Position numbers and translations under genes: made by a program. 64,000 bases of DNA from a virus: the IMG/VR virus record IMGVR_UViG_3300027754_000044. One strand, written 5' to 3'. Each line of letters opens with the position of its first letter. The stretch's first letter is position 1. Below the pieces are notes generated by a model. The model was not told where the DNA came from, made no database searches, and saw nothing but the letters and a program-made list of their open reading frames with translations. This document shows, in pieces, positions 1-64,000 of this stretch.

Positions 1-301
1 CTGAACCACTAAGAGATTTCGCTAGAACTATTCCACTACCGAACGATGTGCTGTATGCGTTTTTAATGTCGGTATTTGGTTCATACGAAAATAAGATATT
101 TTCGTCAGAAATTGTTATCTCTTTTTTTTCTGAAAACATCAAATAATCAGCAAGCCCTACAGACGGACGACCATCTCGTCCTGCCTGAACAACTAGGGCT
201 GCTGGATTTTTCAAAACTGCACCAGAAATTTCTGATGAACGCGATGCATCTGCTACAACTTCTTCACCATTCACGAGTCTAATAACAATAACATTATCCA
301 T
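1..301 (-). CDS. Small conserved T4-like hypothetical protein (Sm-like fold type), runs off the window edge
   Basis: Manual translation MDNVIVIRLVNGEEVVAD...YSTSFGSGIVL; the 'L..GEEVVA' start and 'FGSGIV' end resemble T4-like Sm-like proteins; absent from the ORF track because it is truncated. Confidence 0.6.
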   Translation of the reverse strand, partial: MDNVIVIRLVNGEEVVADASRSSEISGAVLKNPAALVVQAGRDGRPSVGLADYLMFSEKKEITISDENILFSYEPNTDIKNAYSTSFGSGIVLAKSLSGS

Positions 302-317
302 TATTTTTGCCTTTATA

Positions 318-560
318 TTACCAAGTAATTTCGCCAGATGATACTTTACGAAGACCCATATTAATTGCGCTCATTGCTATCATTTGATATTCTACAGGAA
401 TCAAAAACCCATAACTAGTCTGTGCAACTACCGCCACCCCTGCTACGATGTTTGCCCAAAACGTCTTACTATAATACCACTTCTTGCCAGTCATTTCACT
501 TTCAATAACCTCAGTTACTGCCGATGTAATCTTTTCGTTCATTGCTGGTTTAGCTGCCAT
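318..560 (-). CDS. Small membrane protein, holin-like
   Basis: KKWYYSKTFWAN followed by two hydrophobic segments; lies downstream of the endolysin. Confidence 0.5.
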   Translation of the reverse strand: MAAKPAMNEKITSAVTEVIESEMTGKKWYYSKTFWANIVAGVAVVAQTSYGFLIPVEYQMIAMSAINMGLRKVSSGEITW

Positions 561-581
561 ATTAATTTCCTTTATGGTGAG

Positions 582-767
582 TTATTTCTTTTTATCCGGT
601 ACTTTATTTCCATCTAATTTCTTATGAACTTTGATCTTCTTACAAACGTCTTTACCAGTCTTAGAATCTTTCACGCAAGCCTGTTTAACTTCGGCTGCAG
701 CATAAACGATACTATTTGAAAATAATAAACTAAAACCTAAAATAGAAGAGATGATTAGTTTTTTCAT
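582..767 (-). CDS. Small secreted basic protein
   Basis: Signal peptide MKKLIISS...VYA, two Cys, Lys-rich tail; AAGGA SD. Confidence 0.55.
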   Translation of the reverse strand: MKKLIISSILGFSLLFSNSIVYAAAEVKQACVKDSKTGKDVCKKIKVHKKLDGNKVPDKKK

Positions 768-776
768 TTTTGTCCT

Positions 777-1232
777 TTATAATTCGTTCTGTGGGGGTTG
801 CACTGGAGCAGGCTTACCACCAAATCCTGTAACAACTGGAGCTTGCGGAACTGGTGTAGTGGCAGCTGGCTCTGGAACTTTATATGGCATATTCGCGCCT
901 GAAGATGACGTGATAGAAGGCGCAGACACAGGAGCAGGAGAAACAGTGGTAGGTCTCGTAGCCGCTTGTAACGCCATCTTCTGAGCGTCTTTATCATTAC
1001 CCGCTAACATAATTCCAGATAAGGTTCCAGTTAAGAATGTTGCGATAGGGATAATTAATTCAAAGAATTTTTGATCGATTGGAGACATAGCGTTCAATGG
1101 TTGTGTTACAAAAATCAAAGAATATAACACAACGAAAACGATTCCAAATAATGTCAAAGACAGGCAGATACCAATAAAAAATTTAAGACGAGCCATCAAT
1201 TCTTCTTCGGTGTATTTTATATTATTTTCCAC
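777..1232 (-). CDS. Two-TM membrane protein with Pro-rich tail (lysis-cassette associated)
   Basis: Probable GTG start at 1232 with AAGGAG SD; two hydrophobic helices; overlaps the upstream gene. Confidence 0.6.
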   Translation of the reverse strand: MENNIKYTEEELMARLKFFIGICLSLTLFGIVFVVLYSLIFVTQPLNAMSPIDQKFFELIIPIATFLTGTLSGIMLAGNDKDAQKMALQAATRPTTVSPAPVSAPSITSSSGANMPYKVPEPAATTPVPQAPVVTGFGGKPAPVQPPQNEL

Positions 1233-1515
1233 AGTGTGCTCCTTGCGAAACAGTTGCATTACATGTTGAACTTTTTGTAATATCTGTTTTAGTTTGTTCA
1301 TCTTTAGGTGGTCCTAATCTTGGGTCGCGCTGGCCTTTAAAAATATGTTCAGGGCACGTGCGATTCACATCACATATTGGAAGTTTACAAATATCCTTTT
1401 CCCAATTACTAGGATCTTGACAAGGATAACGATATCTATCACCACTGAAAATTGCTAAGGTCAATGGTAATAATAACAATAAACCCAACCACTTTACTAA
1501 TTTTATATCATTCAT
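1222..1515 (-). CDS. Membrane-anchored Cys-rich protein, possible spanin-like lysis accessory
   Basis: N-terminal hydrophobic segment then RYRYPCQDP..C....C.....C; directly after the endolysin. Confidence 0.5.
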   Translation of the reverse strand: MNDIKLVKWLGLLLLLPLTLAIFSGDRYRYPCQDPSNWEKDICKLPICDVNRTCPEHIFKGQRDPRLGPPKDEQTKTDITKSSTCNATVSQGAHCGK

Positions 1516-1517
1516 AA

Positions 1518-2147
1518 CTAAACACCTAATACATGTAGAGCATGATTATAGTGTTTGATTCTATCTTCTAATCCAATCGTTCCGCCGTTAATGCGTTTTG
1601 TTAGTGTTAGTATATCGCCTTTGTCGGCCCACTGATTCAAGTTATTGGTTTCCCAAAACCAGCATGCAGATTGAGCAGCACCTTCAAATGTTTGAAGATA
1701 CTCAGCTGCGTCTTCTACGGCGATATTAACAGACGCCGCAAACCATGAGTAATTATCTTTTCCAGTGAGTTGAATTAGACCACGACCACAGTAACGGAAA
1801 CCATCTCCTGATGCTTCATCACCATTGCCCATTCGATTGGCATAGACTTTATTTGCGATGGCTTCTTGTTTATTTGGTTTGTTTGCATATTCGTTCGCAA
1901 TTTCATCCGTTGGAAAATACTTCGGAAAAATCTTACGCAACGTAACAGCACGATAATTTAAATTTTCTTTCAGCGTAGTGAAACCACCAGATTCATGTGC
2001 GCATTGAGCCATAAAAGCAGCAACTCTTTGCGGTGTTGAAATTTCATAATCTGGAAGCAATACGCATAATGCTCCATACCATGCGTCCAAATACGGAGAC
2101 TTTGGAAGAATTTCTTGTAGGTGTTTCCTTGTGAATACGAATGTCAT
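1518..2147 (-). CDS. Glycoside hydrolase family 19 endolysin
   Basis: AAFMAQCAHESGGF, ENLNY, GRGLIQLTG, TKRINGG..GL.DR motifs; start moved to 2147 on the basis of an AAGGAG SD. Confidence 0.9.
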   Translation of the reverse strand: MTFVFTRKHLQEILPKSPYLDAWYGALCVLLPDYEISTPQRVAAFMAQCAHESGGFTTLKENLNYRAVTLRKIFPKYFPTDEIANEYANKPNKQEAIANKVYANRMGNGDEASGDGFRYCGRGLIQLTGKDNYSWFAASVNIAVEDAAEYLQTFEGAAQSACWFWETNNLNQWADKGDILTLTKRINGGTIGLEDRIKHYNHALHVLGV

Positions 2148-2170
2148 AGAAAATATTCTCCTTAATTTTC

Positions 2171-2202
2171 TATTTATAAGAGGGGGAAGTAAATCCCCCT
2201 CT
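2171..2202 (-). promoter_or_regulatory. T4-type late promoter TATAAATA (2171-2178) preceded by a 9-bp stem hairpin (2179-2202)
   Basis: AGAGGGGGA-tttact-TCCCCCTCT then TATAAATA, upstream of the endolysin. Confidence 0.75.
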
Positions 2203-2206
2203 AATT

Positions 2207-2308
2207 TCACATATTATAGATATTTTTTTTCCTAGCAGTCATTCGAAGTTTTCTAACTTCTTTCAGATAGAAAGATATAGAATTACAAAATTCGATAATT
2301 TTAGCCAT
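2207..2308 (-). CDS. Possible 33-aa basic peptide overlapping the hsp20 end
   Basis: MAKIIEFCNSISFYLKEVRKLRMTARKKNIYNM; GGAGG SD inside the hsp20 3' end; fills the gap. Confidence 0.45.
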   Translation of the reverse strand: MAKIIEFCNSISFYLKEVRKLRMTARKKNIYNM

Positions 2309-2771
2309 GATTAGCCTCCGTTAAAAATTCTTTAGTTGAATTTTGAGAGGCGTTAATCTCAATCTTTTTTGGCTTTTTGTTGTCGGGAACAACATACTCC
2401 AAAGAAATTTTGAGCATACCATTAACTAAATCTGCATTTCGAATTTCAACATTATCTGCCAATTCAAACTTTCGTTTGAAAGAACGATCTGCAATTCCTT
2501 TGTGTAGGAATTCAGCTTTAGAATCGTCAGGTTTTGTCGATGCTGAAACCATTAGGCATCCATTAGTCAGTTCGATATCAATATCTTCTTTCGAGAATCC
2601 AGCGACAGCTAATTCAAGAACGTAGGAATTCTTTTCTGTCTTTTTGATATTGTATGGAGGATAACCTGGAATGGCTTTACCAAGCGCGGTATTGAAAAGT
2701 TCTAGACGATCAAACATCTTATCATAACCAATTGAGAACGGATCAAATTTATGTAGGTCAAACATTGTCAT
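2301..2771 (-). CDS. hsp20: Small heat-shock protein (Hsp20/IbpA family)
   Basis: YPPYNI, LAVAGF, FLHKGIA.R.F.R.F.LA, A.L.NGML.I motifs; SD spacing favours the ATG at 2771. Confidence 0.95.
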   Translation of the reverse strand: MTMFDLHKFDPFSIGYDKMFDRLELFNTALGKAIPGYPPYNIKKTEKNSYVLELAVAGFSKEDIDIELTNGCLMVSASTKPDDSKAEFLHKGIADRSFKRKFELADNVEIRNADLVNGMLKISLEYVVPDNKKPKKIEINASQNSTKEFLTEANHG

Positions 2772-2776
2772 ATACA

Positions 2777-2864
2777 TCTCCTTATATTAAGCAAGATTAA
2801 AATTAAGCCCCCGAAGGCAGCTTATTCAGAGACAACCAACCGATTGCCTCTAAATTTATTTATA
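2777..2864 (-). promoter_or_regulatory. hsp20 leader: late promoter (2857-2864), two hairpins and a ROSE-like SD-sequestering stem
   Basis: TATAAATA; hairpins 2828-2851 and 2805-2823 (cUUCGg loop); UCUUGCUUA-AUA-UAAGGAGA at 2777-2796. Confidence 0.7.
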
Positions 2865-2872
2865 ACAGATTT

Positions 2873-3277
2873 TTAAACGGATCGTTTTTTTCCTATGTTA
2901 TATTTCTGTTCCAGAATCCATTCGCCCTTTTCTTTATGGGAAAGGATCTTTATTTGAGAAATTGGCGCGACAAGTTCTTTGGTTTTTTCTGGGTAGATGA
3001 GTTTATATAGATTCCATTCAGCTAGAAGATTGGCTATGGTGTTTCTTCTTGCTATATCGTCTTCAGAAAAATTGGTAGGCTTTCCATCCAACGCAAAAAG
3101 TTCTTTGAAGTGAACAATGAAATATCTATTTTGTTTGTGTAGTATGTGACAAGACTGAAATAGTTTCTTATCTTTTTTTGAGGCCACACCTATGCGTGTT
3201 AAAGTTTCGCGAATCTTCAGAAAATCATCTGGAGTTTCTAAGAGAACTTCAATCATTTGGTCGATTATTATAGTCAT
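2873..3277 (-). CDS. regA: Translational repressor RegA
   Basis: DDFLKIRETLTRIGVAS, QSCHILHKQ.RYFIVHFKELFALDG; TATAAATA upstream at 3305-3312. Confidence 0.97.
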   Translation of the reverse strand: MTIIIDQMIEVLLETPDDFLKIRETLTRIGVASKKDKKLFQSCHILHKQNRYFIVHFKELFALDGKPTNFSEDDIARRNTIANLLAEWNLYKLIYPEKTKELVAPISQIKILSHKEKGEWILEQKYNIGKKRSV

Positions 3278-3317
3278 TATGCACCTTTAAACACATATAT
3301 CTAGTATTTATAATAAT

Positions 3318-3713
3318 CTATTTTTTCGTGCCCCCTGTATAAAGCGATTCTTTAAGAGATTGAATGTGTTCTTTAGTTAATATCCTAGAAGCATCAATGG
3401 CTTTCTTTAGATTGCACTTATAAACTTCACGAATAATATCTACATTTTCGGATTCTTCTGGCTTCATCCATTTACTAAATCGTTTGCGGCTACGAAGACT
3501 GTTCATGTAGAAGTCGTATTGCAATAGATTGTCTAGATGACCAAGTCGATTCATTTCGTTAGAATACAAAATAGAATCCGCATGGAACGATAACGATCGA
3601 TTTGCTAAAAAAGGTTTGTATTCTTTTTCAGAAAGCTCGTCATTATCCGTTCCGCGCATCATATCCTTTTTGAGATGACTTACACTGTTAATGTAATCGA
3701 ATGGACTACTCAT
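3318..3713 (-). CDS. gp62: Clamp loader small subunit
   Basis: Y.PFLANRSLS, NEMN, QYDFY.NSLR.RKRFSKW; synteny with gp44. Confidence 0.93.
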   Translation of the reverse strand: MSSPFDYINSVSHLKKDMMRGTDNDELSEKEYKPFLANRSLSFHADSILYSNEMNRLGHLDNLLQYDFYMNSLRSRKRFSKWMKPEESENVDIIREVYKCNLKKAIDASRILTKEHIQSLKESLYTGGTKK

Positions 3714-4657
3714 TATTTGAACTGACAGTCAGCCATGATGGAAGTCAAACAAGCAGCGATGTTTATTTCCTGATCCACAACGAATGCGCTCTTGTATTGA
3801 TAGTCGCCGAGAGTCAAAACTAATTGAGGAACTGATTCTGGCTTCAAGTAATCATACGCAGTTTCATACAATTTACGAAAGAGTGTATTCGTTTCCATTG
3901 CATTATTCTGAGCAACCCATTTGCGCATAGAAGTGAAATCACGATCCTTAAGATACTTGATAATGTCTTTCAAATCTACATCTGCGACTTGAGCTAAAAT
4001 TCCGGCATCGATTTTACCATTCGCTGCATGACGTTGTAGTTCATTTAGAACACGCCGCCAGTCTGGAAAGAATTTAGTAATGAGCTGTGCAACAACTTTC
4101 TTGTCATATTCGATTCCTTCTTTTTCAAGAATCATATAAGTCCTTTGAAGGAATTGAGTAGCCAATTCAGCTTTCTCTTTTCCTTCAATCTTGAAATCAA
4201 CAACTGAACATCGAGAATGTAAAGGCGCAATGATTCTATTCTTGAAGTTACAAGTTAGAATAAACCCACAGTTGTTTGAGAACTCTTCCATAAAATTACG
4301 GAGAGCTGGCTGAGTTGAATTAGCATTTAGATAATCCGCTTCATCCAATATGACATACTTCCGGTCAGAAGTAAAGGAAACAGTCGCAGCGTAATTTCGA
4401 ATATCATTACGAAGTGTATCAATATTACCATTCATCGATCCATTAATGATAATATAATCACCATTAATTTCATCCAGCATAGCCCTGGCGACTGTCGTCT
4501 TACCGACTCCAGGCCCACCATTCAATAGCAGATTCGGAATTGCCTTATCATCAACAAATTTTTGGAATATTGTCTTTAGACTATTGGGTAGAATGCAATC
4601 TGCGATTTTATGGGGGCGATATTTTTCAACGAATAAAAATTCTTCACGATCAAGCAT
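3713..4657 (-). CDS. gp44: Clamp loader large subunit
   Basis: EKYRP, Walker A GPGVGKT, ILDEAD, SRC motif. Confidence 0.97.
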   Translation of the reverse strand: MLDREEFLFVEKYRPHKIADCILPNSLKTIFQKFVDDKAIPNLLLNGGPGVGKTTVARAMLDEINGDYIIINGSMNGNIDTLRNDIRNYAATVSFTSDRKYVILDEADYLNANSTQPALRNFMEEFSNNCGFILTCNFKNRIIAPLHSRCSVVDFKIEGKEKAELATQFLQRTYMILEKEGIEYDKKVVAQLITKFFPDWRRVLNELQRHAANGKIDAGILAQVADVDLKDIIKYLKDRDFTSMRKWVAQNNAMETNTLFRKLYETAYDYLKPESVPQLVLTLGDYQYKSAFVVDQEINIAACLTSIMADCQFK

Positions 4658-4699
4658 GTATACTCCATAATATAAATTTAATTCAGACTACATTTAAAA

Positions 4700-5362
4700 T
4701 CAATTTACGCGAGAACCTTGTTCGGTTGCAATCCAATACTCGACATCTCCTGTCTTAGATTTAAAGTTAGCGATGCCTTTAGCAGAAATCGTCACATCAT
4801 AATCTCGCGGTAGCAATTTCAAATTCTCTACTTTGAAAATCATATTATAATTCATAGAGCAAGTGCCAACGGGATAGTCAAAAGTATTTCCGTTGCTTGT
4901 TCTAGAATCAATAGCGGTCATGGATACTACTCCGTCTTGACCTAGGAGAGCGATTTCTGGCAATGACATAACACCTGCAGCTTTGAGCGCATAAGCCATA
5001 ACGTCTTTTTCGATCGTGAATGTTACGTCTACACTTGGAAGAACAATATCTTTTTCCGGCGGTGTTGTGATCGTAGCTGCACTTGCATACGCGTATGTCG
5101 CAGAAGCTTTTTTGTTCTTGATCTTTAGAAGATTTTCTTGAAAATCAAGTTCCGGATCTTCGAACATCGACGTCATGCTGAGTAATTCTGGAAGATTGTA
5201 AATTGCACATTCTTTCGGAAAGGTCTCTGCTACAGTCGCTTGAGCAAGAATAGTTTTCTGGGCAGAAACAGTTCGGATTTTATTACCCGGTTTCAACAAA
5301 ACAGACATGTTAATAGAAGAAAAGTTTTTTAGAATCTCAATTGTTTCATTAGAAAGTTTCAT
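4700..5362 (-). CDS. gp45: Sliding clamp
   Basis: MKLS.ETI.ILKNFSSIN, IYNL.E, Y.V.IS, YWIA.E; synteny. Confidence 0.95.
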   Translation of the reverse strand: MKLSNETIEILKNFSSINMSVLLKPGNKIRTVSAQKTILAQATVAETFPKECAIYNLPELLSMTSMFEDPELDFQENLLKIKNKKASATYAYASAATITTPPEKDIVLPSVDVTFTIEKDVMAYALKAAGVMSLPEIALLGQDGVVSMTAIDSRTSNGNTFDYPVGTCSMNYNMIFKVENLKLLPRDYDVTISAKGIANFKSKTGDVEYWIATEQGSRVN

Positions 5363-5386
5363 TTGTTACTCCATTATTAAAATACA

Positions 5387-5415
5387 ATTATAACACACCT
5401 AAATCTAAATGTAAA
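5387..5415 (-). promoter_or_regulatory. Sigma70-like promoter for the gp45 operon
   Basis: TTTACA-N17-TATAAT. Confidence 0.6.
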
Positions 5416-6273
5416 TCACTTTTTCTTTTTCTTCTTCAACATACTCACATCAGCCGTAGCAGTTACTCCAAGATTCGCTAAGTCGACCAAGGATCCACCG
5501 AAGACATAAGTGCCTTGATGTTCAAGTTTCATCCAAGGACACAGCCAAACTTTGATTCCGGCATCACGTGAATACTGACAGAACATATAATCTTCAGAAA
5601 GATATCGTTTTGTTTTCGGATCGATTACGCAATCGAAATACGCATGAATCTCTCGCGATCCATCAAAATGTTCAGTGCGAACATGATCTGGCTTATATGA
5701 AAGATGAGGATACGCCTTTTTGTATTTCTCAAACACACCGCGCTGAATCATCATGAATCCAGTTCCACCTTCTAGAACTTCTACTGGCTCATTCAATGCG
5801 ATCGACTCTTGACCGTCTGTGGGATTGAAAACATAATCACCAACATATTTCTCTAGATCTTGAGGATTTTTATCTGCGAATCCGCGATCAACAGCTTTCT
5901 TAATCTTTTCCCAAGAAATACATTTCTTTGGGTATGGACCACAAACAACTTCTTTATCGCTACCTGTTGCAGCAATTACAGAAAGAGCGATTACGTCGTC
6001 TGGATCAAATCCGATATCTGCATCGATAAACATCAAATGCGTGCAATCGCTCCGAAGGAATTCGTCAACGAGATAATTTCTGGCTCGCGTTATTAGCGAC
6101 TCGTTATATAGATAGAAAAATCTGACATCCATTCCGTATTTGGAAGAAAGTATTGCTAGGTCCGCAGACGATTTGCAATATTGTCCGGTGCACATTCCGC
6201 CATACATTGGCGTAGCAATAAAAATTTTTCTTTTGCGTAGTTCTTCAATAGACACTGAAATTTCTATAGACAT
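5416..6273 (-). CDS. GT-A fold glycosyltransferase-like protein
   Basis: IATPMYGG, ESLITRARN, FIDAD (DxD), GTGFMMI.R, LSEDY.FC; late promoter TATAAATA at 6306-6313. Confidence 0.75.
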   Translation of the reverse strand: MSIEISVSIEELRKRKIFIATPMYGGMCTGQYCKSSADLAILSSKYGMDVRFFYLYNESLITRARNYLVDEFLRSDCTHLMFIDADIGFDPDDVIALSVIAATGSDKEVVCGPYPKKCISWEKIKKAVDRGFADKNPQDLEKYVGDYVFNPTDGQESIALNEPVEVLEGGTGFMMIQRGVFEKYKKAYPHLSYKPDHVRTEHFDGSREIHAYFDCVIDPKTKRYLSEDYMFCQYSRDAGIKVWLCPWMKLEHQGTYVFGGSLVDLANLGVTATADVSMLKKKKKK

Positions 6274-6344
6274 AATTTTTCACCTTTTGCTATCATTCAA
6301 ACATTTATTTATATCAAAAATTCAGTATAATTTAAATCTATGAT

Positions 6345-6375
6345 AAAAAAACAGGGATGCCTATAGGCATCCCTG
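6345..6375 (-). terminator. Rho-independent terminator
   Basis: CAGGGATGCC-TATA-GGCATCCCTG followed by T7. Confidence 0.9.
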
Positions 6376-6387
6376 CCCAATTGCAGA

Positions 6388-6645
6388 TTACGCAGCGAGT
6401 GCGCGATAACCAGCAGCAATAACGCGACGTGTCGGAGCGCCATGCTTGTAGACTGACGCAACTTGACCATTCGAAAATGTCTTGCGATTGCAATAAATCG
6501 CATAACCTTTTTGGCGAAGGTACGAAGCTACAGCCGACATGTTGCTGATTCCGAATCGTGCCTTGGCTTGACCTTCGGTGAGATCATAACCTTTCTTCAG
6601 GAACGAAAGGACACGTGCTGTTTTGCTAGTTTTGGTTTTAACCAT
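6388..6645 (-). CDS. Small basic winged-HTH-like protein
   Basis: VLSFLKKG.DLT..QAKARFGI.N..A..S.LR..GY pattern; AGGAG SD. Confidence 0.65.
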   Translation of the reverse strand: MVKTKTSKTARVLSFLKKGYDLTEGQAKARFGISNMSAVASYLRQKGYAIYCNRKTFSNGQVASVYKHGAPTRRVIAAGYRALAA

Positions 6646-6675
6646 ATTTTGAAACTCCTATTTAAATTTAAAAAC

Positions 6676-7869
6676 CTACGCAACGATTTGCGGCGTAGTC
6701 TCCTGCACACCAGACTCAATACTACTATCTGATGCTACTGAAGGCGGTTGTGCTACGGTTTCATCTACCTTGGAATATAGATCCAGAAAGGCAGTTTTTG
6801 TTTCTTCATCGAAACGATTGATACACATACGGATAGAACGCATACGATCACCAAAGAGCTTGTATGTCTGAACAATGTGAACAAGACGACGCGTAGAGAT
6901 AACTTCATCAATCGCATTTTCTGCGAACGTCTTTCGAATCACTTCAGCCCACATGATGAGTTTATCTACAAACTTAGATTCATCTTCTATCATCTGACGA
7001 TTATCAGCGAAATACAGATTCAAAATTTTTCGTTCAACAGTAGCATTTGGAAACTGCTGCTCGATCGTGATCGGAAATCGTTCAAGCCATGCGTCATCCA
7101 ACATCGTTGCAGAAACATAACGACCATCTTCAGAACCTTTACCTTTAGTATTGGCTGTTACGATAATATTGAATCCAGTCTGGGCATAAACAACTTCACC
7201 AGTTTTCTTTACGAAATATGGCTTGCCTTCAAGGACTCCTTGCAGACACATGATCTTGCCTGGATCTGCGCGGTCCGCTTCGTCTAAGAGAAGCAATGCA
7301 CCAAGTTCCATTGCACGAAGGACAGGACCTTTAATGAATTTTGTTTCTCCGTTGATGAGTCGAAATCCACCCATCAAATCGTCTTCATCAGTTTCTTTAG
7401 ACAACTGAATACGAATCATTTTCGTATTAGAACGAGAAGCTGCTTGTTCAACCATAAACGTCTTACCGTTTCCAGACATTCCGGAAATAAATATTGGAAA
7501 AAATTGTTTTGATTTTATAATTTTTTCAATGTCTTTGAATTCTCCGAACGGAACATAATGCGAATCACGTTCTGGAACAATTGCATAATTGTGTGACGAT
7601 ACTGCGTTTGGATCAAAATGCATCTTTGCCTCAGTCTCGATCTTTGGGCTGCGAGTAATCGCAACAACTTGTGCAGCCATATTAATGGGTGTAGATTTCA
7701 GGTCTGAAGGCAATTGAAACTTACCCCAACCCACGTTGAATTTTTTCCGATAAAGAAATTTTGCATTATCGTAACCAAGAGACTGAACATACTCTTCGAT
7801 ATCTTTTTTACGAAGAACTGCACTCTTACCAAATTTCTTAATAAGCTCTTCAAGAATAACTTGTTTCAT
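6676..7869 (-). CDS. cobS: MoxR-type AAA+ ATPase (CobS-like)
   Basis: GMSGNGKT, ETDEDDLMGGFRL, LLLDEAD, TANTKG.G, ISTRRLVHI. Confidence 0.9.
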   Translation of the reverse strand: MKQVILEELIKKFGKSAVLRKKDIEEYVQSLGYDNAKFLYRKKFNVGWGKFQLPSDLKSTPINMAAQVVAITRSPKIETEAKMHFDPNAVSSHNYAIVPERDSHYVPFGEFKDIEKIIKSKQFFPIFISGMSGNGKTFMVEQAASRSNTKMIRIQLSKETDEDDLMGGFRLINGETKFIKGPVLRAMELGALLLLDEADRADPGKIMCLQGVLEGKPYFVKKTGEVVYAQTGFNIIVTANTKGKGSEDGRYVSATMLDDAWLERFPITIEQQFPNATVERKILNLYFADNRQMIEDESKFVDKLIMWAEVIRKTFAENAIDEVISTRRLVHIVQTYKLFGDRMRSIRMCINRFDEETKTAFLDLYSKVDETVAQPPSVASDSSIESGVQETTPQIVA

Positions 7870-7904
7870 TTTATTTCCATTATATAATTGATACGGGAGT
7901 TACT

Positions 7905-7935
7905 ATTATACTTCACTCACAGCTAATTGTCAAGG
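7905..7935 (-). promoter_or_regulatory. Early sigma70 promoter
   Basis: CCTTGACAATTA...; TTGACA-N17-TATAAT. Confidence 0.85.
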
Positions 7936-7940
7936 CAAAT

Positions 7941-10052
7941 TTATGCGGCAATTTTCTCAATAAATTTTGATAAGAGAACTCGACTAACACCACGGCGAAT
8001 ATTGACTTTTATAAATGCCTTCGCGAGAGAATTTTTGGTCTCATAAACTTCATCACCCAACAAAGAATCCTCAGTTTGAATTTCGTCACCACCATGAATC
8101 AAGAAATAATCATCAAATTTCAGATACCCTTTCATGTGAAAATATTTTTGTTTCCGCATTTTTCTGTAATTTATATCTGATGTTTCGCTTTGATTAGGAT
8201 ATGCTAAATTAATTGTTCTTTTGATTCGTGAATTTGAATTTTCAATACGATAGCAAATTACATTAACTGAGCATCGATTTTTGAGAAATTCAACAAAAAC
8301 ATTAGTGTTAGTCTCATAGTCATCAGTTGATTTTTTTTGTATTACAATTTCTTCTTTTGTCTGGATATCGCGAGCAACTAATTTATATTTGTAGTGATAT
8401 GTTAAATTATTATATCCAACGTCAGTCCTATAATGGCTAACAGTAGATTCACCATCAGTCATAACAACACAATTAACTATTTGTGCATTTGTCTGTTTTT
8501 TGAAATCTACGATCAATTTACGAGCATAAATCAATGCTGAATTTAACGGTGTGCCATTTAAATGAATACAATTAGAATACCATGAATCATTTCCTAGTTT
8601 ACGAAATTTCCAATTTTTCTGATTACATCCATCTGCAAAATTCAAAAGCCATTGACCCATTTCAGAAAACTGATTATTTCGCATTTTTTCCGTGAAGAGT
8701 TCTATTAATTTATCTGCACCCTTTACAGAAATATCACCTATCTTATCATCGAGAAACTCAGGACTCTGCATATATTTTTCAGATATCGTTTGATCAGTAA
8801 ATGCATAAACACGATGTGGAATATTAACCCTGCGGCAAAATAAAGTCAAGCACAATAATTGTTCAATTGTTCCTAGCATATTTTCTGTCATAGATCCAGA
8901 AAAATCAACAAAAAGAACTAATCCATGATTTTTAGATTCTGGCAATATTGTTGTTTTTTTGAAGATATCATCAATGATCTTATATGCATGTAGTTTATTA
9001 CAATTAATAACCCCTGTTTTTGATTCACGCTGTCTAATATAATGATCAGCAGCTTTTTTCATTTCAAATTCTTTAACGAGATAAGAAACGACTTTACTGT
9101 TTACATTCAAGAATTTATTCCAAGAAATCTTATTTTGTTTGGCGATTTTAGAATTTAAATCTTTAGATAAATCATCATTGTTTGAATGATTTCTGAATCT
9201 ATACATGTATTCAGATTTTATATATGCGTCTTTTTCATCTCTAAACATCTGAAGAAGAGATGAAAAAGGGAGAGTTATATTTTTATATTCTTTATCTTGA
9301 ACATTTACATAATAAATTGGTTTTGATTTATCATCAATCAATTGTTCTGCAATAGTATCATCCATTGATGTTTGTGTATCACAGGAGAATAGATCTTGAT
9401 CTTGATCTTCTTCGTCTTCTTCTGTGAAAAACTCATCACTTTCCATATGTTCTGATTGATCTTCATCCTCATCTTCATCAATCTGGATGAAGATATCACC
9501 ACCGCGTGTATCTCCTTCTTCTTCTTTTTTCTTCAAGAATTCAAATATCCGATGTGTGATATCCACAACTTCATCCCAAGTTTTGGCAGATTCAGTATCA
9601 TCGACAAAACATTTTTCATCTTCTTGAAACATAATATTCTGGAATGATCCTATCTTAAAATGCAGATTTAGGCGATCCAAGAAATTCATGGTTTCTATAT
9701 TTTTTTCTTTGATCTTGAAAAAATCTTTATCAAAGAGCTCTTTATATCCTTCATAAAAATCACGGCGAAGACCTGGATATTTGATCTTCATTTTACGCTC
9801 AATTCGAGCGTCTTCTACGATATTACATATAGTCTTTTCTTCGGTAACCAAACCACTCCAACCAGAATCGGGAGTATACAAAGCGTGACCAACTTCGTGA
9901 CCTACTAATAGAGTTTCTAATGTGGGGGTGATATCTTTCCACATTGGGAGAGTTAGAATTCGATTTTTGGTATCGAAAGAAGCTGTAGGCGCGTTACGAT
10001 GCTCAACAACAATATTTTCTGTTGCTAGGAGCTTTGCAAGTTTGTCGATCAT
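7941..10052 (-). CDS. CobT-like partner protein: N-terminal HExxH metallopeptidase-like domain plus vWA domain
   Basis: LLATENI.VEH, HEVGH, N.VEDARIE, acidic linker, MIDAS DFSGS, GTPLN, MTDGE; adjacent to cobS. Confidence 0.85.
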   Translation of the reverse strand: MIDKLAKLLATENIVVEHRNAPTASFDTKNRILTLPMWKDITPTLETLLVGHEVGHALYTPDSGWSGLVTEEKTICNIVEDARIERKMKIKYPGLRRDFYEGYKELFDKDFFKIKEKNIETMNFLDRLNLHFKIGSFQNIMFQEDEKCFVDDTESAKTWDEVVDITHRIFEFLKKKEEEGDTRGGDIFIQIDEDEDEDQSEHMESDEFFTEEDEEDQDQDLFSCDTQTSMDDTIAEQLIDDKSKPIYYVNVQDKEYKNITLPFSSLLQMFRDEKDAYIKSEYMYRFRNHSNNDDLSKDLNSKIAKQNKISWNKFLNVNSKVVSYLVKEFEMKKAADHYIRQRESKTGVINCNKLHAYKIIDDIFKKTTILPESKNHGLVLFVDFSGSMTENMLGTIEQLLCLTLFCRRVNIPHRVYAFTDQTISEKYMQSPEFLDDKIGDISVKGADKLIELFTEKMRNNQFSEMGQWLLNFADGCNQKNWKFRKLGNDSWYSNCIHLNGTPLNSALIYARKLIVDFKKQTNAQIVNCVVMTDGESTVSHYRTDVGYNNLTYHYKYKLVARDIQTKEEIVIQKKSTDDYETNTNVFVEFLKNRCSVNVICYRIENSNSRIKRTINLAYPNQSETSDINYRKMRKQKYFHMKGYLKFDDYFLIHGGDEIQTEDSLLGDEVYETKNSLAKAFIKVNIRRGVSRVLLSKFIEKIAA

Positions 10053-10079
10053 GATTTTTTTCCGTAATTTAACAATACC

Positions 10080-10110
10080 ATTATACTATCATGAAGGTTA
10101 ATTGTCAAGG
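10080..10110 (-). promoter_or_regulatory. Early sigma70 promoter
   Basis: CCTTGACAATTA...; TTGACA-N17-TATAAT. Confidence 0.85.
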
Positions 10111-10111
10111 C

Positions 10112-10816
10112 CTATTTTATTGCTAAAAATCCTACAAACGCATGGTTTTGCCAAAAAGATTCAATTTTGCTAAAACCTGCAGCTTTGCACATATTTAGTA
10201 ATTCTTTACGGGTGTTTGGTTTAGCCATCGACCGCAAAGTTTTTTCTTTATCCATAATATCGTCAGTTGTGAAACTTTTTCTTTTATAGTCGTAATATGT
10301 AAAAGTTCTAATATCTTGAATTTTTGCAGAGTCCGCCATGGTCTTCTCAGAAAAAACGAATGCACCACCGGAATTTAATCCATTATATACATTTTTGATA
10401 ACTTCCATTCGCTGATGCGGTGGCATAAACATCAGAGTGAAGATCGAAGAAACGAAGGAACAATTTTCAAAATCATAATCTCGAACATCAATATTGTAAA
10501 AATACAAATTTGGTATGAAATTTTCTTTCGTTGAAGACGTCCATTCATCTGACCGTTTCGGCCATTCTTCAGCGAATTTTTCTTCTAGTTCAATTCCAAT
10601 ATACGATGCTCTTTTAGAAAAAGAATTTTGATTGATCATAGTTTTCAACATTTTTCCAGTAGAGCAACCAATATCAACGACTTTTGTATCATCTTCCACA
10701 AAATATTCTGAAAGTTTCAATACATCGTCTATAAGATTAGAATACCCTCGTATAGACAAATCTATGTGTGTATCGAATCCTTCAGAACGTTGTGCGAATG
10801 TAAAAGGTTGTGTCAT
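10112..10816 (-). CDS. cmoA: CmoA-like carboxy-SAM synthase
   Basis: F..HI..SIRGY, DIGCSTG, FTLMF, L.SGGAFVFSEK, DYKR, AGF..IE.FWQ...F.G..A.K are collinear with E. coli CmoA as recalled. Confidence 0.82.
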   Translation of the reverse strand: MTQPFTFAQRSEGFDTHIDLSIRGYSNLIDDVLKLSEYFVEDDTKVVDIGCSTGKMLKTMINQNSFSKRASYIGIELEEKFAEEWPKRSDEWTSSTKENFIPNLYFYNIDVRDYDFENCSFVSSIFTLMFMPPHQRMEVIKNVYNGLNSGGAFVFSEKTMADSAKIQDIRTFTYYDYKRKSFTTDDIMDKEKTLRSMAKPNTRKELLNMCKAAGFSKIESFWQNHAFVGFLAIK

Positions 10817-12024
10817 GATATATCCTTGTATGGTTTCAATATATTTTTATAAACGTGGCTTGCTAAAGCGAACATCATCTTCGGAGCAACCATTCTTCCG
10901 ATGCGCTCTGCTTGTTGATCGAAAGTTCCTGTCAATTCATAATCATCAGGAAGGCTCATTATACGCTTCAATTCTTTAATTGTCAACTTGCGATCTTCAT
11001 TATAATGTATAACGCCCGATGCACCTTTTTGTTGACCTGTCTGTGTTAAAGTCGGACACGGAAGATGTCGAGCTGGTCGTTTCAAATTGAAACAAGTTTC
11101 TTTTGGCTGAAGAACTTTAGGTGGATTTTTTGGTAACAAACCCACAAACTTTTTCAGGAACCCATTTTCAACAACATCTAATAGTTCTTTCACTTCTTGT
11201 GGGTCATTAACTATATCTCCAATCGCTTTTTCTATAGCAACTTCTTTAGAATATTTTCCATGTTCTTTCGGAGTAGATGGGTTTGGAAATACCACGCTAT
11301 TGACATTTAAAATGTTCAATCCGATTGAATTAGCAACATCATCCCTCACACAAACAAAGAACGTTCTTTGTCTACTCTGTGCAACTCCATACTCTGCAGC
11401 ATTCAATACTTTATATGTGGTAAGATATCCGATCTTTTCGAATCCATTAATGAACTCAGCTAATTTAGCTCTAGCTGTATCCATTGTTAATCCCTTCACA
11501 TTTTCAGCAATGATCACTTTAGGTTTTATATCTTTCGCGATCCTAATAAACTCATTGAAAAGATCCTCAATAGCTTCTACTGTCTTCCCGTCAGAATACG
11601 ACTTTATGCCAGAATGAACTTCAATCGAACCTTCGTGGATCATCTCTCCGTCATCATCAAAATATGATTTTCGAGTATCTAAAATTGCGCCCTTCCAATT
11701 CTTTCCTTTAGACGAAGAAGAAACAGAAAATGCAGAACACGGAGGCGAGCCATCAAATATATCTAATTCGCCTTCTTTTAACCCAGATACATCAAGAAAA
11801 TCTTTTCCAGAAAGTTTTTTTATATCACCTGGAATAATTTTAGTGTCTGGGAAATTTAATGAATATGTCTTAATAGCTTCCTCAACAAATTCATTTATCG
11901 CAAGAACATTTCCACCAGCCAAACGATATCCAGTAGATGATCCACCTCCACCAGCAAATGTAGAAATTACAGTGAATAATTTTTTCGATGATTCTGAAGT
12001 AACATCACTTTTAAAGTATGGCAT
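10813..12024 (-). CDS. C5-cytosine DNA methyltransferase-family enzyme, probable carboxymethyltransferase
   Basis: FAGGGG (I), GSPPC (IV), ENVKG (VI), QSRQR (VIII), motif X variant IGRMV; ATGA overlap with the cmoA-like gene. Confidence 0.9.
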   Translation of the reverse strand: MPYFKSDVTSESSKKLFTVISTFAGGGGSSTGYRLAGGNVLAINEFVEEAIKTYSLNFPDTKIIPGDIKKLSGKDFLDVSGLKEGELDIFDGSPPCSAFSVSSSSKGKNWKGAILDTRKSYFDDDGEMIHEGSIEVHSGIKSYSDGKTVEAIEDLFNEFIRIAKDIKPKVIIAENVKGLTMDTARAKLAEFINGFEKIGYLTTYKVLNAAEYGVAQSRQRTFFVCVRDDVANSIGLNILNVNSVVFPNPSTPKEHGKYSKEVAIEKAIGDIVNDPQEVKELLDVVENGFLKKFVGLLPKNPPKVLQPKETCFNLKRPARHLPCPTLTQTGQQKGASGVIHYNEDRKLTIKELKRIMSLPDDYELTGTFDQQAERIGRMVAPKMMFALASHVYKNILKPYKDIS

Positions 12025-12559
12025 TTTGTCTCTGTTTTTGTTTCATGTAAATTTTTTGTTTGCGTTTTGCTTTTTCTACATGATATGGTTTAGCCGTATT
12101 CGTATAGAGTATTCCTTGCAGATGATCATATTCGTGCAGGAATACTCTAGCGGTCATACCATCAAATTTTATTGTATCTGTAAAATTTTCACAAGTTGTA
12201 TATCGAACACGAACTGCGCTATTACGTTTCATCCGAATAAATAGCCCAGGGAATGTCAGACATCCTTCGTCATAGTAAACATCTTTTCCTATCTCTTCGA
12301 TAAGTTTTGGATTAAATACTGGTATGATGGAAGATCGATCTGATGGATTTCCCATAATAAAAACATTCAAAGGAATACCACATTGCGGAGCAGCTAATCC
12401 TATGCCTCGCTCTTTACACATAAGATCACACATACTTTCGAATAATTCTTTTGGATCATAGATTCCAACCACATCAAAATCAAAATCTTCAGCTTTTTGA
12501 CGGAGGATAGGATGATCTGCACTCACTAAAGATAATTTCATAATTCCATCCTTGTCCAC
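12011..12559 (-). CDS. def: Peptide deformylase
   Basis: GIGLAAPQ, EGCLT, HEYDHLQG. Confidence 0.95.
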   Translation of the reverse strand: MDKDGIMKLSLVSADHPILRQKAEDFDFDVVGIYDPKELFESMCDLMCKERGIGLAAPQCGIPLNVFIMGNPSDRSSIIPVFNPKLIEEIGKDVYYDEGCLTFPGLFIRMKRNSAVRVRYTTCENFTDTIKFDGMTARVFLHEYDHLQGILYTNTAKPYHVEKAKRKQKIYMKQKQRQNAIL

Positions 12560-12753
12560 TCTTTACCACAAACTAAACATTCCATTATTCCTATTCTAGA
12601 ACAAGTTTCACTAACAACATTTCCGTGTTTATCATAAACTTCAGTTTGATGCATCGGAGTAAATTTCTCACCCTTAACTATTCTGCAATCAACGCGATCA
12701 CAATCCACAATAGGTGAATTAGATCCATATTCAGATAAAAATTCTTTTGTCAT
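12538..12753 (-). CDS. Hypothetical Cys-containing small protein
   Basis: ORF overlaps both neighbours; CxxC near the C-terminus. Confidence 0.5.
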   Translation of the reverse strand: MTKEFLSEYGSNSPIVDCDRVDCRIVKGEKFTPMHQTEVYDKHGNVVSETCSRIGIMECLVCGKEWTRMEL

Positions 12754-13421
12754 ATAATCTCCAAATTTCCAGAAATAGATATTCTGTATTCATCACTCGT
12801 ATAAAACGGATATACAGCATGTTGCATTTTTGCATCAAAAATAATCATAGTATCCTGACGCGATTTATCTACAATTATCGAATGCTGATTAACACCAGAC
12901 CTTGCAAGATGATCGGGATAATTAAAAATGAAATTTCCTGCAACAATTGTGTTTCCGACATCAGCAAGCTCTTTTTCTTTTTCTATATCGTATGGTATCT
13001 TATGCCATATTACGAAAGAAAGATCTCCACCATGATGATGGAGTGGATTAATTTCATACTTCTTTTGAAAATTAATCCATAAATCTTTAATGGGATAACC
13101 ATATTCTTCGCTTATTTTTTTACTAATCGCCAGTCTATGTTCTTTCTGTGCGTTCGGATGATCCCAATAATCCCAATATCTAGGAGCCACGACTTTTAAA
13201 AATTGATCCAAATAATCCACGCTTTCCGTCAAAATATATTCATGACGAATGGATCCTGCCAAATGCGGATTATAACTAATGCAATCTCTAAAATCAGTTG
13301 CCAACATTCTCTGAACTTCAACTTCTATACATTGCGTAACACTAGGAGGAACTGGACACGAAGCATATCCAAGTTTGTATATTTCGTTAAAAGATACAGA
13401 TATATTTTCTGATTCACTCAT
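12750..13421 (-). CDS. Putative 2OG-Fe(II) oxygenase (TIGR02466-like)
   Basis: WINFQ...NPLHHH...LSFVIW, H.VYPF, RISISGN. Confidence 0.75.
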   Translation of the reverse strand: MSESENISVSFNEIYKLGYASCPVPPSVTQCIEVEVQRMLATDFRDCISYNPHLAGSIRHEYILTESVDYLDQFLKVVAPRYWDYWDHPNAQKEHRLAISKKISEEYGYPIKDLWINFQKKYEINPLHHHGGDLSFVIWHKIPYDIEKEKELADVGNTIVAGNFIFNYPDHLARSGVNQHSIIVDKSRQDTMIIFDAKMQHAVYPFYTSDEYRISISGNLEII

Positions 13422-15127
13422 AATGATATCCTAGAAAAGTTTTTATGTTTTTCAAATTTGATCGTGCTTCTAAATTTATCCTGCATGATATCGCCTTTAT
13501 GTGATATCACGAATACATTTGCATCTTCTAAACTGTGGATTAGTTTCAAAAACTCTTCACATCCATTCGCGTCCAACGATGCGTCGAAAACTTCATCCAA
13601 TATAAGGAGATTTGTATTTGCACTATTTTTCATCCTAGCGATTGTTCTCCACGTGAAAAGTAAAGCCAAATCTATTCTCATCTTTTCACCCTCACTGAAT
13701 GAATCGTAAGTGAAGTCGTCTCTATGTCTAGAAAGAATCGTTTCCTCAAAAGATTCGTCTAATTGAAACTTAACAAAGAAATCCATTGCAGCTAGATATT
13801 TGTTAATCAGAGAATTCATAATCGGAATATATTGCTTGATGATTCGTGACTTAATTCCACCATCCCTCAGTATGATGCCAGCTAATTCATACAATTCTTT
13901 TTTATGCAGAAGTAAATCTTTTGTTAATTTTAACTCATCCAATCGCTTTTGGATTTCGTCGATCTCAACATCAGTTTCTGTTTCTTTATCCGCTGTGGTA
14001 TCCGAGATTTGCTTTTGCAAAATAGCAATTTCACGTTGATCCGCGAGAACAGAAGCTGACAAATCATTTGTAATCCTTCGCTCCTTACCTTTGATGTTTC
14101 TATTAATCTCAGATATTTCCTGCTGCCTATTTTGAGTCTCACTGAGTTCTTTTCCAAGAACAATAAGCGCGTCGCTAATCTTATCCAATGTCGATTGCTT
14201 TTCAGAAATTTTAGTGGACTTGATACTCGTGTCGATCGTCTGAGTGCAGGTAGGACAATTATCGTGTTCTTCATAAAATTTTATAGTCTTTTTGGCTTTA
14301 GTTTTGGTAGATTCTAAATCGCTCTCTAATAATTCGATCTTAGATATTCTCTTAATCACTTTGGATTCATCTTGAATACTGATCAATAGCTCATCAATCT
14401 CATTTTGAACTATAGTGATTTCTCCATTCACCCTGTCAACATTTGACTGTAGTTCAGATATTCTATCGATGGCGAGAGCGACAATCTCATTTTTCTTTTC
14501 ACTATTTTTTTTCTTTTGTTTCTCGTGTAGCTCTAATATGTCTGTGGAGTTTTGAATGTCGTTTTTATTCGTTAAGATGTTATCTTTATTACCGGATATC
14601 CTATCCTTCAATAAAACAGACATCGTAGAAAAGATTCGAATGTCTAAAAGATCTTCAATCACTTCTCTGCGAACTCCTGCGGGGAGTTGCATGAATGGAA
14701 CAAAAGATGATGATCCTAAAATTACGATCTGAGTGAACGACTTCATGTTCATTCTCAGAATATTCTTCTCTAGATACTCCTGATAGTCTCTACTAGCAGC
14801 GTCCTGATCTAATAAAGCACCATTCTGATATATTTCAAAAATCGTAGGTTTTATTCCGCGAATAATTTTATATTTCTTGTTGTATATTTCGAATTCAATT
14901 TCAACAACAACATCGCGACCATTTATGGAATTGATGAGCTGATCTTTTTTGATCTTACGAAAAGGCTTACCATAAAGAACGAAACAAAGAGCATCTAGAA
15001 CTGAAGATTTTCCAGCACCATTTTCTCCAACAACTAGAGTATTTGTATTTCTATCTAATAGAATCTCTGTAAAGGCGCTTCCTGTAGACAGTAAATTTTT
15101 CCATCTAACAGATTTAAATTTTAGCAT
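13418..15127 (-). CDS. gp46: Recombination endonuclease ATPase subunit (Rad50/SbcC-like)
   Basis: GENGAGKS, CPTC hook, FSEGEKMRIDLALL, LILDE, ISH. Confidence 0.97.
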   Translation of the reverse strand: MLKFKSVRWKNLLSTGSAFTEILLDRNTNTLVVGENGAGKSSVLDALCFVLYGKPFRKIKKDQLINSINGRDVVVEIEFEIYNKKYKIIRGIKPTIFEIYQNGALLDQDAASRDYQEYLEKNILRMNMKSFTQIVILGSSSFVPFMQLPAGVRREVIEDLLDIRIFSTMSVLLKDRISGNKDNILTNKNDIQNSTDILELHEKQKKKNSEKKNEIVALAIDRISELQSNVDRVNGEITIVQNEIDELLISIQDESKVIKRISKIELLESDLESTKTKAKKTIKFYEEHDNCPTCTQTIDTSIKSTKISEKQSTLDKISDALIVLGKELSETQNRQQEISEINRNIKGKERRITNDLSASVLADQREIAILQKQISDTTADKETETDVEIDEIQKRLDELKLTKDLLLHKKELYELAGIILRDGGIKSRIIKQYIPIMNSLINKYLAAMDFFVKFQLDESFEETILSRHRDDFTYDSFSEGEKMRIDLALLFTWRTIARMKNSANTNLLILDEVFDASLDANGCEEFLKLIHSLEDANVFVISHKGDIMQDKFRSTIKFEKHKNFSRISL

Positions 15128-16191
15128 TCATCCAGTTCCATAGATAAAGACTCAGTATATAACGAATGCATTAATTTGTCAAGGTCTTTTTTATCAACAT
15201 TGGTTTCTAAGTTTCCAACATATTTGGACAAAATTGTTAAAGTGTCTTCAGCTTCGTTGGCTAAGTCATTTGTGTCGATGTCGTTCATATTTCTGTGATC
15301 GTCAACAATCGTAACATCTGACGGAGATGCTTCGTAAATTTTATTTACAAACAAGTCAAACCAATAAGGATTGGTTTTATTCTGAACAATGACTTTCACG
15401 TATGAAGATTTCAAATGATCAAAATTTTGGCTTAGAAGTTTATCTAGCGTCTGTTCAGCGTCGTCATACCAAACTTTATAAAACATCTTATTCGTGTTTT
15501 CAATAAATTCTAGTTCTCTAGTTTCAGTATCCCATATATGAAACCCGCGAGGATCTCCATGATCTGACCAAGTTATTTCATAAGGAGTTCCTACATATTT
15601 GATGTTTCCACTTTCTGATTTTCTATGAAAGTGTCCAGAAAACACAGTATCAAATTTATCAAATTTAGAAACATCAAATCCGTCATGAGAAGGCATTCCC
15701 CTATACATCTCAAAGCCCTTTATTTCTAAATGACCAAATAAAATTTGAGCCTTAGTTGTCTTCATTATATCCATGCATTCTTCATAGTTAGAACTATTAA
15801 TCCATGGCATCATTAATACTTTACAACCATCAATTTCTATTTCTTTAGGATCAGCATAAGAATTAAGAGAGGTGTGTTCAGAAAATAATTCATTCATCGA
15901 ATTTATAGAATTCGTGTTCCTAAACGGAACGTCATGGTTTCCAATAAGAACGTGTAGGGTAATATTGTTGTCTCTGTGTTTATCAATAAACGATTTGAGT
16001 TTATTCAGAGTCAAATAATTGATGAACTTTCTACGATCAACGATATCTCCAAGCTGAATAACTTCACTAATCCCGCGTTTCTCTAATTCTGGAAAATAAA
16101 TTTCCTCAAAAAATTTGTCGAAATAAGAAAGAAATTCTTGACTATCGTTCCTTGCGCCAAAGTGTAAATCTCCAAGTATGGCTATTTTCAT
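15121..16191 (-). CDS. gp47: Recombination endonuclease subunit (Mre11/SbcD-like)
   Basis: GDLHFG, GD.VDRR, GNHD, GHLE, SGHFH. Confidence 0.97.
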   Translation of the reverse strand: MKIAILGDLHFGARNDSQEFLSYFDKFFEEIYFPELEKRGISEVIQLGDIVDRRKFINYLTLNKLKSFIDKHRDNNITLHVLIGNHDVPFRNTNSINSMNELFSEHTSLNSYADPKEIEIDGCKVLMMPWINSSNYEECMDIMKTTKAQILFGHLEIKGFEMYRGMPSHDGFDVSKFDKFDTVFSGHFHRKSESGNIKYVGTPYEITWSDHGDPRGFHIWDTETRELEFIENTNKMFYKVWYDDAEQTLDKLLSQNFDHLKSSYVKVIVQNKTNPYWFDLFVNKIYEASPSDVTIVDDHRNMNDIDTNDLANEAEDTLTILSKYVGNLETNVDKKDLDKLMHSLYTESLSMELDEC

Positions 16192-16769
16192 GTAGCGGCT
16201 TTCTGTTTATTTTTCTTTTTCTTAATCAGAGCCTTTTTCTCGAAGTCGTCCATGAACGTATCCATCTGTTCTTGAGACCATTCGCCATATTGTATCTTAT
16301 CATTATAGTCATGTCCACGGTCATGATCCTGAAGTTGTGAAGTTTCATGGACCATATTTGCCCGTCCTATAGCTGCATATTTTGTATACAGATATTTTTT
16401 CTCTTTCATGATCCTACGAATGAATGCGAAGTAAATTATCTGAGTAAAATATGCAAATGGATTTTTGGATTTGGCTGGATCAAAATTACTAATGTATTGT
16501 AGACAATTTTCTACACCATCAGAAATCATTTCTTCTCTAAATGTGTAATTAGAAAAGTTAGGCTTGTATGCTAAGTGAGTGGAAATTTTCATAATACACT
16601 CTCCAATGTAATTGGATATTCTTGCAGGAGGAGCATTCGCAGAAACACTTTCGTTATATTTCGCTTTATATTCTATCATCGCTTGATACAACTTAGCATT
16701 GTCGACGTAATGGGGTCTCATTTTAGCAGAGATCGCTTTAGTAGTGACCTCTTTGGCGGTGATCGTCAT
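16188..16769 (-). CDS. gp55: Late-transcription sigma factor
   Basis: HYVDN, NYIGEC..KI, PNF.NY, EMISDG.ENC, NPFAYFTQI. Confidence 0.97.
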   Translation of the reverse strand: MTITAKEVTTKAISAKMRPHYVDNAKLYQAMIEYKAKYNESVSANAPPARISNYIGECIMKISTHLAYKPNFSNYTFREEMISDGVENCLQYISNFDPAKSKNPFAYFTQIIYFAFIRRIMKEKKYLYTKYAAIGRANMVHETSQLQDHDRGHDYNDKIQYGEWSQEQMDTFMDDFEKKALIKKKKNKQKAAT

Positions 16770-16780
16770 AATATATTTCC

Positions 16781-17164
16781 TTAGTGAATGAGATCGTTTA
16801 TTGTATTAGCGTTAAGAAGATTATTTAAATCAGGATTTTTTTCGATGGCTTCATACAAATCCTGTATATTTTTTAGCACATCTATCTTGGAAGATTTTAT
16901 ACGATTTTCATATGTCGTTTTCATCTTTTCTGGCGCTTGAGAAAAAGTTATTATGTTAAATTTGTAAATTTGAAATATAGATTCCATAAGCTCTTCGAGT
17001 GGAACCCACGGGATCATTGCTGTACCAATAATATTCGTTGCTGGATCTCGTGTATACATAAACCTAAATGGGCAAGTTATAAAATAACATTCATCATCTT
17101 CGTCCAAAACTGTAGCAATAATATCTTCGCCATTGCTAACTTTAACATATACAATATCACTCAT
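16781..17164 (-). CDS. Conserved hypothetical protein (Sm-like type) between uvsW and gp55
   Basis: VKVSNGEDIIA...PW motif; conserved synteny. Confidence 0.65.
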   Translation of the reverse strand: MSDIVYVKVSNGEDIIATVLDEDDECYFITCPFRFMYTRDPATNIIGTAMIPWVPLEELMESIFQIYKFNIITFSQAPEKMKTTYENRIKSSKIDVLKNIQDLYEAIEKNPDLNNLLNANTINDLIH

Positions 17165-18608
17165 TGGAATCCTTTAGTTTAATAGTGTAAATTTGATACG
17201 GGAAGGATTCTTCATTATACATCCTAACGCGTTCTATAAGATGACTTAATGTGAAGTTCTTATTCTTTTTCAAAGATAGATCATCTGCGATGTCGAATAG
17301 TTTGCAAGAAACTTTCGTATCACTAACTCTAAGCCCACGACCAATTGACTGCAAAGTTCTAATCCTACTCTTGGTGGGACTTGCAAATATAATATTATGA
17401 AGATTTTTAATATTTATACCTGTTGAAAATGTTCCAAACGAAGCTACGATTATGCTATCGCTCGAACGTTCTACCAAACCACGAATATTTTCTCTTTCAT
17501 CTCCATCAACATCTCCACTAACAAAATAGCAAGAATGTGTAGGATCATTTTTCTCACGTATCATGTCATATAGTATTTGACCGTGTTTTTCAACAAACGT
17601 ATAGAGTAATAATGTATTTCCTTTTAACGACAGAGCAAGATTCGTTATAAACTTATTCCTAGCAGAATTAGAAATAATGTATTCGATCTCTTCCGGATAT
17701 GTTCTATCTGCTGCATTTTGTTTTGGATGTTTCAGTATGATAATTTTAATATCGATAGAAGCGAGTTTACCAGAATCAATGAGCTCACTTGTCTGGATTA
17801 TTCTTTCTATTTTTCCAAATAAACCAAGCAACACTAATTCGTGAACCTGAGCGCCATCTAGAGTTCCAGTCATGCCAAATCTATACTGGGTATTGATCAT
17901 CTTACCCATAATACCAGTCAAGCTCTTTGCTTTAAAATTATGCGCTTCATCACCAATGACAACTTGAAAGTCCGAAAAGAATTCCTGTGGCATATTATAC
18001 ATCGACTGCCAAGTGGAGATCGTAATCTTTCCAGTTGTTTCTTTTTCAATGCCGGAAACAACTTGATGTATAGGTTCTTTATAACCATACGAAATAAAAT
18101 CTTTTGCTAATTGAGCGACAAGAGATATCGTCGGGACTACGATTAGCGTCTTTACATTATACCATCTAACTATCAAGTATGCTATTAATGATTTTCCACT
18201 AGCTGTCGGAGAAATTAAAACTGATCTTTTATTTCTTACTGCTAAGGTAAATGCTCTGATTTGATGTTCGTGAGGAACGACTGGCAATTTCAATGAGCTT
18301 ATAAATTCATTCGCTTCTGTTAAAGATATCTCATCATTGCATTGTAAATCTTCGTGCGCTTCATAACTATATGATCGCTCATTTGCAAATTCTTCAATCG
18401 CAGAATGAAGTCCAGCAAATGTGGTATTATTTCTAGAGTCAATCAAACGCATTTTTCCATCCCAATGACGACTCTTATAGGATGGCATGAATTTTGCACC
18501 AGGAACATCGAATGTGAATCTTTCTGAGATCTCCCTCAGTATTCCTTGATTTGTTTCTATTTTGATCCTAGATTCATTGATCTTGTGGATTATTATATCA
18601 GATGACAA
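17157..18608 (-). CDS. uvsW: UvsW helicase
   Basis: WDGK.RL, SPTASGKS, DEAH, TGT, QSIGRGLR. Confidence 0.96.
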   Translation of the reverse strand: MSSDIIIHKINESRIKIETNQGILREISERFTFDVPGAKFMPSYKSRHWDGKMRLIDSRNNTTFAGLHSAIEEFANERSYSYEAHEDLQCNDEISLTEANEFISSLKLPVVPHEHQIRAFTLAVRNKRSVLISPTASGKSLIAYLIVRWYNVKTLIVVPTISLVAQLAKDFISYGYKEPIHQVVSGIEKETTGKITISTWQSMYNMPQEFFSDFQVVIGDEAHNFKAKSLTGIMGKMINTQYRFGMTGTLDGAQVHELVLLGLFGKIERIIQTSELIDSGKLASIDIKIIILKHPKQNAADRTYPEEIEYIISNSARNKFITNLALSLKGNTLLLYTFVEKHGQILYDMIREKNDPTHSCYFVSGDVDGDERENIRGLVERSSDSIIVASFGTFSTGINIKNLHNIIFASPTKSRIRTLQSIGRGLRVSDTKVSCKLFDIADDLSLKKNKNFTLSHLIERVRMYNEESFPYQIYTIKLKDSNE

Positions 18609-18610
18609 AT

Positions 18611-19054
18611 TTATGCACCAAGGGTTAACCGACGCCAGTCGATTGCATTTTTAATTTGATAACCTCTAGAATTAATAGATTTCATAATTTCCTCTAGCGC
18701 CAAAACTTTTACTTCGAGAAGGGATATCTTAGCGTCAATAGAAATTATCGACTCATCTAATTCTACATTAATCATAATCTCATTCTTAAGAGTTTTTCCT
18801 AAGAATTGTTCTCGACCAAGATCAGCTAATTCTTGCTGAGTTGCAGATCCAGAATAGTAATTTCGCAATCTTGAAATGATTTGTTTTTTCTGACTCTGAT
18901 ATCCACGAAGGAGTCTTCGATCATTAGACAGTAATGTTATATACTTCGCATGCAAATTTGGTATGCGAACGGACTCCTTGTCTAGATTCAAGTCATCTAG
19001 CTCGGTATCGTTTTTCCACTCAGTTAGAATTTCATCAATTTTCATAAGCACCAT
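18611..19054 (-). CDS. uvsY: Recombination mediator UvsY
   Basis: W..D..LD, IP.LHAKY, RGYQIKNAIDW. Confidence 0.93.
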   Translation of the reverse strand: MVLMKIDEILTEWKNDTELDDLNLDKESVRIPNLHAKYITLLSNDRRLLRGYQSQKKQIISRLRNYYSGSATQQELADLGREQFLGKTLKNEIMINVELDESIISIDAKISLLEVKVLALEEIMKSINSRGYQIKNAIDWRRLTLGA

Positions 19055-19081
19055 TATATAATAAATTACGAAGAAAGTAAA
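19053..19081 (-). promoter_or_regulatory. Sigma70-like promoter for uvsY
   Basis: TTTACT-N17-TATAAT; implies the true uvsY start is the ATG slightly downstream. Confidence 0.5.
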
Positions 19082-19105
19082 GACTTATTTTTGGCTAGAG
19101 ACAAC

Positions 19106-19157
19106 CCTTGACAATTAGGTCGATTTATAACATAATACAGGTGTTCCGAAGGGTCAT
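19106..19157 (+). promoter_or_regulatory. Antisense-oriented sigma70 promoter element, copy 1
   Basis: CCTTGACAATTAG..CATAAT (17-nt spacer) then ACAGGTGTTCCGAAGGGTCAT. Confidence 0.7.
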
Positions 19158-19161
19158 CATA

Positions 19162-19704
19162 TTAGGCGATCCTCTCTATGGCGTAACGTCTGTATCTAAA
19201 AGTAGCAGTGGCTTCAAGATAATCAATATCAGACGAAGTCGTATCAAAAGCCAACTCTGTTAAGTCCGTAGGAAACATATCATAGAAAAATATATTAATC
19301 GATGGATTTCTATTACTCGTCTGAATATTTAGTGTGCCGTCTGAAACGAAAGATGCCGCACTTCCTAAACGACGAATAGGCCCAGGCATATTTTCAGACA
19401 GCTGTCTTGTTTGATCTAATGAGTTTGGGTGACCTAAGCCTATCATCCAATCATGAATTTCGATGTAGTTTTTAAAATCTTCATCTACTCTAAATGAAAT
19501 TGGAATCGTAGCATAAGTCAATTTATCGCCAGCCCTAGGAAGAACACCAAAGGGAGTTTGTGTTTCCACTACGCTGAGTGAAATACTAGGTAGAGAAACT
19601 TTCTGACAAAAATAATTTACGTTAGGTAGTTTCTTTAATGAAAAGCGAAATCCTAACTGCGATAAATAATTTAAATTCGTTGGCTGATTATCAGAAATAC
19701 TCAT
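19162..19704 (-). CDS. gp3: Tail completion / tube terminator protein
   Basis: NYLS..GF.F, YFCQ.V.LP, GDKL.Y, F.VDED..NY.EIHDW, FP..L..L.F. Confidence 0.88.
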   Translation of the reverse strand: MSISDNQPTNLNYLSQLGFRFSLKKLPNVNYFCQKVSLPSISLSVVETQTPFGVLPRAGDKLTYATIPISFRVDEDFKNYIEIHDWMIGLGHPNSLDQTRQLSENMPGPIRRLGSAASFVSDGTLNIQTSNRNPSINIFFYDMFPTDLTELAFDTTSSDIDYLEATATFRYRRYAIERIA

Positions 19705-19731
19705 AGTTTATTTTTCCGTTCAAAACTATAT

Positions 19732-20118
19732 TTAGTATTTTTTAACAACCCTTTTTCTACGAACTTTAGGTGCTGCAGGTTTCATTGCTTCGTCTAGATT
19801 ATTTATTGCAGTCGCAACTTGAATTACGTCTAGCTTATTTTGTTCAACTTTGATAAAAACTCTAGCAAACATACCCAATACGCTCCAAGCACAAAATCCA
19901 ATTATTGCGCCTGATATAGCATGATACTCAACTGCGTCTGACCAATTCATAGTGTCGATCATGAGAGTTGATCCTATGATTGCAGCTCCTGTGGATATTC
20001 CACCTCTAATGGTAGCATCTAATAATGTTGAAGGTTTCATGAACGCCATGACTGATAATCCTCCGAAAAGCCCGCCAGCTGCTGCGGCTAGTTTAGCACC
20101 AATAAAAGTCATGGACAT
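19732..20118 (-). CDS. Multi-TM membrane protein with basic C-terminus, holin-like
   Basis: Three Gly/Ala-rich hydrophobic segments, KVRRKRVVKKY tail. Confidence 0.5.
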   Translation of the reverse strand: MSMTFIGAKLAAAAGGLFGGLSVMAFMKPSTLLDATIRGGISTGAAIIGSTLMIDTMNWSDAVEYHAISGAIIGFCAWSVLGMFARVFIKVEQNKLDVIQVATAINNLDEAMKPAAPKVRRKRVVKKY

Positions 20119-20128
20119 AGGATTCCTT

Positions 20129-20222
20129 AAAAAAATGGGAGCTTTTACACCCCCATTAAGTATACCACAATTATAGTTATAAATTCAAAAAAAACCCCAG
20201 AATCTCTTCCAGGGCCTTTTTT
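20129..20222 (-). terminator. Two tandem terminator-like hairpins downstream of gp23
   Basis: GGCCCTGGA-agaga-TTCTGGGG then T8; AATGGGGGT-gtaaaa-GCTCCCATT then T5. Confidence 0.7.
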
Positions 20223-20246
20223 ATCTTGCAGTAAGACTTTTCAGAA

Positions 20247-21632
20247 TTACATCAAGTTTGTTACAGCGACAAAGCGATAGTATTTATTGCCATCGCCGCT
20301 GCCTAGACGGGCAGGAATACCATTCGCATCATTTGTTGCGAACGGATTAGCAACCATACCATAACGTGTTTTGAAGCCAATCTTTGGTTGGAATGTATCT
20401 TGACCAACCGCACGAACCATTTGGAGGGGAACGTATGGGCAGTAGAACAGACCAGCATCGAACGCTGAACTTCCTTTGTAACCGAGCGTGAAGTATTGCT
20501 TGCCGGTTGACGAAGAGAAATATGGATCGATGTAAACTTTGATACGACCGTTCAATGTTCCAGCAAAAGTGCTTCCAGTGTCATCAACTTGAAGATTTAC
20601 AGCCATCGCTGGAGTGTAATCAAGAACACCAGCCATTTGAAGAGCAGAAGCAACATCAGATGAACAAATCATGATGTTAGCTTTGCCACGACGTGTAGCT
20701 TTTGCAATCTGGTTCGCATCACGTTCGATTTGGAACAGAAGACCCTTGAACTTCTCAACCATCCAACGACCGTTTGAATCGGTATCAAGATTGAACGTTC
20801 CAGCAGTTGTTACGTTTTCTTGTGCACCAGCAGTGGCTGAGTAATTGATTGTGCGGATAACTTCACGGTTAATTTCAGCAAGAACTTCAGCCGAAAGAAT
20901 ATTTGAAAGTTCTGTTTCTGCATCAAGACCATGAACAGCTTTTAGATCCTGTGCAAGTTCCATTGTGTATTCAGCTTTTAGAGCACGGCTAACTGCAGTG
21001 ACGGCAATCTTTTCGATCGAGAATGCCATTTCTTGGAATTGATGATTAGCACCATATCCGAGAGATTCAGCAGAAGTCGTTGTCATACCTGTCTCAACGG
21101 TGTATCCTGATCCTGAAGCGCGGGCTGTAGGATCATTACCTGTTTGACCAGTTCCACCAGATGCGTTAGCAGCTTGGATAGAAGCAGTGTTACCAGCAGC
21201 TGAACCAGAGAACGTAGTATTGGCTTCGTTGAACAGAGCTTCTGTGCCAGTCTGATTGGTAAAGCGTGAACGCATTGCAAAAATCAAACCAGTAGGACCA
21301 GTCATTGGCTGAACGCCGCAGATGTCATAAGCGATTAGATTAGGCATTGAACGACGAACCAGCGAGATCAGAACTGGATCGAAAGTATCGATCGCGCCTG
21401 CTGAAGCTGTTGAGCTTGAAGCGCCCATTGCGTTAGTTGGTGAAGCAATTGCCTCGCCTAGTAGTGATGTACCACGATAGCCGCCTGAACCATAACCGTC
21501 TTCGCGTGACGACTTTTCTTGATTTTCAAGAAGAGTGGCCATTACGTTTCTGCGATGTGAATCGCGAATTGCTGGAAGGTCTGGGTGCTCTAGAACTGGC
21601 AGCCATTTTTGAATAAGATGTTCTGAACTCAT
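20247..21632 (-). CDS. gp23: Major capsid protein
   Basis: KW.PVL, LLENQE, DPVLISLVRR, GVQPMTGPTGLIFAMRS, RALKAEYT.ELAQDLKAVHGLDAE, YCPYVPLQM, QPKIGFKTRYG; TATAAATA at 21672-21679. Confidence 0.99.
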   Translation of the reverse strand: MSSEHLIQKWLPVLEHPDLPAIRDSHRRNVMATLLENQEKSSREDGYGSGGYRGTSLLGEAIASPTNAMGASSSTASAGAIDTFDPVLISLVRRSMPNLIAYDICGVQPMTGPTGLIFAMRSRFTNQTGTEALFNEANTTFSGSAAGNTASIQAANASGGTGQTGNDPTARASGSGYTVETGMTTTSAESLGYGANHQFQEMAFSIEKIAVTAVSRALKAEYTMELAQDLKAVHGLDAETELSNILSAEVLAEINREVIRTINYSATAGAQENVTTAGTFNLDTDSNGRWMVEKFKGLLFQIERDANQIAKATRRGKANIMICSSDVASALQMAGVLDYTPAMAVNLQVDDTGSTFAGTLNGRIKVYIDPYFSSSTGKQYFTLGYKGSSAFDAGLFYCPYVPLQMVRAVGQDTFQPKIGFKTRYGMVANPFATNDANGIPARLGSGDGNKYYRFVAVTNLM

Positions 21633-21684
21633 AATTTCTCCTTTTTTTCTTGGGAAAGTTTCTTCATTAATTATTTATAAAAAG

Positions 21685-23070
21685 TTATTTCTTAACTGAG
21701 CGGCTAATTGCTGCAGAGTATACTTGCATGCTTGGATCTAGTTTCTTTTCCGATGTCTCATTTGTTTCGATAAATTCTTCATCAAGTGTAGTTCTGCTTT
21801 CTGTTACTTCTTCGCTACGGCTCTCGAAAAAACTAGTGCGAATCGTTTCGAGTTTTTGTTTGTAGCTTTCTGCATCTTCATAATCAACTGCTTCAGCAAG
21901 AGATTCAAATTTTGCAATTTGCATCTCGGTGAGACCTTCGGAAACATCTACGAAAGCAATTTCACGCTCAAACTTTTCTACTTGTTTCTTGAGTTCAATA
22001 TTTTTTTGCATTTGTTCGTCAAGAGTAGCTGTGAGCTGCTCAACTTCACTAGCAAGCTCTTCAACAACTTCAACTTTTTCTTCTGGGATATCAATCCAGT
22101 TTTCTGCGAATAGATTGCGAAGACCGCTGAGGAAATTCTCTGTAACTTCTGAACGAAGACCAGATTCAACAGCTAGTTTATTTTCTTGCATCCACTGCTC
22201 AACAACATAATCAAGATACTCGTCGATCTTTGTTGTTAGACCTTCTTCAATTCTTTGCATTTCTTCAGCATGTTCTTCTTCAGCTTGCTCAGCGATTTCT
22301 GCGAGCTTCATATTAACTGCTGATACAACAGCTGTTTCGAAGATTTCAGTGGCTTGCGCTTTGAATTCTTCTGAAAGATCTGAACCAGAAAAAGCTGCGG
22401 CGATATCTTCACTAACATCGATATCATCGCGAGAAATTTTTGTAACTGATTCTTCTTTCTTGAGAGATCTCATTTTTAATTTCTTTCTCATGATTTTATG
22501 ATCAGATGCAGCCATCGCGTTGAGGGCGGATTGATGTTTTTCTAGAGCAGCCTTATGAAATTTTCCTTCGGGTGTATTCAACTTCCCCTGTGTACCTAAA
22601 GTTCGCAGAGTTTTCCGATGATGATCTGCTTCTTTATAGTGGTGCATATCAATAGCGGCGAGGCGCCCCTCAAATTCCGGATTATCTGAATTATAATTTG
22701 CTTCATCCATCATTTCGTATTCTTCTTTCTTCATTTTCTTTTTCATCATTTTAGCGATGAGAGCTTTGTCTTCTTTTTCGTCCTCATGACCTTCATCATA
22801 TTTTTCATCCAATTCAGCTTCATCCATCGAAGCTAATTGCTGCTCTACATCTTCTTTCTTCATCTTAGAAAGTTTCGACATAACAGCATTGATCATGCTA
22901 ATTTTGGTTTTTGAACCAGATGATCCTTGCGGAATTGACTCCGGAGATTCATCACCATTGCTTTGAACTTTACCTGGTGCTGCAGCATTTTTACTGACAG
23001 CATCAGCAACCTCTGCGTTAACTCCAAAAGAGGACTTAACTTCTTTAATTTCTTGATTTTGAATCGTCAT
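21685..23070 (-). CDS. gp22: Prohead core scaffold protein with a 90-aa insertion
   Basis: LSEEFK..A..IFE.AV, YL.YVVE.WM.EN.LAVE.G, F..GL..LF.E; TATAAATA at 23105-23112. Confidence 0.93.
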   Translation of the reverse strand: MTIQNQEIKEVKSSFGVNAEVADAVSKNAAAPGKVQSNGDESPESIPQGSSGSKTKISMINAVMSKLSKMKKEDVEQQLASMDEAELDEKYDEGHEDEKEDKALIAKMMKKKMKKEEYEMMDEANYNSDNPEFEGRLAAIDMHHYKEADHHRKTLRTLGTQGKLNTPEGKFHKAALEKHQSALNAMAASDHKIMRKKLKMRSLKKEESVTKISRDDIDVSEDIAAAFSGSDLSEEFKAQATEIFETAVVSAVNMKLAEIAEQAEEEHAEEMQRIEEGLTTKIDEYLDYVVEQWMQENKLAVESGLRSEVTENFLSGLRNLFAENWIDIPEEKVEVVEELASEVEQLTATLDEQMQKNIELKKQVEKFEREIAFVDVSEGLTEMQIAKFESLAEAVDYEDAESYKQKLETIRTSFFESRSEEVTESRTTLDEEFIETNETSEKKLDPSMQVYSAAISRSVKK

Positions 23071-23124
23071 AGATTTCTCCTCACTTATTTTTGGATTCTA
23101 TCTTTATTTATAAAAACTCTAAGG

Positions 23125-23793
23125 CTAACGTCCTGAAAGTTTTTTCATAAAGTTAGAAAATACTTGAATAGAAGCAGCTTCTGTTTGTCTACGTGCAGCA
23201 GCTTCATTTACAGTTCTTTTCATTCTATCAATTTCATTCTCTTTAATGATACCATTCTCCCAAATCCATTCTTTCCCTTCCATAATACCATGGACGAAAG
23301 CGTCATGAGCTGAAGGATCAGCAACTATATCTGCTGGAGTAGCCAAATGGAAATCGCTTTGAACTTCCTTAACGCCTCTCAGTGTAGCATGTTCTTTCAA
23401 CGATCCTAAACCCCGAGTAGAAACGCCCAATCTTGCACCATCAGCCATCAAATTAGCTGCAATATTTCCATATGGAGTATTTGAAATTTTGGCGCGACCG
23501 ATGAAATTATCGCCCTCGCGCTTCAAACTCTTAATCATGTGCGATACACGCTCTAGGTTGATATTTGGTCCAGAAGGATGTCCTAGTTCTCCATAGGCAC
23601 GATTCTGATCTATGTAATCTTTAGTATATCTATCAGCTTCGCGCTGCAGAGTTTCTGTTGAATAGATTCTTTTGTTTTTATTTTCTTTATTACCTTGCAT
23701 GAAAACGCCTTCAATGAACCAACTCTTACCACCTTGATCGTTGGCTTCAGAAATAATTCTTACGTCTTCATTTATTTCAGTCATTAGTAACAT
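23125..23793 (-). CDS. gp21: Prohead protease
   Basis: IEGVFMQ, N.N.R.Y, GELGHP, RVSH, GVSTRGLGSL, DIVADPSA. Confidence 0.97.
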   Translation of the reverse strand: MLLMTEINEDVRIISEANDQGGKSWFIEGVFMQGNKENKNKRIYSTETLQREADRYTKDYIDQNRAYGELGHPSGPNINLERVSHMIKSLKREGDNFIGRAKISNTPYGNIAANLMADGARLGVSTRGLGSLKEHATLRGVKEVQSDFHLATPADIVADPSAHDAFVHGIMEGKEWIWENGIIKENEIDRMKRTVNEAAARRQTEAASIQVFSNFMKKLSGR

Positions 23794-24176
23794 TAGTAGA
23801 TACTCCCGCCAGTTACTGCGCTGCGTTTGTGTAATTTGATAATCATCGTTGAAGGACCCGCGCCAGTTTTTGTAACAACCACGTTTGCGCTTGGTTCACC
23901 ACCTTGAGTGTCGATAAGCATTCCATCGTTGAGGGCCCAGTTATCCCCGCCGGATAGAACTGCAACAGTGTTTGCGCCACGTTTGATTGTGTAGAATGCA
24001 CCATTGGATATAGAGAATTTTATATCAACAATATTCATTGTTTGAACAGTTTCGCCAGGTCCGTTTGCACCTAAACCTGCGCCTGAATTATTTAGATAAA
24101 ATGCTCCACCAGATCCTACATTGATGGTAACATAACCATTCTTGATGCTCTTATTTGTAATTGTATTCTGTGCCAT
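23793..24176 (-). CDS. Hypothetical head-region protein
   Basis: Beta-rich ORF coupled to gp21. Confidence 0.6.
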   Translation of the reverse strand: MAQNTITNKSIKNGYVTINVGSGGAFYLNNSGAGLGANGPGETVQTMNIVDIKFSISNGAFYTIKRGANTVAVLSGGDNWALNDGMLIDTQGGEPSANVVVTKTGAGPSTMIIKLHKRSAVTGGSIY

Positions 24177-24177
24177 A

Positions 24178-25191
24178 TTATACCGCCTTCGCTGACTTGT
24201 CTACGAAATGCAGGACTTTCATGAATCCAACAACGTCTGAATTCATTTTTATTTTCATTTGTTTTGCATTTTCTGGACTGAGTTTATTATAAGCAGCAAC
24301 AATTTTTCCAGCAGACTGTGAATTTACTAAACCAGTTTCGCCGTTTTTGAATTTTAGATTTCCTGATTTATTCGATGAAGCAAGAGCTTTTAAACTTGAA
24401 AAAACATCTTCATTCATTTCGATCTGATCAACTTCTTCTGCCACACCTTGCTTTTTGTTTGCTAACTTATCTAACTTGTCACTTTGTTTTTTAAACTTTT
24501 CTGATTTGATCACACGATCCCGAGCAATCTTTGTCTGATCAAGAGATCCTTTTTCATCGCCGTCTATGTCACGGAGCGAGCGGGCTTTAGAACGTGAACG
24601 ACCAGCAAGACGACGATAGTTAGCACTACGAATTTTTAAAATCTCTGCTGGCGAAAAAAAGCCTTCCGCCACATCTTCTTCTTTAAGTGTCGAAAGGTGT
24701 TTATCCAAACTAGAAAAATTATCTTCACTATCACCTGTTTTATTAGTTCCTTTATGATGCCATTCGCCATAACGATTAATAGAGATTTTACCTTTAGTAG
24801 GATGTTCCATTCCAGCACCATAGGCTGTAGTCGTATATTTCATGCCGTGTTTTTTAGCAATAGAATCTAGACTCTCATCAATCTGTTCTTCTTCTTTAAC
24901 TTGAAAAAGTTTTGTAGGACCAGGTTGACTAGAGTTACCTTGACGGACTGGTTGCTTTTCACCATCCGCGCGATGAGTTGCTGGCTTCATATTTGGAGAA
25001 AAATGATCATTGTCTTTTAATTTATTGGCTTTGATCTGGACATCCAATCCATGAGCGTCTCTGAAATCCTGCTCGCCTTTAATTCTGGACGTGCCAAAAA
25101 GATCAGACTCTTTATCTTTTGTAGTGGTTTGTGCTTTGGCTGCTTTGTCTTTCGCAGCTTCACGAAGCTCACTAAATTTTCTAATTTTCAT
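24178..25191 (-). CDS. Modular prohead core/internal protein
   Basis: MKIRKFSELREA start; Lys-rich modules separated by Glu-rich linkers; located between gp67-like and gp21. Confidence 0.65.
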   Translation of the reverse strand: MKIRKFSELREAAKDKAAKAQTTTKDKESDLFGTSRIKGEQDFRDAHGLDVQIKANKLKDNDHFSPNMKPATHRADGEKQPVRQGNSSQPGPTKLFQVKEEEQIDESLDSIAKKHGMKYTTTAYGAGMEHPTKGKISINRYGEWHHKGTNKTGDSEDNFSSLDKHLSTLKEEDVAEGFFSPAEILKIRSANYRRLAGRSRSKARSLRDIDGDEKGSLDQTKIARDRVIKSEKFKKQSDKLDKLANKKQGVAEEVDQIEMNEDVFSSLKALASSNKSGNLKFKNGETGLVNSQSAGKIVAAYNKLSPENAKQMKIKMNSDVVGFMKVLHFVDKSAKAV

Positions 25192-25363
25192 CAGACGGCT
25201 CTTCCTCTGTTGATGTTCCGAATAACTTTGAAGCGACCTGTGATCTTTCCATATCAATCCTGTCGCTCAATCTAGCCAATAATTCGCTAGAGATCGCGTC
25301 TTTAAATTCATTTGGATGCTCATTCGAAAGAGCATCGATTGCAGTTGCGATATTATCACTCAT
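25181..25363 (-). CDS. Small acidic prohead core protein (gp67-like)
   Basis: F...I...L..R..D.ID..R..VA..LF pattern; late promoter at 25390-25397. Confidence 0.7.
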   Translation of the reverse strand: MSDNIATAIDALSNEHPNEFKDAISSELLARLSDRIDMERSQVASKLFGTSTEEEPSDEN

Positions 25364-25407
25364 ATGAATATTCTCCAGTTATGTTTATCTATTTATAAAA
25401 AATGATT

Positions 25408-25707
25408 CTATAAGGCGATCGAATCTTTTGGAAGATATCCATTTTCTACTAGATGTGGAACAATTGTTCCACACGCTTCGCTTTGTTTGGCTCTCATGAA
25501 ATTTATAAAATCTATAACACACTTTTCTGAACTGTCAATTTTTTTAAAATATTCTTCTCCATATTTTTGAATTATTTTTTGAGACCATATTGGTTTAAAG
25601 TAGAATAGTATTTCATCTTCGGACCAAGTCATATATGTTTCAGAAACACAATTTTTAGCTGGTCCGGTATTAAATTCTTTTTTATCAAGAAATGTATAGT
25701 ATCTCAA
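25408..25707 (-). CDS. Hypothetical protein
   Basis: TTG start with GGAGG SD. Confidence 0.55.
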   Translation of the reverse strand: MRYYTFLDKKEFNTGPAKNCVSETYMTWSEDEILFYFKPIWSQKIIQKYGEEYFKKIDSSEKCVIDFINFMRAKQSEACGTIVPHLVENGYLPKDSIAL

Positions 25708-25718
25708 AATTCCTCCAA

Positions 25719-27248
25719 TTATGGCGAAAAGAAATGTAGAAAATTTAAGGTGGCGGCAGTTACAGTAACCTGATAGATCAATATGATAGCACCAACACCA
25801 CCTTTTCCTCCAGCCTTGATGTGTCCAGTACTGGCGCCGATAATTGGTCCTATTGGATGCGGATTGGGGGCCACGCGGGACGCGCCGCGCGAGGCCGCGC
25901 CGGCACCGCCACCACCTCCGCCAAAATCACCACCAGCACCACCATTACCGTTCATTAAAACGTATGGATAATAAATATCAGAATATCCTGCAGGTACTGC
26001 AGGACTATTTTGCCCAGTGCCTGTATATAACGTTGACACCGCTGAACCACCACCACCACCACCACCGCCAGCACCACCACCTAAAGAATTTGGTGGATTA
26101 TAAGGTGAAGTATATATTCCAAGTCTAGTTTGATCTGTCCCAACCATACTAGTTAATGCAAAAGAACCTCTAAACTCATCATAACCTGATCCACCTGGTG
26201 CTCCATTTCTTGCTGGATATGGGCTGGAAGTGTAATTACTTAGAGCTGATGGCCATCCTGGCGCGCCAAACCCTGGACTATAATTTTGAAGCGAAAAATT
26301 ATTTACATATCCACCACCATCACCTCCAAAGCCGCCTCCTTGAGTAGATTGAGTTGGACTTAAATTGGTTGAATTATACCCATAACCATCATATGGTGTT
26401 GCAGTTCCATCTGCTCCAGCGCCGCCTTGGGTAAGCGCCGGAGCAGCAAACTGTTTTAAAATTCCAGCACTTTTTACACCGCCACCTGGAGTTCCACACC
26501 AGCGGTAATACATTGCGGCATTTGGAAAAGTTGCTGATACTACTTGATTAGCTCCGGCGTAGCCTACACCATATTGACTTCCGCATGCACCTCCACCCGA
26601 TCCACCGGTGTTTTTGCCATCCTGATGTAAATAGGATTTGTATGTTAGACCACCAGCGCCTCCAGCAGAACTTAAATAATTGGTACCACTTGCTCCGTAT
26701 GCTGCAGAGAGAGCTCCTCCAGTACCACCTGGGTTGAGTGTGTTGGTCCCAGATGATGTAGTAGTGCTTTGGCCACCACCGCCACCCGTGATAGAGATAC
26801 CATATCCTCCCCCGACGGTAGGTAAATAATTTTGCGAATTTACAGTATTGATCCACGTTGTTCCGCCAGCAGTTCCGTGTGCAGTTTGTCCAGCGCTCGG
26901 CGAGGTACTAGTATATGTGCCTGGGCTGCCTGGTCCGCCAGCACCAATACCATAATAAACTGTCGAGCTAGCTGTGTATCCTGACGGATATGTGCTTGGT
27001 AAAATAGTAGCCCATGCGCCGCCGCCGCCACCAGCACCACCACCACTGCCAGGTTGAAATGATGAAGAATAGTTCGTTCCTCCCCCACCACCACCACCGC
27101 TATATAAAAATACTTGAGCTTTATCTCTAAAAGGGACCGTTAGGGCATATGGTGCGCCTGGAAGATTTACACCTAATGGACCATTCGCCCAATCTGAAGG
27201 CCAAGTTGTTGAAGTTCCACTTTGAATCAAAACACATTTAATAGCCAT
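25719..27248 (-). CDS. Glycine-rich virion protein (polyglycine adhesin-like)
   Basis: Multiple poly-Gly runs separated by aromatic/Ser/Thr loops; C-terminal GG.G.I...Y. Confidence 0.7.
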   Translation of the reverse strand: MAIKCVLIQSGTSTTWPSDWANGPLGVNLPGAPYALTVPFRDKAQVFLYSGGGGGGGTNYSSSFQPGSGGGAGGGGGAWATILPSTYPSGYTASSTVYYGIGAGGPGSPGTYTSTSPSAGQTAHGTAGGTTWINTVNSQNYLPTVGGGYGISITGGGGGQSTTTSSGTNTLNPGGTGGALSAAYGASGTNYLSSAGGAGGLTYKSYLHQDGKNTGGSGGGACGSQYGVGYAGANQVVSATFPNAAMYYRWCGTPGGGVKSAGILKQFAAPALTQGGAGADGTATPYDGYGYNSTNLSPTQSTQGGGFGGDGGGYVNNFSLQNYSPGFGAPGWPSALSNYTSSPYPARNGAPGGSGYDEFRGSFALTSMVGTDQTRLGIYTSPYNPPNSLGGGAGGGGGGGGSAVSTLYTGTGQNSPAVPAGYSDIYYPYVLMNGNGGAGGDFGGGGGGAGAASRGASRVAPNPHPIGPIIGASTGHIKAGGKGGVGAIILIYQVTVTAATLNFLHFFSP

Positions 27249-27511
27249 TATGATCCTTCATTTGGATCATCATCAGGAATTATCTGTGGATTTGGATCAG
27301 TCCATGATTGCGAAATTGGATCATATATCCAACCAAGATCAAAATATCCAACAGAACGTCTTACTTCATCATCATTAAAATACGATGTCAAATCGATAAG
27401 ATATTTTCCAATAGAAGTTTCTGCCGTATCAATATCAGCGAGAATAAAATTCTCAATAATATTAGTTTGGATGTCAATCACTCCACATGTTTTTCTATTA
27501 TCTATATTCAT
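27248..27511 (-). CDS. Small acidic fibre-associated protein
   Basis: GWIYDP...W motif; lies between fibre and Gly-rich genes. Confidence 0.55.
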   Translation of the reverse strand: MNIDNRKTCGVIDIQTNIIENFILADIDTAETSIGKYLIDLTSYFNDDEVRRSVGYFDLGWIYDPISQSWTDPNPQIIPDDDPNEGS

Positions 27512-27529
27512 AATTAATTTTTTCTAAAT

Positions 27530-28927
27530 TTATGCCTGCGTTCCAGCAGCAATAACATCCCATCGGGTGTTGTTTGAATTATATACACACCCTATATAGC
27601 TTGTTTTGCTTGCAGTTGTTGTTGTTGGTAATGTTACTCCCATAACAGTATATGTAGCGTTCCATGTTAAAGCTCTTGCAGTTCCATTGTCTAATAATCT
27701 AAACATCAATCTTTGTCCGTCTACAGGAGTTCCGGTTGGCGCGGCAATTGTGGTTGCTTGAGTAAGACCAGTTGCTGCATACATATCATACGAATCTGAA
27801 TTTGGAGTAAGCGTGCCACTATAATCCGCTGCAGAATTAACCCTAGAATTAAACCGCGTATTGATGATTGTTCCGAGGGATGAGTTTCCAGAAACGGTCA
27901 AGTTGGTAGATATTGTAGCACGACCAGTATGAGCTAGAAGACCTGAAGTTGTAGGATTAGATTTAGTTACATATATAGAAACAGCATTTGCAACAGACAA
28001 TTTAGCAGTATCTAACGCTCGAATAGCAGTGTTGGTAGATGTTAGACCAGTTTTAACATTAATGATTGCAAGATTAGTATTAGCAAGTGCTGCTCGTTCA
28101 ACAGCTTTCGTTTGAAATGTAGAAACAGCATTGGCGACTTGTAATCTATCGGATACAAGAGTTCTAATAGATGTGTTGGTTGTTGTTAAACCAGTTTTAA
28201 CATTAGTGATTGCTAAATTTGTATTGGCTAGTGCTGCTCGTTCAACAGCTTTCGTTTGAAATGTAGAAACAGCATTAGCGACTTGTAATCTATCAGAAAC
28301 TAATAATCTGATGGCAGTATTTGTAGTTGTTAAACCAGTTTTAACATTAGTGATTGCTAAATTTGTATTGGCTAGTGCTGCTCGTTCAACAGCTTTCGTT
28401 TGATAAATTGCAACAGCGTTCGCCACCTGCAAATATTGGGTAGTAGAACCACCACCACCTCCAACAGCATCCCAATAAACTGTTGTTCCATTAGTTTTTA
28501 ATGCATAGCCAGCGGTTCCAAGCGAACCATTAGCTACGAGTTTTCCGATAACATTATTACCAGAAACGGTCAAGTTGGTAGATATTGTAGCACGACCAGT
28601 GTGTGCTAAAACTCCAGAAGTAGTTGGCGATATTTGAGTTGCGTATATTGAAGCTGCATTCGCAACTTGTAATCTATCGGAAACTAATAATCTGATAGCT
28701 GTGTTTGTAGAAGTAAGTGCAGCCCACGTGGCACCGCCTGCGCTAATAAGAGCAGTTGCGTTTGCGACTTGAAGATAATCTGATGTAAAACTGAAAACAG
28801 AGGTACCATTCGAGGAATATATTTTCCTGTCTTTGGTATTAATTGCGAGTTCGCCTGTGGCGATGTCAGATGTAGTCGGAACTTTACTAGGTACAGAGCT
28901 GCGCTTAATCTTTATGGTTGAAGCCAT
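27530..28927 (-). CDS. Fibre protein
   Basis: IKIKRSSV..KVP....GELAIN..D.K.Y N-terminus, 3x48-aa repeats, distal DNGTARALTW...RWDVIA domain; start reassigned to 28927. Confidence 0.8.
   Translation of the reverse strand: MASTIKIKRSSVPSKVPTTSDIATGELAINTKDRKIYSSNGTSVFSFTSDYLQVANATALISAGGATWAALTSTNTAIRLLVSDRLQVANAASIYATQISPTTSGVLAHTGRATISTNLTVSGNNVIGKLVANGSLGTAGYALKTNGTTVYWDAVGGGGGSTTQYLQVANAVAIYQTKAVERAALANTNLAITNVKTGLTTTNTAIRLLVSDRLQVANAVSTFQTKAVERAALANTNLAITNVKTGLTTTNTSIRTLVSDRLQVANAVSTFQTKAVERAALANTNLAIINVKTGLTSTNTAIRALDTAKLSVANAVSIYVTKSNPTTSGLLAHTGRATISTNLTVSGNSSLGTIINTRFNSRVNSAADYSGTLTPNSDSYDMYAATGLTQATTIAAPTGTPVDGQRLMFRLLDNGTARALTWNATYTVMGVTLPTTTTASKTSYIGCVYNSNNTRWDVIAAGTQA
28010..28430. 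repeat. About three tandem 144-bp coding repeats
   Basis: GTGCTGCTCGTTCAACAGCTTTCGTTTGA recurs near 28087, 28231 and 28375; boundaries approximate. Confidence 0.85.
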
Positions 28928-28940
28928 AATATCATTTTTT

Positions 28941-29014
28941 CCTATGTAGGAGTTTAGAGAAAAGTCTTTCGACCTCTCCAAATGTTCTGGGAGAAGCCTT
29001 TCGGTCTCCCAGAA
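28941..29014 (-). promoter_or_regulatory. Structured leader with two GAAA-tetraloop hairpins and a small SD hairpin
   Basis: TTCTGGGAGA-CC-GAAA-GG-CT-TCTCCCAGAA; TTTGGAGAGGTC-GAAA-GACTTTTCTCTAAA; CCTACATAGG. Confidence 0.7.
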
Positions 29015-29037
29015 TTATTCAGATACTAACTTATTTA

Positions 29038-30405
29038 TTAATAAGATCCACCATCTATTACTGCATCAAGTTGCGCCATTGTGTATGATGAAAAGTCGAT
29101 CGTTTGATTTGGCTCGGTAGTTAAACCCGTGAACAATTTATAAACACCATCAGTAGCGTCACGAATCAAACCAGTATACTTCGCACCACTGCTTACATAT
29201 TTTTGATAGATACCCAGATCAATCGTGTCGGCAACGTTGTTATTGGCAACCTTGATCATATTATCGCCAAGCGATATGGTTGTGGAATCAATATACGTTA
29301 ATGTTCCAGCAACTGTAAGGTTTCCGTTGATGCTTGTGTTTCCAGATACCGACAGATTGGTTCCAACAGTAAGACGACCAGCCGCAGCTACAAGACCAGA
29401 TGCGCTAATGGTTCCAGCTGCTAGTGTTGCAATCGTACCTAACGATGTTAGAGAAGAAGAAGTTACGCCAGAAGCAAGAGAAGAACCACTAAGAGTTCCT
29501 GCGGGAGCAACGACGGCAGATGTAGTAACCGCTGTTACTAATCCTTTTGCATTTACAGTAATAACTGGTATTGCAGTTGTTCCACCAAATGCTCCGACAT
29601 TAGAATTAACAGTAGCAAGAGTTGTAGCTGCGCCTACACTGGTAATATCACCTGTAAGGTTCTGTTGTGTTCCAGTTCCCCAATATACTGTTGAACCATT
29701 TGATTTTAACACCTCGCCAGAATTTCCAATGGTGCCATTGGCTACGAGTTTTCCAATTACAGTATTACCAGAAATTGTTAAGTTTGTAGAAATTGTAGCA
29801 CGACCAGTGTGTGCTAAAACTCCAGTCGTTGATATTGTCTTACCTGCAGCGCCTAAAGTTGTATTTCCAGATACATCTAAATTGGTCGAAATCGTAGCAC
29901 GACCAGTATGAGCTAGAAGACCTGAAGTTGTAGGGTCTGCTGACGATGCTTTTGTAGCAATATAGGTATTTGTATTCGCAAGCGCACTATTGAACGTAGT
30001 CGTGTTGACTTTTGTTGCGATAAAAGAATTAGTATTCGCTAATTGTGCTTTGATAAATGCGTTAGTATTCGCTAAAGCTAACCGTTCTATTGCTATGGTC
30101 TGATACGTCGTTGCAGCTGTGGTTGTCGCTAACTTCGTAGCAATATATGTGTTAGTATTCGCAAGAGCACTATTGAACGTAGTCGTGTTGACTTTCGTCG
30201 CAATATACGAATTAGTGTTGGCTAATTGCGCTTTGATAAATGCATTAGTATTCGCTAGAGAGTGTTCGCCCAATGCAAAAACTGTAGAACCTGTAGAGGA
30301 ATAAAGTTTTTTATCTACTAAGTTAATTGCCAACTCACCCGCTTGCAGCGACGCAGGTACTGAAGAACCAGTGCTACTGCGTTTAATTAGAATCGACGAT
30401 GCCAT
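29038..30405 (-). CDS. Fibre protein
   Basis: ILIKRSS...P..L..GELAIN N-terminus, ALANTN repeats, IDGGSY end; TATAAATA at 30439-30446. Confidence 0.8.
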   Translation of the reverse strand: MASSILIKRSSTGSSVPASLQAGELAINLVDKKLYSSTGSTVFALGEHSLANTNAFIKAQLANTNSYIATKVNTTTFNSALANTNTYIATKLATTTAATTYQTIAIERLALANTNAFIKAQLANTNSFIATKVNTTTFNSALANTNTYIATKASSADPTTSGLLAHTGRATISTNLDVSGNTTLGAAGKTISTTGVLAHTGRATISTNLTISGNTVIGKLVANGTIGNSGEVLKSNGSTVYWGTGTQQNLTGDITSVGAATTLATVNSNVGAFGGTTAIPVITVNAKGLVTAVTTSAVVAPAGTLSGSSLASGVTSSSLTSLGTIATLAAGTISASGLVAAAGRLTVGTNLSVSGNTSINGNLTVAGTLTYIDSTTISLGDNMIKVANNNVADTIDLGIYQKYVSSGAKYTGLIRDATDGVYKLFTGLTTEPNQTIDFSSYTMAQLDAVIDGGSY

Positions 30406-30441
30406 AATTTACCCCCTATTGGTTTGATTTCTAAATACTAT

Positions 30442-30792
30442 TTATAACTGATCAGTTTTTGGTTTTAAAATAATACGCTCTTTATTAACTATTTTTCCTT
30501 CAGAACCACTAAATCCTTGTCGCACAACAGGTATGGGTGTTTCTAAAGTAGTGAAATTTTCAATCTTTTTAATTTCTACAACTCTTGTATTAGAAACATT
30601 AGTTAAATTTATAACTGATGGTCTTAATACTTTAGTATCGTTCTCTGCTAAAATATATCCTCTAGAATTCAATAATTCTTTCTCTAACAAAGTATTTCTT
30701 GTTTGTAAAAGAAGAACTGCTTGTGTTAGATCATTTATTTTTCGCTGTTGTTGAGACATATACTCTTCCAGCGCTTCTGTTTCTTTACTCAT
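30442..30792 (-). CDS. Coiled-coil protein, possible fibre chaperone
   Basis: N-terminal heptad pattern; located among fibre genes. Confidence 0.5.
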   Translation of the reverse strand: MSKETEALEEYMSQQQRKINDLTQAVLLLQTRNTLLEKELLNSRGYILAENDTKVLRPSVINLTNVSNTRVVEIKKIENFTTLETPIPVVRQGFSGSEGKIVNKERIILKPKTDQL

Positions 30793-32138
30793 TAAAATGA
30801 TCCGCCATCTAATTTATCAAATTTAGGAACACCACCTGCACCAATTTGTAATATCTCGCCACCACTTCCTGTTAGATATCCAAGAATAGAACTATTAGCT
30901 CCAAATAAAATACCATTAGTTGTTACTGAACTTAATCCAGTTCCACCATATGCTGTTGATAATACGTTGCTAAGAATAAGTCTAGATAATGATGTATTAC
31001 CATATACTGTTAAATTATTAGTTATTGTTACATTGCCAAAGTTTCCAGTTCCGGATGGACCTAAAGTCACAAATACCACATTAGCTACATTTGCACCTGG
31101 TGCTGGTGCTGGTGCAGTCGCAATACCACCAGTGGCAGTTGATTTTATTAATGTCTCGCCAAGCTGAATGGTATTTCCAGATAACCAAAGATCTTTAAAT
31201 CTTCTCCCATAACTTCCTATACTATAGACATTATTAGCTTCGGGTATTATGTCTCTAGTTGTTATAGTCTGTATAAACGCATTTGCGGTGCTGTTTCCGC
31301 CGCTTGAAGTATTCGCTTGCCATTTTTTAAGAGTAGAATTGTATACTAAAACCTGACCATTCGTTGCAGAATTAACACTGTTAATATCTATATCATCTAG
31401 ATATTTTAAATTTACTTCGCCAGAACCTGGAGAACGGCCAGTCGCTGCGCCATATGCAATTCTAGATATTTTTGTTTCAACAGTATTTGTTAATTGCTCG
31501 AATTTTTTTTCTAAAGGAGCTATGTTCGCGTCAGAGCCTGGATCGCCTTTATCGCCTTTTTTTCCACGAGCACCATCAGTGCCATCTTTTCCATCAACGC
31601 CATCTCTGCCGTCTTTTCCATCAAGTCCAGGATTGCCATCTTTTCCATCAATTCCATCTCTGCCATCAGCACCGTCTTTTCCATCAATACCGTCAATTCC
31701 GTCGACACCGTCAATTCCATTCTTTCCATCGGCGCCGACTGTTCCATCAACACCGTCAATTCCATCAACGCCATCAACACCGTCTTTTCCAGAAACACCT
31801 TTTTCACCGCGGGGTCCTATTTTTCCCTGCAGACCTGGATCGCCCTTTTCGCCTTGTAGGCCTACATCTCCTCGTTCACCTTGAATTCCTTGTTTGCCTT
31901 CATTGCCTGTAATTCCCTGTAAACCTTGATCGCCTTTTTGTCCAATAAAGCCGCGCTCTCCGCGAAGACCTATAGGTCCGCGGTCACCTTCTACTAATTC
32001 TAAAGAATTTAATTTGTCAAGAATTTGAGAAGAATTAACATCTAACTCTTCTCGAAGTTTTTGAACTTCTTTTTTTGTCTGAGATTCAGCTAACTTTAAA
32101 GCTGCAGCAAGTATTTTTGCTGTGTCTAATTCGTTCAT
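30792..32138 (-). CDS. Collagen-like (Gly-X-Y) fibre protein
   Basis: About 50 G-X-Y triplets with many GxD, GSGEV.L..LDD motif, LDGGSF end; ATGA overlap with portal. Confidence 0.85.
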   Translation of the reverse strand: MNELDTAKILAAALKLAESQTKKEVQKLREELDVNSSQILDKLNSLELVEGDRGPIGLRGERGFIGQKGDQGLQGITGNEGKQGIQGERGDVGLQGEKGDPGLQGKIGPRGEKGVSGKDGVDGVDGIDGVDGTVGADGKNGIDGVDGIDGIDGKDGADGRDGIDGKDGNPGLDGKDGRDGVDGKDGTDGARGKKGDKGDPGSDANIAPLEKKFEQLTNTVETKISRIAYGAATGRSPGSGEVNLKYLDDIDINSVNSATNGQVLVYNSTLKKWQANTSSGGNSTANAFIQTITTRDIIPEANNVYSIGSYGRRFKDLWLSGNTIQLGETLIKSTATGGIATAPAPAPGANVANVVFVTLGPSGTGNFGNVTITNNLTVYGNTSLSRLILSNVLSTAYGGTGLSSVTTNGILFGANSSILGYLTGSGGEILQIGAGGVPKFDKLDGGSF

Positions 32139-33811
32139 TTATCATCCTGTAAGTTATCCTCATTTTCATTATTCACATTTTCAATCAGTTTGGACATATT
32201 TTCAATTAATTCTAATTCCTCTTTTGTTATATTTTTTGGAGCAGGAGGCTCTCCTTGCGGCATAGGTGGTGGCGGAGCTGGAAGCTCTTTCTGATTGTCT
32301 TGTTGTTGCTGTGGATTTGGCGGAGGCGCTGTAGCTTGCTCAGATCCTATCTGATCATCTAATTTTTGAATTTCGTCTTCAGTAAGTTTTAGAACATTTC
32401 TACGTATCCAATCTTGTGAATAATACCGACCAACATAAGCATCAGCCACTTGTAATAGATTCATACGCTGTGAAAGTATTTCTTGTTCTTTCAGTTCAGC
32501 ATAATAATTATCTTCTTGAAAGTCGTAAGAAATATAATCTTTGATCTCTTTCCATTCAACTTTGGACATAACTCCAGTTAGCACCAATTGTGTTTCAAGA
32601 ATCCGATCGAACACATGAGAGAATCTAGAACGGAGACGTGCTATTAATTTTGTGAACTTAATTTCGTCTCTGGTAATTTCTGACGACTTGCCCATGTTAA
32701 ATGTGCTCTCAGACAACATTCTGCTGATAGGAACATTTAACGATTGATATAATTTTTTACGGAAGTATTCTACATCTTCTAACTGACCAAGATTTTGTCC
32801 ACCAGGAAGTGTAGTGATTTCTGTTCCGCGGTTTCCTTCTCTGCGAGGGAGCCAATAATCTTCTAACATCGTCATGAATTTTCGATCATCTCTAACTTCA
32901 CCTGTAGACGCGTCATACACAAGACGGTTCTTATGTTTGACCATCATATCGCGAAGATATTGTTCTGCTTTCATCTTAGGAAGATTACCAACGTCGATGT
33001 AAAAAATTCTTCTTTCGGGCGCGCGAGCTAGACGGTAAATTACAGTTGCATCTTCTAACATGCGAAGTTGATTGAACGGTTTCATTGCTTTATGCAAATG
33101 AGAAAGAACCATAGAATTACGCTCGTCTAACAATCCAGAATGAACGTGGCATATACTATCGGGAGAAATTTTCACACCCTGCGTGACAGTTCCCATGTTA
33201 GTATGTCCAGATTTATTATACAAATAGTATTCTTGAAATGGACGAACTACAGCAGATTTATCATTCTGCATAGCATCAGTTCTATTTGTAATTGGAACTC
33301 TGAGCTTTCTCATTCTTCTTGGATCAATATAACGAAGCTCTTTGATTCCTTCGCGAGGATTTTTTGAGTCAATCATCATATGGTAATATATTCTTCCATC
33401 AACATACCATCGTTGAAATATATCGTGAGCCATATTTTGAAAATCTAAAAGCGTCAGAAGTTTTTGAAATTCTTCTGTAAGTTTGGTTTTTACACGAGCG
33501 GGCTGATCTAATCTATCTAGATTTAGAGTGATAGGAAGTTGAGTTTTGTCATTGATGATCGCCTCGTTTACGATATCCTGTATCGCTAAATCGATATCTG
33601 GTTGTTGAGCCATTTGGCGATACTTTGTCACTAACTCAATTTCTGATTTTGCTGTTGATTCTAGATCAATATATGTGCCATATGATCCACCTGGCGCAAT
33701 TTCAACTGCGCCATCTTCGTTGGGCTTTGGTACAAATGATGGGATAGAAATGGCTTCTTTTACTTCATCCTCAATTTTACCAATTTTAAAACCGAATAGT
33801 TCGAATGCCAT
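32135..33811 (-). CDS. gp20: Portal protein
   Basis: ELFGF, WYVDGR, ELRYIDPR, NQLRMLEDA.VIYRL.RAPERRIFYIDVGN, EDYWLPRREG. Confidence 0.99.
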   Translation of the reverse strand: MAFELFGFKIGKIEDEVKEAISIPSFVPKPNEDGAVEIAPGGSYGTYIDLESTAKSEIELVTKYRQMAQQPDIDLAIQDIVNEAIINDKTQLPITLNLDRLDQPARVKTKLTEEFQKLLTLLDFQNMAHDIFQRWYVDGRIYYHMMIDSKNPREGIKELRYIDPRRMRKLRVPITNRTDAMQNDKSAVVRPFQEYYLYNKSGHTNMGTVTQGVKISPDSICHVHSGLLDERNSMVLSHLHKAMKPFNQLRMLEDATVIYRLARAPERRIFYIDVGNLPKMKAEQYLRDMMVKHKNRLVYDASTGEVRDDRKFMTMLEDYWLPRREGNRGTEITTLPGGQNLGQLEDVEYFRKKLYQSLNVPISRMLSESTFNMGKSSEITRDEIKFTKLIARLRSRFSHVFDRILETQLVLTGVMSKVEWKEIKDYISYDFQEDNYYAELKEQEILSQRMNLLQVADAYVGRYYSQDWIRRNVLKLTEDEIQKLDDQIGSEQATAPPPNPQQQQDNQKELPAPPPPMPQGEPPAPKNITKEELELIENMSKLIENVNNENEDNLQDDK

Positions 33812-33823
33812 TGTCGTCTCTCC

Positions 33824-33869
33824 AAAAAATAAATCCGCTAATACTAACTATTTAGCGGATTTATTTATG
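33824..33869 (-). terminator. 15-bp stem terminator-like hairpin containing late-promoter variants
   Basis: AAATAAATCCGCTAA-N10-TTAGCGGATTTATTT then TTT; CATAAATA and CTAAATA overlap it. Confidence 0.7.
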
Positions 33870-33884
33870 AACTAATTTTATAAT

Positions 33885-34439
33885 TTATACGACTAATGTG
33901 CCAGTTGTAGTTGGTGCAGCAACTCTCCAGTAGTCATACGCAAATTCGCAACTAAACTCTTCGATAGCATCTGTATCCCAATTTACATCAATCGCTTGAA
34001 GATTGACTGGGAACAGATTAACGAACTCATAACTTCTAACAGGAACGCCAACCTTATTATATTGCGTAACTGTTGCAGTTGTTCTATATGATTGAGTTGT
34101 AGATAGTTGTGTTTCACGCAGATTCGCTTGATGGCGATTGATTGCGTTACTCCAAACTTCTAGTGCATGACGAACTTGAAAGTCTTCATCATTCAAAATC
34201 GTAGCAGTCCAGTTGGCAAAAGTTCTTGTTCCCGCTAATTTGATCTTACGACCAAAGTATGAGGCTTCGATAACGCTCAAAGAACTTTCGGGCATCTGTG
34301 CAGCTTTGCATGTGAAAGAAACTCTTGCTCCTATATTCGGAACACCAGAAGGCGTATCAATGATCACGCTGAACAGTGATGGTCGCGCGCCTCCTAGTGG
34401 TAATCCCGAAGAAGCGAACTCCGAAACATTAAATGTCAT
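33885..34439 (-). CDS. gp19: Tail tube protein
   Basis: GGARPSLF.V, F.CKAA.MP, GR.IKLAG.RTF..W..TI.ND.DF, IEEF...F.YDYW. Confidence 0.97.
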   Translation of the reverse strand: MTFNVSEFASSGLPLGGARPSLFSVIIDTPSGVPNIGARVSFTCKAAQMPESSLSVIEASYFGRKIKLAGTRTFANWTATILNDEDFQVRHALEVWSNAINRHQANLRETQLSTTQSYRTTATVTQYNKVGVPVRSYEFVNLFPVNLQAIDVNWDTDAIEEFSCEFAYDYWRVAAPTTTGTLVV

Positions 34440-34462
34440 AAAATTCTCCCTTATCTAGTGTT

Positions 34463-36412
34463 CTAGAATTGTCCAACGACTTCGCTGAACTCTACGCCAG
34501 TTCTAACAGCTACGAAGTTTAGTTGTATAAAATTGATAGAACGAGCTGGTTTGATATAGATATCTCCAACAAATTCGTTACGATCAATCACTTCGCCAGT
34601 ATTGTTCGAGCTATCGCAAACAACTCTGAAGTCGTAAATTCCACGACGTCCTTGAACATCACGCAAGAATGGCTCTACTATATTTCTAAACTGAGCACGC
34701 GTGAAATCGTCGTTGAATTCGAACAGAGTAAACTTTGCAGCAGTAGAAATCGCTTTTTCAAGAACGATAAACAATCTGCGAACGTTGATACGATCAAACG
34801 CTGACGGTTTTGCTAGCAAAGTTTTGTCGCCAAACAGAACCGTTCCTTGACCTGGGAATGTAACAACTGGATTTACGCCAGCTTTATACATCTGATCACG
34901 TTGACCTTTAGTCGCATTGAACGCAAGTTTGATTACATTTTTAACTTGGCCACGATTAAATCCAGCAGGCGAATACCATGGATCACGCTCATTATCTGTG
35001 CGAACCATAAGTCCAGCTGTGTCACCGTTTAGAGCAACGTAGCGATAGATATCGTTGTATTTGTCATACATGTATTTGTAATTACCGTCCATTACAGCAT
35101 AAGATGATGATGGAAGTAGATTACGGAACGCAACAATGTCGTCCATTTCTGCACCAACATATCCGGCATTATTAACTACGTCTGCGCGACGTGGAGAAAT
35201 AACAGCCAAACAGTCTTTACGGACTTCAGCGATATTGTTAATCGCATGAATCGCCACTGTCTGATTACCATCTCCAGTCAATACTAAGGACACGTCAACG
35301 GTTTCTGGATTTGCAAACGCATTCAGTCCGTTTATATAATCTGCAGCTCTTGGAGTAGAGCCATCGCGACCTTTACTAAAAGAAACATTTAAAGCAACAG
35401 ATTGAGCGCCAGCCCCAAAATTTGCACCTGTAGTTACCTGTCTACCTACATTAGTAACTCCAGTCATATTTGCAGCCCACCAAACATATTTGGACTGTTG
35501 ATTGATTACGTTTACATAATAGGATGTTGATCCATCTTCATTTTTAGCATCTGATGCTTTAGAAACTTTTTCAAATTTTTCAATAACAGTATTTGCAGTT
35601 CCAGTAATTCTCCCATCTTCATCTGCAACAACGATATGCATTTCATCGAAGGATGAGCCATCTCTAGAAGCTAACGTTGATGTGCCGGGAGCTGAATCAA
35701 AATAATTGTAAAATTCCCAACGTCTCGTGACAGATGATTGTGTCGCTGCAGTATTTCCGATATACTTATTCTGAAGTGTGATCGTTGCGCCAGAAGCAGA
35801 AGCAACTTTTACTTCGTATCTATCTGGACCAGCTATTAAAATATCACCTGCAACAAGAGTTGCTGCGTAAGCAGAATTAGAAGCTGTTACAGTGACAGAA
35901 TTATTTGTAAACGATAGTGTACCGGAAGCTGTGCTTTGGAAAGCATTAGCAGAACGGCAAACTGAAACGCGCAATGTATTTCCTGTAGCGCCTGGATACT
36001 TTGCTACCCATAAACCAACTCCAGTGATGCCAGAAGAATAATTATCATAATAATCACTTTCATTTTTGATAATAGTATTCTTACCATTAGCTGAATTAGT
36101 TTGCGCATTTCGTGCTGCTAAAGAATCTGTTGATAAAGTACCTACGTTCGAACTACGAACAACTCTATTAACATACAACTTATTACCATAGCTAAGAAAA
36201 CTAGCTGCAGTAAAAAAATCAGAAGCTGTATTTGAATTTGGTGTTCCGTAGGTAGTTGCAAGTTGATCCTCAGACCCGATCAGAACGCGTTGGTCTACTG
36301 GGCCCCACTTCGCATGCATCGCGATAGCGCCCTCTGTTGTGCTTACTGCCGGAATTACTGTAGTAAGATCGATCTCACTAACATTAACTCCTGGCGAAAC
36401 TTGGAATGGCAT
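34463..36412 (-). CDS. gp18: Tail sheath protein
   Basis: SPGV.V.EIDLT, WGP, PW.SPAG.NRG, FDRINVRRLF, KPARSINFI.LNF; TATAAATA at 36456-36463. Confidence 0.98.
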   Translation of the reverse strand: MPFQVSPGVNVSEIDLTTVIPAVSTTEGAIAMHAKWGPVDQRVLIGSEDQLATTYGTPNSNTASDFFTAASFLSYGNKLYVNRVVRSSNVGTLSTDSLAARNAQTNSANGKNTIIKNESDYYDNYSSGITGVGLWVAKYPGATGNTLRVSVCRSANAFQSTASGTLSFTNNSVTVTASNSAYAATLVAGDILIAGPDRYEVKVASASGATITLQNKYIGNTAATQSSVTRRWEFYNYFDSAPGTSTLASRDGSSFDEMHIVVADEDGRITGTANTVIEKFEKVSKASDAKNEDGSTSYYVNVINQQSKYVWWAANMTGVTNVGRQVTTGANFGAGAQSVALNVSFSKGRDGSTPRAADYINGLNAFANPETVDVSLVLTGDGNQTVAIHAINNIAEVRKDCLAVISPRRADVVNNAGYVGAEMDDIVAFRNLLPSSSYAVMDGNYKYMYDKYNDIYRYVALNGDTAGLMVRTDNERDPWYSPAGFNRGQVKNVIKLAFNATKGQRDQMYKAGVNPVVTFPGQGTVLFGDKTLLAKPSAFDRINVRRLFIVLEKAISTAAKFTLFEFNDDFTRAQFRNIVEPFLRDVQGRRGIYDFRVVCDSSNNTGEVIDRNEFVGDIYIKPARSINFIQLNFVAVRTGVEFSEVVGQF

Positions 36413-36478
36413 AATCAGACTCCTTCCATCATTGAATTGATTGGTTATACTCTTTTATTTATAAAATACGGATTTTCA

Positions 36479-38089
36479 CTAAAATTTATCGAATCTCTCG
36501 CCAAATTCATTAGTATAACTTCTTCCTATAGAATATTCAGTTTCTCCGTCGTCTACAAATCCCGCAGGAAGAAGATCTGATTCCATTTCTTTTATTTTTT
36601 CGTCTGAAAGTCTCTTTCTGATGTCCATATCTGTTAGTTCTTTGAAATACGGTTGTTTCGCTAACCAACCAAACATTACTAACCCCATCACCATATCATC
36701 ATGACATCCTTCTTCTGCTTGATAAGAACTCCCTTTTACGATAAAAGTAGACAGCTCATCTATAGTTTCAAAATCTTGAATAATAAGTTTATTATTTTCG
36801 ATAATATCTTTTATATTTGAACAGCCAATTCTCTTTACCTGCTTAGACATCTTCACGCCATACGTAGTCTTTCCGCCAAACCCTCCAGCAATACGTTGGC
36901 CTCCACGACCTTTAACTGAAGTGCTTAAGATATTTTCATATTCGAGATCGATATTTAAGGTATCTACGACCTGCTGACCGATGTCATTAGTTTCAACCAA
37001 AAGATACGCATCGTTGTAAAATCTTCCGTAGTTGACTAAAATTTCTGGATATAGTAATGGCGCAAGAATATTTGAGCGATATTTGGCTACTTGTTTGAAA
37101 GGAATTCCTGTAACGTCTATAACCGAGAGTGCAGAATAATCTAATTCTGCACCGTGACTCGTATCAGCTGCTATAACGTATACATGTTTTTCTTTTGGAT
37201 ACTCGTATATATCCAATCCCCATTTATCTTTAGTCGGAGTTACGAATGCGAGTTCACGAAGTTTCGTAGGATGAATAAGTGTATGTATGCTACCTAAGAA
37301 CGAACAATTGAACTCTTGGTCGAATTGTTGCTCGCTTGTGTTTCTTATAGTCTGTTTTTTCCACTCCTCATCGCGCCCAGGAATAGAACTCCAATGGACT
37401 TCGATATTGATATAGTCGCTTCGTTTCTGTTCAGAATCAGTCCACATTTTATAGAAGTGATTCATACCGTTTGGTGTAGAAACTATGATAATTTTGGTTG
37501 TCTGACCTGCGCTAATCGTCGGATAGACTGATTGAAAAAATTCATCTGCGATATTTCTAGGAACGAAAGCAAATTCGTCTAGAAAAATCAAAGAATACGA
37601 ACCTCCTCGAATAGCACTGGATGATGTTGCAGCCGCAGTAATTTTAGATCCGTTTTCAAACTCCAAAGATCCTCTATTCCAAGTTGCGACTCCTTGCTGA
37701 ATCCATTTTGGAATATGCTCGTATGTTAGTTTAATTTTGGCTAGAAGTTCATTCGCAAGACGACCCTTATTCGCTAGAATTGCAATGTTTTGATTGTCAT
37801 TGAACAGGGCATTCCAAAGAAGGTATCCTACAACCGTGGTGCTCTTACCACTTTGGCGCGGAAGTTTGCAAATAACGAAACGGTTAGAATGAAACTTCTT
37901 GACCATATCTTTTTGAAAATCCCACATTTTAAATGGAACTAATCCTAAATCGACAGATACGATCTTTACATAGTTTTCAATAAAATATTCTGGGTCTCCA
38001 GAACACCTGATATATTCTTCAAGTTCTTCTTTCGAATAATCTATTTTAACGCCCAGTGTCTTGAGCAAAGGATTTGATGCATTACCCAT
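36479..38089 (-). CDS. gp17: Terminase large subunit
   Basis: PRQSGKST, IFLDEFAF, STPNG.NHFY, F.QEF, HDD.VM. Confidence 0.98.
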   Translation of the reverse strand: MGNASNPLLKTLGVKIDYSKEELEEYIRCSGDPEYFIENYVKIVSVDLGLVPFKMWDFQKDMVKKFHSNRFVICKLPRQSGKSTTVVGYLLWNALFNDNQNIAILANKGRLANELLAKIKLTYEHIPKWIQQGVATWNRGSLEFENGSKITAAATSSSAIRGGSYSLIFLDEFAFVPRNIADEFFQSVYPTISAGQTTKIIIVSTPNGMNHFYKMWTDSEQKRSDYINIEVHWSSIPGRDEEWKKQTIRNTSEQQFDQEFNCSFLGSIHTLIHPTKLRELAFVTPTKDKWGLDIYEYPKEKHVYVIAADTSHGAELDYSALSVIDVTGIPFKQVAKYRSNILAPLLYPEILVNYGRFYNDAYLLVETNDIGQQVVDTLNIDLEYENILSTSVKGRGGQRIAGGFGGKTTYGVKMSKQVKRIGCSNIKDIIENNKLIIQDFETIDELSTFIVKGSSYQAEEGCHDDMVMGLVMFGWLAKQPYFKELTDMDIRKRLSDEKIKEMESDLLPAGFVDDGETEYSIGRSYTNEFGERFDKF

Positions 38090-38100
38090 TGTAATTTTTA

Positions 38101-38152
38101 CCTTGACAATTAGTTATCTTCATGATATAATACAGGTGTTCCGAGGGATCAT
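38101..38152 (+). promoter_or_regulatory. Antisense-oriented sigma70 promoter element, copy 2
   Basis: CCTTGACAATTAG..TATAAT (17-nt spacer) then ACAGGTGTTCCGAGGGATCAT. Confidence 0.75.
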
Positions 38153-38153
38153 A

Positions 38154-38558
38154 CTATAGAAGCGATTTATTTCTATTATTGATCATCTTCTGCAGCTCTG
38201 CAGTATTCCCGACAAACAAATTGTTCTGGATATTAGTATCACCAATAGCAGTTTGATCTATATCTTTTAATTGCTTACGAAGATGGATTAAATCCTTATT
38301 CGCATCAACCAGTGTTTTTATCATCTGAGAAACAACTTCATAAGCTCTAGGGGAATCGCTCGCTCGCGCGAGGAGAATAATATCATCTAGAGCTCCAGTG
38401 CCTTTAGAAATAATTGAATGTATATTTTCTCTAGCTGTTTCGAAGTCTGCTGCTGCATCGTTTTCAACGGATGTAGTTTTAGGTAATTCTACTATTGGTT
38501 TCGAATTGGTTGGTAGATTCAATATTTCTTCCATATTATATTCCAAATTCGTTTTCAT
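38154..38558 (-). CDS. gp16: Terminase small subunit
   Basis: D.E.AR.N, SPRAYEV, NNLFVG.T.ELQK. Confidence 0.93.
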   Translation of the reverse strand: MKTNLEYNMEEILNLPTNSKPIVELPKTTSVENDAAADFETARENIHSIISKGTGALDDIILLARASDSPRAYEVVSQMIKTLVDANKDLIHLRKQLKDIDQTAIGDTNIQNNLFVGNTAELQKMINNRNKSLL

Positions 38559-39508
38559 CCAATATATCCATAAGTTCCGTTTGCATATTGGAACGATCTA
38601 ACTTCATCTACTCCAGTTGCAGGATTGTATTTAAATCCATCAGTATAGAAAAATAAATTCGCAGCTATTCCATAATCGCTATTCGCTGAAATATTTCTGA
38701 AATTAATGGAAAGCGCACTATTACTTGTTGGTGATCCATTCGCAAATTGTGCTGGAGTCAATACTATTCTTTCGGCTCTTCCGCTTCGAGCCATGTCATC
38801 ATCTGTTATTCCTGCAGTGATTCCTCCTAAAGTAGGATCAATCTCATTATTTGCAGCATAAACGATGTTAAGATCGACTTGTGTTCTTTTAATAACTCCT
38901 GCTCTTTTAACAGGACCAAAGAACCAACCTTTCATTGTGAATGTTATAGTATATACTAATGCCCGTCTTGCAATAAAGTCGCCTTCATACGTATCGTCTA
39001 TGGCTACACCAACCAATATAGTCGGAACATCCATCTTAATTCCCATCTCTGGGATCAAGTTAATAGTGTTGTTCCATTCTGGTCCGAAGTATGGAATTAT
39101 TTGCTCGATGATCTGAGCACCATCGTCTGCATTTTTAACAAATATTGAAAGAGTCATATCGATATTATATGGAACTGGAACATACTGATATTTCATTTGT
39201 TTAAGATCTGACGAATTAAAGGCTACGTTTTTAGTTGTAGCTGATAATCTACGAGTTCCGTCGTAAGCTAGACCTGTCATTTCAAAGCCCATTCTGGGTA
39301 ATTGAAGCGCCACGCTCTGATCCAAATTAGCATCTTGTCTTATACGAACTAGCCATTTTTCTTTCGGACCATAGGCAATAGGAACTGCGATTGTTTGGAT
39401 CACTGTTCCTGCAGAATTCAGTCGTTGGACGACCAAATCATTAAACATGTTACCAAAGGCAACAATATATCTGCGAATGGTCTGATTATAAAATTGATTT
39501 CCAAACAT
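38555..39508 (-). CDS. gp15: Tail sheath stabilizer / completion protein
   Basis: FYN..IRR....FG.MFND, VPIAYGPK.K, LPRM.FE, QIIEQI.PYF.P. Confidence 0.95.
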   Translation of the reverse strand: MFGNQFYNQTIRRYIVAFGNMFNDLVVQRLNSAGTVIQTIAVPIAYGPKEKWLVRIRQDANLDQSVALQLPRMGFEMTGLAYDGTRRLSATTKNVAFNSSDLKQMKYQYVPVPYNIDMTLSIFVKNADDGAQIIEQIIPYFGPEWNNTINLIPEMGIKMDVPTILVGVAIDDTYEGDFIARRALVYTITFTMKGWFFGPVKRAGVIKRTQVDLNIVYAANNEIDPTLGGITAGITDDDMARSGRAERIVLTPAQFANGSPTSNSALSINFRNISANSDYGIAANLFFYTDGFKYNPATGVDEVRSFQYANGTYGYIG

Positions 39509-39510
39509 AA

Positions 39511-40347
39511 TTAATATCGATCCGTTTCTGAAAAAGGATTTCTCTCGGAAAAATCTATATAGAGAGTCGATTGCTGCTGAATATATTCATTATTAGCAGA
39601 CGCATCTGTCGCCGACATTTGATATTCTTGAATAATGAAACCATCATCTTCGTTTAACAATACGCCAGTACCATCTTGAAGTGTAATTTGAAATAATAAC
39701 AAATCTGAATTATATCGTGCGCCGATAGCATCGATCGCTGTGTTTCCAGTCTGTAGACCTTTTCCACCAATACGTTCAAACAACTCACAAGTTAGATCGT
39801 ATGTGTATAATTTTCCATGTGGATAAAATATGGCTTCATGTTCTACAAATTTTATCTCATACAGCTTACTTGTTAGTGGGAAAAATATTAAATCTCCCTC
39901 GAAAGGTCGTGTTGATGCAATTGAATATCCATTGGCAGTTCCCGACTCTAATCGGAATGAGTCGGTATTTAAATATGCTCCAGTATTAGCAGTTTCTACT
40001 TGATAGTTGTATCCAATTTCATCGAGCAATTTTTCATTTGCTATTTGACCCCATCTTTTTTTAGAGACCGTGAATGTGATTTGATCTCGAATTTCAAGGT
40101 TAAATTTGGAAAGAAAATCTCCCTCTCCCTCAAAACCTTGAGTGTTCTTGATATACATTTCTAAGTCAATTGCGTTACTGAACGTAGACAACACATCTTC
40201 GCCAAGAAGAATGTCCTCTTTCACAAGGGTTCTTGGAAGATATTTCACATCCATGCCATACATCTTTATCGACTCTACAATAAGATCGTCCATGACGTCT
40301 TGTTCACGAACATACGTGAACGGTCGAAAAAATTTATTTGTCGTCAT
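39511..40347 (-). CDS. gp14: Neck protein
   Basis: EQ..MDDL..ESIKMYG.DV.YLPR, LSKF.LEIRD, RP.EGDLI.FP, DFSE.NPF. Confidence 0.95.
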   Translation of the reverse strand: MTTNKFFRPFTYVREQDVMDDLIVESIKMYGMDVKYLPRTLVKEDILLGEDVLSTFSNAIDLEMYIKNTQGFEGEGDFLSKFNLEIRDQITFTVSKKRWGQIANEKLLDEIGYNYQVETANTGAYLNTDSFRLESGTANGYSIASTRPFEGDLIFFPLTSKLYEIKFVEHEAIFYPHGKLYTYDLTCELFERIGGKGLQTGNTAIDAIGARYNSDLLLFQITLQDGTGVLLNEDDGFIIQEYQMSATDASANNEYIQQQSTLYIDFSERNPFSETDRY

Positions 40348-40358
40348 AAAAGTATATT

Positions 40359-41102
40359 CTATCCGACCATATCAAAGACAGGTAATGACTGTGAACTTAA
40401 CATGGTATCTTCTAATCTTTGAATCTCTTCGTTTGCATCCTGCAAAATTGCTCTTCCATTGAAAGTTATTCCGCCTGGAAGTTGCATGCCTTCAAATTTT
40501 GATAGATTCATTCCCCATTGACGTTTAATTAAAGCTGTAGCGTATTTGAGTAAAAATATATCAGAATAAACGTCTGTGTATGTCTCTGGATCTATTGTTC
40601 CATAACAATCTACAATAATGTATTGACCAGCCATTACATCCGATGCCCAATCTAGATCTAAAAATAATTTATCCATATGGCGACTGTATCGTATGGGTTT
40701 TTTACCGTTGAAAGTTTCTTCCAATGTTTCAACATGACGCATGGCCATAACATATGCAGCAGATGCTGAATTAGAAAAGTCAAATAGATCGTTTAGATGC
40801 ATCTGATATCTGATATTAAACAATCCGTTGATATTGGAGTTTCCGCCAGTAGCAAATATTGAAGTTACAGATTGAACTGATTCTGGAAGCGTTACATATC
40901 TATTTGTAATATCCGCTTCGGTCATCAAATACGATAGGTATAGATGCTCAGTTCCGTCGTAATGATAATCGCGATAGTAAGCCAAAGCATCGTCGATTCG
41001 ATCTTGAATTTGATCCTCATCTACGTTGATATCGATAACTGGATATCCTAGTCTACGCAGGCAATACTCCTTAAATTCTTTTCTTGATACAGGAAGTGCC
41101 AT
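40359..41102 (-). CDS. gp13: Neck protein
   Basis: YCLRRLG.PVIDINV..DQ..DRID, KY.TALIK.QWG.NL.KF, LPGG; TATAAATA at 41130-41137. Confidence 0.96.
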   Translation of the reverse strand: MALPVSRKEFKEYCLRRLGYPVIDINVDEDQIQDRIDDALAYYRDYHYDGTEHLYLSYLMTEADITNRYVTLPESVQSVTSIFATGGNSNINGLFNIRYQMHLNDLFDFSNSASAAYVMAMRHVETLEETFNGKKPIRYSRHMDKLFLDLDWASDVMAGQYIIVDCYGTIDPETYTDVYSDIFLLKYATALIKRQWGMNLSKFEGMQLPGGITFNGRAILQDANEEIQRLEDTMLSSQSLPVFDMVG

Positions 41103-41138
41103 AGTAGCTCCATAATTGTATTTATGACCTATTTATAA

Positions 41139-41843
41139 TTAAAATACCCTCCAGTTTGATATTGGCTGAGTTCCTGTTGGATTCGATGAAATATCACGAT
41201 AGCATATAATAAAATCTCCAGCTAGGCATATTCTTTGTTGAAATAATTCGTCTTCGTCAAATGCTTCAACGATCGTTTCTGTTTCTGAATCAAATCCTAC
41301 GTTGTCGTGTTTTAATTTTCCAGGAAAAACAAAAAGATCGCCTTCTTTCACATTTTGTGTCCACGTGGCTGCATTGAATTGATTAAAATTATTATTGCAG
41401 TTCCAATGAGACATCTCAAAATACAAATCATTCATATTTCCATATTTTCTGTGAAATCTTAGAGGTCTATCGAGTCCTTTTGGAATATTAATGTAGTATG
41501 TGAAAACAACATGCGCGTCACCATGACTATGAATATTGGATTTAGTTCCAGAAACACTCAGCCACGATTTTACGAGAAATAGATCATACAATTGATCGTC
41601 TACGTTCATTGATCGTATATACTCTCTGGCGCAATCTGATGCGAAACGAAATATTGGAGAATATGAATCTACAGTATGCAGACTTACATGCTTCGTATTT
41701 TCACCAACGCCAATGACACTAGGAGTAGTTCCATTATTTCTAATATAATCAAAGATCGTCTTTTTAAATTGATCTTTGAATATATCATGATCCGGAAATT
41801 TCCACTCGCCGTATAATGTTGGAAATATTTCATGCTTTATCAT
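41139..41843 (-). CDS. Putative 2OG-Fe(II) oxygenase (TIGR02466-like)
   Basis: IFPT start, KSW, HSH, YY, EGDL.VFP..L.H, RI.LAG. Confidence 0.75.
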   Translation of the reverse strand: MIKHEIFPTLYGEWKFPDHDIFKDQFKKTIFDYIRNNGTTPSVIGVGENTKHVSLHTVDSYSPIFRFASDCAREYIRSMNVDDQLYDLFLVKSWLSVSGTKSNIHSHGDAHVVFTYYINIPKGLDRPLRFHRKYGNMNDLYFEMSHWNCNNNFNQFNAATWTQNVKEGDLFVFPGKLKHDNVGFDSETETIVEAFDEDELFQQRICLAGDFIICYRDISSNPTGTQPISNWRVF

Positions 41844-41857
41844 AATATAAGATTTTG

Positions 41858-42211
41858 TTATGTAGTTTTTATTACATCAATATTATGAATTTTGTAATAT
41901 TCTAGTTTTTCTAAACTAAAAGTTTTTCTGACTGCATCATTATCCCATTTTAAGCAAGATTCTTGATTTGCAAAGGTTACTGTTACCACTCGCACAGTTG
42001 ATGTATTTGAAGAACAAATTTGATTATTAGAATTTTTAAATTCGACGGTATTAGATAAAATCAAACCTGTATCAACATAATATTTTTTTCTATATTCAAA
42101 AATATTTTTATAGTCAGAATTTGAATCAAAAAACATCCACCTAAATGATAGAGAGCAATTTGCTGGTTTGGTTTCTGTTATAACCTTAACGTATGGCATA
42201 TATGACTCCAT
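41858..42211 (-). CDS. Hypothetical protein
   Basis: AT-rich ORF with its own late promoter. Confidence 0.6.
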   Translation of the reverse strand: MESYMPYVKVITETKPANCSLSFRWMFFDSNSDYKNIFEYRKKYYVDTGLILSNTVEFKNSNNQICSSNTSTVRVVTVTFANQESCLKWDNDAVRKTFSLEKLEYYKIHNIDVIKTT

Positions 42212-42220
42212 TTTATGACC

Positions 42221-42238
42221 TATAAATAACTATTTATA
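42221..42238. promoter_or_regulatory. Palindromic pair of late promoters
   Basis: TATAAATA-AC-TATTTATA between divergent genes. Confidence 0.8.
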
Positions 42239-42259
42239 ACGAGTGTAACGATAAATAAA

Positions 42260-43084
42260 ATGATAATTAGTGAAAACAATTGGATTAATGACAATATTTT
42301 TTCGGAAAGAATGACAGAAAATTATGAAGTAAACATGAAACCGTATCCATTCAAGCCCTTAAAATTTTATGATGCTGCTCAGCAGGCAGCGATAAATATA
42401 TCAAAAAAATATAAAAATCTTTATGTAGGATTAAGCGGTGGTATTGATTCGGAATATGTATTAGTATGTTTTCATAAATTAAAAATTCCAATAATTCCTC
42501 TGATCGTTTTGTGCGAAGGAAATGAGGAAGAAACAAAATACGCATTTAAAATATGCAAAAAACTGGAAATAAAACCAAAAGTCATTGAATGTTCAAATAT
42601 TCAAATTATAGACATATGCATTAATTTTATATTCAAAAAAATAAATGGTATAGGATTTGAGTCTGCAACTAGAGTTTTCGCTGCACAATATGTTAAAAAT
42701 AACAATGGAACTTTAATTTGTGGTGACCATGTTCTTGGAGATGGTGATGAAAACTTGATAAAGGATAGCGAATATTCTATGAATGAATATGATGGATATA
42801 ATTCAGCGCATTATGGGGATGAAATTGGATTTTATTTGTATACTCCTGAACTCACGTATTCTATGATTAGTGGAAATACTTTAGACGGCGAAAATATGAG
42901 CTGGAAAGAGTATAAATCTAAATTATTTGGATTAGAAATGAGAGAGAAAATTTGTTACAATTATCCAGAAAAAATTAAAAAAATAAATCAACTTTTAATT
43001 AGAAAAACAAAAACTAACGCAGGAAAGCGTTGGAAAAAAAATGAGATTCTTGATATATTTAAACCATATATAATGCAACTATAA
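42260..43084 (+). CDS. PP-loop (adenine nucleotide alpha-hydrolase / asparagine-synthase-like) protein, paralogue 1
   Basis: LYVGLSGGIDSE. Confidence 0.7.
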   Translation: MIISENNWINDNIFSERMTENYEVNMKPYPFKPLKFYDAAQQAAINISKKYKNLYVGLSGGIDSEYVLVCFHKLKIPIIPLIVLCEGNEEETKYAFKICKKLEIKPKVIECSNIQIIDICINFIFKKINGIGFESATRVFAAQYVKNNNGTLICGDHVLGDGDENLIKDSEYSMNEYDGYNSAHYGDEIGFYLYTPELTYSMISGNTLDGENMSWKEYKSKLFGLEMREKICYNYPEKIKKINQLLIRKTKTNAGKRWKKNEILDIFKPYIMQL

Positions 43085-43106
43085 ATAATTAATTATAACG
43101 ATTCGG

Positions 43107-43994
43107 ATGCATATGATAATTAGTGAAAATAATTGGATGATTGATAATTTTACGTCCACAGGACTTACATCAGATTACGATATAACATTTAATTTATATT
43201 CATTCAAACCATTAAATTTTTATTTAGCTTCTGAACAAGCAGCAATTAAATTATCAGAAAAATATAAAAATCTTTATGTGGGATTGAGTGGTGGTATTGA
43301 TTCGGAATATGTATTGTTCTGTTTTCATAAATTAAAAATTCCAATAATTCCTCTGATCATATTATGTGAAGGAAATGAGGAAGAAACAAAATACGCATTT
43401 AAAATATGCAAAAAATTAAATATTATTCCTAAAGTTATAACTTGCTCAAATTATGAAATTTTGGATATATGTGTAAATTTCATATATAAAAAAATGAATG
43501 GTGTAGGATTTGAGTCTGCAACAAGAGCGCATGCAATGCATTATGTTAAAAACAATGGTGGAACTTTGATCTGCGGGGATAGTATTATAGGTGATGGTAA
43601 TAGGTTAATAAGAGATAGTGAATATACTATGGATGAATGGGCTGGGTATTTTGGATACGAGATTGGATTTTTTACATACACTCCAGAACTTACATATTCC
43701 ATGATTAGCGGAAATACTTTAGACGGCGAAAATATGAGCTGGAAAGAGTATAAATCTAAATTATTTGGATTAGAAATGAGGGATAAGATGAGATACATAT
43801 ATCCAAAAAATAATCAAAAGATTATTGAATCTATGTATAGAGTTGATCCGATCGAGCAAAAAAGACTCAATCATCTGCGTTCTCTAGGCATTCAAGTGCA
43901 ACATACGCCACTTTCAACAAATAATAATTTTAAAACTGGAATAAAATGGAAAAAAAATGAGATTCTTGATATATTTAAACCATATCTAATATGA
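43107..43994 (+). CDS. PP-loop protein, paralogue 2 (tandem duplicate)
   Basis: LYVGLSGGIDSE; long DNA blocks identical to paralogue 1; TATAAATA at 43080-43087. Confidence 0.7.
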   Translation: MHMIISENNWMIDNFTSTGLTSDYDITFNLYSFKPLNFYLASEQAAIKLSEKYKNLYVGLSGGIDSEYVLFCFHKLKIPIIPLIILCEGNEEETKYAFKICKKLNIIPKVITCSNYEILDICVNFIYKKMNGVGFESATRAHAMHYVKNNGGTLICGDSIIGDGNRLIRDSEYTMDEWAGYFGYEIGFFTYTPELTYSMISGNTLDGENMSWKEYKSKLFGLEMRDKMRYIYPKNNQKIIESMYRVDPIEQKRLNHLRSLGIQVQHTPLSTNNNFKTGIKWKKNEILDIFKPYLI

Positions 43995-45106
43995 ATTCTA
44001 ACATTCAAATATATTCACCAGATAAATTTGGTTTTTATCAAGTTGGCGAATATAAAAGTTATAGCAAAATAGAAGCAATAGAATATTCTTTGAAGAGCAA
44101 AATAAATGTTCATTGGAATTTCAATGATGAAGTATTTTCAAAAGTAGACTTTTCAAAAGCTCCGGATATTTCTTTGAGTGACTTGTATAAATTAAGATGT
44201 CAGCAAATTAGAAATTCTTATGACTACGTTGTTTTATTTTATAGTGGTGGGTCTGATAGTCACAATATGTTGATGCATTGGATCGAATCTGGATGTAAAA
44301 TAGACGAAGTGGCTATTTTAATATCATACGATGGATCTAAAGAAAAATATGATTACGCGAATGCTGAACAATTTCGCGTTTCTATTCCTAATACTATAGA
44401 ACTTTCAAAAAAACACAATTTCGATTACAGGATAATAGATTTTTCAAAATACGTTATGGATTATTTATCTAACGGTGAAATAATATACGACATGAATTAT
44501 CATCTTTCACCTAACAATATAGCAAAATCTTTACTAAGAAGTAAAATAGACGCATGGAAAGATTTGATTTTATCTGGTAAAAAAGTATGTTTCGTTTGGG
44601 GACATGATAAGATTAGTCTATTCCCTGAAAAAAATGGAAAAATGACTTTAAAATTTATGGATCAGCTAGATAATCTAGTATCTCCGATAACGCAAAGAAA
44701 TTACAGCAATGGGTGGTACGATGAATTTTTTTATCATTCTCCCGATTTTCCTGAGATTATGAAAAAGCAAATCGACATAATTAAAAAGTTTTTAGATATA
44801 AAAACTGGAAGCGTTTTTAATTTATTATTATATTACCAGCAAAAGAATAATTATAGAGGATATTCTCGTAGATTAAATATGTATCTTTCTGACGACGGAT
44901 ACAGGAAACTTCTATATCCATATTGGGATTCTAATACATTTTCTTATGGTAAATCCCCATCTACTTCGAAATCTAGAATCGACAATTGGATATGGAATGG
45001 GAATATGCCACAAAAGGATATATTTTTATCTCAACATGAAATATTCCAATCAAAATTTGCCTCGCTTCCTGTTAATATTTCTAGAAAAAAATATGAAATT
45101 ATTTAA
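43991..45106 (+). CDS. PP-loop protein, divergent third member
   Basis: R..QIR..YDYVVLFYSGGSDSHN, IDEV, G.DK, EFFY.SPD.P. Confidence 0.7.
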   Translation: MNSNIQIYSPDKFGFYQVGEYKSYSKIEAIEYSLKSKINVHWNFNDEVFSKVDFSKAPDISLSDLYKLRCQQIRNSYDYVVLFYSGGSDSHNMLMHWIESGCKIDEVAILISYDGSKEKYDYANAEQFRVSIPNTIELSKKHNFDYRIIDFSKYVMDYLSNGEIIYDMNYHLSPNNIAKSLLRSKIDAWKDLILSGKKVCFVWGHDKISLFPEKNGKMTLKFMDQLDNLVSPITQRNYSNGWYDEFFYHSPDFPEIMKKQIDIIKKFLDIKTGSVFNLLLYYQQKNNYRGYSRRLNMYLSDDGYRKLLYPYWDSNTFSYGKSPSTSKSRIDNWIWNGNMPQKDIFLSQHEIFQSKFASLPVNISRKKYEII

Positions 45107-45587
45107 GAGAAAATAGATCAATTTCAGATGTTGAAATCGTTTCTAATATATTTTGGGATTCCTGAATTGTTTTTATTAAGGATGCTTTTTTTACAAGAAA
45201 TGAATTTCTTTTAATTTCAAATTCTGAAATACTAGTTTCAGAATCAACGATCGTTTTAAACAGGATACTGCATTCTATCGGAAATCTATCATTAAGAAAA
45301 TTTATCATTCTTTGTTTTATCAGTATTTCTGATTGATCGTCGACCTTAGATATCTTACCAGTTGCTGAAAATGTAGAATGATTAAGAACATATGTGTTAT
45401 CAAATTTTGATACACCGTCCATATTTATTTTATTTTTTAATAAATCATACAATAAATTCGGATTAATTTCATTTTCCACATAATATAATCTAGAGATATC
45501 ATAATCTTTTGTAACGTCCATTTCAGAAATATATTCTAAAATATTTTTATTTTCATCTAGATACAATAACTTTACAATCTGTGTCAT
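45099..45587 (-). CDS. Hypothetical protein
   Basis: ATGA-coupled to the upstream oxygenase. Confidence 0.55.
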   Translation of the reverse strand: MTQIVKLLYLDENKNILEYISEMDVTKDYDISRLYYVENEINPNLLYDLLKNKINMDGVSKFDNTYVLNHSTFSATGKISKVDDQSEILIKQRMINFLNDRFPIECSILFKTIVDSETSISEFEIKRNSFLVKKASLIKTIQESQNILETISTSEIDLFSLK

Positions 45588-46138
45588 CTGAATCGCTCCC
45601 CTGTAAACCAATTAACCAGTGAGTATCTTGTGCCCTTTGTCACTGGTGTTACTCTATGTTTTAGAAAAGACGGAAAGACTACAATAGACCCCTGTGGTCT
45701 AGAATCTGGAACTATTCCGTTCTCAAATTCAAAATTTCCGCCTTCATAATCATCTGGATTAGTGATGCTTATGGTCATACTCAATTTTCTCATATCATTC
45801 TGAAATCCAAAAGAATCTTCATGAAAATCGTAAAACTCATCGTTATCGTATATAGTGAACTGTGGCGCCTGCTGCCCGGTTATAGAAAAATTCCAACCAC
45901 TATTTTGATTCGCATAGGCCATGTATCTCCAAGATATAGCAGAAACCCAATCAGTAGGATCAAAAAAACCTACTTTAGATTTTCTTGTTTTTTCATCTAT
46001 ACATCCTTCAGCATTATCGCTCTGACCGCCAACTTTTCCAGAAGTCAATTCTAATTTTTTTCCTTCAGTAATAATTGCTTCGCAAACAGAAACTGGTATG
46101 ATACCTTGCCATGACCACCACATCGGATCAATCATCAT
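45584..46138 (-). CDS. 2OG-Fe(II) oxygenase, prolyl-4-hydroxylase/PiuC-like
   Basis: QFT.Y, YDFHED (HxD), RKLS, YEGG, FPSF..HRV.PVT.G.RYSLV.W. Confidence 0.9.
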   Translation of the reverse strand: MMIDPMWWSWQGIIPVSVCEAIITEGKKLELTSGKVGGQSDNAEGCIDEKTRKSKVGFFDPTDWVSAISWRYMAYANQNSGWNFSITGQQAPQFTIYDNDEFYDFHEDSFGFQNDMRKLSMTISITNPDDYEGGNFEFENGIVPDSRPQGSIVVFPSFLKHRVTPVTKGTRYSLVNWFTGERFR

Positions 46139-46842
46139 ACTTTTTTCTCCCACACATTATCACGATAGTGACTGAAGGCCGCGCTGTGTCTATCACGATG
46201 TTTCATATAACGTGCTTGATCTTCTTCGGTCATCTCTTGTATTTTTGCTACAGTGTCATATCCACGTTTGAATGGTATAGCTTGCATTAGAGGATATCCG
46301 CTTTCCAATTTAATTACTCCAGACTCCATTTTAATAAAACCTGGAAAATTTACATACTCATGAAAATTATCTGTATCAACTATTCCGGCCATTAATTCTA
46401 AATTATCATCTGTTCTATTTATTGGTGATATAAACAGAGTCGACCATCCAGGTGGAGTTTGAACCATCCACCAGTTTAAAAATTTCAATGGATGTTTAGG
46501 AATGCGGGGATGCGTTATTACCTGGGATGTTCGATGTGACTGCACTATTGGCAAAATGAAATCACTCTCCCAAGTAACACCTGCTCCTTTGTCACTAACA
46601 CTAATATGAACATCTGCAGCTAATGGAATTATCCATCCCGCGCACATGGCATCTAAAAATGGTGGACATCTTTTCAGTGTAGGAGTTGGTGTTATTGATC
46701 CTTTTGCTGGAGCAGCATATGGGACTAATTTTTTATACCATTCTGGAATATATCTTTTCGCAGGATAAGGCTCTGGAATAACCCCTTTCAGACGAGGTTC
46801 GCATTTAAACACAACACTTTCTTCTGTCTTATTCCAAAACAT
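46135..46842 (-). CDS. Conserved phage hypothetical protein, often adjacent to 2OG oxygenases (DUF6065-like, tentative)
   Basis: P.PA...IPEWYK, T.K.CPPF.DAM..G.II, W...TPPG.S.LF..P, GIVDTD, G.PL.Q.IPFKR. Confidence 0.6.
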   Translation of the reverse strand: MFWNKTEESVVFKCEPRLKGVIPEPYPAKRYIPEWYKKLVPYAAPAKGSITPTPTLKRCPPFLDAMCAGWIIPLAADVHISVSDKGAGVTWESDFILPIVQSHRTSQVITHPRIPKHPLKFLNWWMVQTPPGWSTLFISPINRTDDNLELMAGIVDTDNFHEYVNFPGFIKMESGVIKLESGYPLMQAIPFKRGYDTVAKIQEMTEEDQARYMKHRDRHSAAFSHYRDNVWEKKV

Positions 46843-46865
46843 AATATAAACTCTCCAAAATATAC

Positions 46866-46896
46866 ATTATACTTCAATTTAAAATAATTGTCAAGG
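46866..46896 (-). promoter_or_regulatory. Early sigma70 promoter inside the late region
   Basis: CCTTGACAATTA...; TTGACA-N17-TATAAT. Confidence 0.85.
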
Positions 46897-46897
46897 G

Positions 46898-49537
46898 TTA
46901 TTGTGCGGCAAATGAAACCGTCACACTTTTACCTGGAGCCACAGAAACTGTATATCCTGCCAATGATTGAACATTAAATGTATTTGTTCCGGATCCGCCA
47001 ATACCACCTGCGCCTGCACCAGTTCCGGCTGAGCCAGCAGTTCCAGCAGTTCCTGCTACGCCAGGATTTCCAGTTCCGCCTGCCATTGCAGGAACTGTTG
47101 CATTTCCAGCTGCGCCTGCAGTTCCAGCAACTCCTGGGTTTCCGGACGTTCCTGCAGTAGCACTTGTTCCTGCTACACCTGCAGTTCCTGCTACGCCAGG
47201 ATTTCCAGCTCCGCCCGCCCTTGCAGGCACTGTTGCATTTCCAGCTGCGCCTGCAGTTCCAGCAACTCCTGGGTTTCCTGCGCCGGCCGGGGTAGGTGCG
47301 CCAACACCTGCGGTTCCAGCAGTTCCTGCTACGCCAGGATTTCCAGCTCCGCCCGCCCTTGCAGGCACTGTTGCATTTCCAGCTGCGCCTGCAGTTCCTG
47401 CTACGCCTGCAGTTCCTGCAACACCCGCTCCACCAGCTCCGCCTGCCATTGCAGGTGCTAATGCAGTTCCAGCAGCGCCAGCAGTTCCTGGATTGCTGCC
47501 ACCTCCGGCACCACCTGCATTACCGTCCGCAGACAGACCACCTCTTCCGCCGGCGCCGCCGTAAACGCCACCTTTGTCGGCTCCAGAACCTCCACCACCA
47601 CCATTTCCATAAAGAACGTTGGCACCGTTGTCTGTGCCAGCTGCTCCGCCTGCACCGTACGCAAGACCGCCAGCACCACCTCCACCACCACTACCACCAG
47701 TTCCTGCAGTTCCTGCTACGCCATTATTTCCTGGATTACCGGCAGTTCCTGGATTTCCAGCTGCACCTGCAGTTCCACCAGCTCCGCCCGGTCCACCTGC
47801 GCCATTAGTTCCTGCAGTTCCATCAGTTCCCTTGTTTCCAGCTGCACCTGCAGTGCCGCCAGTTCCATTGGCTCCAGAATTTCCTGGATTTCCTGAAACT
47901 CCCGCTACGCCAGCAGTTCCGCCAGTTCCGTTAGTGCCAGGATTACCATTAGTTCCTGCATTTCCTGCTGCGCCCGCAGTTCCAGCTGCACCATTATTAC
48001 CTGGATTACCATTAGTTCCTATATTCCCCACTGTGCCCGCTGCGCCGCCAGTTCCGTTAGTGCCAGGATTACCATTAGTTCCTGCATTTCCTGCTGCGCC
48101 AGCAGTTCCGCCAGTTCCATTGGCTCCAGAATTTCCTGGATTACCGGCAGTTCCTGGATTTCCAGTTACACCAGCAGTTCCTGCAGCATACGTAACAGAT
48201 GGAGTAGCTCCTGTCCATGCGGTAGGTCCGTTAAACGTAGATGCAACACCCACAGTTCCTGCTGATGCAGAAGTTCCTGCATTTCCCGCTCCGCCTGCCA
48301 TTGCAGGTGCAGTCGCAGTTCCAGCAGTTCCAGCAGTTCCTGCTACGCCAGGATTTCCGGCTCCGCCTGCCATTGCAGGCACTGTTGCATTTCCAGCTGC
48401 GCCTGCAGTTCCTGCTACGCCAGGATTTCCAGTTCCTCCTGCAGTAGCACCTGTTCCAGCAGTTCCAGCAGTTCCTGCTACGCCAGGATTTCCAGTCCCT
48501 CCTGCAGTAGCACCTGTTCCAGCAGTTCCAGCAGTTCCTGCTACGCCAGGATTTCCAGTCCCTCCTGCCATTGCTGGTGCAGCTGTAGTTCCAGCAGTTC
48601 CAGCAGTTCCTGCTACGCCAGGATTTCCAGTTCCTCCTGCAGTAGCGCCAGTTCCATTAGCCCCTGCATTTCCAGCTGCGCCCACATTTCCAGCAGCAGC
48701 TGCTCCGCCTGCACCGCCATTTGTTGCACCAGTTCCAGCAGAACCAGCTGCGCCTGAAGGACCAGTCGCTCCTGCGGATCCTGCAGTTCCTGCAACACCC
48801 GCTCCACCAGCACCACCAGCGCCACCAGCGCCATCGGAGGGTGAGGCAGCATTTCCAGAATTTCCAGCCGCGCCCGAACCGGCAGTTCCACCACCACCAC
48901 CACCACCACCTCCTCCACCACCAATGAAGCCGCTCGTTCCCGCAGTTCCTGCATTTCCTGCACCACCTGCAGTTCCCGCTGCGCCGTTGGTTCCTGCGTT
49001 ACCTGGAGTTCCTGCATTTCCAATGACGCCTGCATTTCCAGCTGCGCCTGCAGTTCCACCAGTTCCATTGTTTCCTGAAGTTCCTGGGTTTCCAGCTGCA
49101 CCTGCTGGTCCAGCAGTTCCACCAGTTCCATTGTTTCCTGAAGTTCCTGGGTTTCCTGCAGATCCCGCTGCACCTGCAGTTCCACCAGTTCCATTGTTTC
49201 CTGAAGTTCCTGGGTTTCCTGCAGATCCCGCTGCACCTGCAGTTCCTGCTCCGCCGTTGGTTCCTGGGTTACCTGCAGTTCCTGCGTTTCCAGCTGCGCC
49301 TGCAGTTCCTGCAGTTCCGTTGGCTCCAGAATTACCTGGATTTCCTGCATTTCCTGCTGCGCCTGCAGTTCCGCCATTACCAGCAACACCATTCGTTCCT
49401 GCATTTCCAGAACTTCCGGACCCAGAAACTGTTATGGTTCTAACACCATAAGGTACAGTATATGTGCCCGATGAATTAAACGTAACAGACCCTGCTGGTA
49501 TTACAGGGTCTGTGAATAATGCTGTTGCTGTAAACAT
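46898..49537 (-). CDS. Very long Gly/Ala/Thr/Asn-rich (G-X-X)n virion protein
   Basis: About 800 aa of GTA/GAA/GNP/GVA triplets framed by short beta-rich termini (TF.SSGTYTVP.GV). Confidence 0.8.
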   Translation of the reverse strand: MFTATALFTDPVIPAGSVTFNSSGTYTVPYGVRTITVSGSGSSGNAGTNGVAGNGGTAGAAGNAGNPGNSGANGTAGTAGAAGNAGTAGNPGTNGGAGTAGAAGSAGNPGTSGNNGTGGTAGAAGSAGNPGTSGNNGTGGTAGPAGAAGNPGTSGNNGTGGTAGAAGNAGVIGNAGTPGNAGTNGAAGTAGGAGNAGTAGTSGFIGGGGGGGGGGGGTAGSGAAGNSGNAASPSDGAGGAGGAGGAGVAGTAGSAGATGPSGAAGSAGTGATNGGAGGAAAAGNVGAAGNAGANGTGATAGGTGNPGVAGTAGTAGTTAAPAMAGGTGNPGVAGTAGTAGTGATAGGTGNPGVAGTAGTAGTGATAGGTGNPGVAGTAGAAGNATVPAMAGGAGNPGVAGTAGTAGTATAPAMAGGAGNAGTSASAGTVGVASTFNGPTAWTGATPSVTYAAGTAGVTGNPGTAGNPGNSGANGTGGTAGAAGNAGTNGNPGTNGTGGAAGTVGNIGTNGNPGNNGAAGTAGAAGNAGTNGNPGTNGTGGTAGVAGVSGNPGNSGANGTGGTAGAAGNKGTDGTAGTNGAGGPGGAGGTAGAAGNPGTAGNPGNNGVAGTAGTGGSGGGGGAGGLAYGAGGAAGTDNGANVLYGNGGGGGSGADKGGVYGGAGGRGGLSADGNAGGAGGGSNPGTAGAAGTALAPAMAGGAGGAGVAGTAGVAGTAGAAGNATVPARAGGAGNPGVAGTAGTAGVGAPTPAGAGNPGVAGTAGAAGNATVPARAGGAGNPGVAGTAGVAGTSATAGTSGNPGVAGTAGAAGNATVPAMAGGTGNPGVAGTAGTAGSAGTGAGAGGIGGSGTNTFNVQSLAGYTVSVAPGKSVTVSFAAQ

Positions 49538-49539
49538 TG

Positions 49540-49887
49540 TTATCCTCTTTTATCAGCTAACTGTAGAAAATCTGCTGGAATGTCATTAATAGTTTTAGCA
49601 AACCATCTCACCTGATATTTTTCTGTTTTATCTTCTGAAATCCAAAATAATTTTTCGAATATAAGAATTGGTAATTTAGTAACAGGAATTTTGACCCATT
49701 GTTCGGGAGCAAGTTCTGGATCATGGAACCATGTGCTTAAAGCAGCCAAATGTTCGGCAGGAACAGGACTATACTTTAAATCTGTATATTTTATATTATT
49801 ATCCTCTAGATAGTTTCGGAATGCTTGCGACTCTTCTCCATCTGTAGAATTTAAATAAATGTCTGTATATTTAATTGGTGTAGCCAT
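49540..49887 (-). CDS. Hypothetical protein, possibly a glutaredoxin-like fold without CxxC
   Basis: YL..NNI.Y..L.Y and LP.L.F patterns; AGGAG SD. Confidence 0.5.
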   Translation of the reverse strand: MATPIKYTDIYLNSTDGEESQAFRNYLEDNNIKYTDLKYSPVPAEHLAALSTWFHDPELAPEQWVKIPVTKLPILIFEKLFWISEDKTEKYQVRWFAKTINDIPADFLQLADKRG

Positions 49888-49928
49888 ATTTGAAATCTCC
49901 TATTTAAAATCTGATAACCTATCCTAAT

Positions 49929-51083
49929 CTAGGCTTCAATAAATGATTGTGAAATATACCATCTTGTGTCGCCATCAAATTTAGTGCAAACATATATGGT
50001 AACTTTGTTTGCGGCCGATGATACTGCTGGTAATGTTGCGCTGTTATTATACAACAGAGTTTCACCAGCAGGTGCTGCAAATGCCATTGTGCGACTTCCA
50101 GTGGCATCCTGTTTGAAAATTACAACAATAGTTTTAATTGCTTCTGTTCTACCTGGCATGCCTGTCGGCAATGTAACAGTTGCGTTTCCTGTTAATGATA
50201 TTCTTTGAACATTTCTTTGAGTGGATAATGTAATCGCTGTGGATGATGCGCGATACGACATTGCGTCTTCTGTGAAATTTCTAATTTTTTTACTAGAAAA
50301 GTTTACGTTATTCGAAAATACTCCAAATGAAGCTGTGTTTGAATAAACTCCGTTCGCACCACTAGTATTGATATCAGTGTTACCGGATACAGTCAATTGA
50401 GATGTAACAGTTGCTTTATTTGTTGAAGTATTTCCAGATACTGTTAAGTTTGTTCCAACAGTCGCGCGACCAGATAGAGTCGCAAGACCACTTGCTCCAA
50501 TTGTTGTGAACGAACCAGTGTTCGCTGTTGTAGCTCCCACAGTTCCATTATGTGCGCCAAAAAATGGACCACCAGTTGTTCTACCGATAGTTGTATTTCC
50601 AGACACAGTCAATTGAGATGTAACAGTTGCTTTATTTGTTGAAGTGTTACCAGATACTGTTAAGTTTCCTGTATGGGCTAAAATTCCGGTTGAAGTTGTT
50701 GTCTTACCAGCAGCACCTAATGTTGTATTGCCAGATACAGTTAAATTAGTAGATACTGTTGCACGACCTGTATGCCCAAGCAATCCAGTTGTTGTGATTG
50801 TCTTACCCGCAGCACCTAATGTCGTGTTACCGGATACAGTAAGATTTGTTCCAATAGTTACTTGACCATTTGATGATAATAGTCCATTTACGATTGTGCG
50901 CTTAGTGGCTCCACCTAGAACTGTATTACCAGTCGCTCTAAGAACATTATTAGCAGTAATCGTATTTGCATAGAGAGAAGAATTGTTGATAGCAAATTGA
51001 CTTAAACGATCAAACGCTATATTGGAATTCGTTCTCCAAGTATTGAATGTATTTGTGAGAGCTACGTTTGCAATTTTAGCCAT
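49929..51083 (-). CDS. Fibre protein
   Basis: NTF..WR...N N-terminus, repeated NLTVSGNT, distal QDATGSRT domain. Confidence 0.8.
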   Translation of the reverse strand: MAKIANVALTNTFNTWRTNSNIAFDRLSQFAINNSSLYANTITANNVLRATGNTVLGGATKRTIVNGLLSSNGQVTIGTNLTVSGNTTLGAAGKTITTTGLLGHTGRATVSTNLTVSGNTTLGAAGKTTTSTGILAHTGNLTVSGNTSTNKATVTSQLTVSGNTTIGRTTGGPFFGAHNGTVGATTANTGSFTTIGASGLATLSGRATVGTNLTVSGNTSTNKATVTSQLTVSGNTDINTSGANGVYSNTASFGVFSNNVNFSSKKIRNFTEDAMSYRASSTAITLSTQRNVQRISLTGNATVTLPTGMPGRTEAIKTIVVIFKQDATGSRTMAFAAPAGETLLYNNSATLPAVSSAANKVTIYVCTKFDGDTRWYISQSFIEA

Positions 51084-51091
51084 TTGAATTC

Positions 51092-51310
51092 CTATTTAAG
51101 CGTGAGCTGAATCAGTAAATTTTTGATATCAGCAATATCTGTTTTTAATGTATTTATATCATCTAGGGCTACATTCAATTCTTTCTCTCTACTTCTCTTT
51201 TTCCTATAAGCATCCAGTCCAGTCTGATTCACATTTATTACGGCTGGTGCTTCTTCTTTTCCCGTAATATTTCTAACAAAATCTGGAGTTTCTTTTATTT
51301 TTGCAAGCAT
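51092..51310 (-). CDS. Small conserved protein after the DUF4815 gene
   Basis: VR....AVIN, Y...R, DI..LK.DI..IK.LL pattern. Confidence 0.65.
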   Translation of the reverse strand: MLAKIKETPDFVRNITGKEEAPAVINVNQTGLDAYRKKRSREKELNVALDDINTLKTDIADIKNLLIQLTLK

Positions 51311-53190
51311 ATAACTCTTAAGTCAGTGATTCTTGGAGGCTTAACTGTGACTGTATTTGTCATAACTATTTTGATCGCCAAATATTTATATCCTGTAAAT
51401 CGTGCACCTAAGCTGTTTCTATACTCTATAACACCATTTGTATTATTTGCACCAGACAGATTAACCACTATACCATTTCGAGTAACTTTTTGAGCATTCG
51501 TTGGATACGTTTTCACACTGTAAACGTATTCTTTGAAATCTTCTGTATTCTCTGTATCTGAAATAATAGTAGATGCTGTGTTTTGAGTCATCGGCATCCA
51601 TCTAGTGTTTAGGAACGTATCGCTATCTTCCTTATGAACTATTTTGTAATACACAAAAATGTTGGCTGTAGATGGCTTATAAGCATTTACATAAACCAAA
51701 ATATCTTCAGCATCTTGACCATCAGCCAATGTAATTCTACGTGTAATATATCTAGTTTTTGCACTACCGCCAGAAGAAACATAATCTTCAGTCGATTGAA
51801 TGTCAGTATTGGAATTTATCAAATTTTCAACAGAGGTAAGTGAAATGCGGTCTACGTCAATTGCTGGAGATACCAATCTACATGTAGAAGCTAAATGAAT
51901 ATTCATATTTAAAGAACCATCTTTCATGGTCGCGTTGCTAGCAGAAGTATTAGCTTCGTTGCTATAGCTCAAGACAAATTTTGATTCTGGAAATTCCTGA
52001 GTATCATTTACATTAATGTATGAATACGAACTATCAGAAGATGAAGAACTCTTTGCATATTTTCCTGCAAAAGTGATAGCTGTGTTTGCTGGACTTATAT
52101 AATCTGATGTAAATTGCGCCACGTCGAGTTTCAAATTCTGTAAACCCAAAATTCGTGCAGTATATCCTAGAGTCTGCGATCTAATATAAGTATTTGACGT
52201 GAACATACGATTATTAGAAAACGAAGCGATCGGACCGCTGTTGATATAAGAAACATTAGCTAAATGCAAGTGGGTATTTGGATAATTAATCCTATCATAA
52301 TATTCGATCTTTCCTGTTGGAGTCACGGTGCATAGGATTGATCCATTAGCAATAATTCTTCCAGTTGTTGAATTTGTATTTCTAATCCTTATAGTTTCTC
52401 CCGCTTTAAATTTAGAAGCAGTAGACACATTTTTAACTCTGATCTGTCCGTTAAAAATTTTTGTGTTTGAAGAAACTGTTGCTGTTGCTCCAGAAGTCAT
52501 TCCTTGAATAAAACATACGTCATTATTAACATTTGTTCCAACAGTTATTGCAGAGGTCTTTGCAAATGTTCCACGTATTAATGTTTCACCATGAACTGAT
52601 TCGCCAATTGATGAAAAATCTGAAGAAACGTTCGCAACCGTCAAGTAATCGCGATCGTCATTTTTAAATTTGATCTGTCCGGTATTGATGAGATTAAAAT
52701 TTGCATAATACATTGTATACTTGATATCTTCTTCGTCAATTCCTGTGAATGTCTTATTATTACCGGATGCGAATAGCATACCGACTGCAGGTTGTTGAGA
52801 AACTCTTGTTCCTGTAACTAGATCATTTTCTCCAAGTCTGCTAGTAAAAATTGTAAAATTTGGACTTCCTCCACCAGGGATAATTTGAAATCCATATTCT
52901 TTTCCATCTAAAAGATACACGGGAGAAGGAAACATAAACGGAGTAGGTATTGAACCATCGGCACTAGTATTTATATCTCGGGGTTCTCGTCTTTTAGTTG
53001 AAAAAGGAAGAACTCGTCCAGTAAAAGCTCCGGTTAGCGGATCAATTTCACATATATTAACAGTTACAGGTTGAACCGGATCTTTTGTCGCAAAATATAA
53101 ATCAATTTTGGTTAAATATATTCCAGTAGACACAATTCCATTCCAAGAAAGTGTGTCTACTAAAAAAGTTTGTCCTATAGATTCGCTCAT
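51295..53190 (-). CDS. DUF4815/VrlC-like virion protein, C-terminal part
   Basis: GQTF.V, G.YLTKIDLYF..K, T.F.FPSPVYL, EDIK, SP.ID, KY.AIKIVM, P.I.DLR.I.L. Confidence 0.8.
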   Translation of the reverse strand: MSESIGQTFLVDTLSWNGIVSTGIYLTKIDLYFATKDPVQPVTVNICEIDPLTGAFTGRVLPFSTKRREPRDINTSADGSIPTPFMFPSPVYLLDGKEYGFQIIPGGGSPNFTIFTSRLGENDLVTGTRVSQQPAVGMLFASGNNKTFTGIDEEDIKYTMYYANFNLINTGQIKFKNDDRDYLTVANVSSDFSSIGESVHGETLIRGTFAKTSAITVGTNVNNDVCFIQGMTSGATATVSSNTKIFNGQIRVKNVSTASKFKAGETIRIRNTNSTTGRIIANGSILCTVTPTGKIEYYDRINYPNTHLHLANVSYINSGPIASFSNNRMFTSNTYIRSQTLGYTARILGLQNLKLDVAQFTSDYISPANTAITFAGKYAKSSSSSDSSYSYINVNDTQEFPESKFVLSYSNEANTSASNATMKDGSLNMNIHLASTCRLVSPAIDVDRISLTSVENLINSNTDIQSTEDYVSSGGSAKTRYITRRITLADGQDAEDILVYVNAYKPSTANIFVYYKIVHKEDSDTFLNTRWMPMTQNTASTIISDTENTEDFKEYVYSVKTYPTNAQKVTRNGIVVNLSGANNTNGVIEYRNSLGARFTGYKYLAIKIVMTNTVTVKPPRITDLRVICLQK

Positions 53191-53220
53191 TTATTTTTCC
53201 AATTTAGTTTAGAATTAATT

Positions 53221-58137
<4,917 letters not shown>

Positions 58138-58149
58138 TTATTTTCTCTC

Positions 58150-59727
58150 TTAAAAACTTAAAACGATTTTAACATCTTCGAGCTGATCAGATGCTCTAGT
58201 GATCGGAACTCTATTTTCATTGTAAATAATAACGCCAGTATATTCTTTCAATGCTGGTCTTATATATGAGATAACATTTGCTGTATATCCAGAAGTTACT
58301 CCTTGAACAGTTTCGCCTTCTGCAAAACTTTGTCCGATACCACTTGTAACTAATCGAATCAATTTCAATACGCCTTTAGTTCTAGAACTATTGGTGTTTG
58401 CAAAATAAACTAAACGCCCTTTAGCGCCACTTTGATTTCCTCTTATAACTTCATCTGTCGTAAAATCACCAGAAACCACGTTGACTGTAATTCTATGAGT
58501 TTGATCAATGACGGAAGTATTTGCTGCAGAACCATTTCTCAATAAAGGATCGCGAATAATTCCAATTGTTCTAATATCATTATTAGTTGGTAAAGTATTT
58601 GATTCTGCGCCTTTTAGTTGAACGTTCATCATTATATATTTGCCAAACAACTCATTAACTGGACTTGATCCATGCCCCCGCACTGGTGATATAATAGGGA
58701 TTGCTTTTGCGCCGGACCCACGAGAAGTATTTGCAGAAATCACTACGTTTGCGCTAGAATAATTTGCACCAACTCTTATCATAGAAATTTTTCTAACTTG
58801 ACCACCAACCGTATTCGATACCCAAGCAGTCGCGCGTTTTGTTTCTGTTGTTCCACTGTCTCCAGATATTGTAACTGTTGGACTTATAGAATAAGTCGAC
58901 GTTGTATTCGGAGTTATCGTAAATGCAGTATTTACCGTCAATGCCCTGGTAGTACCAACATAATTTATAATTTTTCTTAACGATCCACCAAGGCCAGATC
59001 CTTTTCCAGAAGTGATCATTATGGAAGATCCAACATATGCGTCATCTGTTCCGATAGCATTACTTCCAAGAACAAAAACTGTAGAGTTTGATATAGAAGA
59101 AAAAACATTTGAAGTAGAAAGATATCCACTTCCGTTCGCAGTAATTTGTATATGTTCTATTGAACCATTAGCAGCTGCTTGTTGAACAATCCATTGCGCA
59201 CTAGAATCATTAGCTGAAATATTTTTTACTGGTATGAATTGATTCGTTAAAAACTTATTTTTCTCGCCAGCAGATACTGTATATAAAAATTTCCATCTAT
59301 AATTATCTGCAGTTGAAATAATAGATGTGCTTGTTCCAGTAGGAACTACAGTAGAATATGCACCAAAGTTATTGTCAATACATTTATATACATTGTCTTG
59401 CGAAGTCATAACATAAAATGGCGAACCACTCAGAGAAGCATTATTTGAGGTGTATTGGGTATAAACTGTATTTGCGGTCCAATTGAAACGCGGAATACAA
59501 TGCGTTACATCTGAAACTTGAATTCGTTTAAGCCCAATAATATCACGCCAAAAATCATAATATGTAGAATCATAAGAATCTACAGGTGTTGGTGGTGTCG
59601 CATCATTCGCATAAGCATAACTTTTCCCCGCAAACAAATAATAAATGTTTGGATTAGTTTCTGAAAATGACTCAAGAAATTGAATCGCGTTATGTATGCG
59701 AAAATGCGATGTTACCAACGAAGCCAT
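58150..59727 (-). CDS. gp8: Baseplate wedge subunit
   Basis: FRIHNA..F, KRI...DV...IPR.NW, FYVMT...NVYKC..N, D.Y.WKFLY, GHG, Y.ENR.PITR..DQ.ED.K.VL.F. Confidence 0.9.
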   Translation of the reverse strand: MASLVTSHFRIHNAIQFLESFSETNPNIYYLFAGKSYAYANDATPPTPVDSYDSTYYDFWRDIIGLKRIQVSDVTHCIPRFNWTANTVYTQYTSNNASLSGSPFYVMTSQDNVYKCIDNNFGAYSTVVPTGTSTSIISTADNYRWKFLYTVSAGEKNKFLTNQFIPVKNISANDSSAQWIVQQAAANGSIEHIQITANGSGYLSTSNVFSSISNSTVFVLGSNAIGTDDAYVGSSIMITSGKGSGLGGSLRKIINYVGTTRALTVNTAFTITPNTTSTYSISPTVTISGDSGTTETKRATAWVSNTVGGQVRKISMIRVGANYSSANVVISANTSRGSGAKAIPIISPVRGHGSSPVNELFGKYIMMNVQLKGAESNTLPTNNDIRTIGIIRDPLLRNGSAANTSVIDQTHRITVNVVSGDFTTDEVIRGNQSGAKGRLVYFANTNSSRTKGVLKLIRLVTSGIGQSFAEGETVQGVTSGYTANVISYIRPALKEYTGVIIYNENRVPITRASDQLEDVKIVLSF

Positions 59728-59730
59728 TAA

Positions 59731-60336
59731 TTATCCGCCAAGAACTGTTGTATACGATACGTTCAATGTGTCTCCGCTCGAAACAATTTTATCTCCTGCA
59801 GAAAAAAGCCCAGCAGAATATAGTGTTCCAGTTGTTGGACCAACACCAGCATTGCTCTTATTTGGATTTGAAGTTAAGAATGCACCCTTAACGGTACCTG
59901 AGCTTGAAATCGAAAATACAGTAGCATTAGATGAAGCAATTGCTTTGGATGCAGCAGCTGCAAATGTGACTTGACGAAGCGAGGTCTGACTGAAATTTGG
60001 TGCATTATTACTATTACATTGACCCCAATTACTATGGCTTGCTTGAGTATCTGTATTAGCAACTGTTGCATAGTTATTAGCGCCTTTTAATGAACTAATC
60101 AGACCAATATACCATGCAGTCACTTGGGTTGTAGATCTAAATTGAACTCCGAGCATATGATTACGCCCCTGGTCAGTTACGACATTTTTAATATAATCTG
60201 ACCACTTTAGATTACCATCTTTGTCGTAACATTCGGTCACATAATATCCAGCAGGAGATACAGCTTCCGATGAACTTGCTCCACGTGTTACTGATGCAGC
60301 GAAAGCATCTTTTGAAATTGCAATTTCTGAAGACAT
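59731..60336 (-). CDS. Hypothetical structural protein
   Basis: C.DKDGNLKW....N.V...G, GTL.SAG.F, GDTLNVSY; TATAAATA at 60388-60395. Confidence 0.65.
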   Translation of the reverse strand: MSSEIAISKDAFAASVTRGASSSEAVSPAGYYVTECYDKDGNLKWSDYIKNVVTDQGRNHMLGVQFRSTTQVTAWYIGLISSLKGANNYATVANTDTQASHSNWGQCNSNNAPNFSQTSLRQVTFAAAASKAIASSNATVFSISSSGTVKGAFLTSNPNKSNAGVGPTTGTLYSAGLFSAGDKIVSSGDTLNVSYTTVLGG

Positions 60337-60412
60337 AATTTTTCCTTTATTTGCGATAAGATAATGTATTGCTTTAATACTATTTCCTATTTATACGTGA
60401 TATTTCATATAT

Positions 60413-63373
60413 TTACGATCCCCAATACATTTGTGCATTTGCTGTCGTTGGTATGTAATCTGACGTTAGAGTCAAGAAGCTATTGGAGTAGATTGTTGCA
60501 ACAGTATAGAGAGTTGTATTTGCGCCGCCAACTATCGCTGGTATAATCTTCACTATTGTTGAAGATACAATTGTGCCATTTCCAAAGTTTCCATTCGCTT
60601 GACGATCTAGATTACGTCCTCTATCAGGAGGAGTTACTAGAACAAGTCTTGGGATTCCGTTCAAATCAGTCATAGTTTGAAGCTGAACAGCTTTGAATAT
60701 ATTCACAGTATCCGTGCTAAACGCAGATATCTGTGTATTGCCATATACAACTCTTACATATCCATCAGGTTGTCCAGTCGTTGTTGCAAGTTTAAATATC
60801 AGAGCGGTTTGTCTATCGGAAACCAATCCAGCAGTTTCTAATATAGAAGCAGGTCCAGTATATACAGCTATCTGCGAATCTGTTGCTGTTCCGCTTGTTT
60901 CTAGAATAGAACCAGGACCAGTATACACGGCTGTTTCTAGATCATCAGGTGTAGAAGCTTCTAGAATAGAACCTGGACCAGTATACACAGCTGTTTCTAG
61001 ATCAGCAGGTGTAGAATCTTCGGAAACTGATGCTAATGAATTCCACTGAGCTATTTCTAGATCAGCAGGTGTAGAAGTTTCGGAAACTGATGCTAATGAA
61101 TTCCACTGAGCTGTTTCTAGATCAACTATTGTTCCTCCCGTTTCTAGAACAGAACCAATTCGATTGGACGAAGCTGTTTCTAGATCATCAGGTGTAGAAG
61201 CTTCTAGAATAGAACCTGGACCAGTATACACAGCTGTTTCTAGATCATCAGGTATAGAAGCTTCTAGAATAGAACCTGGACCAGTATACACAGCTGTTTC
61301 TCTGTCGACCGGAGTTCCACCGGATTCTTGAAGAACGACATCTTTCGTTACAATTGACACGAAAATGTCAGCAGGGGTAGAAGTTTCATAAATAGACGCA
61401 ACCACGTTAATTCCACCAATGAAGCTATCTGTTGGAGTAATTGATTCTATTAGTGGTTTATAGAAAGCTGAATCAGAACGCTCTCGTTGAATGTAAGATA
61501 CGAAATTTGTGTCAAATTTTTCTTCAATCAAATCATCAGAATTTTGAGCAATTAAAGCGTCGCCCGAATCATCTTCTAGTAAAAATCTAGCAACTGGATT
61601 TTCTATGCGTAAATATCCCGTGTTATCTTCTAGCATATACGGTAAGAAATTATCTTGGAATATTGATTGTGGAACAGAAGATGCAACAGTGACTTGCATA
61701 TTTGGTACAGAAGTTATCTCATATGTCCCAAACATTTTCGTTCCAGCAGGGTGCAAAAGATTTTGCACTACGTCACGATATTTGTCAACTAGAACAGATG
61801 ATTTTATTGCATATGAAAATTCCTGATAATAATCACTATCCTGAATTTTATTATTCCAGCTTAAAAATCCTTTCGTGCCTAAATATCGCCCGGTAAGTGT
61901 TCTAATACCAGAAACAGATGTAACAAAAGTGTTTCCGTTATATACTCTATTTAATACGTGTCTTTTAATTCCAGGCGGTGTAGAAGTATCTGTGGTTGTT
62001 GTGTTTGCCAAATTGCTAACAGAATTTCCAGATCTTGAATTTGTTATATTTACTTTTTCGCCAAGAATAAAATCAGTTCCTGCCGAAGTGATTGTAATAC
62101 CAGTGATTGTGCCAGGAGCGCGATCTACCGCGATTACGGCATCGTTTCCACGAATCGCTGTATTTGATTGATATGCAATATCTTGATCCACAACAGTAAC
62201 TGTTGGAAATGTATCATAACCAAAACCTGGTGATATGATAGAGATAGCATTAATCGATCCAATGGTAACTGGACCAACTTTTAATGCTTTATTTAATCTG
62301 CTATACACATTAGCTACTGCAATATTTGAACTTAATATTGCAGAATTTGTTCCAAGAGAACCAAAGCTCAGGCCTACGTTTGATGTTGGTAAGTTTCCAT
62401 TCAATACTACATTTCTAACAGGACCAATTGTATCACTAAACATTGTGATTGTTGATGTGTTAGAAAGAGAAACAACTTCAAGTATCGGAGTGACTACTGG
62501 AACTGTTGAAGAAATTGTACCAAACGTAAATCTTGAGTTAACTCCAGTTCTATATCCAGTTCCGCCCTTACTAATTCTAAACGTCAGAGAGCCTGGAGTA
62601 TTTTCAATTGATGATACGAGTCCTTCTGCAACTGAGCCGCTGGTTGTTCCGACTAATGATAGTGAATCTCCTTTAACATTAAAAGCTCCACCATTGGTTA
62701 TTGTTTGAGAAGTGAGACCCCCAATTCCGGCTCGAACTGTAACAGTGTTTCCAAATCCATCAGAAACGATTTCTTTATCTAAGAACGTTCCAGAAGTGTT
62801 TTCTACCGTTAATGTAAATACTTCTATGCCTAAATTAATTGTAGTAAGAATTCCCTGAACACGTCCAATAGCTCCAGAAGTCTGCCCTGTCACTACTCTA
62901 CCGTCTAGATCAGTCAATATTCCAGTTCGCTTTTCAACAGTCAATACTGTTTCTCTAATCCACCGTCCGTCAGAAGCGCGAAGAACGTCTTCGCCTGGAT
63001 AATAAAAATTTACATCTGCGCCAAATAAAATATGAAATAAAAATTTGAATGATTTTTGAGATCCGCGAGAACGATAAAATTCACGAATATGTTTTACGAT
63101 AAGTCGTTTATCGGCCAGAGCTGTTTTTGGTATACTCAGTGCATATTGTTTTCTAAAATATTCTACGAATTCTGTAACGGTTCTATCTATGTCCTGATTA
63201 TCTTTAAGAGTTCGTATTGCATCTATTGATTTTCCAGATTGCTCCAAATACTCATAATACGCTTCCATAAAAGCAACAAATCGTGGTCCATTCTCACGAA
63301 TATATTCTGGAAATTGTTGTTCTACAAGAGGGGATATCTTCTTATAGACTTCATTTGCTCCGGATATAGCCAT
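60413..63373 (-). CDS. Baseplate wedge protein (gp7-like) with a repetitive C-terminal extension
   Basis: Q.PE, F..F.EAYYE.LE, K.I.EFY..RG...SF.FLF, LR.SDG.W, IQDS.YYQ.FSY, HPAG.K.FG. Confidence 0.8.
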   Translation of the reverse strand: MAISGANEVYKKISPLVEQQFPEYIRENGPRFVAFMEAYYEYLEQSGKSIDAIRTLKDNQDIDRTVTEFVEYFRKQYALSIPKTALADKRLIVKHIREFYRSRGSQKSFKFLFHILFGADVNFYYPGEDVLRASDGRWIRETVLTVEKRTGILTDLDGRVVTGQTSGAIGRVQGILTTINLGIEVFTLTVENTSGTFLDKEIVSDGFGNTVTVRAGIGGLTSQTITNGGAFNVKGDSLSLVGTTSGSVAEGLVSSIENTPGSLTFRISKGGTGYRTGVNSRFTFGTISSTVPVVTPILEVVSLSNTSTITMFSDTIGPVRNVVLNGNLPTSNVGLSFGSLGTNSAILSSNIAVANVYSRLNKALKVGPVTIGSINAISIISPGFGYDTFPTVTVVDQDIAYQSNTAIRGNDAVIAVDRAPGTITGITITSAGTDFILGEKVNITNSRSGNSVSNLANTTTTDTSTPPGIKRHVLNRVYNGNTFVTSVSGIRTLTGRYLGTKGFLSWNNKIQDSDYYQEFSYAIKSSVLVDKYRDVVQNLLHPAGTKMFGTYEITSVPNMQVTVASSVPQSIFQDNFLPYMLEDNTGYLRIENPVARFLLEDDSGDALIAQNSDDLIEEKFDTNFVSYIQRERSDSAFYKPLIESITPTDSFIGGINVVASIYETSTPADIFVSIVTKDVVLQESGGTPVDRETAVYTGPGSILEASIPDDLETAVYTGPGSILEASTPDDLETASSNRIGSVLETGGTIVDLETAQWNSLASVSETSTPADLEIAQWNSLASVSEDSTPADLETAVYTGPGSILEASTPDDLETAVYTGPGSILETSGTATDSQIAVYTGPASILETAGLVSDRQTALIFKLATTTGQPDGYVRVVYGNTQISAFSTDTVNIFKAVQLQTMTDLNGIPRLVLVTPPDRGRNLDRQANGNFGNGTIVSSTIVKIIPAIVGGANTTLYTVATIYSNSFLTLTSDYIPTTANAQMYWGS
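60830..61390. repeat. Degenerate ~60-bp (20-aa) coding tandem repeats
   Basis: ETAVYTGPGSILEASTPDDL and ETAQWNSLASVSETSTPADL units; GCTGTTTCTAGATCA recurs at about 60-bp spacing. Confidence 0.85.
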
Positions 63374-63374
63374 A

Positions 63375-64000
63375 TCAATATGTCACTAAACCAAGAGCTG
63401 ATGAGGTAACAGAACTTAATGAAGTTGTGGATCCAATAGTGTCGATTGATGTAATTATAGATTCAACTCTATTAGACTCGTCATTGACCACACGTATAGA
63501 AGCTCCATCGATCAATAAGATTTGATTTCTTATTGGAGCCACGTCTTCGTATACAGGTCGTGCATCTAATGCAATTTCTCCAAATATTTCTGATGGTAGA
63601 AAACTATAAATGTATACAACTCCTAATTCATAGTCTACTTCTCCCGCAGTAGAATTAGTGTATATTCTTTTTCCGCTAATCGGATCTTCATAATAAATCC
63701 TAAGAGTTCCAAAACCATCGTCATCAAAATATGAAACTCTATCTTTATAAGTAAATTGTGAAGAGGATACGTATCCATACAATAGATCAGTAATGACTTT
63801 TTTAGAATCTCCTAGTCTTCTAATTTGTTGATTGAACGACAAAACATAGTCGTCGGCTCTAACAATCGAAGGAGCAAATTTTCTTTGCATAAGAATTCCT
63901 GCCGTTGCGCCAACAATAGAAGATTCAGCATTTGATATGTAATCTAAAAATTTAGAAAATCTAAATTTTTTGGCAAATAAATTGAGATTGCTTGTTTCAT
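63375..64000 (-). CDS. gp6: Baseplate wedge subunit, C-terminal part (5' end outside the window)
   Basis: SS.F, DDG.G.LR.Y, G.VDY..G.V, P.RNQIL.ID; synteny gp6-gp7-gp8. Confidence 0.85.
   Translation of the reverse strand, partial: ETSNLNLFAKKFRFSKFLDYISNAESSIVGATAGILMQRKFAPSIVRADDYVLSFNQQIRRLGDSKKVITDLLYGYVSSSQFTYKDRVSYFDDDGFGTLRIYYEDPISGKRIYTNSTAGEVDYELGVVYIYSFLPSEIFGEIALDARPVYEDVAPIRNQILLIDGASIRVVNDESNRVESIITSIDTIGSTTSLSSVTSSALGLVTY

Follow-up and report, generated by a model that had tools for sequence, protein, structure and literature searches.

A CmoX-CmoA gene pair of a probable cytosine carboxymethylation pathway in an uncultured T4-like phage, with the ligase gene cmoY at a separate site

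The open reading frame list of the window, which is the 64,000-nucleotide stretch of the IMG/VR virus record analyzed here, revealed a pair of minus-strand genes at 10813..12024 and 10112..10816, referred to below as cmoX and cmoA (Table 1). The initial annotation had described a C5-cytosine methyltransferase gene overlapping a cmoA-like gene by ATGA, and direct reading of the coding strand showed this overlap, which is predicted from the sequence to couple cmoX to cmoA translationally. As the last 14 nt of the peptide deformylase gene are also the first of cmoX, this gene appears to belong to the same transcription unit. The pair was found in an early replication and recombination block with the order gp47, gp46, 2OG oxygenase, peptide deformylase, cmoX, cmoA, CobT/CobS-like genes and gp45/44/62. 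The window contains five perfect matches to a sigma-70-type promoter, where chance alone would give 0.02, and two of them lie at the cmoX-cmoA pair. The late promoter TATAAATA was not found between 6314 and 17410. The window phage is uncultured and T4-like; judged by its clamp loader, the cultured phages closest to it are Stenotrophomonas phage DLP_6 and Methylophilales phage Melnitz (~60%), which indicated that its host is probably not a cyanobacterium.

Table 1. Positions of genes, motifs and signals at the cmoX-cmoA locus in window coordinates.
Feature	Position	Strand	Basis or remark
Peptide deformylase gene	12011..12559	-	PF01327, E 1.4e-34; 3' end overlaps cmoX start
cmoX, DNA cytosine C5-carboxymethyltransferase orthologue, 403 aa	10813..12024	-	PF00145 and PDB 8YF3 matches
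Motif I, FAGGGG, cofactor binding	11941..11958	-	Sequence and alignment; Phe23 = SpCmoX Phe25
Motif IV, SPPC (S93-P94-P95-C96), catalytic Cys96	11737..11748	-	S95-C98 of SpCmoX; invariant 122/122
Flexible beta-rich segment past motif IV	11581..11736	-	About 20-30 aa longer than in SpCmoX
Motif VI, ENV, Glu174 (cytosine N4 contact in family)	11497..11505	-	Invariant 122/122
Perfect sigma-70-type promoter, TTGACAATTA-N13-TATAAT	10958..10986	-	Within cmoX 3' end, 142 nt upstream of cmoA ATG
Motif X, IGRMV, residues 375-379	10888..10902	-	Arg377 codon AGA at 10894-10896; Asn in ordinary C5-MTases
ATGA stop/start overlap of cmoX and cmoA, 4 nt	10813..10816	-	Read directly; plus strand reads TCAT
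cmoA, carboxy-SAM synthase orthologue, 234 aa	10112..10816	-	TIGR00740; 51% identity to SpCmoA
Hypervariable patch inside cmoA	10400..10690	-	Comparison with contig L085
Second perfect early-type (sigma-70-type) promoter	10080..10108	-	Directly past cmoA stop, ahead of CobT-like gene

CmoX matched PF00145 with an E-value of 4.7e-53 and scored above the cutoff of TIGR00675. The best PDB sequence match (E 3.2e-113) was the crystal structure of SpCmoX with carboxy-SAM (Cx-SAM), PDB 8YF3; SpCmoX is the transferase of the CmoA-CmoX-CmoY system of Synechococcus phage S-B43, which was shown experimentally in December 2025 (Yang et al., Nat Commun 2025, PMC12783734). The initial annotation had mentioned a cyanophage report of a similar pair, and this is the paper in question. 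The two transferases are about 50-56% identical over their full length (55.8% over 364 aligned positions). The AlphaFold model of CmoX (pLDDT 85) also had 8YF3 as its top structural match, with a target-normalised TM of 0.93, followed by M.HhaI. The following C5-cytosine methyltransferase motifs were found in CmoX: FAGGGG (I), SPPC (IV), ENV (VI), QSRQR (VIII) and IGRMV (X).

The reading of motif X as IGRMV, with an Arg codon at the position given in the initial annotation, held exactly. The accompanying proposal that this Arg occupies the place of the cofactor-contacting Asn agreed with our alignments, including a multiple alignment, in which Arg377 fell on R350 of SpCmoX and on the Asn of IGNAV in M.HaeIII. 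In SpCmoX, R350 contacts the carboxymethyl group of Cx-SAM and is equivalent to Asn304 of M.HhaI; the enzyme accepts only Cx-SAM, not SAM, and the R350N mutant is dead (PMC12783734). The six residues named for Cx-SAM binding and catalysis (F23, E45, F46, D67, C96 and R377) are kept in CmoX and were invariant, the motif X Arg included, in all 122 family members examined. Four of them, F23, E45, F46 and D67, correspond to F25, E47, F48 and D69 in the adenine/ribose part of the Cx-SAM pocket of SpCmoX, and SPPC is one of the two criteria used for CmoX searches in PMC12783734. The expected co-occurrence of an Arg-type motif X with cmoA was borne out, as each of the 49 CmoX homologues readable at this position, in cmoA- or cmoY-linked loci, carried Arg; the Melnitz phage homologue carries Leu, and a search of the whole Melnitz genome found no cmoA.

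Two regions of CmoX differ from SpCmoX. In the alignment, each of the 120 closest homologues has 52-54 residues in the segment past motif IV, where SpCmoX has 33, so we rejected the extra length as a peculiarity of the window phage; pLDDT of the model was below 70 at residues 97-148. In the target-recognition region, identity to SpCmoX falls to 45%, and the GC specificity of SpCmoX (PMC12783734) may therefore not carry over. The GC dinucleotide had an observed/expected ratio of 1.2 in the window, which is uninformative on the CmoX target sequence.

The TIGR00740 CmoA model covered the full length of the window CmoA (E 8.9e-33), and 51% of the residues agreed with SpCmoA in an alignment of 234 aa (E 1e-75). 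For CmoX and CmoA alike, such full-length similarity is too strong to be a product of chance. The E. coli CmoA structures 4GEK and 4IWN also matched (E 2e-24), 4GEK over residues 5-234, with 30% identity to E. coli CmoA. The window CmoA scored under the TIGR00740 equivalog cutoff (113.9 vs 193.3 bits), as did SpCmoA (115.6 bits), which is biochemically active with a kcat of 2.33 per s (PMC12783734). Because the assayed enzyme also fails this cutoff, the cutoff marks the bacterial tRNA clade and not activity, and by its sequence the window CmoA is placed in the phage SpCmoA clade, not in the bacterial equivalog. In E. coli CmoA, Arg199 makes the sole contact with the Cx-SAM carboxylate; in the MAFFT alignment this column held Glu191 in the window CmoA and also Glu in the active SpCmoA, with K190, K192 and R195 no more than one helical turn away. 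Contig L085, 96.6% identical overall and encoding a CmoX identical (100%) to that of the window at the protein level, dropped to 45-85% per 100 nt in the hypervariable patch only, which also contained an 11-codon indel.

Within the window, the best tblastn match to SpCmoY, the amide ligase of S-B43, reached only E 0.49. We rejected the PP-loop ORFs at 42260-43084 and 43991-45106 as CmoY orthologues, as they had only SGGxDS in common with it, had no PHROG match and are preceded by late promoters. In metagenome_contigs, the first 50 nt of the window had no exact match, and a look-up of one window protein gave only contigs shorter than 2 kb. The ligase gene was found on the near-identical contig L099, whose overlap with positions 1-99 of the window is 98% identical and on which gp43 is followed by a CmoY orthologue and then by uvsX. 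This orthologue (L099:3062-3877, 271 aa) is an intact, full-length asparagine-synthetase-like PP-loop ligase without a glutaminase domain; it has the PP-loop SGGVDS and is 52% identical to SpCmoY (E 2e-98). Read on L099, and thus outside the window's own record, cmoY lies between gp43 and uvsX, ~2.96 kb before the window start and about 13 kb from cmoA. The collinear relative G001 (82% identical) has cmoX, cmoA and cmoY at the same spacing, and its CmoY (89% identical) matched PF00733. The suggestion that 5-carboxymethylcytosine (5cxmC) could be a handle for further modification thus gained a candidate enzyme just outside the window.

What is new here, on the contigs compared, is that cmoY is not adjacent to cmoX-cmoA in the window lineage. 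In related contigs, cmoY directly adjoined cmoX in 48 of 55 CmoY loci, so its separate position points to a split cassette. The closest outside relatives of the lineage's CmoX, CmoA and CmoY share contigs (L102-104, L139 and L149), which argues for an intragenomic split of one cassette and not for loss of function. The gene after cmoY in the window lineage encodes 295 aa and had a weak Tetraspanin hit as its sole Pfam match; a relationship to the 295-aa ORF in the PP-loop island was rejected, as the two are unrelated. A presence/absence comparison of 80 loci around the 174-aa protein (777-1301) was uninformative because these loci were not syntenic with the window.

Taken together, we consider it very likely that the two genes form the CmoX-CmoA pair of a phage cytosine carboxymethylation pathway, with cmoY at a distance of about 13 kb. 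The sequences themselves show the orthology and linkage of the genes, their arrangement and the conserved residues, and all of the chemistry is carried over from the S-B43 experiments. In the proposed pathway, the early-block genes cmoX and cmoA would be translated in a coupled manner, with an additional early-type promoter serving cmoA by itself, and CmoA would convert SAM and host prephenate, the supply of which is assumed, into Cx-SAM. Arg377 in motif X of CmoX would bind the cofactor carboxylate while Cys96 would attack cytosine C6 in duplex DNA, so that the carboxymethyl group would be transferred to C5 to give 5cxmC. These two steps, the making of Cx-SAM and the writing of 5cxmC, were already proposed in the initial annotation; the orthologous S-B43 pair and the retained active-site residues support them, and we regard them as very likely indeed. 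CmoY would then most likely adenylate the 5cxmC carboxyl and join an amino acid to it, which is glycine in S-B43, where the DNA carries 5gcxmC (PMC12783734). We consider conversion to an amide in vivo somewhat more probable than not; the end product is probably 5cxmC amidated with an amino acid rather than bare 5cxmC. The mature base, an amide such as 5gcxmC, would shield the DNA from host nucleases; 5cxmC itself blocks HhaI (PMC12783734).

The strongest competing explanation is that CmoX and CmoA act as proposed but 5cxmC stays unmodified, with the separated CmoY-like gene doing something else. The distance between cmoY and cmoA, which stands out against the adjoining genes of most related loci, is consistent with this explanation, as are the cmoA-cmoX pair without an adjacent ligase in S-CRM01 and the finding that just 2,251 of 5,615 CmoX contigs had a ligase (PMC12783734). 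However, the CmoY orthologue is intact, keeps its PP-loop and is 52% identical to the assayed SpCmoY, every contig of the lineage extending to this site (L099, L100, L101, L153 and G001) has kept the gene, and the closest relatives of all three proteins occur on shared contigs. We therefore consider an unmodified 5cxmC unlikely, although it deserves some weight.

A final base other than the glycine amide of S-B43 appears improbable; it would be an amide of another amino acid, or else 5cxmC in an oxidised or glycosylated form. The grounds for considering it are the limited identity between CmoY and SpCmoY and the location of cmoY apart from cmoX-cmoA. G001 encodes a Tet/JBP-family dioxygenase, and no ordinary 5mC methylase was found anywhere in its 80 kb; the window encodes PP-loop ATPases with SGGxDS that fall into no known family, two of which are the ORFs described above. 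If true, such a base would add a novel hypermodified cytosine to those known.

Another possibility, raised as an open question in PMC12783734, is that CmoA mainly drains host SAM and so blunts SAM-dependent defences, with DNA carboxymethylation being secondary. The perfect early promoter that cmoA has to itself would fit such a role, but in thousands of contigs cmoA occurs strictly together with an Arg-type transferase. That phage SAM lyases come from a family other than CmoA also counts against the drain. Since it would add to the main mechanism and not replace carboxymethylation, we judge it very improbable as the principal function. Least probable of all is that cmoX encodes an ordinary SAM-dependent 5mC methylase and that CmoA supplies Cx-SAM to a host CmoB for tRNA cmo5U of host or phage, as the classical role of CmoA in tRNA modification and the PHROGs label of the family ("tRNA methyltransferase") might suggest; tblastn with E. 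coli CmoB found nothing at E <= 1 in the window, as the initial annotation had stated, wild-type SpCmoX does not accept SAM, the invariant motif X Arg co-occurs with cmoA while the Leu-bearing Melnitz homologue is without it, and cmoX and cmoA are predicted to be translationally coupled.

As the system was shown experimentally in S-B43, the window locus is a further example and not a discovery, and it leaves the known mechanism unchanged. The novelty once expected from its lineage adds little by itself, since 5,615 candidate CmoX sequences across phage metagenomes were already reported (PMC12783734). The window's contigs are not listed in the supplementary files of that paper. The locus provides one more natural CmoA-CmoX-CmoY example, in a T4-like phage of a probably non-cyanobacterial host. 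Because the three-gene cassette can be split, a ligase search among immediate neighbours alone could miss some. CmoX belongs to an abundant clade of 400-420 aa, and its differences from the crystallised enzyme in the post-motif-IV loop and the target-recognition region make it a reasonable candidate in the search for carboxymethyltransferases with other sequence specificities.

Upon comparison with known systems, the window locus was most similar to that of S-B43: full-length orthologues of all three proteins, the named Cx-SAM and catalytic residues, the lack of cmoB and a T4-like myovirus backbone are common to both. In S-B43, cmoX-cmoY-cmoA are contiguous, whereas in the window lineage cmoX and cmoA overlap directly and cmoY is distant; the window CmoX is also longer past motif IV with a divergent target-recognition region, and S-B43 is a cyanophage, while the host here is probably not a cyanobacterium. 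Like M.MpeI N374K, the precedent named in the initial annotation and cited in PMC12783734, CmoX has a basic residue in place of the motif X Asn, which in M.MpeI lets a C5-methyltransferase use Cx-SAM; M.MpeI N374K is an engineered, CG-specific Lys variant, whereas CmoX is a natural Arg enzyme of another lineage with its own Cx-SAM synthase gene. The E. coli CmoA/CmoB pathway for tRNA cmo5U shares the CmoA fold over the full length and the metabolite Cx-SAM, but its acceptor is tRNA ho5U, while that proposed for the CmoB-less window is DNA cytosine C5, and the window CmoA differs in the Arg199 column and in its sub-cutoff score. Finally, in the IMG/VR contigs L107-L152 of uncultured T4-like phages all three genes are likewise part of the replication module, where they form contiguous cmoY-cmoX-cmoA cassettes at the gp43-uvsX hot spot. 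The window lineage keeps cmoY in this hot spot, followed by the 295-aa gene instead, and its cmoX-cmoA pair appears to have moved between the peptide deformylase and CobT-like genes.

The reading of the cmoX-cmoA pair put forward in the initial annotation, namely carboxy-SAM (Cx-SAM) synthesis by the CmoA-like protein and cytosine carboxymethylation by the C5-MTase with an Arg motif X, is supported by predicted orthology to the enzymes of Synechococcus phage S-B43 and by the conserved residues. The cyanophage report mentioned there exists (Yang et al., Nat Commun 2025, PMC12783734). In that system, SpCmoA is a fast Cx-SAM synthase, and SpCmoX, a C5-MTase homologue, uses Cx-SAM to carboxymethylate cytosine within the GC sites of double-stranded DNA. 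In the SpCmoX crystal structure (8YF3), the carboxymethyl group is contacted by R350, where M.HhaI has Asn304; the R350N variant is inactive, and wild-type SpCmoX does not accept SAM (PMC12783734). The mechanism predicted for the window pair rests on experiments with orthologues that are ~50-56% identical.

8YF3 matched the window CmoX with an E value of 3.2e-113, and M.HaeIII (4e-24) and M.HhaI (4e-16) were far behind. 8YF3 was also the top structural match of the AlphaFold model of CmoX (mean pLDDT 85.2), with an E value of 3.6e-42 and a target-normalised TM of 0.93. The motifs FAGGGG, SPPC, ENV, QSRQR and IGRMV were located at residues 23, 93, 174, 216 and 375, respectively; ERIGRMV was aligned to ERVGRMV of SpCmoX, and IGRMV to IGNAV of M.HaeIII. 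In a 122-sequence alignment, F25, E47, F48, D69, C98 and R350 of SpCmoX corresponded to F23, E45, F46, D67, C96 and R377 of the window protein, and all six of these residues, which are named in the paper, were invariant, as were ENV and the motif VIII Arg. The ORF list and the sequence reading agreed with the initial annotation on the ATGA shared by the cmoX stop and the cmoA start (TCAT at plus-strand 10813-10816), the motif X IGRMV and the Arg377 codon (AGA, 10894-10896).

The co-occurrence of the Arg motif X with cmoA was checked, as proposed in the initial annotation. Arg was present in all 49 CmoX homologues readable at this position in cmoA- or cmoY-linked loci, as well as in the closest database homologues (120/120). 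The homologue of Methylophilales phage Melnitz (L097:4001-5218, MZ577097.1), which is 38% identical and lies between gp43 and uvsX, reads IGLMV, so that Leu takes the place of the Asn of ordinary C5-MTases and the Arg of CmoX; no match to the window CmoA was found in the complete Melnitz genome. The Melnitz gene is followed by two genes of 328 and 427 aa.

The window CmoA was 51% identical to SpCmoA across 234 aa, and the E. coli CmoA structures 4GEK and 4IWN also matched (E ~2e-24). Its TIGR00740 score of 113.9 bits is below the cutoff of 193.3 bits, and a Glu is aligned to E. coli Arg199, the sole Cx-SAM carboxylate contact of E. coli CmoA. SpCmoA, which is biochemically active, likewise scores 115.6 bits and has Glu188 at the Arg199 column of the alignment, so the two features probably distinguish the phage clade from the bacterial tRNA clade and seem uninformative on activity. 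As stated in the initial annotation, no CmoB homologue was found in the window. We also observed that the related contig L085, elsewhere 97-100% identical, falls to 45-85% identity per 100 nt within cmoA at 10400-10690, with an 11-codon indel, while its adjacent cmoX encodes a protein 100% identical to the window CmoX. Local mosaicism or a diversifying CmoA loop may explain this patch.

The pair sits in the early replication/recombination block of a T4-like myovirus, where no T4-type late promoter (TATAAATA) was found between 6314 and 17410. Five perfect TTGACA-N17-TATAAT sites were present in the window versus 0.02 expected by chance, and all share the extension TTGACAATTA. These sites are probably the early promoter consensus of this phage, in which the -35 hexamer is followed by a conserved ATTA extension. 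Judged from their surroundings and these putative promoters, cmoX and cmoA look early-expressed, and cmoA may have an extra putative promoter of its own, which, if real, would fit the need for a Cx-SAM pool.

Genes of the cmoX-cmoA block and perfect promoter-like sites in the window
Feature	Position	Strand	Remark
gp47	15121-16191	-	first in minus-strand order of block
gp46	13418-15127	-	after gp47
2OG-Fe(II) oxygenase	12750-13421	-	after gp46
71-aa ORF		-	between 2OG-Fe(II) oxygenase and peptide deformylase
Peptide deformylase	12011-12559	-	14-nt overlap with cmoX start
cmoX	10813-12024	-	403 aa; PF00145 E 4.7e-53; TIGR00675 above cutoff
cmoA	10112-10816	-	234 aa; CmoA equivalog TIGR00740, whole length, E 8.9e-33
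CobT-like gene	7941-10052	-	after cmoA; PHROGs label peptidase
CobS-like AAA ATPase	6676-7869	-	after CobT-like gene
gp45, gp44, gp62, regA, Hsp20, endolysin		-	beyond CobS-like gene
TTGACAATTA-N13-TATAAT	7905-7933	-	
TTGACAATTA-N13-TATAAT	10080-10108	-	after cmoA
TTGACAATTA-N13-TATAAT	10958-10986	-	within cmoX 3' end, 142 nt ahead of cmoA ATG
TTGACAATTA-N13-TATAAT	46866-46894	-	
TTGACAATTA-N13-TATAAT	38103-38131	+	

No homologue of SpCmoY, the S-B43 ligase, was found in the window. Two plus-strand ORFs with SGGxDS PP-loops (42260-43084 and 43991-45106) were rejected as CmoY, as they are not orthologues; together with a 295-aa ORF matching no family, they form an island (42260-45106) behind late promoters, with a 2OG oxygenase on either side (41139-41843 and 45584-46153). 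For a 455-aa ORF in the structural region (29038-30405, minus strand), tblastn against 50,697 phage records gave no match at E <= 1e-5.

The cmoY of the window lineage was instead read on two other IMG/VR contigs. L099 (IMGVR_UViG_3300032282_001191) overlaps window 1-99 with 98% identity and shares its sample of origin with L085, a contig 96.6% identical to window 965-12488. Its gene order is gp43 (183-2684), a 139-aa ORF, a 271-aa ORF (3062-3877), a 295-aa ORF and uvsX; the 271-aa ORF shares 52% identity with SpCmoY across 267 aa (E 2e-98) and contains SGGVDS and SGIAADGHYG. The second, the 80-kb contig G001 (IMGVR_UViG_3300023184_000081), aligns collinearly with window 16071-1520 (82% nucleotide identity); cmoX (92% identical) and cmoA are present on it together with the same cmoY, equally spaced. 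CmoX is the only PF00145 enzyme within its 80 kb. A Tet_JBP-domain protein (59 bits, above cutoff) is also encoded there at 69653-70144, ~50 kb before the window start, and its substrate may be thymine or a cytosine derivative; this companion gene and the split cassette are minor leads.

Among the 55 IMG/VR loci recovered with the window-lineage CmoY, cmoX immediately follows cmoY in 48, usually in the order gp43, cmoY, cmoX, cmoA, uvsX. The exceptions were the window lineage (L099, L100, L101, L153) and L136, whose contig stops ~100 nt past cmoY and showed no cmoX homologue there. Outside this lineage, the closest relatives of CmoX (64-65%), CmoA (57-63%) and CmoY (62-65%) are all on contigs L102-104, L139 and L149. 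The simplest reading is that one ancestral cassette was split within the window lineage, with cmoY kept in the hot spot between gp43 and uvsX and the cmoX-cmoA pair relocated ~13 kb away. Where relatives have cmoX-cmoA, a 295-aa ORF overlaps the cmoY end (L099:3861-4748; L092:2672-3559); its sole Pfam match is a weak Tetraspanin, and among the 55 loci it occurs in the window lineage only. In the cultured freshwater cyanophage Synechococcus phage S-CRM01 (L098:3297-5134), the order is reversed: cmoA precedes cmoX, the pair is bounded by gp62 and regA, and no ligase gene adjoins it. T4-like replication modules therefore carry the cassette at several positions.

The system is already published, and PMC12783734 already calls it widespread: its survey lists 5,615 candidate CmoX sequences in phage metagenomes, of which 4,257 share their contig with a CmoA and 2,251 with a ligase. 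CmoX homologues at E <= 1e-40 were present in only ten GenBank phage records, with identities not exceeding 50%; metagenomes hold >5,600. In S-B43, the asparagine-synthetase-like SpCmoY joins glycine to 5-carboxymethylcytosine, and virion DNA carries the amide 5gcxmC (PMC12783734). Compared with S-B43, the window lineage has another gene order and a split cassette, and the phage backbone differs, as the window clamp loader is nearest to Stenotrophomonas phage DLP_6 (60.5%) and Melnitz (59%), with cyanophages at 56%. Following motif IV, the window CmoX has a segment ~20 aa longer than that of SpCmoX, for which a flexible, beta-rich structure is predicted (pLDDT <70 for residues 97-148); members of the abundant 400-420-aa clade typically have this length, and SpCmoX is therefore the short form. 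The target-recognition regions of the two enzymes are only 45% identical, so the specificity of the window CmoX may differ from the GC of SpCmoX.
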